This document shows, in pieces, positions 1 through 64,000 of a stretch of 64,000 nucleotides of DNA. The notes under the pieces are model-generated. The model was not told the origin of the DNA. It was given only the letters and a program-made list of their open reading frames with translations, and made no database searches. Each line of letters opens with the position of its first letter. The stretch's first letter is position 1. Position numbers and translations under genes: made by a program. Origin of the DNA: Bugula neritina. Taxonomy: Eukaryota; Animalia; Bryozoa. The stretch covers positions 13,878,722 through 13,942,721 of the forward strand of contig OZ037766.1 in assembly GCA_964035545.1 (NCBI GenBank). Direction: 5' to 3'.

Positions 1-36
1 AGAATGCTGCTATGTGCACTATATGCGCTTTTGTAG

Positions 37-3000
37 AAATGACGTTGTTCAACGTAGAACAGCCTCGCCTCTGGCTATACGAAGAAAGAAATGCAATATT
101 CCCAGGCCATTTACGCCACTGAACAATAACATTAGTCAAAAGAAACAAACCGCTGCTAGTTTTCTTGGGTCAGTTCAACAAGTGCTCTTTATCCTCGTCA
201 TGTGATTATTTCAAAAATTACAGTTTAATTCATTTTACTTTAATGAGTTCAATAGTTTTCAATTGAACAATAGCTTTCAGTATTTGCAGGAATGTTTCTA
301 TACATTAATAGCATTGCTTAATTGTGGTTTTGACTAAGAATGTTGTTCTTTTGAAGAGTAGTATATACATTTTCTGAGAAAATTGTAAAGTTTCAGCAGT
401 TTTCCAATTTTATAGCCACTTGTAAGAATCACTTTAACGCCAAATATTATCTTCTAATAACAATATATAACTCACCTAATCATTACCTGCCGTCTTTGGA
501 AAAGGTATAATGCATCAGTAAAGTAAACTGCATAAAAGAAATAATAAGAATAATAACTAATAGGATCACACAGTTCATAGCTTTTACGTCTTAAATTGAT
601 GAAGTTTTATGTAATGGTCTTTGAGTAAGTCATTCAAGATAGAAAGTAATAGTTGAATATTCAATGCTGAAATATTAGTAATTCTCTTGGAATTCAGACT
701 CAAGTTATCACAAGACAATAAGTTAGACAGTTTACTTTTGTAATGCAAGAAAACTTGGTGGATAAATTGCTCCCTTAGCCAAATTAACTCTTTGACGGAA
801 AGGAGTGAAAGTATAAAATTCTCATTTACACATGGAGTGCATAAGGTATGCATTTGGTAATTTGATTGCAGAGAAAGTTTGTTCAAGCAGCTGTGCTGCC
901 TGCACTGGCTGCTGAAGTCAATGGATCTTCCGGACGTTGCCACTATGACCCCAATCATCACATGCTGGCAGATGAAGTAGGTTACTGTGTGTTTAATGCC
1001 TTGAATGAAAACTTCAAAGGTTAAGTGCAGTTTGTTTCTTATTGATCTATTAAAGTTACTAGAAGTTATGGTTTTGTGATTTAGTGCTGATAAAATGGGA
1101 GGCATAGAGATCAACAAGAAGGCAGCGGAAGACAAGAAACAGCGAGACCAGCAAAGGTATGACAACTTATTCAAAGTTCCAAGACAAAAAGAAATCCGTA
1201 AACTTAAACCGAGGAGTGAAAAGCGCAGGTCTACATTTTTCCCAACTCGGCTTAGCAGGTAATTTATGAAATGCAGGTAGAGCTAGCTTGTTCTCTTCTT
1301 GAAACTCCTGATGCACATTTTATTTGTGTAATATTAGACTGTTGAATACATTTAACTTAGAATTTACGCCTATGTTGCTTTTGCGTCATTCACTTTCTAT
1401 TTTGCATGTTTAATGTTTGAGCTAAAATTAATAAAGAATATAAAATATGCTTGTCAACCAATTTGTAAACTATCAACCGCGTGAGCTGCATAGAATTCAT
1501 AGGATGTTTTCAATATAATAATCTTGGTTGCTACTGTAGCTGTGACAAATTTTATTTAACTTTATTCCATCATCAATTCAATTCAAAGAAAATATCTTTA
1601 CATTTTTATACTTTATTTAACAATTTTATAAAAATATTTTCTCATCATCTGCAACAATAATTTAAAAGAAAAACTTTAAGGCAAACTTTCAAAATAGTTT
1701 TAAAAACAGTACTGATAACAAAATAGACTAAGACGACTTAGATTAAAAGTATCATAAAGGTACTGCTGGTTACTATTTTTAGAATGTGATTGCAACAAGT
1801 TTTTTTTCAAGAGCTGGTTTAATGATTGCTGTTGTAGAGATGGTTCTATTGTGCAATCTACAAGGAGCCGTTCTGGGTCCTTAGCTCATAGCCAAACAAG
1901 TGAAGTCATGTCCTCAATTAATGACGGTACCTTATTAGCATTAGACGACTCCAGATTAGTTATCCCGGAAACCAGTATGGCAGCAGAAGGTAAAATAATG
2001 ATTAATCAAACATTTTACTATATCATTCTGTTGAAATTTTATTTACAAAGCATTAATTACTGTAAGCGTTTGTATATAATTAGACTTAATGAAATGGTGT
2101 GCTAATTATGCTGTCAGGCTAAAAATAAATATCCTGTCGATTGTAGAATAATGCAACTAATTAGCTGAATTATTAGCATTAAATAAATGTCTAAATAATG
2201 CACAGAGTCAATTTTATATAACCGCCTACACATGGTGTTATATAGGTACATATATGTTTATATATATCAATAATTAGTTGTCTAATTTCTAATAGAGAAT
2301 ATACCATAATATAGTTAATAAATGTCTGCAGACGTGTCTCCAAATTCGCTACAAGTGGTTTCTGGCGCTTCACAAAACTCAACAAACTCAACAGAAATAG
2401 AATTAACCACTAATGACAAGATTTCTATCAGATTACCAACTACAGGGCTATTGCATTCTTCAATCCAGTTATCTAAAGATGAACTTAAACAGCAAGAGCT
2501 GGCTGTAAGTGTAATAATTATATAGTGGTTTTGACGCATATCAAATAGAAATTATATATTGTAGTTTACAAAGATAATTCACCTATTATGTAGTCAAGAA
2601 AGCTTCACAGGTATTATTTTATTTGTTAAACTCTATTTAATTTATTTAGATTTCAGTCTTCTTCATTACGATTTTTGCTCAATGTAATGAGATTACATGC
2701 AATTGTTAATGCAGTACTCTACTCTTTTCTATATAATTATTTGATTATAGAAAATAATAAAAGCCCATTAGATTTATCATTAGACAGACATGAAATATTG
2801 AGTTATATTTAGTGGCTATTTATATTTGAATCAGACAAGTAAAACATTTTGTTGGAAGTGTAAGTTTTTACATGTACACTACTTGCAGAGGCAACTTGAA
2901 GAAGCTGCTAAGGCTGATAGTACTCCCATGGAGAGATTATCTCATTCTAGAAAATATAGGGCAACAGCAAATGTAAAGCCAAAATCTTCAAAGGAACTTT

Positions 3001-6000
3001 TAGAATTTAAAGCATCATGTAAAAGTAGTAAATTAATTAATAAATCTAAAGATCTAAAGCAGTCGTGGGCGGAAGTGAAAGAAGAAAAAGCGTTAAGACT
3101 CCATGATGAACTAGACTACCAGGAAAAGTAAGATTAATGAGCCAATATATTTATTCCCTCTCTTCCCTTCATTGTTTACAATTTGTGGTAGTTATCATAG
3201 TAATTGTAAAATAATTTTGCCCTCACTGGGAATCGAACCAAGACCTCTGGCTTGCAAGCGAGTGTGCTAACCATTACACCACGGGGACACTGGGTAAACT
3301 CAACGTTACATCCCACCCAGTTCTCTGAACTCCACTGGCCTATTTACTACTCCTTCAGTCTTCAGGCTCTCCTGGCCACTCAGCTTCCTCGCAGTACTAC
3401 TACACTTCACTTAAGGCCGAAATAGCTTGTAAAATAATTTTGCCCTCACTGGGAATCGAACCCGAGACCTCCGGCTTGCAAGCAAGTGTGCTAACCATTA
3501 CACCACGGGGACACTGGGTAAACTCAACACTACAGTAATGAGGCAGTATGAGTTAGTTTTCAACTATTTTAAATGAAATAATTTGAAAAAAATATCTTTG
3601 TTAGTTTGCATATATATGGTTGTTTATACTGTGGTGAAGAAAAACTAGCAGTACAGTGAGGTTAGGGGTATTGTTTTAATTTCTTGCTTATGTTTTCAAG
3701 GAATCGACTCAAAACATGTGAGGACAAGTTTAGTGCAATGAAAACTAGTGAAAATAGTTATCATAGAGCTTTGAAAAACATGAGACTTCAAAGTGAGCAT
3801 ATGAGGAAAGAATCTGAAAAAGAGAAGAACAAGAAGCAAGATCAGTCAAAATATGCCAAATGGTGCGTATAATATTAAAGAGGGACAAAGAAATTCTGTT
3901 TTAAAGATTTGTGCTTTTTGCTATTTCATTAACCAAGTTTGCTTTCTCTTTTTCATCCTTACAAAAAAAAATACTGTTATAGTTTTCAGATTTAGGGTTG
4001 ATGTGTCACCAAGAGAGTCTATTTAACACTAGAGAAACTTCACCAGTTAAGTCGAGTAGATATCGTTATATTTAATGCAAGAATACATAATAAAAATCCA
4101 ATGTACAACAGTAATGATACACACGTCTATTTAGTTTACAGCACTATCCTCAACTGAGCTAGTAGCGCGAAGCGGCTACTATTACTTATAAAACAGCTTA
4201 GCTAATTGGCTAATACATTGTTCCGGGTCAATACGCAACCTTGCGTATTGTGTTGCTGGTAGCTCCACGAGCCACCACACTGCCCCCTCCAGCAGAAAGC
4301 CCACTTTCTGATAAAATAAGATTTACATAAAAAAACGTATACTTCGTTGGGGGATAAGAGAACAGCGTAAAAGTATATAAAAAAAACAACAACTGGTAAA
4401 AAATATACAGGTATATATATCGTGCACTAAGTAATAAGCAAGAGAAGGTCCTATCTACATATAGAGTACGTGCCACCATTACGGTAGGGAATGCCACAGA
4501 GAGGTAGGGGAATGAGTAGTAGGGAGTGGTAGGTAGACTCGAGTTAACTGCGGGCCGCACGCTTCATGCGTTTAATAGACTCCTGTAAGTATTTGAGTTC
4601 ACTGGATGCTGCCTGTACCCGTGGGGCCAGCCTGTACACTTCTTGCTCCAAGTCATGCGCCCTAGCTTCTACCTCGCGTAGGTTACGGGCCCAGGGGGAC
4701 GAGCGAGAGGAAGTTGGCTGCCTGTGTCGTTTCCGCTCTGAGGATGGAAGAGGAGGAGGGAGTGTATACGCATTTGTGTCTACTCTCTGTAGTACGACAC
4801 GAGGAAAGGTATGCGGCATGCGTATAGGACTGTGAGGTGGAGAGTTAGCAGACTGTGTAGGTTTATCTGCGGCTCCAGAGATGATGGGTCGCGGGGAAGG
4901 GAAGCCTTGCTCCAGGCGAGATAGCCGAGCTGAGTCAGTGATGAGTGGTTTGATGGCGTTGAGAAAAGCAGGATAGGATGATTCGTCTACTTCATAGACA
5001 TGCCCTTGATAACACTGCATAGTACGTTGGTGCCGCAACAGGTAATCACGATTGTAGCTATATTCTCCGCAAGGGCAGAAAGTGGTTATGTAGTGTTGCG
5101 GCAAGTGTACTTTTAGTCTGCGGTGGGTCGTGAATCGCTGCTGGCAGAGGTTGCATTCACGATTACCCTCACCTCCTTGATGGGTCCTGATCTCTCTCTC
5201 TGTAGCAGGGGTAATCCAGTTGGAGGTTGCTTCCAACTGGGGTGGCAGTTTCCTGGTGGTAGAAGTTGTTGGGGCCGGCTCTGAGTCCCACGCCATCTCT
5301 AGAGAAGGCATGCCCGGAGAGACGGGCGCGAGTGTGTCTACAAAAGTAGAATTAGTGTTAGATCGCGGTGGATCTTTACAACCTAATTCTAGTGACTGTC
5401 GACCGTTGCTAGTCTGAGAGTCACTGCTTTTGGAATGCACTCGAGGAACTGATGAATCATGTGTGGACTGACCAAGAACAGTGTCTAGCTCCAGGTCTAA
5501 CAGACCATCGGCCATTACAGTGTCTTCATCGTCATTCACATGAAACGTGGTTCCCAGTAATTCTGATTCAATCTGCTGAATTAGTTCAGAATCTACTGGC
5601 ATCGAGCCCGTTTCCATGAATAGGAATACAAGACTTATACTGGCTTACCTGGGAACTCGGTATTAATGTCCATACTCAACGTTCTTGGTAAGGTTGGAGC
5701 TGGTTGTGAGATACGTCTGCCTTTGGCGATGTCAGCATAAGAAAAGGCTGAGCATCGTTTCTGAGGCACGAGGTCGGAACTATTTGCTTTACGCGCATTA
5801 ATTCCTCCCACTATTCCGCCCTCGCAAAAGTTGATATTTGCGTGGGGTTCACAACTCCAACATTTTCCCGTACGGTTTTCCCCTAGACTTTCATATGCGC
5901 CGCTTCTAATGCAGTCACATACGAAGTCTTTCAAATACGGTGGGGGTTTCCTCGTACGCTGTCCCCTCTCTCGGGGGGGTGACACACTTGCCGGTTCGTT

Positions 6001-9000
6001 AGTAGGGGCCTCTAATGGCGTCTCTACTTCACCGTTAGTGGTCACCTCTTCTTGTTCTCCGGATGGAGCCCCTCCCTCCGTGGGGGTTTGCACTTCCGGA
6101 ACCGGCTCGGTTTCTGGAAGTGATGGAATTAGACTTGGCGGTGGCGGACACGCTTCTGTTGACAAAAGCTGCCGCTCCTCTCTCACCAAGTTTTCCTCCC
6201 GCGGTATGACCACTTCGTATTCAGGTCCATGCCGCCGTCGCCCGCGCGTCGTTGTCTGCCTCCTGGGCTCTAACAACGGGGGGGCTTCTCCCACTCCGTC
6301 AGGGCTAGCCCAATACGGTTTCAAGCGAGACTCATTTTGGATAGACACCTGTCCTGAGCGCTCAATCTTGTACGTATGATTGGGCATCGCCTCGACGACC
6401 ACGTAGGGGCCTACGAACTTAGGCTTCAGCTTATCAGCCTGTCCGCGGCGCCTACGGTAATTGACCATCCACACCTTATCTCCTCTTTGATAGAGGGGTG
6501 GTTCATCGGAATCTTCGTGCCGCACCTTCCACTGCTGTTGGCGCAGTATCTCGTGTGCGGCCTTCATCCGTTCCACTAGTTCACTGGCATACTCATGGAC
6601 TGAGTTATCCTGCTCTGGAACGTGATAGGTGAGATGGTCAGGGACACGAGTCTCTCTCCCGAGCATCAAGAGGTTTGGGGTCTCACCAGTACTGGTGTGT
6701 GGGGTGCTACGGTATGCACGCATGACTTGCGGCAACACCGTATCCCATTCCTCTTGACCTCGTCCAAGGAGGAGACTCCGGAGCGCATCACCTAGCATCC
6801 GGTTGTTGCGCTCCACCACCCCGTTACCTTGAGGGTGGTAGGGGGTGGTCCTGCTCTGATTTACTCCCCAGAGGTGGCAAAGGTCGCTCATCAGTTGAGA
6901 CTGGAATTGAGCGCCTTGATCAGAGTGTATCTGTTCGGGAAGGCCAAAATAACAGAATACATGTTGGTCTAGTGCCCTGGCCACTGTTGGGGCTGATGCA
7001 TCTGGGATAGCCAGAGCATCCGCCCACCTAGTAAAGTGGTCGGTTAGTACTAGGATCCAATTATTGCCTCTGGGGGTCAGGGGCATGGGTCCGACCAGGT
7101 CTACAGCGACCACTTGCCAGGGCCTACCAGCATATAGCCTCCGCCGTCCTGCTTCACCAGGGGGGCGGCTATGCTTACTGGCCTGGCAGATCTCACACTG
7201 TTTGACTCTGAGCCGGACGTCACGCTCCATCTGCGGCCAATACCACCGGAGTCGTAATTTGGATATCACTCGCTTGACCCCTGCGTGAGCCTGCTTGTGA
7301 GTATCCCAAATCAACTCACGGCGGATGGCTGTGGGGCAGACTACCCTCTTCCTTTCCGGGTGTCTGCCGCTGGCAGCTAGCGAGATGGTTAGCAACCCAT
7401 CCTGCCCGATCCGCAGCGAGTCCCAACGCTGACAGTATAGCCGGAACTCGGCGCATCCCTGTCGTATGCGTTCCTCGCTGGGTCGTCGCCCTTCCCTTTT
7501 GGCCCGGTAGATGTCTGCCACGACTCCCGGCAGCTCTTCTTGGAGCTTCTTCAGCTCTCGAACATTACCGGCCAGTATAGGGTTGGCGCGGAGGTTTTGT
7601 ACATCCTCCGGGGACTCATCAACTCTTTGCCTGAGTTGACCTTGATCCCAGTCAAATGGTGCTCCGTGATGAGCCAGCGTCTCCAACTCGCATCGTGGGG
7701 GACCTCCATCCCTCCTCTCGATGTTGAGACACTGTTTGCAACCTCCGTCAGGTCGGCGACTCAACCCATCTGCATTGCTGTGTCTCTTGCCCGGTCGGTG
7801 TTCGATCTGGTACGAGAATTCAGCTAGGATTTCGAGCCACCGGGCGACCTGACTGGAGGGCTCTGCTCTCCTGCACAACCAGATCAGCGAGGCATGATCC
7901 GTACGCAGCCGGAACTTCCTGCCATATAGGTATGGTCGGAAGTGCTTCACTGACTTGATTACTGCCAGCAGCTCCTTGCGGGTAGTGCAGTAATTTCGTT
8001 CAGCGGGAGAGAGAGACTTGCTGTAGTAGGCTACTACTACTTCTCGGCCTTCCTGCACTTGCGACAGCACAGCGCCAACATTCTGGTCACTGGCGTCTGT
8101 GTCTAGGATGTACTCCAGAGTGGGGTCTGGGTAGGCCAAGATGGGCGCCGTTAGGAGGCAGCCCTTGAGGCGGTCGAACGCTTCTTGTTCGACTGGAGTC
8201 CACTGCCACGTCACTCCCTTTGCGGTAAGCCGGTTTAACGGCTGGGCTATGCCCGCAAAGTCTGGTATGTATTGCCTGTAATACCCTACCAGCCCCAAGA
8301 AAGCCCGGAGTCCGGTCAAGTCTTGGGGGGTGACCCAGTCTTCTACTGCCCGTACCTTTTCGGGATCCGTTGCCACGCCGTTTCGACCGACAACGTGCCC
8401 CAGGTACTTGACCTCCGGCTGCAACAGAGCGCACTTGGAAGGTTTGAGCTTAAGACCGGCACCTCGGAGTCTCTCGAAAACCTCCTGCAGACGACTGACA
8501 TGTGTCTCGAAGTCTGGAGAGATTACGATGACATCATCGAGGTAGACCAGCAGTGTCTTCCAATGGAGTCCGCTAAGGACTTGTTCCATCAGCCTCTGGA
8601 AGGTGGCTGGGGCGGAGGTTAACCCGAAGGGCAGCACCTTCCACTTCCACAAACCGTCCCGTGTGATAAACGCCGCTTTCTCCTGGGCGTCGGGACTCAG
8701 AGGAACCTGCCAATAGCCGCTTAGCAAGTCTAACGTACTGAAGTACTTGCTGCCGGCTAGGGCGTCCAATGACTCGTCAATACGAGGTAGAGGGTAGGCG
8801 TCCTGTATGGTTACGCTATTGAGTTTGCGGTAGTCCACACAGAACCGCCAACTGCCGTCTTTCTTCCGGACCAGTACGACTGGCGAGCTCCACGCACTAT
8901 GGGCGGGCTCTATCAGTCCCCGGTCCAGAAGATCCCGTACTTGTCGGCTAACCTCCTTCTCTTTCTCCGGCCCCAGCCTGCGCGTGGGCTGCCGGACAGG

Positions 9001-12000
9001 GGCTGTCCCTGCAGTCAGCAGTATTTCGTGTCTGACAATTCCAGTCAGTCCCACGTCATTCTCCCCGCTGCTGAACACATCACCGTAGTCGCGTAGTAAC
9101 TTGGCCATAGCTTGGCGTTCTCTGTTACTCGCGCAGCCGCCACTGGCTGTTTCGTATAACTCCCGGAGATGTGTCGGGACTGCCCCTCGTCCTTGAATAG
9201 GGTGTCGAGGGGGTGCCTCCGTCGCGTCACCCAGCGACGGGCCCACGTCCTCTTCCTGGACGGAATGGAACCGGCCCAGCATTGACCCAGCTGGGAGCTC
9301 AATGGGCTCGGTAAAGGGGTTGACGCACTGCACTAAGACCTCCCCTCGCTCAGTTAGTCGGTTTAAACTACTGGCGAGTTGGATCTTTTCATGCGCGCTT
9401 TCAACGACCCCGAGCCTGGCTATCCGGTTGCTGTTCACTCGGCAGTGGATAGTAGCTCTGGAGCGTCCGGGTACGGTGCAGTTCCGAACTACCTGAACAC
9501 CGCCCACCAGAGGACGCCCAAACTTATCCACACAGACGAGTTCTCGCCCGCCCATCAGCACCACCGACTTACTAAAATCTATTCGGCACTGGTGTTGCTT
9601 CAAGAAGGGCATGCCGAGGATAGCATCTTCCTCCAGTTGACCTATGATAAAGGTCTCCTGTACAGCCTGATCTCGGACACGCCCAGGGAGCTCGATAATA
9701 CCATAAAAGGGGATACATGACCCGTCTGCCAGGGTGCCATGTTCTCCAGTATATGGTCGTACTCTATCCCTGTCCCGGCGGGGCAGTGCCTCAAAGACTC
9801 TACGGCTGAGAAGGTTGGTAGTACAACCGGAGTCGAGCAGGAAAGTGACGGCGTTGCCGGCCACCTTTCCGGGTAGGAAGTAGCTCTCTCCATGTGGTTG
9901 TACTTTCACCCCCCCCCCGCATGTGCTGTCCTGGTTGGACAGGACGGCGGGGGTTCCACCCGTGGTTTACGGGGCTTCCGGCGGCGAGGTTGGTGCCGGC
10001 GGGGTTTGGGCCTCTCCACTGGGCCTTCTGGCTCCATTTCAGTGGCGGGCTCCTCCTCCCGAGGTAACCGGTGAAACCGGTTAGCGAGTGGCAGGGAAAA
10101 GGTACTGGGCCGTTGTGCGGGCCTACTAGTCCTGCGTGGTACCTGCCACTCGGGTAGAATGTTCCGCCGGGTCCGTACGGACAGACGACGGCGTGTTCCA
10201 CCATACTCCTTTAGTTGCGGCCCGCGGGGAGGGAGAGCGTCCGCGGGCCGTGACAGTTTAACACCCCCTGGTATTGGGGTCGTCCTTTCTGTCCCTGGTC
10301 CTGATCAGCGCTACTCCAGCCTTGCCCCACAGGTGTTGGGGGCATCCGCAAGGCCTGACCGGGGCCAGCACCGGCCAGAATGGTCACCAATTGTCCCAGC
10401 ATCTCTACCATACGGTCCACTTCGGCTTCCAGCGGGAGGGCTTCGGAGCTTGTCGTAGCCCGAGCAGCGCTGACTCCAACTACTGGTGGGTTCCGTTGTG
10501 CTCGATGCATTTGGGTAGCCAACAGGTAAGCTTCTCCAGCCTCCAGGGCATCCTCTATTCTGGTTATCCCTTTAGCTCGTAGGTGATGGTCTAGGCCCAG
10601 GTCGTTTAGGGACTGGACAAAGGCGTCATAGGTGTAACGCTCTTGGTGTTGTGCTGGCAGATCGCTATATGCAATCTGCGCCAGCTTCTTCACCGTCGCG
10701 GCATGTTCTTGTAGCGAGGTCCCCGGGGTGCGGCACAATCTCTCCAGCTTGGTCCTGGCGTCTATGACGGAGGTGCCAAAACGGGCCCGCAGCGCAGCCA
10801 GTATGCCGTCTACGTCCGTTCCCACTCCGTACGGCTTGGCTTGCTCCGTCACCGCCCTCCGCAATTTGATAAGGGCCACTCTATGCGGCCATTGAGCAAC
10901 TTCCATTACCTCTCTAAATTCTTGTATAAATTGTTCGACATCTTCCGACCCAGTAAAGGTGGGAGCTTTCAAGCAATGTCTATAAGCTTCTTCTCCTTCA
11001 CGATTCACAGGATTAACAGCATTTCTACGCTCACCTTCTACTGGGGGTGGTTGCATTCTAGCATGTTCGGTCTCCATCTTTGATATACACTATCCCACCG
11101 CTGCCACCACTGTTATAGTTTTCAGATTTAGGGTTGATGTGTCACCAAGAGAGTCTATTTAACACTAGAGAAACTTCACCAGTTAAGTCGAGTAGATATC
11201 GTTATATTTAATGCAAGAATACATAATAAAAATCCAATGTACAACAGTAATGATACACACGTCTATTTAGTTTACAGCACTATCCTCAACTGAGCTAGTA
11301 GCGCGAAGCGGCTACTATTACTTATAAAACAGCTTAGCTAATTGGCTAATACATTGTTCCGGGTCAATACGCAACCTTGCGTATTGTGTTGCTGGTAGCT
11401 CCACGAGCCACCACAATACACTACAGGATGACTAACTTTACATTTAAGCCTTTTGTCGTTTGCTGCCCTTCTACTTAGACTCTAGAGTTTTGGGCTCAGT
11501 TGTGTTCATGTTGTTTGCATTTTGTGCATATTCAATGTGCTATGCTACACTTTACTTTTTCAAAACAAGCTAAATAGAGTTCATCATAGTATTCCAGATA
11601 TTGACACTTTACACAAATATTCTGCATTTCTACGCATTGAATGACAAATTTTGGAAACATGTTTTCTACATGAGTGTGCATTCTTCAAAGAAGAATAATA
11701 TTTGCAGGTTTGATGATTTAGTGAATATGGTGCCTAAAGAATGCTCTTCTCAATGGTACTTCAAGGTTATACTAGACAAGCTAAGGTTGTTTGGGATTGT
11801 AAGTATCATTTAATGAGACGTTATGATAATATACTTTTAACTGCACTGGACACAGTCACTGGGTTGTTTTACTTTAAATAGTAGGGCTCTGCTGAACATT
11901 AGCAATAATGTTTAGTTAATTAAATTGAATGTTTGAACTCGTAAAGGGTGATTGACTTTTAGTGACTAGGGAGTTGAAAGTTGTTCAATATTCAAGTTAT

Positions 12001-13723
12001 CTTTATAAACCAGTAAAATAATGTCTATACAGGTTGCTGACATGGGTTGGTAGGTAAACTACAATTAACTTATACATCCGGGTTTTTGTGCGAATTTGTT
12101 CTCACCTGATGTGGCCCAGTCTGTTCAATAATAACATGCATAATTAAAAATGCAATGCAGCTGTGCATTGAAAATGTTGCTGTTTACAATTTCAATAAAA
12201 TCAGGATTATTGATTCATGCTATGCAATACGGGTGGCTGTTGAACTGCACCTGCCTGACATAACCTCAGGTGAGAACAAATAGAAACATAGCCAGATATG
12301 ACTGTTTTAGCCTGTCCCCCTACATTATCACAGCTATGTATGTCTCCAACATCGCTTATCACTGCAATCTATTTCATACAACCAAATGAGTATTTATTAC
12401 ATTTCGTGTAAGTCCAAATTCAATCAATATGCATGTATAATTTTATACCATTGTGCTGTTGCCTTATTTCATTATGAGTTTGTAATCATTTATTACATGT
12501 TTCATTAGGTCTCATGCTCACTGTTTTTGAGAGTATTGTTTTAACAGTCAACTGTTCAGTTCAAATCACAAATTTCTTTGTGGTAACATTTAATACAGCA
12601 TTGCAGCTAAATCAGGTTCACTTATTTACAGATATTAATATTTTTAGCCTTTGAACACAAGCGTTCTCAGGTAGTTAACATTAACCACTTGTATGTTCCA
12701 AAACCCAAACTATTTACAGTATCCTAAACACTTAAATTTTCTTGAGCAAATTAATTCCAGTAATGTATGCCAACTGTAAGGTAGCTCATTAAAGTGTTAA
12801 GCACCTATGTATATGGATTTTAGATCTATTAATTATTAAAGGTCTTGATATAGAACTATTAGGCTCTATATACAGTCATAATGTAATCTGTATTCAGACC
12901 TGCATATATTGACTACCCATTTCTTTAAATGGCTCCAAGATAGTGAAATGCTATCATGTACAAAAATATCATGTGCTTTATTGTAGAAGTATGGACCAGA
13001 TAACAAGGTGATATGGCTATATATTTGATATTTGCTATGTAATTCACTGCATCGTCACTTTGCTTTGTGTTACAGCTTAAAGCACCCAAATACTGTTCAA
13101 ATAACCTAAGTTTTTAAAGTAGTTTAATCCACCATCTTATCTATTTATAGGCTTAAATTTCCCCCTTCAGTCATTTTGTGATCATTCAAAATCACTGCAT
13201 GCAAGATTAACTCCCAAAATAACAACAACCAAATTGTACTCTTTCTCTCAAAAGTCGGATATATTGTATCATAGAAATAGCTATTTATTTTTTTATATTA
13301 AATAGCAGTATTTATAATTTGAGATCTAGCATACAAAGTTTAAATTCCAAGTGATTTTAATTTAAGAGTGTTGTGTGCAGTCACCAACCTATCTTTGGGA
13401 ATGAGTGTTCAGTGCTGTGGAAATGACAATAACACAGAGTGTGCTTAATTAAAACATATCTATGATTTTCAATCTGGTATATTATTTCCTTGCAGACTGA
13501 AAGCTCAAGTAAAGCTAGTGAACATAAGTTTACTAAAGTATTGAAGTTTATCAGATCATGGGAGATTTGTTCACCAAATATAGCTTCTGCTGTGGAGTTT
13601 TGTCGTGATAGAATCATTGAAATGAACGAAGAAGATTTTGAAGAGCTTCTTCAGCATTTATTCCCGACAACGGAGCGACCAAAGACAGCCCCTGTAAAAT
13701 CTGCGAGAGGAAGCCACATATAA
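37..13723 (+). CDS. CCDC60: Coiled-coil domain-containing protein 60 (3' part; gene begins upstream of the window)
   Basis: GT-AG exons with consistent phases: 37-168, 872-976, 1085-1258, 1838-1989, 2332-2504, 2889-3127, 3701-3862, 11708-11798, 13496-13723. Spliced peptides RPFTP, LFKQLCCLHWLL..MTPIITCW, WFDDLV..ILDKLRLFG and WEICSPNIASAVEFCRDRII match my recollection of vertebrate CCDC60 (LFRQLCALHWLL, WELCSPDIAVAIEFVREHII). Confidence 0.85.
3218..3288 (-). ncRNA. tRNA-like Pol III promoter unit (box A and box B) in the 3' LTR of the TRIM; not a functional tRNA
   Basis: Minus strand reads GTCCCCG-TGGTGTAATGG(box A)...CTTGCAA...GGTTCGATTCC(box B)-CAGTGAGGGCA. Acceptor, anticodon and T stems are mispaired. 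Confidence 0.75.
3441..3512 (-). ncRNA. tRNA-like Pol III promoter unit in the 5' LTR of the TRIM
   Basis: Second copy with intact box A TGGTGTAATGG and box B GGTTCGATTCC, followed by TTTT near the LTR end. Confidence 0.75.
3975..4279 (-). repeat. 3' LTR of the Gypsy element
   Basis: TG...CA termini; identical to 11111-11415. Confidence 0.97.
4280..4290 (-). other. Polypurine tract of the Gypsy element
   Basis: GGAGGGGGCAG on the minus strand immediately before the 3' LTR. Confidence 0.85.
4544..5617 (-). CDS. Gypsy accessory ORF3: 357-aa protein with acidic N-terminus, C2H2 and C2HC-like zinc fingers, and C-terminal coiled coil
   Basis: Intact ATG ORF starting 17 nt after the pol stop. 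Contains CNLC-x12-HLPQH, then CPC-x12-HQRTMQC, and a heptad-rich tail LREVEARAHDLEQEVYRLAPRVQAASSELKYLQESIKRM. No signal peptide or TM segment seen. Confidence 0.85.
   Translation of the reverse strand: METGSMPVDSELIQQIESELLGTTFHVNDDEDTVMADGLLDLELDTVLGQSTHDSSVPRVHSKSSDSQTSNGRQSLELGCKDPPRSNTNSTFVDTLAPVSPGMPSLEMAWDSEPAPTTSTTRKLPPQLEATSNWITPATEREIRTHQGGEGNRECNLCQQRFTTHRRLKVHLPQHYITTFCPCGEYSYNRDYLLRHQRTMQCYQGHVYEVDESSYPAFLNAIKPLITDSARLSRLEQGFPSPRPIISGAADKPTQSANSPPHSPIRMPHTFPRVVLQRVDTNAYTLPPPLPSSERKRHRQPTSSRSSPWARNLREVEARAHDLEQEVYRLAPRVQAASSELKYLQESIKRMKRAARS
5635..9909 (-). CDS. pol: Gypsy Pol polyprotein (aspartic protease, RT, RNase H, integrase)
   Basis: Protease LLDSGC; RT motifs WRFCVDYRKLN, LPFGL, YLDD; RNase H TDASD..KELLA..RTDH; integrase HHCC (H..H..CEIC) and D,D,E (VDLVG, HSDQG, VVER). 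No stops in 1424 codons; Gypsy domain order; no chromodomain seen. Confidence 0.97.
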   Translation of the reverse strand: MKVQPHGESYFLPGKVAGNAVTFLLDSGCTTNLLSRRVFEALPRRDRDRVRPYTGEHGTLADGSCIPFYGIIELPGRVRDQAVQETFIIGQLEEDAILGMPFLKQHQCRIDFSKSVVLMGGRELVCVDKFGRPLVGGVQVVRNCTVPGRSRATIHCRVNSNRIARLGVVESAHEKIQLASSLNRLTERGEVLVQCVNPFTEPIELPAGSMLGRFHSVQEEDVGPSLGDATEAPPRHPIQGRGAVPTHLRELYETASGGCASNRERQAMAKLLRDYGDVFSSGENDVGLTGIVRHEILLTAGTAPVRQPTRRLGPEKEKEVSRQVRDLLDRGLIEPAHSAWSSPVVLVRKKDGSWRFCVDYRKLNSVTIQDAYPLPRIDESLDALAGSKYFSTLDLLSGYWQVPLSPDAQEKAAFITRDGLWKWKVLPFGLTSAPATFQRLMEQVLSGLHWKTLLVYLDDVIVISPDFETHVSRLQEVFERLRGAGLKLKPSKCALLQPEVKYLGHVVGRNGVATDPEKVRAVEDWVTPQDLTGLRAFLGLVGYYRQYIPDFAGIAQPLNRLTAKGVTWQWTPVEQEAFDRLKGCLLTAPILAYPDPTLEYILDTDASDQNVGAVLSQVQEGREVVVAYYSKSLSPAERNYCTTRKELLAVIKSVKHFRPYLYGRKFRLRTDHASLIWLCRRAEPSSQVARWLEILAEFSYQIEHRPGKRHSNADGLSRRPDGGCKQCLNIERRDGGPPRCELETLAHHGAPFDWDQGQLRQRVDESPEDVQNLRANPILAGNVRELKKLQEELPGVVADIYRAKREGRRPSEERIRQGCAEFRLYCQRWDSLRIGQDGLLTISLAASGRHPERKRVVCPTAIRRELIWDTHKQAHAGVKRVISKLRLRWYWPQMERDVRLRVKQCEICQASKHSRPPGEAGRRRLYAGRPWQVVAVDLVGPMPLTPRGNNWILVLTDHFTRWADALAIPDASAPTVARALDQHVFCYFGLPEQIHSDQGAQFQSQLMSDLCHLWGVNQSRTTPYHPQGNGVVERNNRMLGDALRSLLLGRGQEEWDTVLPQVMRAYRSTPHTSTGETPNLLMLGRETRVPDHLTYHVPEQDNSVHEYASELVERMKAAHEILRQQQWKVRHEDSDEPPLYQRGDKVWMVNYRRRRGQADKLKPKFVGPYVVVEAMPNHTYKIERSGQVSIQNESRLKPYWASPDGVGEAPPLLEPRRQTTTRGRRRHGPEYEVVIPREENLVREERQLLSTEACPPPPSLIPSLPETEPVPEVQTPTEGGAPSGEQEEVTTNGEVETPLEAPTNEPASVSPPRERGQRTRKPPPYLKDFVCDCIRSGAYESLGENRTGKCWSCEPHANINFCEGGIVGGINARKANSSDLVPQKRCSAFSYADIAKGRRISQPAPTLPRTLSMDINTEFPGKPV
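10211..11077 (-). CDS. gag: Gypsy Gag (capsid)
   Basis: ATG 14 nt downstream of the PBS; retrotransposon capsid-like motifs (APTFTGSEDVEQFIQEF, ALRARFG, SLQEHAATVKKLAQIAY, FVQSL). Confidence 0.9.
   Translation of the reverse strand: METEHARMQPPPVEGERRNAVNPVNREGEEAYRHCLKAPTFTGSEDVEQFIQEFREVMEVAQWPHRVALIKLRRAVTEQAKPYGVGTDVDGILAALRARFGTSVIDARTKLERLCRTPGTSLQEHAATVKKLAQIAYSDLPAQHQERYTYDAFVQSLNDLGLDHHLRAKGITRIEDALEAGEAYLLATQMHRAQRNPPVVGVSAARATTSSEALPLEAEVDRMVEMLGQLVTILAGAGPGQALRMPPTPVGQGWSSADQDQGQKGRPQYQGVLNCHGPRTLSLPAGRN
10218..10262 (-). other. Programmed -1 ribosomal frameshift signal (gag-pol)
   Basis: Slippery G_TTA_AAC (10262-10256) in the gag frame, a 5-nt spacer, then a perfect 10-bp GC stem CGGCCCGCGG/CCGCGGGCCG. 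The -1 frame stays open for about 116 codons. Confidence 0.75.
11092..11109 (-). other. Primer-binding site, tRNA-Leu
   Basis: TGGTGGCAGCGGTGGGAT, 1 nt after the 5' LTR; complement of the conserved 3' 18 nt of metazoan tRNA-Leu (ATCCCACCGCTGCCA-CCA). Confidence 0.9.
11111..11415 (-). repeat. 5' LTR of the Gypsy element
   Basis: On the minus strand: CCAAT (11345-11341), TATA-like TTTATAA (~11328-11322), ATTAAA, and a 22-bp palindrome at 11365-11386. Confidence 0.97.
12072..12300. mobile_element. Degenerate MITE-like inverted-repeat element
   Basis: Perfect 16-bp inverted repeat ATTTGTTCTCACCTGA (12094-12109 / 12266-12281) with weaker complementary flanks; boundaries approximate. Confidence 0.45.
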
Positions 13724-13968
13724 CTGCATTTCATTTCAACCAGAAATGATTAGATTAATTTTTTGCTAAAGTTTCTGTAGAAGCAATTTTAATTTGCAAT
13801 AGGGCTATTGCACTGATATTTATTAAGCTAAGTCAATTTTTGTTGGGCTGTTATTTAGCTTCAAGTAGGTTTGTTAAATTTTTCGAGTTTGAATATTATA
13901 TTTTCAAGACCAAATAAACAAAAAATAGACATGTATCATTATATACAGAAGATATTGTGCATTCCATT

Positions 13969-16900
13969 TTATTTTTTCTTCTTTTCTGTTGCTTTAGATT
14001 TTTTGCTGGATGAAGCCTTTGCTTTAGGTTTGGAGTCTTTCGACTTTGTTGTTGACTTGTCAGACTTCTACAATGTACAGCATGCTATTACAGGGCTTCT
14101 AGGAGAATTGAGTGTAGAAGTAAGGAATTCACTAGGCTTATACTAACATCTATGGTTAAATGCAGTAACTTAGCTCCGAAATAAAAACTTCATCATGCAA
14201 AAATATGCATTTTCTCAGACAAAATTTATTAGAATATACTAATAGTACGATTCTAAATAAGACAGCTACGGTTTAGGGATGCACATTAATAATCCTGTCA
14301 TAACTGAGCTGAATGATTCATAGCTTTTCCGATAGGAAAAGTCATAAGGCTTAAGCAGCCCAAAGGAATGAGAAACTATAAAAGTATAAGCTTTGCTGAC
14401 TGAATGAATAGATTATAAAACAATATTGGTACATTGGATCTGGCAGCTTGCAATTTTGTGTGGAACTGCCTACACCAGTAAAAGCAAACGAGCTGCAACT
14501 TTAGAACATTTTAGAATCAGGCAGTAAAAAGAGATCAACTAGAGAAAAAGTTGGCCAAGTAGATAGATATAGGTGGGGAAAATAACAAGAGTATATATAA
14601 GACTGTAGAAAGAAGTGTAAAGGAAGTTGCGATAATCTACTTACTACTTTTAAAGCTTTGATGACCTCTTCATCAGAATCATTATCAGATTCGCTGACCT
14701 CATTATCCAAATCGTCATTACTAACCCGAGACTGTCGCTTCTTAAGAGAACCGGCCACAGTGGAGTAGTGAAGTTTGTGTGATGACTTGTTGTAAGACCT
14801 TGTCATGGCGGCTTTAGTCTAAAGAAAGTAGTGAAAACATGTTTGATAGAAGGAAAGTAGAGATAGTTGGCCAAGACGTTATAAACCAGTATGAATTACT
14901 TTATAGCTGACCTCCACTTAGGAGCAGTAGTGGAGAAATTGAGATAGCTCAAGTTCTTTATTTTCCTTATAAACTTTAGTTTGAAGTGCGGATTAAAGTC
15001 TTGTAAGAACATAACTTGGTTTACCACATATCTAATCTAGAACACAGGCTTTTCTCCATTACTGCGCCTACCTTTATAGTTGCTAGTTGATAACTTATTA
15101 GTATGTTGAAAAAGGGACTGTAGAAACTACTCATAGAACTTCAATCTATATGTTCTCCAGATCGAAGTTTACCAAAGTTTTCAGTATGCTGCAGTGCAAT
15201 TACTATTAGCTCATATCATGTAGCATGACTTCTCACATTTAGATTGAGATGATAAACAATGAGTTAACCTTAGATTCAACTTGGGAACGGAGATCTGTGA
15301 GCCCAGGCCAGACTGTCAGCTCGAGTATATTGTCATAATCATCCTTCAGCAAATCATACTCTTCCATCAGATCAACCACCTGCTTTACTCCGTCAGTCTG
15401 CTTGTCGTGAACCAGCGGAAGTATAAGTCGATCTTTCAACACTGGCAGGTAATCCATATTCACGTTCTGAGCAGTGCCACTGATGCTACAAAACACACGG
15501 TACTATATAATATAAGTACACAGCCGTATCATTTAAACACAGCATGCTATCGACTGGTGGTGGTGGTGATTGCAGTTTATAACTAACAATTAGATATATA
15601 CACATAACATACACTACTCTTATGTTAGCAGGTAAACATAATGACGTAGAAGGTTAGTATGGACTGGTGGCAATGTGTGAAACACCATCTACGATGACGT
15701 ACGTGAAAATCAAATGAGATAATAGGAATGACGGATACAGCTAAATTTCCCCATGTTATATGAATGCTTTGAAGTAACTGCTTTTTAAAATATTATTTTC
15801 ATGTTTTTATATTTTTATATATTCCTTACTTCAAACTCATGTGGGTAAAAAGCTCCTTGTTTAAACGAGAATTCTTGTTTGTTGAAGAAAATTTTCCCAG
15901 CCATTTGGGAAATTCAATTCTCTGTGAAAGATGTCCAGATAATACTTCGCACGGAAGAACACTGGAAAACATCGCCTACAGTAGCAAGCATAAATGGTAC
16001 AACATAAATATCATAGATCAGTAAACAGGCCTTATCATTAGTATAAATATCAGCAGCTCATTTATTTACTCCTAATACACTGGGTTTCCATTATGGAATG
16101 AATGCTCATATGATGAATTTGTGGCTGCAGGCTTTGCATGAACTTATGGTTTTGGTTTATTCGATGCAACTGTTTCCAAAAATCGAATGAAAAATCCATC
16201 CGCATAATTCGAAGCTTCAGGAACACAGTGATAATCCCACACTGTCATTAACATTTTGTAAAACATATAGACAAAGATCCATGTGTGTTCTGTACTCACA
16301 ATACAGCCAGGAACCTGGTAAAACATGTTATTAGAATGCTGGGCACTTCAGTATTTCATAGTTGACAACTTAATAGATACACAGAAGTCTGTCTAATGTA
16401 AACAACTATTGTAACAATAACATGATAAATCTTATGTAATAATAAAGAGTTAGGGGGCCCTGGTACATGCTGGTATAATGAATATCTAATTAGTCACTAG
16501 ATACACACCTGCATTGGCAGCAGTCCCCACTTGTCTGATCTGATGGCCTTGCTGATGACATCACCAGTGCATATGTACCTGGCAGCTTTAGCCAGCCTGT
16601 GCAGGGTGTTGCCAGCTCCGTCCCTACTGCAACACAACAAGAAACTAACTCTATTACTCAGTCAATGAAATACTTCAAGTAATGCTTGCATATACAAAAT
16701 AATCCTTTCCAAAAACCATGGCACAGATTTCTCAATAGTCTGCTAACACAAATATAAGAACTAAATTATAGGAAAAAAGTGTATTTTAGGATAAATTGAT
16801 TAGTTGACAGAAATTAACTTTTAATATGCCTGCCTTTTTAAACTCTACGATTACAAATTATGGCCCACAATTATTGCTATAAAGTTGATTTCGTCTATTA

Positions 16901-19900
16901 AATAAGAAGCAATTTTTAAAAAAAAACCCTTAAAACATGTAAAATTTGTTTGCAACTAACCCGGCATGTGGTGAGGCAGATATATAATTCTCTTGTATGA
17001 AGAGCGGATGCAACGAATAGTCATAGAAGAAGAGATCACTTTTGTCTTTCAAAGACATCTTGGCTGTCTCTGACTGACTAAATGCCATTCTGCAAGCTGT
17101 GAACGCATCCTGCAGAATCAATATGGTGCAACTTCGCTACCAACCATAAACTTCATCCAATGAATTTAGACAGCAAACAATATTACAAGCAGCACGCTAC
17201 GTATAAACAAGTCTTAGCACTTACAATTTTGAAATCTTTCTTAGCCTTATTACTGTCATCTTTGATTTGCTTTCCCTGAAGACTTTTACTAGAAGCACTC
17301 CAGACAGATAAATTATGTAAAATCTAAAAGAGATTATTGTATACCTGATTAACTAATACTTGATGCATTTAATATGAGGATGGAAATTTCCTTCATGGCT
17401 TTATAATATGGTCAACTATGTGTGACAGACAAACCTTTGAATGACAGTATAGTGTGTATATAATTAACCAGCAATTTGCTATAGAGATACATTTTTGTAC
17501 TTGTTTAAAATATGAAGACCAGGACTCACTTGGCGGACATCGTGATTGGATGATTCTATTATATTGCTTAAAGAACTGCCATCTATTTGAATTCCCTCCT
17601 TGAAACACACAGTACTCATGGCAGCCTACAATACATCCACAAAATAAGACAACTCCATCATACACCCCAGCTATAAGAGAACACAAGTAGAAAAGAATAT
17701 CTATAGAAAAACATGGTGTAATAGACAATAGCTGAGAAGCAACAAGCCTGATTAGTAGACATGCTGGTAATTTACAAAATATGACTACTTTCCATGGCAT
17801 ACAAAATAACTATTAAAATATGCTTTTATTGAACATAACCCCTTACTCAACAATTAAACCACGGTACAGTAAGGAGATAACCTTGATTTGTTCGACCCGA
17901 GGCTTCTGAAAGCGCAAATCAAAGCAGTGGTTGCCGAGGGATCTTATTTTCTGGTGCTGCCTGTCATTGCAGATACAAATGACTGGGATGAGAGAGTTCT
18001 TGATGAGTTGAATGAGCTCCTGTACCCCTCCCCTGTCTTCATTACCAGACATCCCATCTACCTCATCCATTATGATACAGTGCTTCACATGACTGCTCTT
18101 ACTTTGCCCAGCCTCTACAATATAGATACAAATGACAGAGATGCAGATTTATTAGATATGAGCAGCACAATAAGTTGTTGGTATAAGAAATAAAACATTT
18201 GATTGGAAAAACTGTAAACTTAGTAAAAATCTACACATCTACATCTAACAGAAAATCCTTTGCATTTCAAACTTAGTGTTGACATGGTGTTACATCAACT
18301 TTTCCTTTACCCTATGCTGTTACAGCATGCTAGTATGAACTTGTGTTTAAAACTAGAGAGGAGGGGGGGGTGTTATCACTTACCCCGGTTCATGTAGTCC
18401 ATCATAGTTGTGTTGCCAAGAGCCTGCTTGAGTGTGTCTTGCAATATTTTCTTATTCCTGGAATCTGACGCATTAGTTTCAACAAATGTGAAGCCCGCCT
18501 CTTTACACACAAGAACTGCAGTTGTCGTTTTACCAATACCAGGTGGGCCAGACAACAACGCCGCTCTGAAACCAGCTCCAGAGGGATCTCCTCTACCATA
18601 GCCGACTAAAAGTAGCCAATCACAACGCTGATCAATATAATGTGCTAGTATGCAAGACTTTGCAAAGCAAGTAGTGAACATGAGAGTCATATTCCATATA
18701 GTTAAAATAGTATCACAGTGCCCATAAGTTCAATCACTTACAAATTAAAAACTAACCTTGAGAAAATGGAGGACAAATAACAGGTGGAATACAGAGAGTT
18801 TTTTACTATGCTAGCAACACAGAGTTTGTACAATGATATATTAAAATCACTTTTCTAGGCTTGCATCTTTTCCTAGTATAAAAACCAACTGTTGCACACA
18901 GTTGGGTTGATGCTATCAGAAATACACCAGGAATTCCACAGTACAAGCCATACAAGTGGACAAAAACAGTTTGTTTATACACAACTATCTACAACATATA
19001 CAACTTTTTTGCTTCTGTGAGTGTGTTTTTCCACAACTTACAACTGGGAACCGGTTTAGTGCCAAGTTTCCTGTGCTTATGCCAATTTTTTAGCCAAGTT
19101 AACAGCTTATTTGCATTGCTTTTATCTCCTGTTTGTCCGATGATCTTGTTCATGCTTGCAGGCCTATACTTGTCAACCTACAAACAAACAACAGTTACAC
19201 AATAGTTAATAAAATAAACACAACTTTGATTACATCTACTTGTAGCTTTATTACTGTGGGAAACCTTAGCAGACAGTTTATTAAAATATGTTAGTGAGAA
19301 AACAATGTGAGAAAAAATTATGTGCTGAACAACACTTGAAAGGCTAAAACCTAAGTAGACATCAATGCAAGTAATAGCAGCACTGTTAACTCATATTTTT
19401 AAATATATTATATTCTGTCACAGGATAATTCAAACTAAAATTTAAAATAGATGTGTAGTTGTTACACATACCCAGAGAAGCTCAGAAACGGAATGGTGAG
19501 CCGGTGGTACTAAGGCTGATGAGGTGGATACAGACGGGGTTGGCTTCTCCTTTTTAGGTGTACATTTCTGAAAAGCAGCGGGCTGAAAACAACAATCACA
19601 GCATGATATTGATATCTAGAGAGATGTTACTCATCTTGCATAGTAATCAAGGATTTTACACACTGTTAATTGTGTACCTATTGATGAATATTTTGTTCAT
19701 AACATACAATAAGTGAATGATAACATCCTGTGGATAGACCATGAGTTTATTTAGTCTAACTGATAGCAGGTAAGACACAGAGCTTCAACAAGCTGATAAA
19801 ATATACCTGCGGAGCAGCAGACACCTCACTGGGCAGAGTTGAAGTCTCCCCTAGACATGCAGGCTCTGTCTCCTCTGAAAGTCCAACCATTTCATAAAAT

Positions 19901-22900
19901 TCATCTTCATTAATGATTTGTAGACCTGAAATCTTCTCAGCCTATAAACGCCAGTGAAAGAGTCAACACACAGACATTAGTGATGACTAGCCGGCAATAG
20001 TCAGCTTACCACGTCATTACAATAAAGTTAAAAACATACTGAATTGTAGGAAGTAATAGACACTGATTCTATAAGTCATATGAGTAATTTCTATACAACC
20101 ATGGGCATATGGTAAGCCATATGAATATTTTCACATTTACATGTAAATCCTTTAAATTAGGGCTGACCACTTTTTTATTTTAATCGTTTGATTTTTTCAA
20201 CCATGTTTTTCAATGTATATTAAATTTGTATTACAAAATAGTCCAATCCATAGATCAAAAAACTTAGAACTTTCCAGAAGGGATCTCGGTTTAAACTACT
20301 TTATCTAAACTTCTTGCCACAGCCAACAGATGTTCATCAACAACATTTCTTGCTGAATTGAACTTGACCATTGATCATTAGTCTAACAAAAAAACCAATT
20401 CAAAAATTTATTGAAAATGAAATATGCAAAAAATTCAGACTCTAGCCAAGCATGAAGAAAAGGTCAACTTCCATTTTTCTCAACCAGTAATTTGAACTTA
20501 GTAAGCATGTATACATGCATTACATGAATACAGAAGAACCAACATAAGACATTGATGAGAGAAATTGCGATACCTTGGCTAGTTTAGATAGACCTGCTTC
20601 TTCCCCAGTAACCAAGTAGTTCACTTTACCACTGATAGCACTCACTACTCTACCACCTTCCTTGACTATCAGCTCCCTAGCTTCTTCTCTTTCTAGCCGA
20701 GAAAGTTGGCCAGTTACCACGAAGGTTTTACCAGCCAATTTTTGTTTCGTCTATAATTGGGATTCCAATGAATTTGTGAGTATTAGTGGGATGCTGATAG
20801 AAAGCACAGCAATTGTTAACAAATACATAGTAAAATTTTTGTAAAGCTATATAAAAAGACTTGCAATGTCTAATTATTACATAAAATTTATGTAACACTG
20901 TATAATGCATATATTGTATTATACTATTAGCTTATCAATTTCCAGATAAGACACTTATCATAATCTTGAAAATTAGCAATTTATAAAATTTAGGAGCTTA
21001 TACCGATTTACCTGTCGCATAAATACATATGACAAATATGAAAAACACTTCCAATGAAACAAACTTTCGAAAAACACTTGGTATAGAAGAAAGGCATGCT
21101 TATTTGAACAAAAGCTAATTTCGTCCAGGTTAGTAATGATGTAATAGTAATATAATTTGGAGTTAGTCACCCTTGACTGCTAAAATCTAATCTACCCATT
21201 CTCTGCATTACTACTATATTTCTGGGTAGAATTGCTATAAATACTTTTCTAGTGTGATGGTGTATATTCCACATGGTTATCAGCCGAAAAAAAAACTTTA
21301 AGGAAGTAAGCCAATCTCTTGTTTGAAAAAGAGAATTACAAAACAGAGTATTCAATATGGGCCACTGCAATATGTAGATTTCACTCCTGACTGTGCACAT
21401 CAACACTAGTATTTGAAATAAAACAGCATATTGCACATGCTCACGTTGTATTCTACCTTCTGTTTAGTGGGAGTTGACTGATCGTCTTTTACACGACTTG
21501 CTTTAGATTTTGGAGATTTTTCTTTTGGACCATCTTCAGGACTCTTGCGCTTACTACCTTTTCTAGGAGACAGTCTAGGTGACTTTCTAGAAGATTCCTT
21601 TTTGTCTGTGTCTTGAAGCAAGAAATTAGAGATCGTAAACTTTTAAGAAACTTTATTGAATAGAGTTTCAAGGAGCTGGTCTGAAAGATAAGAAACATAC
21701 CACTTGCAACAGGAAGAGGCGTGACAGGTGACTTTCTTGTTGCTTTCTGGTCATTCAACGAAGATTTTTGAGTCGCTCCTTTGGATGGTGACATCTTCGA
21801 TTTGCCTGAACATTTTACTGGTTCTTTATTTCGATCCAATTGATCCAAAGCTTTGTTGAAATCCTTGTTCTTATGAGATTCAACCTATAAGTATTCACAC
21901 AACAAATATGAGACCTGTAAAAACAGGTTTGCAGTATTTACTTAAAGGTATGAAATATTCATTGTAATAATTATAGTAATTGAACAATCAGAAGTTAAAC
22001 AACAAAAAAGAGGGCCAATTTAACTCAAACCTATTCATTTACTAGATCAGTACAGCATTGATATGTAAATCTCAAAAAAAGTTATTTTATAGAGTGAGCA
22101 GAAAACAAGATAAAACTTGTTATGTTCAAAAGACTTGGATCTGTGGGTTCATTAATTTGACACCTTTTCACCAGAATCAACAAGCTGAACAAATGATTCA
22201 TCATCACTCCAATCAGAATCAAGGATTATAAGCTCATCCTTGGGAGAGTTTGCAGTGCGCTGGAGGCCAGCAGCTTTATTGGTGGTGGCAGCAGTTGTCT
22301 CTTCGCCTTTTTTCTTGGACAACTTACTTGATATACTCTATAGCCAGGAGAGAACAAATCTAATGTAGCAGATGTAAGCTCAACTAGAGAGTATAAACAG
22401 TACATTTTTATTGATAGGGGTAAGTAAAAAATAATTAGAACCCAATTTATTTCCTTCAAATTTTAAACTTTGTTAAATAATTTCCTTGCAAAAAAGATAC
22501 ACCAACAGCGCATTGATAACCAAAGATATTAAAACATATGCCTATGTTTTGGAAAAAATCAACAAAAACCCCAAGAACTGTTACTGGTCATAATTTCATT
22601 TTCAGATAACCTACACCAGTAGGATGTGTTTGTATTTGTCTTCTCATTCCAAACTCTGAGTATTTTGCTAGTGTTGTTAGTGTAATTAACATATCTATCT
22701 AAACATTAAAGTAAAACATAATAAGGTAACTATTGCACGCATTTGATTAAATGTCTAGACATGATAGGAAATTCCTGACACACTTTATTTATGCAGTATT
22801 CAAATATTTATATATATTTTAGCTATCATTTACAGACTGTTTGAGGGTTGTATGCTCAAAGATTTTGTTTTATAATACATTTTGTGCAACCATATCTTGA

Positions 22901-25900
22901 AATCGGTTGAAATTGTTGATCGCTTACTGATGATGTTTCCAGTGGGCTCTGAAGTCCCATTATATTATAAAACTAACAGTGATTATTGCCGACTTTCATT
23001 GAATGCTTTCATAATGCTGCAATACACAGCTTAATCACTGAGCTGACTTAAAGGTTCAAAGTTCATGATTAAACTTCTCACAATGTTTTCATTAAAAGTC
23101 AAATACTTAGAATGTAAGTGAAAGCTTACCTTTATAGCTGTAGCACTACCGGTTACTACTTTCTTTGTGCCGAAAAAGTCTGCAGAATTAGTATTCTTTA
23201 CAGGTTTTTCTAATTTGCTCTTGGTTGCTGTACTGCTTTTGAGAGAAGACTTTACATCTATATAAAAGATTAAAATGTTTGTGTATTAATTTTAAGACTC
23301 CTAATATGATTATTATTATTATATTATCTAAGATGAGTGCTTATTGTATTTCAACAGGTTGTCACCAACTTTATGGACTACACAAACTAAGACCGTAGAT
23401 TATGGTGCAATTTAATTGAGATACGAGTATTATGTGAGTAGGAAAAGCTGAAACAAGAGACTATACATTATAATAAATCATATTACAATATCTATAATAC
23501 TGGAATATGAATAATAACCAACAAATGCAAGACTTTTCTTGCAGCCTTGAATAACAGAAAAAAAACTGAGCGAAACATTTTAAATTTTATGATACTAAAG
23601 TACCTTAATATTTAAATAATCCTAAATATGTGCAAAGACTGATTAATTTATATTTCCTATAGTTGATGCTATATAATATTATTCTTCTAAAAAATAAATC
23701 CATCACATTATTACCTTTTGTAGGGCATACATTTTACATGCAAATACTAAGAAAACACATGCAATACTTTCATATCAAAAATTGTACTTGTATGCATGTA
23801 CCTTATAGAGCCACAAAGCATAATATTTGGGTATTCCATCAGATTTAAAGTACAAAAAGTTTAGAATATAGCAACTATGTGTAACTCAGATTGCAACACA
23901 AAAATTTAGAAATTATTTGTTATTAAAAACACAGCCGTTTTGCATAAATTTGAAGCTTGAATTTTAATCATGAGCTTGCATAATTTTATACAAGTTATAA
24001 TTGTGAAATATTGGAGTTACTATACATCTCCAATTAGCTGAATTTTAGATGACCTATTGCCTATTATTTCAATTAATAATCTTATGAGAATATCAAAGAG
24101 AACTTCACCTTTTGCAGATTGAGAGCTCTTTTTGGGAGTTGGAGATTTGTCTTGACATTTGATTTTTTTAGCAGGAGAAGTTTTGGGTGGGTGGTCCTGA
24201 TCTTCACTATCTGAAGACTGACAGAAAACAACTGACATCAGAAAAATACGGAGTTTAATGTTTGTTGCATTTGCTACTCATAATATATTAAACACACAGC
24301 TTCGTCTATCCTGTTGACACATTGTTCTCAATGACATTTGACTTTAGACCATTAACAATACATGGTAAACTGCATAGTTGATTTAGTAAGAAAATTAACT
24401 GGAGAAAATTAGGACATCATACCAGTAATTACAATTTTTCAAAATCACAGCTATGACTGGTATATAAACAGTTACCAAAATCAAAATGTAGCTATAGCAA
24501 TTCTTACCTCAGATATTTGCAAAACCCTTTTTCGTTTTTTATCTTTATTTCCATGATCATTGTTTTGATTTGTGACGGAACCCGATTTTGACGATTTCTT
24601 TTTCTGGCTTTTGGAATCTTCTATGGAATTTACTACTTGTTTACGAGTGTTATAGTTGCTCGATACATTGGGTCCTTTCCCAAAATAACGACGAATATCC
24701 TAAATAAAAAGACACGGTGTTGATAAAACAATGAAATTAAATAAAACACAAGCCGGTTAATGATGTTATATTGTTAACCCTCAATATAGACCCTTCAAGA
24801 GTAGTTATAAATATAACGTTTGACAAAGTGAAAATGAAAATCAAATAATACTTTATATTCATAGCAGCAATTAATATAAGGATAAGAACTATATATGCAT
24901 ATTAATATTTACATAATTTATTTTGATACTTGTAAAAGTATTCACTGGCAGTTACTATCACTATGGCAATCACGATGGCCAATTCACTTTGAATAGTTAT
25001 ATAAATAGCTTTGCTTTCACGCTTAGTTTTACTCTTATTAAAATTTACTTAAAGTGATCATCACACTAGACCCTCTAGAGGTAATATGCTTGAGCAGTCA
25101 TTGGATGATAGTAATGCAGCTAGTACTAGTTGGAAAGTCTTAACTGAAGAAGAGCTTTAATCCTGTTCATGTGAAGGCTGCAGTCCTGGACCACCTTAAA
25201 CTGCTGCCTTGGTTGTGTCGAATTTTCAGGTCTCCGATAGCCTTTCGGAGAGAGTTGTTCAGATACTTGGTACCATTAGTCTCCCTGACCAGGGCTGTTT
25301 TCTTACCTGAAAGCGATTCTGTACAATGCTCGCAGTTGACTTGTTCAGCAGACCATCATAAGCAGAGCTAAGAGCAAAATGTTGTTTCCCTTTGCCAAAA
25401 TCTTACAAAAAAGACTAATGCTTCTCTTTTTTCTTCTCAGCATAAAAGGTTGCAGACAGAGATTTTTCATGGCACTACCAACATCTTCACGGCCTTTAAC
25501 ATTGGTTATGAATCGTACAGCATCTACTTGTATCTCTAAGTTAGACATCTTCTTAAAGAAATAGTTGAGTCCCGAGCTGCACTAGCATGTATGCCTAAAG
25601 TGTGGTAGACACAATGCCTTGTATGAACTCAACCGCGCTAGTGCAAGAGTCCAGCAGAGAGCTCTCTTAACCATACCCAATTGTCTTCTAGCATCTAGTC
25701 CTTTTCGATATATGCCCATTGAACCCACAATCTGACTGCAGTGTGATGCCCAGGTATTTTGCATATTCCGCATGATCTAAAACTGATCCATTTAACATGT
25801 ACTTAGGAGCATCGCCCACAAAGTTAAAGCTGACGATTTTGCTCTTAGATATGCTGGGTGATATACCCCACTTGCTTGATCAAGCATTAAGGGAACCTAA

Positions 25901-26824
25901 GTTTTGTTGGAATCTTCTGCAGTCACTCAATGAGGCTATCGCCTGGTAGACAAGAGTCAGGGTGTCTTCAGCAAACAAACACATGAGCAGCCAAAACCTC
26001 CCATAAATCATTTAATTTTAGCCTTAGACTCTTTTCCATGTTATTATTGAAAGACATGAATGATTATTATTAAGATAGATTGTCATTTATAATAATATAA
26101 ATATAATATAAATATTATAAAAATAATTAACAAATTATGTTAGCAATAAATTTAATCACTTCGACCTGGTCTTCAAGTTTATGACTACTATGATTATAAC
26201 CTTACACTTAGTTATAACTTACATATAATCTTAAAATTAAAATTAAATTTAATATAAATATTCGCATGAAATAATAAAAATTAAAATGAGCCTAAATATC
26301 ATTATCAATATCAAATAATCAATATGAATATGAAATAATTATGAATATTACTTAAACTTGATTGTCAACATCATTCAATATATATTAATTATTAAATATC
26401 ACTTGATTATAAAATTAAATAGTAAAAGTAAAACTAAAATTAAATATTAAATTTAATATAAATAAATTCATACGTACATTTAAATTCATAATGATCATTT
26501 ATTAATTGTCATTGAGCATGTCTAACTCTATAACTTATAGCTATACTTATAGTTATAACTTATAAGTATAATCATATTCATTGCCATTGTGATTGTGTCA
26601 GTGTGAGTCACTAGAAGAGCCAGAGCGGGAGCCTATAGGCTATAACTATAGTATAAGTATAACGATAAACTATAAAGGTAAACTATAGTTAATAGACCTA
26701 GCATAAAACTTTAGCTGTAACTTAAACTAACAGTAACATAATCATAATGATAAAATAAAACTGTAAGTGTAAAACTAAAGTATAAACTGAAACTGTAAAG
26801 TCAAAGTGTAAAGAATTTTACCAT
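13969..26824 (-). CDS. RFC1: Replication factor C subunit 1 (large subunit), multi-exon
   Basis: ATG-only first coding exon (26824-26822) spliced to DIRRYFG (24699-24508). BRCT GKTFVVTG..GGRVVSAISGKVNYLVTG (~20750-20574); VDKYRP (~19177); Walker A GPPGIGKTT (~18550); Walker B IMDEVDGMSGNEDRGG (~18070); DLFFYDYS..LFIQENY; FPKWLGK; MEEYDLLKDDYDNILEL; TKAAMTRSYNK; Lys-rich last exon 14067-13969. Confidence 0.96.
14921..15068. mobile_element. Small MITE with 18-bp TIRs and TA flanks (Tc1/mariner-type), in an RFC1 intron
   Basis: TA|GGAGCAGTAGTGGAGAAA ... TTTCTCCATTACTGCGCC|TA; 16/18 complementary. Confidence 0.55.
25150..26010 (-). pseudogene. Decayed 5'-truncated non-LTR retrotransposon (CR1/L2-like LINE) RT fragment in RFC1 intron 1
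   Basis: Minus-strand remnants LFAEDT (FADD-like), KYLGITLQSD, ARRQLGMVKRAL, SYKALCLPH, AVRFIT and RRK..ISLFCKIL, interrupted by stops and frameshifts. Confidence 0.8.
26040..26820. repeat. AT-rich low-complexity tract with 3/6-bp periodicity at the 5' end of RFC1 intron 1
   Basis: For example aactaa cagtaa cataat cataat gataaa ataaaa ctgtaa gtgtaa aactaa. Confidence 0.7.
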
Positions 26825-27019
26825 TTATTCTTATTATTATGATGGTTATGATTAGATCCTGGTTGTGATACACTGGTTCTAAACGATTGAAATGTATTCT
26901 CGGTTTCGATAAGTCTTCAATAAACTTTAAATATTTCGAAGAAAACTCTCACATGCTCATTTACGTTATAAAATGTATTACACTTATAGCAGCTCTGCGT
27001 ACTTTCACTTTGGGAAATT

Positions 27020-27085
27020 AAAAACCGCGATTGGATAGGATTTGGATTGGATTGGTAGCTCGCATTTATATCGATACCGCGAGTG
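27020..27085 (-). promoter_or_regulatory. Putative RFC1 promoter: three CCAAT boxes, a DRE palindrome and CGCG-containing E2F-like sites
   Basis: ATTGG at 27030, 27046 and 27051; TATCGATA at 27069-27076; ACCGCGA at ~27024 and ~27076; locally CpG-rich; about 200-250 bp upstream of the ATG. Confidence 0.6.
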
Positions 27086-28905
27086 AATGTAACGTGGATT
27101 GCAAACCGCTGTGGTGACAGGAGTTATCTTCTTTCATGCTAAACGTATCCGCTTTTATTCAATTCATCCGTAAAAGAAGTGCCTCTACTGCTTTTAGCAT
27201 AAAATATGATATTACAATTTATACATCAATAATAGACACTTGATATAATGAGGCAACAGCTACTATTTACCAAATACATTTTACTGTTGTGGTCAGCTCA
27301 TTTATCAGGTCTTGTTATATAACTATTTGCAAGTGCTTAAATTATGTAAATGTTTATAATAACTATCATCCTGCATGTAACGGTATGTTTACTATACTGC
27401 TGCCATTGTCCTATATAGTAACTATTTTCTAGCACATACAGACTACAGTATTTGAGTATTTCTTTACAGTAGTCCCCTTTCACCACGTGGTCCTGTGCGG
27501 TGATGGGAGTATACTTGTCTACAGAATTTTCCTATAAATAGTGGCTTACTGGTCTCACCTGCTCCTCTTGCAGACAAAGAGTCTCACCTTATAATAACTA
27601 TAGGGCTGTAGCCTGTAAGTTCTGTATTGTTGCTAAACTTCACTGTAATTTTATGTTGCAAACATACTATATACATAATATCTGGATTGTATGCTACAAC
27701 CTATACAAATCGGCAGACCTGTGTTCCTAGCTAGTGGGTTAAGGTATCTACAGCAAGGAGAAGCTGAAAACCTTATAATTACCAATACAATAGATGAAAT
27801 TTTCGAAATTTTCTTTCGCACAGTTCTACTTTAGACTGAGAAAAAAATATTATTATTCATATATTATGCAGAGGGGTGTAAAACATAATTTTTTAATCAT
27901 GCAGCTAAATTTAGGTTAAAATATAGTAATACTCCAGTTTGAATTTTCAAAATTTTACTGCAGCATACTTGGGTTTTCATTTTAAATCATAATTACTTGT
28001 TTGGTTTATAGATAACTTTATGTTAATAAAATTGAGACCAGAAATGTATTATGGGCCACAGATGTGTTCAGTAGAGCCAGAGTGTTTACTTACACTCTAT
28101 AGTAATATTATGAATGGTACAAAGTCTTTTTAGTTTCATAGATAATTTTGAATCCAACTGTTGGTTTTGCAATCAGAACTTTAATGGGGACATCAGAGAA
28201 TACTAAATTTTACACTAACACATAGACTATAAAACACAAACTAGATGTCAAAAACGTGCAATTAAAATTAGCCCTGTTATTGAGCAACTTATTTTTAAAA
28301 TCAATTTATTTTGCAAAAAAAACAAGTGTGGTAATTTGCTCAAAAAGCATATTTTAGCAAAAGCAAAACAATGCCAAGTTCCGAGTCAAAAGATTTGTCT
28401 AACTTTGCACATTGCTCACTTTTGTAGAAGTACACATTATAGGGCACTTCACAACAACCTACAGGAAAAAACAGCTATAAGCATTCATGAAAGCAGTAAG
28501 TTTTTAATCTCATGTTCATAAAAATTGGCTAGGGTAAAGAATTGAAACTACAGTTAATAAGGTATGTACAAGAAGGGAAATATGGACATAAAAATTTCTC
28601 ATTTTGCACCAAATTAAACAACGTCATTTATAACTAAGTTTACACATTTCATAAGTAGATATGTAAAGAAGTTACAATAAAATAATAAATTATGAGTGCA
28701 TATAAAAAGTACAAGCAATAAGTAGTAATAATAGGCTGATCATAAACTGCTAAGCAGTGATGTACTAGTTGTTGAAAATACTAAGCAAAAGTACTTCTAA
28801 AATATATAAAACTAAAAGCAGGGTATAAATTTTTTGTCAAGTATCAAAATATATATAATTTTTCTTCGCAAACCAAGACCCAATCATGGTGCAGACAATC
28901 AGAAA

Positions 28906-31900
28906 TTAGATTACAGAAGGCTGCACGCTAATAAAGGCCTCTTTATTAGTTTTGGCATCATCAGTGATATTTGCAAGTTGATATTGCGTTTGAGTGGTAG
29001 AACCTGGTGGAGGTCGATGTATTGGCCGCCTGCGGGAAGAAGGCGCAGAACTCTTAGATGAGTAAAGCCCTCCATAACTGCTCGTAACTTCAGTCAGTGC
29101 ATTGTTCAAAGAATAAGCAGCTTGACGTGCATTTGGTGCAGCAGTTGAAGAAGAATTTTGTTGTGGTATATATGTCCTAGATGGAATATTACTATTATTA
29201 GATGGAATATTACTATTATTAGATGTGTATGAAGCTGGTGAAGCACCACCATTCATATGTGGTACACTAGAAGTATGAGATGGATTGGAGACGGCAGATT
29301 GATTAGATCTACTACCAATATTATTAGCAGTGTACGAAGAGGGAGGCTTTGATTGGTGTAATACTGGAGGACGGTCATTTTGGTGAAAAGGACGCGGGTT
29401 TTGTTGCTGCGAGTGGATATGCATTTTGTGTGTAGAGTCACTTCTATCTGGAGAAGGTGGGTAAAATTTCTTTTCTTGAAAGTGAGGAGTTGAGTTTGAA
29501 GACGACTCTTGATGCAGAGCTGTGGCCGGAGAAGAACGCTGAGAGGACAGAGCTGCTGAGTCTGATGGTGGTGACAGGTGGGCAGGCGAATCATGGTAGT
29601 TTCTACTGCGATTTGGCTGAGGCATCAAATTTCCAGATACAAGTCTCTTGAAAGTATTTTCTTTTGGGTGAGCGTCACCACCTCTTATGTGGCGTAACTC
29701 AGATGTTGGAAGGATAGGAATATCTTGGGAACTAGCACCTTTATTATTACTCTGCTGTGCATTTGTATGAGGCATTTGGTTCTGTGGTGCATTCAAATGG
29801 TGCGGTTGGTTCGCTTTAGCTGAAGGTAAATTCGAGTTTGGCATCTGAGATCCAGGACGAGCATATTTATGATTGGCATACAAAGGGTTAGAAGTGGCGA
29901 TGTCACCAGAGTCAGCTCTGTCCACCAATTTATTTGAGTCATTTCTCTGTGTTCTTAAATTCTCCGAAAATTGATTGCCACCAGAGACTCTCGAATCTGG
30001 TTGGGTGCTACTAGGTTGATGATACTTATCATATTTACTAGACCACATTGAGCCTTGGTCTAAATTGTGTTCTAAAGTTCTGCTAGAATTAAAAGGAGGG
30101 ATATCACCATTTTTCTCTGTACTGCTTATTGATGAACCAGGACTAGATTCACCTGAGGAGGATAATGGTTCTTTGGTTGGAGTGGATATATGCAAGGATA
30201 AATTATGAGAGCGCTGCGGAACTTGTGAATGATGTGGTGCATTACGCGAAACAGCAGATCTGTAAGGTTCAGGACCATCTGATAAAGGTGGAGGGGGCGG
30301 CAGATATGCAAGACTATCTCTAGAATATGCTTCTGGACCTTCATCTAATGGCGGTGGAAGATCAGCCACTGTATTAAATGACTGAGAAGGAATACTACTA
30401 GAATGTCTAGAGCTGCCGGGTAGAAATGGACCAGGCGGCTGGCCGGGAAATCTCTGTGGGTACTCATTATATGGACTGTTGGAGGAACTTCCATACCCAT
30501 AGCTCTCATTAACATGGCCTATAGGAGGTTGCAGACCATGGGGTGACTGTGGCATGTCACTATCCACTCCTGAAGATGCGGTCACCGTAGGAACCCATGG
30601 TAGAGAACCAGGTCGCTTTCTAGTTGACCCGTTATTTTGACTACTACGTTTAGATCTTTGACTCGCACGATTACTACGCTTACTTTGTCTAGTACTGTTT
30701 GGTGTTTGAGACGTGTTGCTTTCTATGAATCTTTCACTTCTGTTGGACCTCAGACTAGCTCGCCCCGACATCGCCAATGGATCTACTCGAGTTAAAGTAT
30801 TTTCTCGATCTACTCTTGATGATATGCTTGATCTTCGTGAAGTTGGCACTTTATAAACTTGAAATATTGGGCCTGCAACATAAACAAAATAATATTAACT
30901 GCACAGAAAGACACCAAAGGCTGCTTGTAGCACACAAAATAAAAACTAAAATCATGAGATAAAGGCACCTGTTCTGTGATTTTTACCTTACGGCATACTA
31001 CATAGACATAAATATACATGTTGTATAGCAAAAATGAAAAAAAAGAGCCCTCTTACAGAAAATTTTTTTTACTAGACTAAAACAGTAAACCTAGACTCCT
31101 TAAACTCAAAACCTATCAAACACTCAAGAACCAAATAAGTTTTTTAGAACTGAAGAACCACCCATTAATTAATTGTGTATGTGAAAACTTGAGTAACTTA
31201 TTAAAGTAGGAAAATTTAGGTTCAAAACAGCAGGTAGCAACTTGTTCTTTATTCTAGGCAGCCTTCACACAAACTGTCCAACTTATCTAGCTGTATACAA
31301 ACAACATTGACAGGGTACTAATGTAGATGCACTGCTTCAAGGCAGTGATAACTAGACAATTTAATTTCAATCATGGCTAAGATATGCCATGACATACAAA
31401 TCAAGATGCATATCATAGCAAAAAACATAAGAAAATAACAAAATAATAGTTAGATAACCTCATGACACTGTAGTATATACTAGAGTCAGCAATAGAGACA
31501 GGTGATAGCAGGTATGATACTCATAGGTATACTTACTAGGGTCAACCTTTGCCTTTAGCACATGTATTACATATGATGATAATACACATCCAACAACCTA
31601 GAAACAAAGATTGGAGCACCACGTTCACAAGATGAATCAGTTTCATGAATGTTATTGATAATGTAGACAAAATGCTGAAAACTACACAACCAACTCATTT
31701 CTAGTTACTTTTAGTTACCACAAGTTGCAAGAGAGTTATCATCTCTTTTTGTGAACTTGACTTAGCAAAGTTTTCCACAAACTTGTAAGAAAAGTGCATA
31801 TAACTTTCAAATGTAAACAGTACCTTTATTCTCAGTACATCCAAGATAACTTACACATAACAGTACTTGTAGAGATGCGTGTATAACTTCTACTAGATTC

Positions 31901-34699
31901 CCGTTTAAAGCACAAGTATTAGTAGCTGCACATTCCCGAGTACGTTTCACCCACCACGAGATATTGGATCCAAAGCTAAGTATGGAGTACGAGTTCTAAA
32001 AGAATATTATACGCTTAGCTTAGCAGCAACATTAACTGGTATGATTGTAGCCACAAGGAAACTAACATTTTAGGAGGGGCCGAGAGGCTATGAATAAGTC
32101 TTTAGCCCGCTTTAACAAAAACCCTTTCTACCAGGGGTTGCTCACAGGGAGTCTTGTGAGAGGCTATGAATTAAAGCGATCAAAGATCTGTGACTTGTAG
32201 AGTTTAAGCCAGGCCACCTGGGTGTGGAAACAGAGAGATTACTGTAGTAGAGCATTTTTTTAGTTATACACCTGGCCACAACAGCAGCTTGCTAGTTTCT
32301 GTTATGTCAAGAAAGTGGCCAGAACATACAGTCTACACAAGTTAGGTGTTTGAGAAGTGATGTAATATTGCTCTACATACAAAATCAGCTTCTTTAACAG
32401 CTATGGTTGCAGATTGCTAGAAGTTTAATAATAGCACCCCTGGGCTAAAGTTGCTGTTTAGCATATAGTCCTTAGGTAATCTTAAGGCCAGAGTCAAGTC
32501 GGTAGTCAGTCATAAATCAAGGGGAATCACAAGGTCTAGGTTTAAAATAGTAATAGTTGTAACACTGCATGTTCTAGAGGCTAGTAGGTGTATTATGACT
32601 AGCTCTGCGTACATCTTCTCAAAAACACAATTAGATGAAAATAATGGTCTGATCAATGATTGTAAAAATATAGTATTGAGTTGCAGCAGTTAAACAAGTA
32701 CCAAATAGTGTAGATGCTTAAGTCAAGGTCAAGGAAAGGTCAGCTTCATAACTTGCGTCTAATCCACTGCCTACTACCTAACACAATTAACAAATGCCAA
32801 GTATTTTGTACAGCTGCTTAATAACGTTTCTAGTGGGTGTATATCTCTTATATACTATTATGCATAATGATTCACCAGCTTTCCCTACCAGATGTTCACA
32901 TAGCATGGCATATGTTCACATGCTACACACTCCTACATAACTTCATATCAACATGAAATATGAGGTACTCCCACTTTGCCTACAGCTACAAGAGTTGTGT
33001 GTAGGGATGGTAGTCCAGGTAGAATATACATTGAATGACCCAAAGCAGTTTTCAGAGGTCCATAAAGTCAAGTTATAACAAGTTTTTAATGGCAGCAACC
33101 CTTGGAAAATGTTGCTGTTGCCTCAACAACTTGGCCAGTAGAAGTTTATGAGATCAAAAGTATAACCTTAATCCTATTTCTGCATCTTGACTATAAATTA
33201 TAACTTAGACATACAAGTTCTACATAAAGAGCAATAAATGAGAATCGATAAAGCTACATGGTATACATTAATTTTAAGGCTAATAATGAAATCAAATAAA
33301 TTATTAACACAGCTTTTAAGATGTGTGAACCATATAAATTATTACTGATTTGATTCTTTGAGTCAAACATGTTGTAACCATGGTAACTATTGTACCAACT
33401 CACCTCATCAAAGTTTCCTACTGGAAGATAAAGGCAAATGACAAAAATATTCCAGCCAGTGTAGAGAAGGGTCCACACCAGGTACTGCAACATTGTATAA
33501 AACTAGTCAATATGATGCACACAGGAGCTGAATATGTCATCTGATAAGTGTTTACACCACAGACATATTTAGTGAACACCCCAGACAAGAGCACAGAAAC
33601 AGATATTATATCAAATTACAAAGATTACAATGGATGACTTGTAAAGAACATAGTGACTGCATGTTGCACTACAAATCACAAGTACTTAAAACAGATATAT
33701 CTTAGCTGTAAAAACATCAAGTGGTTTAATAGAGTTGAGAGTTTTATTGTGACACGAGCCATGAGAGGCGACATAAGATACTGACAACTGTTTAAAACTT
33801 TATGCAGCATATTGGTGTATTGCCTACTGGATATGTTATAAAAGGGAAATGCTGCTACCAGATGAATGATATATTGATTCAGCCGACACAAAAGAGTTGT
33901 GAAGAATATCAAATACTGAAAAATAAAGTAACTCACAATGAGAGAATAGTGAATAAGGCTCAGAATACTAAGTTGTTAACTAAAATGCACCAACACAGAG
34001 CCAGTGGAGAAACACACATTCCAATTAACTAATATTTTTGCTATAGAATAAATTACCATGACTAACTTCACCATTATTGAGCATTAAACTTTGGCAACAA
34101 GAAATTGGCCAAGAGTACTATTATATGCATACTAGTTTATACCTACGATATATTGCGCCACAGAATGCTTTCAATAACCAATGGTGTGCAAATTTACAGT
34201 ATTCAAAAATTAATCATCAAACTTTTTAAAAAAGTAAAGCAACAGAGAACATAGAACACTGGGTATAACCAATTATTAAAAATATAGTTTACTCACGGCA
34301 ATAATTAGGGTGTGTTTGTACAGGCATAATCCAAATATTGCTATGATAATAAAAATGACTTGAATAAAGCAGGGGATAAAGGCCAAGTAGAGGTATCCAA
34401 GAAAGTTGAAGACTAGCCATTCCACCACTGTAATCTGAAGGTAAAGCAAGTTAGACATCTAATTTTAAGCTAAACTGAATCTGTTCTATGCACAATTTAA
34501 CATAATCAACCTTATACACAATTTATTATGCCTAGCAACAAAAATATTGGTATTTTATATAAAATAGTATACATGACAAAGCAACTTCGGAGACTAATTT
34601 GGCAATGGAATTGAAATTTTAATTGGCACTTGAGAACTTTCTTACCAGCTGTAAAGTACAGACAACCAGAAATAACACAGAGGCATTGCAGCAACCCAT
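28906..34699 (-). CDS. NKAIN: Na+/K+-ATPase beta-subunit interacting protein (NKAIN) with a long disordered C-terminal tail, about 813 aa
   Basis: Exons 34699-34646 (MGCCNASVLFLVVCTLQL), 34434-34297 (VEWLVFNFLGY), 33484-33404 (YLVWTLLYTGWNIFVICLYL), 31995-31855 (SWW..C..C..EVIHASLQVLL), 31597-31537 and 30872-28906; phases consistent. Probable non-coding first exon ending at ~36332. Confidence 0.88.
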
Positions 34700-35189
34700 T
34701 TTTCAGTAACAACACCTCCAAAATACCAGCGCCAACTTAATCATTTGCTCTGTATTCTGCTCTGTACCTTACAATGGCACATTCTGAAAACAAAAAAGCA
34801 TGTCAATTTGAACAAAAAGAAACTCATATATAAAAATATAAGTGTTGTGGATAGAAGTGCCTATTTTTGAACCAACTACAGTAAATGGTTCAGCCAACAT
34901 TCTGTGAGTCAATGATAAATCACACACTATATAATAAAATGTAATATAACTAGTGAAAAAAATAATGTTTCTATTGCAAAGCTAATTTAACAGGTGTGTG
35001 AATTCAAGCTAGACAACTCAAGTAGCTCTTTAAAAGATATTATTTTAGAGTTGAACACAATATAAGCATAATTTAGTTTCAGTCAGGATTATACCATCAA
35101 GTAAAATGACTTGATATTAACCAAGGTATGTCAAACAACATTCACATTGACAAAAAGCTACTAAGAGACTTTTCAGATTCAGTTTTCTA

Positions 35190-36245
35190 AAGGCAAATGA
35201 TACACTGATTCTCAAAATAATACTGGTGCTAATGATAATGAATACCACTAGAAATATCACTATCAGGATGATAATAATTACAATAAATAAATTTAAATGT
35301 ATAATTATGATAACAATAATATCTAAATAACCGTAAGTACAACTAAACATATTACTATTACTACTAGTAGGTACTATTACTATTAGTAGTAGTATTAGTG
35401 GTACTACTAGTAGTAGTACTACTATTAGCACTACGTTTACTACTACTACTAGTGATAGTACTACTAAATATATATTTTTACATTGAATATATAACTTGAA
35501 ATAATCATCATCCTAATATAAATATCACATTATAATTAAATATCAATATGAATATGTAATTGCCATGAAATTAAATAACTATAACTTAAACTTAGATCAA
35601 GTGCAAGTTTACGCTATAATTACTATTAGCCTTATAGTTTAAGTTATACTTACAGTTACAACTTATAAAATTGAGTATGACATTAACAATAAGTATAACA
35701 TTAGGATTAACAATAACATGTGTTACTGTTTCACACACTTACTGCCACTGCCACTGCGAGTGTCTGTATGTTACTACGTTAGTAAGTCTAACAGGTGAGT
35801 ACTAGTGCTGATAGTGATACTGCTGCTACTACTAGTACTACTGCTACTACTTTTATTAGTAGTACTATTATTACAGTACTAGTAGTAGTACTTCAACTTG
35901 TACTGGTAAAACTAAATATAAAAAACTAAAAGTAAAAGCAAAACTTAAACTTGAAGTGATACTGCTGCTACTACTACTGCTACTATTTTTACTAGTACTA
36001 GTAGTACCATTATTACAGTATTAGTAGTACTAGTAGTACTTCAACTTGTACTGGTAAAACTAAAACTTAAAACTAAAAGTAAAAGCAAAACTTAAACTTG
36101 AACTTAAAGTTGAAGTTAAGCTAGCACTAGAACTAGAAGTACTAGTAGAAGTACTAGTACTAGTAGAACTAGAAGTAGAACTAGATCAAGATGTTTACTA
36201 AAACTAAAAAGTAAAAGTAAAACTAAAAGTAAATAATTATCATGG
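35190..36245. repeat. ACT/AGT-rich periodic low-complexity tract including a ~143-bp tandem duplication
   Basis: (TAC/TAG)n and hexamer arrays (aactag aagtac tagtag...); duplicated block at ~35813-35955 and ~35956-36102. Confidence 0.75.
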
Positions 36246-37800
36246 CAAATAGATCACGACATAAACAGTTATAATTCAGTTAATTCTCGTCTAAATTTTT
36301 GTGAAATAGAAAATCAAACAGAAATTCTCACCAATGAATCATGGTGAATGAATCAGATTATGAAGTACATATTTTAATCATACTGATACTCATTGTGGTA
36401 GTAATTATTGTTCTTACTTACTATTCAGCTTTGCTCAGCGGTAGGCTTCCGTAGTAAGTGCTACACGTCGATTATTGTGTCGTAATGGCCTCGTATTTAG
36501 GCCGAACGCAATTTTATTATTGAGGAGACAATAGCTAAATGATTCAATAACCTGTTGGACCATTGAGCTAGCTAGCTATATGCATTTAAAATATTATATT
36601 GATTTGAATGGCATCTCTGTACCTGGGCACGTGGGCTGAACAATTTTTATGATGCACTATAAACAATGGCTAATTTGTCTTTATTGTATATTTTATCTTA
36701 TAATTTTGTGTTATATCTCTAATACCATGTGTAGGTGTTGTTCTACTTCTTGTTTTAAATTTGCATATATCTGTCTGAGATTATTTGTGCATTATATTGG
36801 CAGTTTTAATGCCTAAAGGTAGCTGCATTTTTATTCAATAATCACTGAAATATGATGGCTATACAAAAACAGCATCTTACATTTGTTTTCGCACAGTGCA
36901 TACCATGTAGAGATACAAGCAATTTTTCTAATTGCACTAGTTCTAGCAAGTATGTGTAGAAGTTGTCCACCTATGACAAAGTAATGTGTTCCAAACCAAA
37001 ATACAAAGTCAAAAGCTATAAATACAAGATTGGCAAAGATATGCATCTCTGTATCTAACAGAAATATATGGCAATCTTCAGGCTAGTAATTTACTTGATT
37101 ATATAACTTATATAAATATCAGGTTTGTAGAATGTTTGCACATATAAAAGGTTTTACAAACAAAGCTATAATTATATTTTTATGCAGCTTTAACATTTTA
37201 AACAAGTCAAGTTTCTTTTTTAAGACCAGGAAAATAGTTTTTGAAATATAAAAATTAGCAATTGAATCAACAATCCATAAAAAGTATTATTTTTATAGTC
37301 AAGACTCAAGACTAGTTCATGTAACTCAACGAATTGCCAAGTTATACTAGTTGCATTGTTAGTACTTTGGTTATTATTGCTTAAACTAGTAAGGTAAATG
37401 AGAAATATGAAAGTAGGTTCAATAAGCTAAACCTATAAGTGTATATATAACACACAATAATAATATAAAGAAATAAGAAAAAAGCAGATACAAATACAAT
37501 ACAAAAAATATACATTGCACTTACATTTATTTTAACTACATTTGGTTAGGACTAAAATTTAACAGCATGTGACAATAGGTGTAGACTAGCTACTGAAACA
37601 TAACAAAAAACTCACGTTTGTTTTTGAAGTCTTCATCCTAATACTGATAACAAAACGTAAAAGTATAAGCCTATTAATTGAAAGGTATAAGATATAGCAT
37701 AAGTTATATTAATATAAATTACAAGTAAACTAATTCTACCTCACAGGCAGGATTTGAATGAGATTTGATAAAATTGGTGACAACAAAGTCAATCGTTGAA

Positions 37801-40800
37801 TTAAGAAGTATTTTCTATAACAGGAAACTTTTTAGAAGGCGGCAAAGATACATTCCTTACTGGAGGTGGAGGTTTGGGCTTTACCATCACAGCTGGCTTA
37901 TCAGCTACGGAAGTATTGCTGGTATCAGAACCACTGGGCAAAGACTTCCAGTTAGAAACATGAATGACTTTTTCGTCACCCGATGAGGGTGTAGGCGCCG
38001 TAGAAACTAGAGTAGGAATAGATGCCATTACTGATTTGCCTCCAACATTCGAAGTAGCAGCTATTTTCAGTGTCTTTTTAGGAGTGTGAATGTTTGTGGC
38101 AACACTGGATGTAGCCGGCACAGCTTTCGAGGATACTCTAGTCGGAATGGATGTGCCACTAGCCAAGATAGGCGAGGGTATAGACTCAGAATGTTTACTA
38201 GCTGATGCATGCTGTAGTTTGGGACTAGAGACATTGGATGATCTATTGGAGACTTGGGATGTTCCAGCAGAAGGTCTGTAATATGATATACGACTCTGAG
38301 GAGATGACTGTGCTACTGTAGAAGGTTTACTGTTAGAGACATAAAGAGCCGTCGAGTGTTTCATCTTAGCAGACTCCGACTGATTTCCTTGAGCTGATGC
38401 TGCCAGCTTACTGTCACCAGGGGGCTGAGAGGAGGGCAACCGACTAGGGCCCAAGTCTACATGAGAAGTTTTCGATTCTACAGAGTTAACAGCTCTTTGC
38501 TGTAAATGATGATGTGAAGTCAGCGAAGTTGACAGCACAGCTGGTGGAGGTACAGAATGATTGCGACTAATTACAACAGATCCACTCAGTGCGTTGGCTG
38601 CAACTTCGTGACTTTTTACACTGTTAGAAGGAGTTTGAGTAGTCACATTACTAGCTATGTGAGTGTCTGGTGTGTCGTGTTGTAAACTAAGCACAGTTTC
38701 TTTTATATCAGTAAGTTGGCGAAGCAAATCTTTAACTTTTGATTCCTCTTTCCGCAACCTGACTTTATATTGTTCTCTTTCAATGTCAAAATCCATCAAC
38801 TGCTTTTCCATTCGAGCTTCTAACTGCAAAAGTCTGTTGTCATCAAACTTTTGTCTTTCATCTTGTTCTTTAAGCAATAAATCTGCAATAGTCTTATTCT
38901 GTTTTTCAGCTTCTGCCATCTTAGATACCATCTTCCGTCTTTCTTTGATCAGATCTAGAGCTACCTGTGCAAAGGTAAGTAACAACAGCTACAGCTTTAA
39001 TTTTAAAACCTACTCAAGTAATTAACTAGCAACTAGTGTGTTATGTGTTTTCATGCATATTTAAATAAGATTTCCCAACTTTGCAGAAACTTAACACTTG
39101 ATTTTAGCTTTTTGTTTTCTAGTAACATTTAAATTAATCATCAATCTAAACTATATGATAATCACCTAAAATGCAGATTGGAACAATTTCAATACCTGTT
39201 TATGCTTAGTGGCAATTTGTATCTGGTGGCTCAAATGTGACTTTGTTTTTTTCAATTCTTTTTCCAATGACTTTAGCTGACTTTTGGTGTAGGCAAGCTA
39301 AAAAGTTTAACAGTTATATTTTACATTGAATAACAGAAAACTTATGTTACAAAAAATGCATTACTCAAATAATTTTCAATTTTAGATAAACTTCTGAGTA
39401 GCTGGACTCATTCTTTTGGGCTAGAAGCAAAGCTGTATACCTGGAAAAATATTGATTAGTACATTTATCGTTTAATCTATATATTTCACTTAAGTTACAT
39501 ATTTTTATTGACAACATATTTTAAAATAAAAACTTTAATGCTACTGTTTGCTTAATTTTTTATCAACATTTCAAGTGTTTTACATGGTAATAATAACAAA
39601 AATACAATTTTGTGTTTAAACAATTTATGAATGTAATAAATGTGAAGGTACAAGTCAAAACCTGAATTATTTACAATGAAGATATTATAAAAACCCTTAA
39701 AGTTTATAACACTCCTATGCCACTAGCGGCTCCAAGCTGTTGACCACTTTATCATAGTCGACGCCCGATGAGTTGAGTCAACATAATTTTAAAAAGGAAG
39801 AAATATAAATATAAATACAGAAGTGTGTAGAGTCACAAAATCAGACTAATCATGCTGAAACGTTTCTATGATCATAATTCTGGAGAAAGACAACTCTTTA
39901 GTTGATAGAACACTAGAAATTTGTTCAAATGCTCATGGTGACTACTCTGCACCTACTGCATATTTCGATTTTGACACTGACAGCTAAATTTGAAATTAAA
40001 TAATTTAAGTTGTCACATCACCTCTTACTGGATTAATTTTTTAAAATAAATTTATCATTGCTAAAATTGAAGAATAATCTAATCATAACAAGTCAATTAT
40101 GTAGACAATCACATCAAGTTCAGTCAACATTTAATTGCCACTACTGACTGCATGCTAAATAAAACTTTAGATACAAGTTGTTCTATTTGAGTGAACTAAA
40201 AATACAATAATATTTATTTGTGGGCATAGTTGGTCTATTGAAAGATGAATCACATAAAAATTATTTTGAGGGTTCCAAAGAAAATAAAAACACTTTAAAG
40301 TTCAGCTGTATAATTCCAGTAAAAATGCTACTTTTTTGATTTGACAAAATTAAATCAAAATCATATGCTAGGTCACCCACATTTTGCTCGAGTTTTTCTC
40401 TTTCCTTTTCAAGTGCGACAGTAACATCATCTCCTTGAGCTGTATCATGAGCATGTCTTTTCCTGGCCTCTTCTAGCTCTTTGTACACCTTTAATATATA
40501 TTATAATTATATAGATGAGAACGAGCTTACGACAAACAACTTTATAGTTACAGTACAGTATAGTATTGATCATCATCAGCAAAGTTGACTCAAATTGATG
40601 TTCTACTTATATGTTAATTTTTTTAAGTAATTTAGTTTTGATAAAGCAAATCAATCCAGAATTGCAGAAACTTTTGTATTTTCTATAAATAACTAAACGT
40701 CAAGAAAAGAGTAGTGTAGGCAGTATAAATAAAAGTTTTTTTATAATGAACGAAATGTGTGTATACATCTATGAAAAGTAAAGCTCAATTTATTTGGATA

Positions 40801-42407
40801 TGTATTATGTTTGCTAAAATAATTCTAGGCTATCAGACAGTACTAAACAACAAGTTTTTAAACAATTTTCTTTGCTACTCACATCAGCCTTATTTTTCAA
40901 AAAATATGGTAGCAGGCTTTACCTTTATAATATTTTCTGCTAAAAATTAAGTTTTTAATTCTGCATATTTACGTGGATGCCTACAACCAACTGTATAAAA
41001 GTTTAGAAAATACTTCTTAGAAATGTAAGAGATTTTTTAATGAGAATATGGAATATCATGAGGAACAACCTTCTTATAGTTCTCATCCGCTGATAGCTTT
41101 TGTTCTCTTATTGTAGCCTGGGCTCTTCGTTGAGTTTCTATGAGATTCTCTAATTGCTGCAACTGATCATCAAATGAAGACTTTACCTGCAACATTACAG
41201 ATAGAAAACTACTAGCATTAATAACCTACTGGTAGTATTTTTAAAATTTATTAAACATGAATATCAACAAATTCGTCAAGGTAATCTCCAAATAGAATAA
41301 ACACTGTGTTTATTTGGCTTAAAGGAACTTGCATACAAGTGTTTTCATCAAGTTAGCCAGAAAGTTTGTCTTTTCAAATTTTATCTCCATTGTCTAACAC
41401 AATTTAGCTTTTATAAAAGCAAAGCCAATGTTGACTGCCAGAACAGCTTTACAGTATAATTACTTCTCAACAAATGCATATTTTCTAACAGGCACTACAA
41501 ACACAATAAGCTGTATAAGTGTGCAACGTACTTGATCGTGATCAAACTGGTCATCTAAAACTTGTTCCGAGTCTCTTTGTAGTGCAGTAAACGGATCGGT
41601 GATTCCAAATCGTCCATACTTTGCTCGATAGAACGCCTGCTTTGTTTGCTGATTCTTGAAAATATATAAACAGATAATTTACAAAATTTTAGTCAACATA
41701 TTGCTAACATTTAGCTGCTAACAAATTTGATATTAATTCGGATTTTATTTGAACAGACAAAAATATTATGAATAAAAAAATATAGTTTAAAAATCTAATC
41801 AATCACACCAACAATGTATATTCACTAGAAACCTAGAAAGTTGAAAAGCAATTCAAACTTGACTAAAGAAACTGCCAGTAAAATACTTCGTGAATCTTTA
41901 CCACAACACAGACAAACTTAAGGCAAATAACCATGTTGCCATCAGCACTATCAGTCTATTTAATCATCAAGAAATGTAAGACTACGGCCACAAACTGTCA
42001 ACCTACCATCAAATCTCTAATGACTGCATCTCTGCTATGGACATCATGCTCTAAGTGACGTATAAGTTCAATTAAATCTCTTTTATTAAGATCCAACAAG
42101 TTAGCCTACAAAATAAAAGATAAGAAATTATATTTACCTAATTCCGACATAATGGATAATAAATATGTTAGTACTCAATGAAGTGAATTTAATCTTAGAA
42201 ATCTATACTTTTCTTTCAACTATGAATGCACATGTACTATTCATTCAAAATAATAATATATACATCAGTATAGTTACTCATAATAACTATTCATTTTGAA
42301 ACAAACAGCTATGCTACCCTATGAAACTATGCTTTAATGAGACAAACCTTAGGGATATTCGCAAGCTCCTCCTCTTGGGCCTCATCGCGCCCATATGCTG
42401 CATCCAT
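37801..42407 (-). CDS. CTTNBP2NL: CTTNBP2 N-terminal-like protein (CortBP2 domain, STRIPAK-associated), about 590 aa
   Basis: Phase-0 exons 42407-42348, 42105-42007 (LNKRDLIELIRHLEHDVHSRDAVI), 41654-41532 (KYGRFGITDPFTALQRD), 41186-41070, 40488-40381 (HAHDTAQGDDVTVALEKEREKL), 39297-39196 and 38964-37801 (FDIEREQ, Ser-rich region, KPKPPPPVR). No ankyrin repeats. Confidence 0.85.
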
Positions 42408-43539
42408 TTATACAGATGATGTTTATGTTATACCAACTTCAGCAACATACTTCTTTAGATACAGCTGTTGAACAAATAAAATTGTAATACTAGGTTTGAT
42501 TAACAAGATAAATATTAGACTGTATACTTGTGCAAGATTATTTAGTTTGCAAACCCATTTGTTAAGGTTTATGGTAAGATTTTAATGTAAGAAGGATATT
42601 TAATTTGCTTGCGCCAATCTTTCTATACAGGAATTTAGACTGACATTTGTCTGTATATAGGGATTAGAAATTATATTTATTTTAATCAAAAATCGAGTAC
42701 TTTTTTCAAGCACCACAACACTAGGAAGTAATTATTTATAATTTTTGCAGAATAGTAAACAAGTCAATTAAAGTAAGACTTATTAGTTATGTTTTAGCGG
42801 AATATCAATGGTACTAAACATCAGCTCTTGAAAATTTACAAAAATACTTTGAGCTCTGCTAAAATCAAAATATTTTACAAAAGAACCAAAACTAATTGCA
42901 TACTAAGTTGTTTATTTCTAAGTCTTTGAAAGCTTTTAAAAAAATCAAAAAAAGAAACAAATCATTACATATAAATACATAAAAATGAATTAGTGCTAGT
43001 TTCACTCATTACTTTTAGTTCTATTTTTGATTATACATTACTTGCCTCTATCAAAGTAAATCATTTGTAACAGTATCACCAAGACCAAGTCAAGTGACTT
43101 AAAACTAATGACTTGAGTCACATACTTAAATTATTGGCTTGACTTTTCATCAAAATATTTAACTCATTAATTTTGATTGACTTGTTGTAGGTCATTGAAT
43201 CTAAATCAGTCAAAGTTTTAAGGTGAATGAATTAGTCTTTTAAGCAAATTTAAAACAAGCCCTAAATAATTTTTTTAATACATAACTATTTAGGAACCTG
43301 CTAAAAATTATGAAATGTTATTTAAGTAATCCACTATAATGTTATTAATGATATTAGAAAAAAATAACCGGCTATTAAAATTAGAGAATATTTAATCCCT
43401 AATATGTGGTTAATTGATTTCATTTTTATACATCGATTATTATCATAGATCAATATTATCATTAAAATAAAATAGAAAAAAAGCTACTAACTCATACCTT
43501 GATATTCGATTTCGTACAAACTGATATCGATACTTCTAC

Positions 43540-45065
43540 TTACCAAAAGCAAGTGTAACTGGTAATTATATGAGTAGTTATGCATACACAGATAGAAGTA
43601 CGCTAACAGTAAGTGTAACATTCATACTCATACTGATAGCCATAGTAATAATCATATTCTTGCAGTTACACTTATGACTTACACTGACAATGATGAGTGA
43701 TTACTATCTAGTCTCAGCCTGAGTCAAACCAATAACTGTAAGTAATAGTAGCATTAGTACTACTAGTAGTAGAGCAGTAGTACTAGTACTAGTAGTGGTG
43801 ATGGTATAACTATAAGTACTACATTTACTATTACTACAAGTATAACTTACTACAGCAGTTGTATTACTATTAGTATCACATTTAATTTTACTATAGAGCT
43901 ACTAGTAGTACAGGAACTACATCTAATAGTAATACTAATAGTACTGCAAATGTAATAGTAGTACAGATTACAGCATCGGCAGTACTAGTAGTGTTACCGT
44001 ACCGCCTAGTCCGACGGCTACTCATAGTCATGCCGAGTCTGATACTCACACTGATAGATCGTAGTCTTGGAGTTAGTCTACTCACACTCACCGTCTAGTA
44101 CTACAAGTAGTACTACTATTACTAATAACACTAAATCTAATACTATAAGTAATTGATTAGCCTTTTACTTTTAGTAATAGCACTACTAGTCTACTACTAC
44201 TAATAGTACTACTAGTACTACTAATAGTAATACTAAAAGTAAATCTAATAATAATAGTAATAGTAATACTAGTAGTACTAATAATACTACTACGTTTACA
44301 GTACTACTAGTACTAGGCCTAGTTTAGACTTTAGTAGTTATAGTACTAGACCTAGTAGTAGCTGTAGCACTACTATTAGTGTTACTGTTAAACTTAGAGT
44401 GTTACTGCTAGTACTACTAGTACTAATACTACTACAAGTAGTACGTACTAGTTGTAGTAGTAGTGCTAGTAGTACAGTGTCAGTAGTAGTAGTACTAGTA
44501 GTTAGACTTACAACCTGTTACTGTTGCCCAGTTGGTGTTATTACTATTAGTTATACTTATACTTATAGTTAATGTTATACTCAAGTTATAGGTAATTTTA
44601 TTACTTATATTTTATTATTTATAATTATAGTAATAGTTTAATTTAATGTTATACTAATACTTAATCTTATAGTTAGATTTACACTTAGAAGTTAGTCATT
44701 AATATTATAATATATTATTTTATTCATTATTAACATTAAAAACAATATTGATAATTATATTTTATTTATTTATAATTTATAATATTAAATTTAATATTGC
44801 TATTACTATTAGTATTACTATTACTATTAGTATTACTATTACTCAATTAGTGATATTACTGAAATACTATCAGTATGAGTATTAGATTTAGTATACTCTA
44901 TTAGTATTACTATTACTATTAGTATTAGGCATTAGCATTGCCATTAGCATTAGCATTAGTATTAGTCTAACACTAACAGTAAGTGTAACACTAACAGTAA
45001 CACTAACACTAACAGTAAGACTAAGTGAGTAACACTAACACTAACAGTAACAGTGATCAGATTAG
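43540..45065. repeat. ACT/AGT/TAA-rich periodic low-complexity tract upstream of the CTTNBP2NL coding exons
   Basis: (ACT)n-like runs, (TATTAC/TATTAG)n, (GCATTA)n, (CACTAA/CAGTAA)n. Confidence 0.75.
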
Positions 45066-48000
45066 TACAACTTTAGGCTAATAATGTAATGAATTGAATG
45101 TGCATTGATATGGTAACTAACCAAACTATTTTTCAGAAAATAAAACAATTATTATTTACACATACAGCAACTGTGAGCACAAGTCATATTCAATATAATA
45201 TAATTATACATAATATAATGATAAATCACAATAACTTTAATTATCGTAATGATAAGCCAACCGTATTCCGATGACCGTTCGAAAATTGTCGATGACCTTT
45301 TTGAAAAGACACACAACTCCTGATTGTTAAGCAATACATTGTTGATAAAACCAAGTAATTTTCAGGCATTGCATCACAAAAAGTTGCTTCAATGACATTT
45401 CATTACATAACATTTAATTTTTTAGTCTTGCTGTAAAATGAGAAATTTGGCAACAAATATGATCTCAATGCAGCCAAAATTAGTTTTGAAAAGATAACTC
45501 TTCAACTCGCACATAAAAAATTTACTTTGTGCGCTTTTACCATAGTAACTTTATGCTGCCTTGTCACATATCGTTTCTTAATCGTAATATATATGTACAA
45601 AACATTTGCAATTGTCCGCAAACAAAGCTTTTATGAAATAACGTGGTATAGTAATTTTATAGCAGACATCGTACCAAGTGTTAACCTGAAAGCAAGTCTT
45701 CACATTCACACTATCTCTCGATTTGACGTTTTGCTGTTCTACACGAGTTGAAGAAAAACTATAAGCTTAATTCAATATTTAACAGATAAGCATAAGGACA
45801 TGCTATATGCAGTGTTCTAACTTTTATATAATATGTTAACCTAAAAAAAATTGCAAAAGATTTAAAGTTGAAGGAAAAAGAAGTTTAAATTAAAATTACA
45901 AATTTAAATTCAAATTGAAGTTGAGACTTTAAACGAATAGTCATACTTATACTAATTGTTCAATCTTTTAAACTTTCACTTTGTTTAAAAGTGGCACAAA
46001 CATTGCTAAAACTACAAGTAAGGATTTCCTAAATTCGTACTTTAACACTATGACTAACAGTAATAAAAAGTAACATACTAGTATTAGTATTACTTTTAGT
46101 AATAGTAATACTAATAGTATTACTATTAGTATTACTATTATTGTTATTAGTAATAGTTGATCAACTTCAAGTGTTGAACTTGTCGATCCCAGCATAAAAC
46201 TAAAAGTAAAACAAAAATTAATTCGAATAAATAACTTTAATTGTTAGCCTGACTATGAGTATCAGTATGAGTATTATTTTAGCCAAAATTGAATATAAAA
46301 TAAAAATGAGAAAGTGGAATAATTCTTAAAATCTTGCATCTCAACTCACTCATGCTAATTTTGATTTTTATATTAATAATAATATTGAAGTTTTAGTTTT
46401 AATTGTTATGAATATCTTTATAATTTAGATTATCTTGCAACATTAACAAGTACAACGTTTTGCAAAAACATTTATTTATTTAATTTGGTAGTTATACTTC
46501 TACTAATAGCAATACTAATAGTTATAGGTATGGTAATGCTTAATTTAGTAACATAGTTTTAGTCAATATTAATTTAGGGTAATCAATCTAATAACTAAAT
46601 AAATGTAATACTAATAGAATTAGGAGTGAGCATTGAATAGCTTTAATTAATTGCTATTTATATTGTAAATTTACTATGATTATAATTATTAAATTATTAA
46701 TATTATCATAATTATTTTTTTCGGTTTACTCGTTAGAGTTTTTAGTGTGTACTGTGTACCATAAATTATTATTAGGAAGATTGAGCTTACCATTCACATT
46801 GTCTTTCTATTGCTGTTGGCTATTATTATTTTTTATGAGCATAAAACAACTATTCAATTTTATGTTAGTATATATTGTGATTTCAAAGCTCTCTAGCTTT
46901 TTGTTCATGTATAACTATTTTCAAGTGCCTAATTTATGCAAATGTTTATAATTGCAATAATCATATGTATTGCTATGCAACAATTTATTTAATGTACAAA
47001 ATTAATGTAAGTGCTACCTTTTTCATATAATTTGAGGTGCATATATTGGCTTGCATAAAGTGGCACATCTGTCTCCCAAATGCAGCCCAAAAACATCTAA
47101 ATATCAATAGAGCTGTAAATTTTGCACTAGTTAGTATCTACTAAAGTATTTTATACTGAAAAAATCTTCTACACTTACAATAAACTATAAAGTATCTTTC
47201 TACATTGGAGTGCACTGTAAAATTACTGGAGTTATGGTTCCATTTAGTGGGTTAGGTTTCAGTAGCAAAAAGCAAAAACAGTATATTAATACTCATATAG
47301 CTTAAATTACAGCTAGGTTATATTTGGTGTGTATTATATATAATTTAAATGTTAATTTAATGTTAATCAGCATACTTACCTGAATTGATCAACAAAACAT
47401 GCTTAAAATAAAATTAATTACATTTACAAAAACATTCTATTGGTTATAATATTAGCATTATTTGGCCTCTATGTGGTAATCTCAAGACAATTTATTATTT
47501 ATTTTCCACTACTTGCTCATCAGCAGAGTTTATTATCTATATAGTTCTTTCTATGTGGCTGTTGCACTTGACCATGCCTACTTTTGTATTCAAATAATGC
47601 CATGCAGATTTTGACACTTATGTTATAAAACAAGTTCCCAATTTGAATCTGTCATATTCCACATGTTACAGGCTGCTGTTTTTTTATTTACCCTCTCTGT
47701 ATATTGCATATACAACAAGTTATTTTATGTTTGCACATATAACACACAAGTCCCTATATTTATATTTTATGTTCAATTAAATTTCTAGTGTATTTTAAAA
47801 TGAAAGTGCTTTAAATTTCAGCTTAAATTTAAAGGTCAAAGTAAAACATTATTGTAATGTATTGGACGGTAATACTGTCCATCCCTGGCATCTCACTTCG
47901 GTAGACTAAGAAACCTGAGGCGAAATTGCATTTTAGATGCTAAGTTTGGTGTTGAGTTTGTTAACGTACCTCACCATCTTCTGCATACTTTGATCTCTGA

Positions 48001-48079
48001 ATGCATGTAATCTTGAAAGTTTTCAATACAACCTCATATTATAACTTGTTTATTTCAGATAAAAGTTCATTGGACAAAG

Positions 48080-51000
48080 ATGAAAAAAAATTTCCAGGGT
48101 ATCGAGTTACCCCAACTGTTAAGTTTGTTACTGTGTATGTTGTTCACCAACTGTAAATCTGAATGCCAATTTTGTGTATGCAGAAGGTGAGGCTTTAATA
48201 GCAGTTCCTCAAAATGAATGTTATATAATTAAACCTTTTGACACTATTTATCATTTTAGTTCCATACCTGTAGATATTGTTTGCTGTTTTATTCAGTCGT
48301 TTTCTAGACTAATTCATTTAATTTTTTCTGTGTTTTTTTAGTAAGAGGGTACATGGGGCAATTACATATTTGTGCATATCAAGTTGTAAAAAATTAGTAA
48401 AAAAGATCAAGTTGTATTACTTATATAGAATATATTCGTGTGCTAAGTAAAACTTTAAATAAACAATCTAAAAATAATATTCTACAACCACCATTGGTTA
48501 TGCTATTATAAAACATGTTTTAAAATTAAAAATTGGTTTATGTGTATAGTTTTTAAAAACTGCTACTTGTATGAAAAATTAGTTTAATTACTAACCTGAA
48601 ACAGTTTATATTGTCATAATAATGCTTTAGTTGATAACTTTGATGAAATTTTTAATCTTGATTTGCTTTCTTTGTATTATAGTTACGTATATGTTTCAAA
48701 TAGGTTTTAAAATAAAAGAATTGATTGAATTGCTTTTGTGAGTTCTACTGAAAGAATTAACTACTGCCAGTTTCCACCGTGTTATAACTGCTAAATCTAA
48801 ATTCTAAAAGGTGTCTATCCATTGTGTAAGATTTTCATATTTTAAAGTCTATAATTGTTCGATTGTGCCAAATTAAGAAATTTCGATAATTTAGAACACT
48901 CTAAAGTCTAACCTGACTTGAAACAGCGCGCTATACAAAGCATTTGATATTTATGAATTTCCTTACTCAGTACTATATATGTGAATTTTGTTGTGAGTTA
49001 TTGAGTTATTGTTTTCAAGTTATTGTCTTCTACTTGTTTAGGAGTACTTGCTGGCCAGGAACATTTTGTTGTTAAAAGTTTAAAAAATTTTTTCACTTTA
49101 CAGAAGCTACTTAGATACAAATGACACTGTTGTGACATCACCATCCACAACTACAAACCCAGAATGTTATTTGGGACTAGGCCACAAAGTGCATATTAAT
49201 GCAACTGCCTTGGCTTTCACTGATGATAAACTCAATGTCACAGTGGTGTCCAAGGTACCTGTTTACACAATGAAACTAGGAGCTCATGAGTTTCTCTTAT
49301 CTAAAGGTAATTCTTTTTAGCCTGCACAATGTTGGTAATCCTTAAGATTTTGTTTAGAAAAAGTCACTTGAATAATTTTTTTGTGGTGACTGAGAGAATT
49401 TGTCACAAACTCTGAAGATTTGGCTTTTATAAATTCTAGCTGCTAATTTAAATTATATACCATTCGTTGTCACCTTGTTATCTGGCCATTACAATTTTAC
49501 ATCATCACATCATTGTCATAGTGGGACCTGCAGATATATATAATAACAAGGTATTTGATCAACATTAAATTCCGATGAGTATACTTTATGTGTATGCATT
49601 ACTATTAATCTTGCAGAAGATATGTTCTTTAATCACACTATAGCTTCCATAGAACTATCAAATGGGAAGCAAACTGCTAAGCCTCAACAGAATGGTTACA
49701 ATCTCTTATGGAATAAAAGTCATCTAACTTTTGAAAGACTAATAGATGATTCCAAAGGTAGTCATTCATGAATGTGTTTTGAAATACCATGTGGTGTTTC
49801 ACGAGTTCACGAGCTTATACTACTGGAGTTACTTGAGCACTCTGACTTAAACTTACACATGTTTTAAATATTAGTTGCTTTTATTGCGAAGGTGTGGGCC
49901 ATGGTACTTTATTCTGTGCTGATGAGGGGCAACTTCTGAAACAGCTGCTATTCACAGATTGATATATTATTCATTCAACTGTCATTAAAAGAAAAAGATT
50001 CTATTGTATAGCAACTAATGTGATGTTGTGTAAATTTAGGTGTTGCTCCAACATGTGAGGGAATCATAGAGGTCCACATAAAAACTACGTCAAATTTCAA
50101 TAAAAGTAAGAATTTTCACATAAAAGATGAAGAGACTGAAGCTAGTATTGTAAATTCAACGTACACAAACAGTCAATACTCTAATACAACAGGTAGTTTA
50201 ATAGTAGCAGGCATTAAATCAATGTTTAAATACCCATTTTTATGCAAAATCAATCTAGAAGCTATTAAAGCTTTTCATCTCAATGAAAAGTAAATGTGAA
50301 ATGTTTCCTATTTGACACAAAACCTTTAATATGTGCCTGTTTGAAATTGGTTGACTATCATAATATTTTTGTTGTGTGGTCTCGAGTTCTACAGCATATT
50401 TGTTTGATTATGTGACTTGAACATGTGCGACTTGAACATGTGCGACTTGAACATGTGTGAATTGAATATGTGACTTGAACATGTGAAACTTGAATATGTG
50501 ACTTGAACATGTGCGACTTGAACATGTGCGACTTGAACATGTGTGACTTGACCATGTGTGAATTGAATATGTGACTTGAACATGTGCGACTTGAATATGT
50601 GACTTGAACATGTGCGACTTGAACATGTGTCATGGATGACTGCTTATGTTTAAATTATTCTAATTCAACATATAACCTATATATTTAAAAAGTATTTTGT
50701 TTTAATACTGCACTGGGTTACTTTGCAGCAACTACAAAAAATTACATCAGTACATTATTATTAACGAAAGGAAGTAATGGCATTAAAGTAACATACATAA
50801 AGCTGAACTGCTCAGAAGACCGTGCCTTGGGTAAAAGAGAAGTGAATATAAATAATATAAAGGTATTATATGATAATAATATACATTTGTTATTCCTTCA
50901 TTGTAATAACAAATAAGTTAATTGGTTCACTAAACGTAAAATATAGTTGTGGAACTTGTACGTAAAGGTTTAAAAAAAGATATATAATTGTTTCATTTAG

Positions 51001-54000
51001 TTTAAAAGTATTTGGAACAAATAATGTTGAATGCAAAACTGTGTGGTTTTGATAGCTCTAAAACTACACTAAAGTATTTAGTACACTTATAAATATCATG
51101 TTTCACTGCCTTCAATTTCAAACAACTTCTACATCATCTACATCATCTACATATGTATGTTAAATGTAAGGAGCTAATATAAAATGAATCGTTATTACTA
51201 TTTCCAAGTGTACAATCTTTAATATTACTGCAGCAGAGTTGTCCACTAGCTTAGTCTGTGATACCCACTTAACATATTGCAGCATATGCCAACTAGAAAG
51301 ATACTCATTACAGAATCTCATACTAAGGTGGAACTTGATGAGTTTACAGAAGATGATTTCCTTGCTGGAACTCCTCACTACAATGGTAAGGGTTTGCAGC
51401 TTATTTCTCTAATACAGTGATATAATCAAGGATATAATATTGCATAAGTAACTAAAACATTCAATACAGCAATAAAAATTATAGTCGAAAATTTTGAACA
51501 TTCTAATTAAATTAAAATAGCTATTGAACTACAATTAGTCTCTTTTACCCGAACAAGATAGGTGAGGATTGAACTACAATTAGTCATAAGTGTTTTTACA
51601 GTTTAAACTGTGTAGGATACTAAAATTTTCGTATTTTAACAATACACTAAATATTTAGAGTGCTGATCAAGAGGTAGTTGTGAAGTAACTGATTCTTAAT
51701 AATATATAATTAAAACATAAAACAAAATTAGTATTGTTTGGAGTTGTCCTCTATAAGTTAGAGCTGGTGTATCATAACTCATACAGGTGTAAACTGATAG
51801 TTTAAAATCTTAGCTAAGTAAAAATATAATTTTTATAAATCTGCCTGGTCAAAATTCCTGTTAAGCTAAGTTGTAACTTATGCCTGTACAGAAATTGTTA
51901 ACTGGGCATAATTTATTGAAAGAGCCTCAATGTTTTAGGAGTAGACGAGCTACAAATTGAAAACTACCAGTACCATGTCTATGGCACTGCCACCATCCAC
52001 AATGCAAGTTATGTTTATCTTCCTAACAGAAACAACTCCTATGAAGTGTATATCAGTAAGTTACTATATGCCTTGTAGTATTGTGGTATATTTGTAGTTT
52101 AACCTATCCATATGTATTTTTCTTCTCTGATTATTTATGCAACTCATTCCTTTCTTATTTTTAGAGAATGCCAACATGATAAGATCAACTAGTGATCAGC
52201 TTTTTTTTCTTTTACCATCACAAATTGTCAGGTTCACTATCGCAGCACCTGGAGTGCTTTTCTATTTCACCCAAACTAATGAAATGCTTCTAAAAGGAGA
52301 CCGACAAGGGACTACAGCAGAGTTCACTCATCAGTTTTTATCTAATTCTTCAAGTGTAGAATATAATACAAACAACACACTGTCAATCGGCTCTTCATTC
52401 TCACGTGTCTGCCCATCTGGATCCACAATATACTTACATCACAGGCTTAAAGGCATTATTAAAATCATACATAGTAACCATGGTGTATGCGCTATTATCT
52501 ACGACTTTTTATATCCGATGCTTTTGGAAGGAAATAGACTAAGTATGAACCACACAAAGGATGTGAAAGGACAGTATACCTTTAAAGAAAACCCTATATT
52601 CTTTTATGATCACATAACTTTTTTTAGCAAATTTCCAACAGGTGGTCACAATGGTGCATCTATGATACACCCAGGGGGAGTTTTACATATTGAACCATAT
52701 GCATTGACATTCACAAACATCTCCTCAGGTAAAACTCTAGAGTGGCCACACAGAGATTTGAAAGGAGTTTTTGTTGCTACTCGGAGTTATGCAATGGTGG
52801 AGAATCAAATCATCAGCTACCAGAACATAACTTCCCTGATATATTCCTCCAACACGAGTGTGCTCACACTGAATACTGCAACGGAAACATTTGCACAAAT
52901 TATGGCTCCTTTCACATCTGCTTGGACCCACTCTCATCATCTTGAAATTTTGGGCAGCACATCGAATTTGTGTATGATGACTTTGTTTCTACAACTAGAT
53001 TATGTAATAATAGCAGAGATGAGTGAGTATGGTATTCTGTTTAGCACGGAGCATGAAACGGTGCTGTCCAATAACAATATCTTCGTTCAAGACTCAGTTT
53101 CAGCTTTTCAAACACTGATTATACAAAAAGAAGTTATGAGTTTAGGTATGCTGAAAATATTCTACCAAAGCTTGCAATTCAGTCTCAATGGAAATCAATT
53201 AACATTGACTTTATCCGATGGTACTTCTATTCTCCTGGATATTGAAAACAAAAGGCTTTATATTTTTGAGGGCAATATCTATTATATGGGTAAGTCTTGA
53301 AATGCCTGTTTGTAGAAATTTTTGTTGGGTCATTTCGAAATTTATCCAACTTTGTTTAATTACCTTCAGAAATGTTTGGTTCTAATGATGTATTTGCATG
53401 CCATTAATATCTACATAGGAAAATCTGTACAAGGAAAATCTGAAAATACAATTTCCCCAACTGTTTGAATTTCCTGCAAGCTCTAAAACCTTTGTTATTC
53501 TTCCCTACATTGGCTAAACTTTTGTATGTATATAATATTATATTAGAATTTGTTTGCAGAAGTGAAATCTGATGGAAGTTACTTGCGTGTGGCTGTTGAA
53601 GCTGGTGTGTTATCTGATCGAAACTCATCTCTTGTCTTTGATGAGACTCTTTTTATTGGAAGCATAGCACTTCTTTCAGCTAAAGGTATACTGTTGTTAG
53701 TAATACAGCAAGATATAAACCAGTCAGATGTTTTGGGAATATAGAAAGCATTTAGCTTTTCTGCAAGTAGTGATAATCTAAATTATTTTTAAAAAGCTCA
53801 CAGCTGGCCGGTAGTTTATAGTCGCTCTCTTTGTGAGAACTCCTGACGGAAAATATTTTTTGAAGTGGGTTAAAAACATGTTTTTCTATTGTGGTAAAGA
53901 AGCAAATTTTACTGAATTCTCTTCCTAACCTTACCAATGGCCTTGTGTACGAAGCCAGTACCCTTACCAATAAACCAATGCTTCATGCTAACATTAATGC

Positions 54001-57000
54001 TAGCTATTACACATGCTTTTTTATGTCAGCAAATTTACAAAAAGGTCAAATAATTTCAAATGATATTCTGCGTGAAGGTGTTGGTATAGTTGTTGAAACT
54101 GGACTTTTATCTTTAGAGTGGCACGTATGCCATGAGGATGTTGATTGACAAGTGAAAAATATTGTTGCATATATACTATTGTGATAGTTGGGCTAAGTAG
54201 TTGACTATTTGTTGCGGCATCATGAAGTTGAGTTTAGCATATCTCTTCAACATTTTCTTGTTATTTAATTTTCGATGCGTTTTCTGTATCATTTACTGCT
54301 ATAGATATAGTTCAGAGAGAGCAGTGAGAGTTTTCTATAACCATGCAAGTGTTTGGCAAACTCATTCAACTCTCTCTTTGTCACAAGAAAATAAACCCAT
54401 CTTTATTTTTAACATGGAACGATTTGGTATTTGCTATCAACTAACGGATTGTGCTAGCCCAGTTTTTATGCGAAGTACTTATAAAAATGAATATAATAAT
54501 CCTTATCGTAAGTTTAATATTCTCAGTAAATAAGAAAAGTTACATCAGAGTTGGATTATATTTGTTTATTTTTGCTCAAGTCGAATGCTGTATTGTGTCG
54601 TGGTGTTCCAGGTATACAAGAAGTGATTCTCTCTGATAGTGCCGTGCGGCTGTACCACACGGAAGGATATCTGTATGCAAATCAAAGTGTAGTGGAAGAT
54701 CACAACGACTGGCGGGCAACAATGAGAACCATAGGTGTGCCACATTATAACGGCTCTCATGTCAACTACCTCCTTGAAGATCACCAAATAGAGGCTTCAA
54801 TCCGTGTTGGTGAGTGTTACTACACGTAGACTCTGTTTTGTGTAATTCAACTGCTTCTCACCTTTTCTCGCCATCTCCGTGTTAGTCCTTGCAGGTAACA
54901 AGGTTCTGCATAGCCAACTCAATTAATGGTTTCCATCTAACTCTGTCGCTTGTGTCTTCGTTATTCCATTTCTATGCTTTCATATCTGATACACCCATGT
55001 TTTGGTCTTCCTCTCTTTCTCTTATCTTCAATATCAATACTGCTGTTTCTCTTTGTGTGTTTGATATAATTGTATTGCTAGTATAATAATTATATGCAAT
55101 TAATTGCGCCATCGTGTCATCCTACAATTTATCCTCAACTATTACTTTAAATCATCGTTTAAGTGTGACTAGGTGTATATAAATTACTGTGTATATATTA
55201 ATTTTAGCAGAGTGTGTCAATTTAACTTAAAACATAAGTATGAGCAACATAATTACTAATCTCAGGTGTTTTGTTTCAAGTTGATCAGCTGACATGATGT
55301 AAATTCCACAATTTCTACATCTTTTTAAGTCAATGAAACCCCTGCACAGCTATCAATGAAAGTCAGTAAAAACAGAAGCAATATTGTATTTTGTGAAGAA
55401 GAATGTAACATAACAATGCTGATGGATACAACTCGTCTCACAAACCATAAGTTTTTGTTGAATCGTACGCACTTGGTGTATGGGAAGAGGAATGAGTCTT
55501 TATACCTCCCTGGTAAGAGTACATGCAGTCTACGGATATAATCTCAACATTGTCTGGCTGTGAATAGTGTAGTATAAACTTGTGTAGATATTAATAGCTC
55601 TGCTGTTTTAAGTTATGTTGAATAATTTTATGGTTGAATGTTTTTGAAATCTTTTATCAATCTACTTTACTTATGATGTGTCATTGTGCCTGTCAAATAA
55701 AACAATGTATATACTAGTACATACTCCTATCATCACATTCATATTGTATAACTTTTAGGAGATATCAACATCACTGCCAACTATTTTACCATATCCGAAG
55801 GCGGATCTACATTTAGTCTGTACAACCCTGGAGGAGAAAGCATTTATGTAAACATTACTACTGCTGCTGTGATATTCGTGCTGCATGGTGGCACACATGA
55901 GGTGATACTCTATGGTGAAGTTATTTCTGTTCAAGAACTAGCCGACCATCTCACTATCAATGTCAATGGAAGTAGAGGTACGTGTCACAATCTATTTATT
56001 TGATACGGGGTTGTAGCATTGAAGTTGTCCTCTCATCTATGATTTTTACTTCGCTTTGAAACCTCAGCTAAATTTTACCCAATTTTCTAGTCGTACCAAA
56101 ACTTTAAAATGTTGAATTTTATTCTTTGAGGTTTGCAGCATCTGGTAAAATATGAGCTATAGCTGTTCTATGTTACCACAAACTGTGGTGTCATAACTCC
56201 AACCAGTTCCATCGCAGTAATCACATAGTCCTACAGAAGTACAAGTTTTATTTGTATTGGGAGTTGAGACCAGTAAAATGGCATGACTCTACAAGGGCTT
56301 TAAATGGGAATTCTTAGAGATAGTAGAAAATGGAGTTGAATACGTTATTCACTGTGTGCTAAGATGGTTGACTATAAATTGTAGATGTAGCTGTTTGGTT
56401 TAAGGAGAAAATCAGCAGTGGGTCAGGATGTGTTGCATATGTGACTGAGCTTGGCTATGCCGAGGTGTGCGGAAAAGCTATGAGTAAGTTTAATATATAT
56501 CAGTGATTGTTGTAAGATGATGTGTAGCGTGCAGCTTATTATATGTGTTCATGTAGTTTAAACTGTATAGAGTCATGGAAACATCATGCAATGGAGTAAC
56601 ATTAAAGGCTAGTGAGACAACTAAAGGTATCGTGATAACAATTTCATAAAATGTGAACTACGCCTCTGCTTGAATAAATTATTAATATAAGCCGAATATG
56701 TGATATTTGATTGAGTATAAAAGTATGTAACATAATTTGCTTCTTTTCAAGCCTTGATTGTGGTTAGTTTCTTAAAGCTATTTTCAATATTAAATAAATT
56801 TCAATGCAGATATGTCATCTTAAATAGGTTTCTAAAAAGTAAAATAAAAATAATGAAACGTTTTAATAATTTGATTTAGATATAGAATCAGTTTAATAAG
56901 CTAAGCATGTATTCAAGTCAATTTGCTTGATTTGTGATACACTTTGCTGCACATTTAGGGCAAATTTTATAGCCACTTGAAGGTTATATTATTGAGGAAA

Positions 57001-60000
57001 GGACATTTTGCACAATTTAGTTTTTTGGGCCTGGAAGTTGTAATCAAAAGAGCTATTTAAATGGTGTTATAGCGAAGTTCAGTGATATTTTCCCTTTGGG
57101 AGTCATTATGCTAGCTATTTAAAATACTATGCAGGGTTATAACGCATTTATATAATTTGCTTGACCTTTTGTTTTTGGGAGTTGTCTATATAATATCATG
57201 CATTTCATTGAGTTTCGGAGGTTTAGCTTTCAATTCGTCTTTATACGGTTTCTTGAAAATTCTAGCCTGCAGTTTTACTGAATAACATCATGTGTGCAGG
57301 CACGCTATTGCATTTTTTCTCAAAGTAGCACATAGACAACTTATATAAATTGTCATAGTAATTGTTTGCTTCCAATTATGCCAAAGTTTTAGAACTGTAC
57401 AATGGTTAGCTCTTAGAATCTCAAAATTAAAATCCCAAGTCTGCAGCAACATATAGAAAATACTAGAATATTGCTTCTAGTTGTTGCTGAATATGCACAG
57501 TTGTTTTATGAGCTAATCTTAGCAATTCCCAATGTAAAATGATAGTTTGACGTTGCCATATTTTTCAAAGCTATGTTATTTGCATCTTAAATTTTTGTCC
57601 TTATTTCCAACTCTCTTCACAGTTGGGCTTGGTTTATTTAGTAATATTTTATGATTTCTAATCAATAAAAACTTATTTGGTATTTTTTATATTTTAGCGA
57701 GCATGCATTCATTCTCAACAACACCCAAATCACGTTTTCCTTCCACCACTGTGCAGAAGCTGTTGAGTACTACTTCTAGCTCTATCGAATCTTTTCACTC
57801 TGAGACTTCTAGCTTATACATCGGCTCTACCAGCGTACCCTCCACTCAAGTGCCTTTGACTTCATCTTCGCAATTCCCTCAGTCTATAGATTCAACCAAA
57901 TCTGACACAACTACCACCAACAGCACCTTTTCTACTACCATGGAATCTCCCCCTTCTGTTTCTAATTTGTCTCTGACTACTACACCTTCATCTATTACTA
58001 CAACACCTTCATCTATTACTACTACACCTTCATCTACCTCTACTACACCTTCATCTATTACTACTACACCTTCATCTATTACTACTACACCTTCATCTAT
58101 TACTACAACACCTTCATCTATTACTACTACACCTTCATCTATTACTACTACACCTTCATCTACCTCTACTACACCTTCATCTACCTCTACTACACCTTCA
58201 TCTATTACTACTACACCTTCATCTATTACTACTACACCTTCATCTATTACTACTACACCTTCATCTATTACTACTACACCTTCATCTATTACTACTACAC
58301 CTTCATCTATTACTACTACACCTTCATCTACCTCTACTACACCTTCATCTACCTCTACTACACCTTCATCTACCTCTACTACACCTTCATCTATTACTAC
58401 TACACCTTCATCTATTACTACTACACCTTCATCTATTACTACTACACCTTCATCTATTACTACTACACCTTCATCTATTACTACTACACCTTCATCTACC
58501 TCTACTACACCTTCATCTACCTCTACTACACCTTCATCTATTACTACTACACCTTCATCTATTACTACTACACCTTCATCTATTACTACTACACCTTCAT
58601 CTATTACTACTACACCTTCATCTACCTCTACTACACCTTCATCTACCTCTACTACACCTTCATCTATTACTACTACACCTTCATCTATTACTACTACACC
58701 TTCATCTATTACTACTACATCTTCATCTATTACTACTACACCTTCATCTATTACTACTACACCTTCATCTACCTCTACTACACCTTCATCTACCTCTACT
58801 ACACCTTCATCTATTACTACTACACCTTCATCTATTACTACTACACCTTCATCTATTACTACTACACCTTCATCTATTACTACTACACCTTCATCTATTA
58901 CTACTACACCTTCATCTATTACTACTACACCTTCATCTATTACTACTACACCTTCATCTATTACTACTACACCTTCATCTACCTCTACTACACCTTCATC
59001 TACCTCTACTACACCTTCATCTACCTCTACTACACCTTCATCTATTACTACTACACCTTCATCTATTACTACTACACCTTCATCTATTACTACTACACCT
59101 TCATCTATTACTACTACACCTTCATCTATTACTACTACACCTTCATCTACCTCTACTACACCTTCATCTACCTCTACTACACCTTCATCTATTACTACTA
59201 CACCTTCATCTATTACTACTACACCTTCATCTATTACTACTACACCTTCATCTATTACTACTACACCTTCATCTACCTCTACTACACCTTCATCTACCTC
59301 TACTACACCTTCATCTATTACTACTACACCTTCATCTATTACTACTACACCTTCATCTATTACTACTACATCTTCATCTATTACTACTACACCTTCATCT
59401 ATTACTACTACACCTTCATCTACCTCTACTACACCTTCATCTACCTCTACTACACCTTCATCTATTACTACTACACCTTCATCTATTACTACTACACCTT
59501 CATCTATTACTACTACACCTTCATCTATTACTACTACACCTTCATCTACCTCTACTACACCTTCATCTACCTCTACTACACCTTCATCTACCTCTACTAC
59601 ACCTTCATCTATTACTACTACACCTTCATCTATTACTACTACACCTTCATCTATTACTACTACACCTTCATCTATTACTACTACATCTTCATCTATTACT
59701 ACTACACCTTCATCTACCTCTACTACACCTTCATCTACCTCTACTACACCTTCATCTATTACTACTACACCTTCATCTATTACTACTACACCTTCATCTA
59801 TTACTACTACACCTTCATCTATTACTACTACATCTTCATCTATTACTACTACACCTTCATCTATTACTACTAAAGTTTCGTCACTTTTGAAAAAAACAAA
59901 ATCACCTTCTGAGAGCACCTCGTTATTCTCGAAAAGTATTTATACAGTAGCTTCTAACATTTCTTCAGCCACTCTGCAAGGCACACCTACAGTTTCTCAA

Positions 60001-63000
60001 AACACAGAGCAAGACAGTTTGGCGCTTAATAGTAGTTCTTTTGCTGTCCCAGATGCTGTAGACTCATCATCTACATCTTATTCTACTTTAACTACCACAA
60101 ATATTGATCTATCTGCAATTAGTTCTTCTAAAAGCACTACTACTAACTCAACTTGGAAGTTTTCCACTTCTCTTATAACTTCTACCAGTACTGAAAATTC
60201 ACCCTCAACTTCTGTAGATTTGTTTCCAAATGTTGCAAGTTCATCTCCGGTCTCTATAGCTTCAGTTTCAACTACCAGTGATTCACTGACAATTTCTGTA
60301 AATGTATCACTAGCTACAGAAAACTTATTTTCAACTTTTAAAAGTTCTACTATAAATACCACAAAGCTATCTTCAACTTCTACAAATTCACCTTTAACCT
60401 CTGAACATTTACCATCAGTGACTGCAGCTACGCCTTCAACTGCAACACATTTCACTTCAACTTTCGAAGCTGTCTTTTCAACTATTAACGTTTCAGCTTC
60501 ATCTTCTGTAGATTCTACGCCAACTATTGCAGATTTACCGTCAGTTGAAAGAAACTTCACTGCGGAGCCTACAGAATTACCTTCAACGTCTACTAAAATT
60601 TTACATTCAGGTACTGGAAATGTTACTTCAACACTTGGTTCACCTTTAACTATTGCAGGTTTACTTTCAACCACTACAGAATCACCTTCGTCCGCTACAC
60701 GCTTACCTTCAACTACTGAAAATTTGTCTCCCACTACCATAGAATCACCTTCAACTACTACAGGTTCACCTTCAAATACTTTAGGTTCACCTTCAACTAC
60801 TACAGGTTTACCTTCAACTACTACAGGTTCACCTTTAACTACTTTAGGTTTACCTTCAACTACTTCAGGTTCAACTTCAATTACTACAGGTTCACCTTCA
60901 ACTACTTCAGGTTTACCTTTAGCTACTACAGGTTCACCTTTAACTACTTTAGGTTTACCTTCAACTACTTCAGCTTCACTTTCAATTACTTCAGGTTTAC
61001 CTTTAGCTACTACAGGTTTACCTTTAGCTACAACAAAATCACATTTAACCACTACAAGATCGCTTTCAACTATCACAGAATTACCTTCAATTACTACAGA
61101 ATTGTCTTTAACTGCAAAAGATATTTTGTCTTCGACTCTTACAGATATAACTTTGTTTTCTGAAAAGTCTTCAACTCCTAAAGGTTCACGTTGGTCTACT
61201 GCAACATTCTCTTCAAAGTTGACTGCTGCACAGTCACCTTCTGCAGACAAAGATTCAGTTTCTACCACAACAAGTTTGTCTTGGGATAATACTAGTCCAC
61301 CATCTTCAGTTACTGGAGATTCCCTCTCTTCTAAAGTTGGCTCAACATCAACTACAAAAGACTTGCCTTCAAGCACTGCTAACATTGACATACCTTCTAC
61401 CAGTAGCATTAATTCACCATCAGCTCCTACAGATTTACCATCTACTTCTGGTAGCTCTTCAACTTTAGATTTGCAAGTAACAGCTACCAAGATATCTTCT
61501 AGTGCTCCACCAACCATGGTCACACTGTCCCCAACTGATGCATATTTGGTTTCAACACACTCTCCACCATCCAACTTTACTACCCACAAGTTTTCACCTA
61601 TTACTTCTACACAATCGCAAGTGACTAAAAAGCCATCTGTGTCATTTCATGCCGATACTGCCAAATCTCTTTCTGCTGTTACTGAGGTTCAAACATCACC
61701 TTCAAGCTCAACTATTAATAGTTTGTCTGTCACTAGAAGTTGGCATGTGATTTCCAAGGCTTCGTCATCCATTGTTTCAGATTTTAAACCAACTGCCAAC
61801 ACCACAGACCCATTTATCCGAGGTACAACCTTGCTTATAATAATTAAGGAAACGTATAGTAGTGTTTCAACTGTTTATAACAGATTAAAAATTAATGCTG
61901 ATTTATTGAGATTAAAACTTATTGACTTCATTCTTATTTTATTTCTTTTGCTTTTTGTTTGTCTAGTCAGAGGAAAGGTAATAATATCTATATACTATAT
62001 TGTTACAATACTATACAATGTTAGTATAATTATCGCAACTAAATGTGTTAGCTACCTACCTATTGTTTTTTGCAGAGTAGATGATCAGCTCAGCTTAGCC
62101 TCTTTCAATTGTCTCTATAATTTTCACTTGCAATCTATATAGAGAGTAGAAAATGTCAATTTTGCATAATTTTATAAGTGCATACATCTGTTTTCAGTAT
62201 TACTTTAATTTGGCTTGAATTGCATATATAACTATTACTAACCTAAGCATGGTTCGTGCCAAGGCGAGAAGGACTTTTTACTTATTAGTGTAAACTTAAC
62301 TTATTTCATTTGAAAATTGTAGACTGTTGTAATTAACCCATACCTATTTTATAGAAATGCCAACAATTGTGTAACTTATGACCTAGATTTTAAACTCTTG
62401 CAACGTATATGCAAATGACAAACAAACTGTAAGCCTCTTAGCCCAGCTCAAAGTTCAGCTATACATTTTCACCTAAATCTCTAAACTTTGACTGAAGAAT
62501 TTATTGGCTTGAAAAAGAATGAAGTGCTTTAAACAAATTTTACTTTTTAGCTATTTTTACTGTCAAGCACGTTCCAAAACACAAAATGCTCTGTATTACT
62601 GATCAGTGCTGTTTGTTTAGGTATTAATAAGCATATATTTATTTGTCCACTATATACTCACCGTTCATTTGGTCAACTTGGTGCTATAGTTCTCAAAAAA
62701 AGGTTTAATCAGGACGTTTTACTTCCTTGTATGAATGTTTCTTCTAATGCCATTGTAACTGTAGACAATCTACAGTTGCAATTTGGTTATACAAAAAGGT
62801 GTCATTCCACTTGGACAATTCCCAGTTAGACGATATTTATAGATTTTAGTGTAATATATGTATTTTATGTTATTATTTAGCACATAATAGAAAGCAAAGA
62901 AGCCATCAGTAAGCCACTTACAGTAACAATGCTTCTATAATTAAGAAGCCATCTTGCACAAACCTTAAACTTAAAGGTGAAAAATAGACAAAATATAACA

Positions 63001-63684
63001 AGAAAAAATATCAAGTATGCTTATTAAGTAGTATATTAAAAGAGATTCTAGACAAAAAATGGAACAGTGAAGCTGTAATATAGCAGTATGTGATGTACCA
63101 TGAAATGCATTTGTGCATTTAATTCTGTTATTTTGAATAAAATAAACTGTAGCTAAATTAGTATTGAGTTAAAGCAATTAGCTGGCTTGGTAGCTTATTT
63201 CATGTTTAGCAGTAAATGCAACAGTTATATACGTATATTACTATATATATTGTATCAAAATAAAAAATTGTCTAAGTTGGAACGTCTAAGTGGAGTAAAA
63301 CCTACAACAAAATGGGAAAGCTTTTGTAAAGCTGCATTTTTAAATTTAACTGTATAGCTTATAAATTATTTAAAATACTTGCCCATTCATGATCAATATT
63401 CAACTTGATATTTTTCTCGCAAGATTGGCTTCTATCATGTTTTACAGTTATCATAATAATTGCAGTAAAATCTGAAAAATGATATATAATAATATGCTTG
63501 TTGGCAAACATTTGAAGTATTTGCTTTTATCAAGCAAATTCTGTTGTGCTTTGTTTTCAGCAAGTTTTGTAACATTAAGTTTTTTTGTTACTAGATATTG
63601 ATAAAGCGACAACGCAGAATGGTGAAAATTCGACTAGCAAATTACAATTGGTTACAAAAGACAGCAACTCTTCTATTTTAACAG
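48080..63684 (+). CDS. Large secreted or cell-surface glycoprotein with a mucin-like Ser/Thr/Pro domain; appears to continue beyond the window
   Basis: Signal-peptide-like first coding exon 48080-48186 (MKKNFQGIELPQLLSLLLCMLFTNCKS-ECQFCVC). Further exons at ~49104-49306, 49617-49757, 50040-50192, 50729-50862, 52165-53289, 54581-54810, 55330-55512, 55759-55977, 57698-61822 and 63595-63684. Many N-x-S/T sequons. The exon list is incomplete and I do not recognise the family. Confidence 0.65.
50408..50632. repeat. Intronic minisatellite, 15-bp unit ACTTGAACATGTGCG with 13-bp variants
   Basis: About 15 tandem units directly visible. Confidence 0.92.
57978..59870 (+). repeat. Coding VNTR: about 90 x 21-bp units (TTPSSIT / TTPSSTS)
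   Basis: Near-perfect ACTACACCTTCATCT(ATTACT|ACCTCT) array inside the mucin-like exon. Confidence 0.97.
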
Positions 63685-64000
63685 GTGATTTGCTTTTACA
63701 GAGTGCATGACTGCGCACCTCCTATAGATGTCATGCATGGTATACTTCAACATGCTTGGTCCATCATTACTATGTTTGCAATTGAATTGAAAGTATTTGA
63801 TGTTGGCCCAACAAATTTTATACAGCCATTATTAACTATTATCTAAATGTTTCAAATGATAGATCTACCATACATACAGTATATACAATACACGGCTAAT
63901 ATAAATAAATAGATGACAGGCTGCTATTTGAAAAATGAGTCAACTTTCCTCTTGGTAATGTATCTATTTATGGCATCAAAATTGTTTTGGAAAAGTAACT

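What the first reader, a model, noticed from the sequence alone, without database searches (positions are those of the whole stretch)
4544..5617. Gypsy retrotransposon carries a transcription-factor-like third ORF (acidic domain, zinc fingers, coiled coil) in place of env
Seen: an intact 357-aa sense ORF between pol and the PPT. It has an acidic/hydrophobic N-terminus (DSELIQQIESELL..DDEDTVMADGLLDLELDTVL), a canonical C2H2 finger followed by a CxC-x12-H-x5-C finger, a basic NLS-like ERKRHR and a C-terminal coiled coil, with no signal peptide or TM. Established: the third ORF of Metaviridae is classically env, and self-encoded transactivators are typical of complex retroviruses (Tat, Tax, Tas). 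Inference: this lineage encodes its own dimeric DNA-binding regulator, acting as a transactivator, anti-silencing factor or integration tether. I cannot tell whether it has already been described.
Basis: partly seen in the sequence, partly recalled or inferred. Interest (0 to 1): 0.88.

Follow-up and report, generated by a model that had tools for sequence, protein, structure and literature searches.

The report
Gypsy retrotransposon's zinc-finger regulator gene
A recently inserted jumping gene in an animal genome carries, where retroviruses keep their envelope gene, a conserved gene for a two-zinc-finger protein of an unnamed family that likely works in the nucleus to switch on the element's own expression.

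Summary
A 7,441-bp Ty3/Gypsy element with identical LTRs carries a 357-codon sense ORF between pol and the polypurine tract. It is not env: no hydrophobic segment. It is under purifying selection among sister copies (24 synonymous to 8 non-synonymous differences; 18:1 from residue 122 on). It belongs to a large family with no Pfam match: 261 clusters at 50% identity, with seven zinc ligands kept in 96-100% of 73 remote domains. Six relatives are tied to retrotransposon parts by their own sequence; three annotated bryozoan genes have unknown context. New here: a candidate splice acceptor inside the ORF, covered by a conserved RNA hairpin with a compensatory base pair, and two in-frame donors. 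Together they predict a shorter form without the 'acidic domain'. Function is untested. A DNA-level activator is my best reading (0.45); a Rev-like RNA exporter like CERV of C. elegans Cer1 is the main rival (0.28). Regulatory non-env ORF3s have precedent; I found this domain family in none of ten literature searches.

The parts
11111..11415 (-). 5' LTR, 305 bp, TG...CA
   Evidence: identical to 3975-4279 over 305 bp
11092..11109 (-). primer-binding site, 18 nt starting TGG; tRNA-Leu-like (tRNA identity recalled, not tested)
   Evidence: sequence
10211..11077 (-). gag-position ORF, 288 aa; no Pfam or PDB match, no CCHC knuckle in any frame
11029..11037 (-). candidate splice donor in gag codon 15 (intron would start at 11034), phase 1, in frame with the acceptor at 5338; predicted only
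   Evidence: tied top of 423 GT sites by my ad hoc score; such scores are not rare in shuffles
9906..10304 (-). arginine/proline-rich open frame between gag and pol, in a third frame
5635..9966 (-). pol: protease, RT, RNase H, integrase, about 90-residue tail after the usual integrase end motif (motif recalled)
   Evidence: Pfam; Ty3 best PDB hit
5643..5673 (-). in-frame ATG in the pol tail (5673) and candidate splice donor (intron would start at 5648), phase 1; predicted only
4544..5617 (-). ORF3, 357 aa
5338..5617 (-). ORF3 codons 1-93: acidic, predicted disordered, weakly constrained; also the 3' part of a predicted intron
5348..5390 (-). RNA hairpin covering the predicted branch point and pyrimidine tract; compensatory pair 5383/5355
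5330..5365 (-). candidate splice acceptor (intron would end at 5338, codon 93/94); predicted only
   Evidence: top of 265 YAG sites by my score; homologue columns 93/94 compatible
4883..5242 (-). folded double-zinc-finger domain, residues 126-245 (C2H2 finger 5155-5093, C2HC finger 5077-5012)
   Evidence: AlphaFold2 pLDDT 91.7, pTM 0.83; ligand conservation
4721..4738 (-). basic NLS-like cluster ERKRHR (294-299)
   Evidence: sequence; RKRR-type cluster in close homologues
4550..4696 (-). C-terminal heptad helix 308-356, leucine-zipper-like; not a bZIP basic region
   Evidence: heptads in 27 of 38 remote homologues versus 3.0 expected
4280..4290 (-). polypurine tract
3975..4279 (-). 3' LTR
3971..3974 (.). 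4-bp target-site duplication (second copy 11416-11419)

Best explanation
ORF3 is a conserved accessory gene of this Gypsy lineage whose double-zinc-finger, coiled-coil product likely enters the nucleus, likely oligomerises and most likely binds the element's own DNA to raise its transcription or hold off silencing. Shown: the gene, its place, purifying selection, the conserved ligand set and family breadth. Predicted: the fold, and expression from sub-genomic RNA in two forms, a long one from the ATG at 5617 with the acidic N-terminus and a short one spliced to the acceptor at 5338 without it, the choice being damped by a hairpin over the branch point. Inferred only: nuclear import, self-association, DNA as the ligand, activation as the outcome.
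For: Selection: 24 synonymous to 8 non-synonymous among 32 differences in sister copies (pN/pS 0.11-0.15), 18:1 for residues 122-357, no indel or stop at 8% share or more. Family: 57 close homologues, 261 clusters at E<=0.001; in 73 remote domains (median 31% identity) seven ligands are 96-100% kept, the eighth 76%. Fold: tandem beta-beta-alpha fingers; the nearest structures in three searches are DNA-bound tandem C2H2 fingers (ZBTB7A, Kaiso, SALL4, ZBTB20; rmsd 2.4-4.0 over 50-57 residues; SALL4 also tops the sequence search). Helix positions that contact DNA in classical fingers (numbering recalled) carry K/R (83%) and R (62%) in finger 1 and D/E (81%) in finger 2, while positions -1 and +3 of finger 2 vary between remote families, as family-specific recognition would need. 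Basic cluster in 27 of 38 and heptad tail in 27 of 38 remote proteins. The long frame looks translated: 23 of 57 close homologues start at the same Met and an R-V-P-Y-K motif recurs in the distant P0083.
Against: All structural matches are weak: Foldseek E 0.16 or worse, VIA Z at most 3.5, and the top VIA row is an unrelated RNA-processing protein. Two fingers with a short linker inside a larger domain can equally bind RNA or protein. The acidic region is weakly constrained (6:7; 4:5 for codons 1-93, or 4:6 with the difference at 5355 seen only) and its conservation is partly explained by RNA pairing, so it is poor evidence of an activation domain. Several helix residues stay constant across families whose LTRs should differ, which fits a shared ligand as well as a family-specific one. 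The only tested precedent in this slot, CERV, works on RNA export (PMC10309623). No splice junction or expression level was observed.
Confidence: 0.45

Rival explanations
1. ORF3 is a Rev/CERV-like RNA regulator: made from spliced RNA, it binds the element's unspliced genomic RNA and gets it exported or protects it from splicing.
For: CERV sits in a Gypsy element, comes from spliced mRNA, shares N-terminal peptides with Gag and has a leucine zipper, KRKK NLS and Cys finger. Here a donor in gag codon 15 would join in frame to ORF3 residue 94. The acceptor is covered by a hairpin with a compensatory pair (chance 0.008-0.03). An NES-like pattern at 35-44 is kept in 23 of 33 homologues with that motif.
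Against: No likeness to CERV's described domains (C4 loop, G-protein-like domain). The NES pattern occurs in 26% of shuffles and would be absent from the spliced form. The predicted intron folds well (z -3.4), but 21 of 183 windows of the element reach z<=-3, so no RRE-like element stands out; Rfam found nothing. Nearest folds are DNA-bound fingers.
Confidence: 0.28
2. ORF3 is an adaptor at another step: it tethers the integration complex to chromatin, or supplies nucleic-acid chaperone fingers that this Gag lacks.
For: No CCHC knuckle in any frame of the gag region. In five relatives the domain or its tail is in one frame with pol parts (protease in P0202, P0210, P0219; integrase end in P0115, P0137). 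The donor at 5648 would join the pol tail in frame to the finger domain.
Against: The fused relatives lack RT and may be deleted copies. The fingers are classical C2H2 type, not retroviral knuckles. An arginine-rich frame after gag could serve as nucleocapsid. No target-site data.
Confidence: 0.12
3. ORF3 is a captured host zinc-finger gene carried along without use to the element.
For: Annotated bryozoan genes hold the domain (XP_067940963.1 with two copies, XP_067944745.1, KAF6040922.1); their context is unknown and one could be a host source. Some copies are decayed (39 of 49 close homologues keep all eight ligands; one contig skips 188 nt).
Against: Strong purifying selection within the multi-copy family and retention across families down to about 30% identity. 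A host origin long ago is not excluded, uselessness is.
Confidence: 0.03

Closest known systems
CERV of Cer1, Ty3/Gypsy element of C. elegans (PMC10309623; abstract, passages, sections 6 and 15 read)
   Same: Non-env nuclear-type protein of an animal Gypsy element; zipper, basic NLS, Cys/His finger; spliced mRNA sharing Gag N-terminal peptides (shown there, predicted here)
   Different: CERV has a C4-type loop and a G-protein-like domain and multimerises in predicted rings; ORF3 has tandem C2H2 + C2HC fingers. No homology test was possible (CERV sequence not held). CERV's function is RNA export; ORF3's is untested.
Additional pol-3'LTR ORFs of plant Retand/Grande elements, TRP28 (PMC11963269 passages; PMC7264820 part 1 of 3)
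   Same: Family-wide extra ORF after pol, proposed DNA-binding regulator; Grande's product is nuclear
   Different: Antisense, plant-specific, TRP28 domain, no C2H2 fingers; ORF3 here is sense and had no TRP28 match in Pfam
Non-env ORF3s of bdelloid Juno/Vesta elements (PMC5408684; abstract, Results 3.1-3.4, Discussion read)
   Same: Sense ORF3 in the env slot that is not env
   Different: DEDDy exonuclease or GDSL esterase; the paper reports no clear departure from neutrality within genomes, whereas this ORF3 is strongly selected
Classical tandem C2H2 fingers (Zif268, ZBTB, SALL4)
   Same: Finger 1 spacing and beta-beta-alpha fold; weak nearest structures
   Different: Below Pfam cut-off; CxC second finger; 5-residue linker; wrapped in extra helices and a strand (about 120-residue domain with conserved W134, T139, V210, D211)
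Complex-retrovirus regulators Tas, Tat, Tax, Rev (recalled)
   Same: Self-encoded regulator 3' of pol, likely from spliced RNA
   Different: No sequence or structural match found; analogy of role only

Membership tests
Ty3/Gypsy LTR retrotransposon (Metaviridae) | LTRs TG...CA, TSD, PBS, PPT | tested here: met
Ty3/Gypsy LTR retrotransposon (Metaviridae) | pol order PR-RT-RH-IN with Ty3-like RT | tested here: met
Ty3/Gypsy LTR retrotransposon (Metaviridae) | placement in a named clade by RT tree | not tested
   no reference RT set was held; pol scans found no loci
env / env-like ORF3 | signal peptide or transmembrane segment | tested here: not met
   max 19-residue hydropathy 0.58; at most 1.18 in 57 close homologues; 1 of 38 remote proteins above 1.6
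env / env-like ORF3 | homology to a viral fusion protein | tested here: inconclusive
   no match at E<=0.001 in BFVD or PDB
classical C2H2 zinc-finger protein | C-x2-C-x12-H-x3-H with beta-beta-alpha fold | tested here: met
   finger 1; but 15.6 bits versus Pfam cut-off 25.2
classical C2H2 zinc-finger protein | TGEKP-type linker between fingers | tested here: not met
   linker is Y-I-T-T-F, 5 residues
classical C2H2 zinc-finger protein | sequence-specific DNA binding | not testable with these tools
   needs EMSA, SELEX or ChIP
bZIP factor | basic region directly in register before the zipper | tested here: not met
   basic cluster lies about 10-15 residues upstream, separated by Pro/Ser-rich residues; no bZIP Pfam match
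CERV / Rev-like exporter | made from spliced mRNA | tested here: inconclusive
   sites predicted; no junction among the joints shown
CERV / Rev-like exporter | C4 loop and G-protein-like domain of CERV | tested here: inconclusive
   model shows neither, and no G-protein rows; direct comparison with CERV not possible
CERV / Rev-like exporter | required for export of genomic RNA | not testable with these tools
   needs experiment
retroviral transactivator (Tas/Tat/Tax type) | raises LTR-driven transcription | not testable with these tools
   needs reporter assay

The most novel reading that the evidence does not exclude
An env-less Gypsy lineage runs a complex-retrovirus-style feedback circuit with its own, so far unnamed, double-zinc-finger family: one gene gives a long form with an acidic activation region and a short spliced form without it, an RNA hairpin over the branch point sets the ratio, and the two forms switch the element on and off. 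Host genes with the domain would be domesticated copies.
Probability: 0.2. Interest if true: 0.85.

Novelty: new variant of a known kind. Interest (0 to 1): 0.63.

Why it matters
LTR retrotransposons are usually treated as gag-pol replicons that depend on host transcription factors. Only a few self-encoded regulators are described, and CERV is the only functionally tested one I found. A strongly selected, widespread, unnamed zinc-finger domain in the env slot gives a concrete protein, a short LTR and a predicted splice switch to test whether retrotransposons evolved Tas/Tat- or Rev-like control on their own. It also defines a new protein domain family, with possible host-domesticated members in bryozoans.

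Tried and rejected
Genomic context of homologues could not be fetched: no own genome; ORF3 scans of metagenome and viral contigs confirmed no locus; pol scans likewise; plasmids no match (not an informative collection). A search for proteins of 672-2000 aa found none among 7980 candidates, although the later profile search did find 833- and 1145-aa fusions, so one search was a false negative. The ESM Atlas gave no answer. The two-copy complex prediction of residues 300-357 returned no verdict (score 0.08, mark 0.32). Fold searches gave no significant match for the whole protein or the core; the coiled-coil rows are generic. RRE-like uniqueness of the 5338-5648 fold rejected. NES pattern rejected as evidence. 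Splice-site scores alone are not significant: 22% of shuffles have two such donors, 24% one such acceptor, and the antisense strand has one of each; my score was written after I had seen the candidates. One RNA run holds a contig at 4617-4892 (depth 2.55) and has no cover in bin 5408-5708, but many other bins are also empty, so neither shows expression or splicing. Most other predicted stems in codons 22-58 and 97-102 are often broken in homologues (92 of 1066 and 59 of 215 cells). Host exons tested had no Pfam match. Env, FAST-like membrane protein and bZIP readings rejected on sequence.

Full report
1. Observation. It sits in a 7,441-bp element: LTRs 3975-4279 and 11111-11415 are identical over 305 bp, flanked by a 4-bp target duplication, with an 18-nt primer-binding site and a polypurine tract. 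pol (9966-5635) has protease, RT, RNase H and integrase in Gypsy order, and its best solved relative is Ty3 Gag-Pol. None of 2000 shuffles of the pol-to-LTR interval gave an open run of 357 codons. No hydrophobic segment exists. The flanks are AT-rich animal-type DNA (35% GC); no genome is held.

2. It is a selected part of a multi-copy family. In run X1, summed contig depth over ORF3 (23,000-35,000) is of the same order as over gag (37,000-39,000) and far above the flanks (about 88). The tool warns that this is no copy number, so I read it only as 'many copies carry ORF3'. All 32 differences listed at 8% share or more were classified: 24 synonymous, 8 non-synonymous, pN/pS 0.11-0.15, p about 1e-7; residues 122-357 give 18:1, residues 1-121 give 6:7; no indel or stop was listed. 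One further non-synonymous difference (5355) appears but not; it makes 24:9. Decayed copies exist too (one contig skips 188 nt; two of eight listed pieces have gaps). A contig of run X3 bridges the pol/ORF3 junction at 87% identity (5541-5779).

3. Family. The word-indexed search gave 57 unnamed homologues at 35-73% identity among 2113 candidates and 64 among 7995 with a profile. The full profile search gave 261 clusters at E<=0.001, 116 at 1e-10; the best 150 were listed, 140 of them new. Of these 140, 83 hold a domain covering both fingers (85 domains); 73 domains are remote (under 45% identity, median 31%). In them C155, C158, H171, H175, C181, C183 and H196 are 96-100% kept, C202 76% of 59, along with W134, T139, I143, V210 and D211. 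Of 38 remote proteins with 70 or more residues after the domain, 27 have a heptad tail (3.0 expected by shuffling), 27 a basic cluster (no control) and 1 a hydrophobic stretch. No member of alignment A1 (58 scanned) had a Pfam match to a relevant family better than weak zf-C2H2; of 26 longer remote proteins only three had any match.

4. Do homologues lie in elements? Context could not be fetched, so only read-through proteins speak. Of 218 homologue or cluster-member proteins held, 5 contain pol pieces in the same frame (protease in P0202, P0210, P0219; integrase end in P0115, P0137), and P0064 runs on through the 3' UTR into a PPT/LTR-like stretch (tblastn E 5e-4). The only named members among 27 look-ups are uncharacterised proteins of the bryozoans Watersipora subatra and Bugula neritina; one has two domains. 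Whether they are host genes or annotated element ORFs is open.

5. Structure. AlphaFold2 gives a confident core (residues 122-240; pLDDT 91.7, pTM 0.83 when folded alone) and a long C-terminal helix; the rest is disordered. No search found a significant match; the nearest rows are DNA-bound tandem C2H2 fingers at Z about 3 or E 0.16-1. The helix has a clean 3-4 repeat with Leu at d positions and a conserved Pro at 332.

6. By a simple consensus score of my own, written after I had seen the candidates, the two best of 423 donor sites (11034 in gag codon 15; 5648 in the pol tail) and the best of 265 acceptor sites (5338, ORF3 codon 93/94) are all phase 1. Either join is in frame and would give 278 or 272 residues without residues 1-93. 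The scores alone are not rare (22% and 24% of 300 shuffles; the antisense strand has one of each). Support comes from homologues. Column 93 is L, S, V or I in 44 of 44 rows, all codable as N-pyrimidine-A, and column 94 starts with G in 43 of 44. A hairpin (5390-5371 with 5364-5348) covers the predicted branch point and pyrimidine tract. Its pair 5383/5355 is G-C in the window's sub-lineage and U-A in most copies; both window letters have the same depth, 2328.4, and U-A is forced by the amino acids in 43 of 43 homologues. Both changes are non-synonymous, so pairing was kept at the cost of two residues; chance is 0.008-0.03. A second pair changes on both sides in two near-identical homologues, and the loop codon 84 is the most variable column (0.37). 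In this stem 7 of 688 cells cannot pair, against 131-292 for slid partners; that control leans my way because the structure came from the window. These counts reflect one or two events in related sequences. Codons 1-93 are less constrained than 94-357 (4:5 versus 20:3, Fisher p 0.023). Yet the long frame seems used as well: 23 of 57 homologues start at the same Met and an R-V-P-Y-K motif of this region recurs in the distant P0083. No junction read was seen; contigs could not show one reliably.

7. Mechanism. Shown: gene, position, selection, family. Predicted: fold, splice sites, hairpin. Inferred: nuclear import through the basic cluster, self-association through the helix, nucleic-acid binding through the fingers. 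I put DNA-level activation or anti-silencing first (0.45) because the nearest folds are DNA-bound fingers, finger 2 varies at positions that read bases in classical fingers (numbering recalled), and an acidic region is present in the long form. A Rev/CERV-like role is close behind (0.28) because of the splice architecture and the one tested precedent. An adaptor role (0.12) and an idle passenger (0.03) follow.

8. Known or new. Other non-env ORF3s: bdelloid rotifers (PMC5408684), plant Retand and Grande (PMC11963269 passages; PMC7264820 part 1 of 3). Passages of two annelid surveys, a metazoan env survey and a review held no description of a zinc-finger ORF3 (PMC8556966, PMC8220671, PMC13524379, PMC5962544). 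Ten searches (listings only for papers not named above) found no description of this family. Repbase Reports, subscription journals and supplements were not seen and may mention it. So: a new variant of a known kind (regulatory accessory ORF of a Gypsy element), built on a domain family that appears unnamed.

9. Verdict. Observation confirmed; interpretation partly supported; interest 0.63.

Noticed in passing
window 9906-11077, minus strand: The gag ORF (stop at 10211), an Arg/Pro-rich frame (10304-9906) and pol (from 9966) lie in three different frames, with a G run near 9907-9915. Two frame changes separate the gag start from pol; whether programmed, a lesion of this copy or an assembly error was not determined. 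No CCHC knuckle.
   Followed up: partly
window 3536-3951 and 11450-11997: One 2485-nt contig of run X3 covers both flanks in one piece, i.e. an empty insertion site in a related genome.
   Followed up: no
window 3213-3340 and 3428-3534: Two copies of a tRNA-derived SINE-like repeat; ARAGORN calls a tRNA-like sequence at 3217-3289; very high summed contig depth in runs X1 and X3.
   Followed up: partly
window 5635-5900, minus strand: pol runs about 90 residues past the usual integrase end motif; the tail holds a GC box, a weaker acceptor-like site at 5761 and several upstream ATGs, and may be the leader of ORF3.
   Followed up: partly
proteins P0202, P0210, P0219: Single ORFs joining a Gypsy protease to the zinc-finger domain with no RT between: possible non-autonomous elements that keep only protease and ORF3.
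   Followed up: no
proteins P0214/P0075 (XP_067940963.1, XP_067940964.1) and P0102: Proteins with two tandem copies of the domain; the Watersipora one is annotated as a gene with isoforms and may be domesticated.
   Followed up: partly
window 57655-62142: Mucin-like Ser/Thr/Pro-rich ORF with a 21-bp tandem repeat (about 104 registers).
   Followed up: no
window 28906-30894 and 37801-38988, minus strand: Long host exons, low-complexity and coiled-coil; no Pfam match. The element itself appears to sit in an intron of a plus-strand host gene (read by eye).
   Followed up: partly
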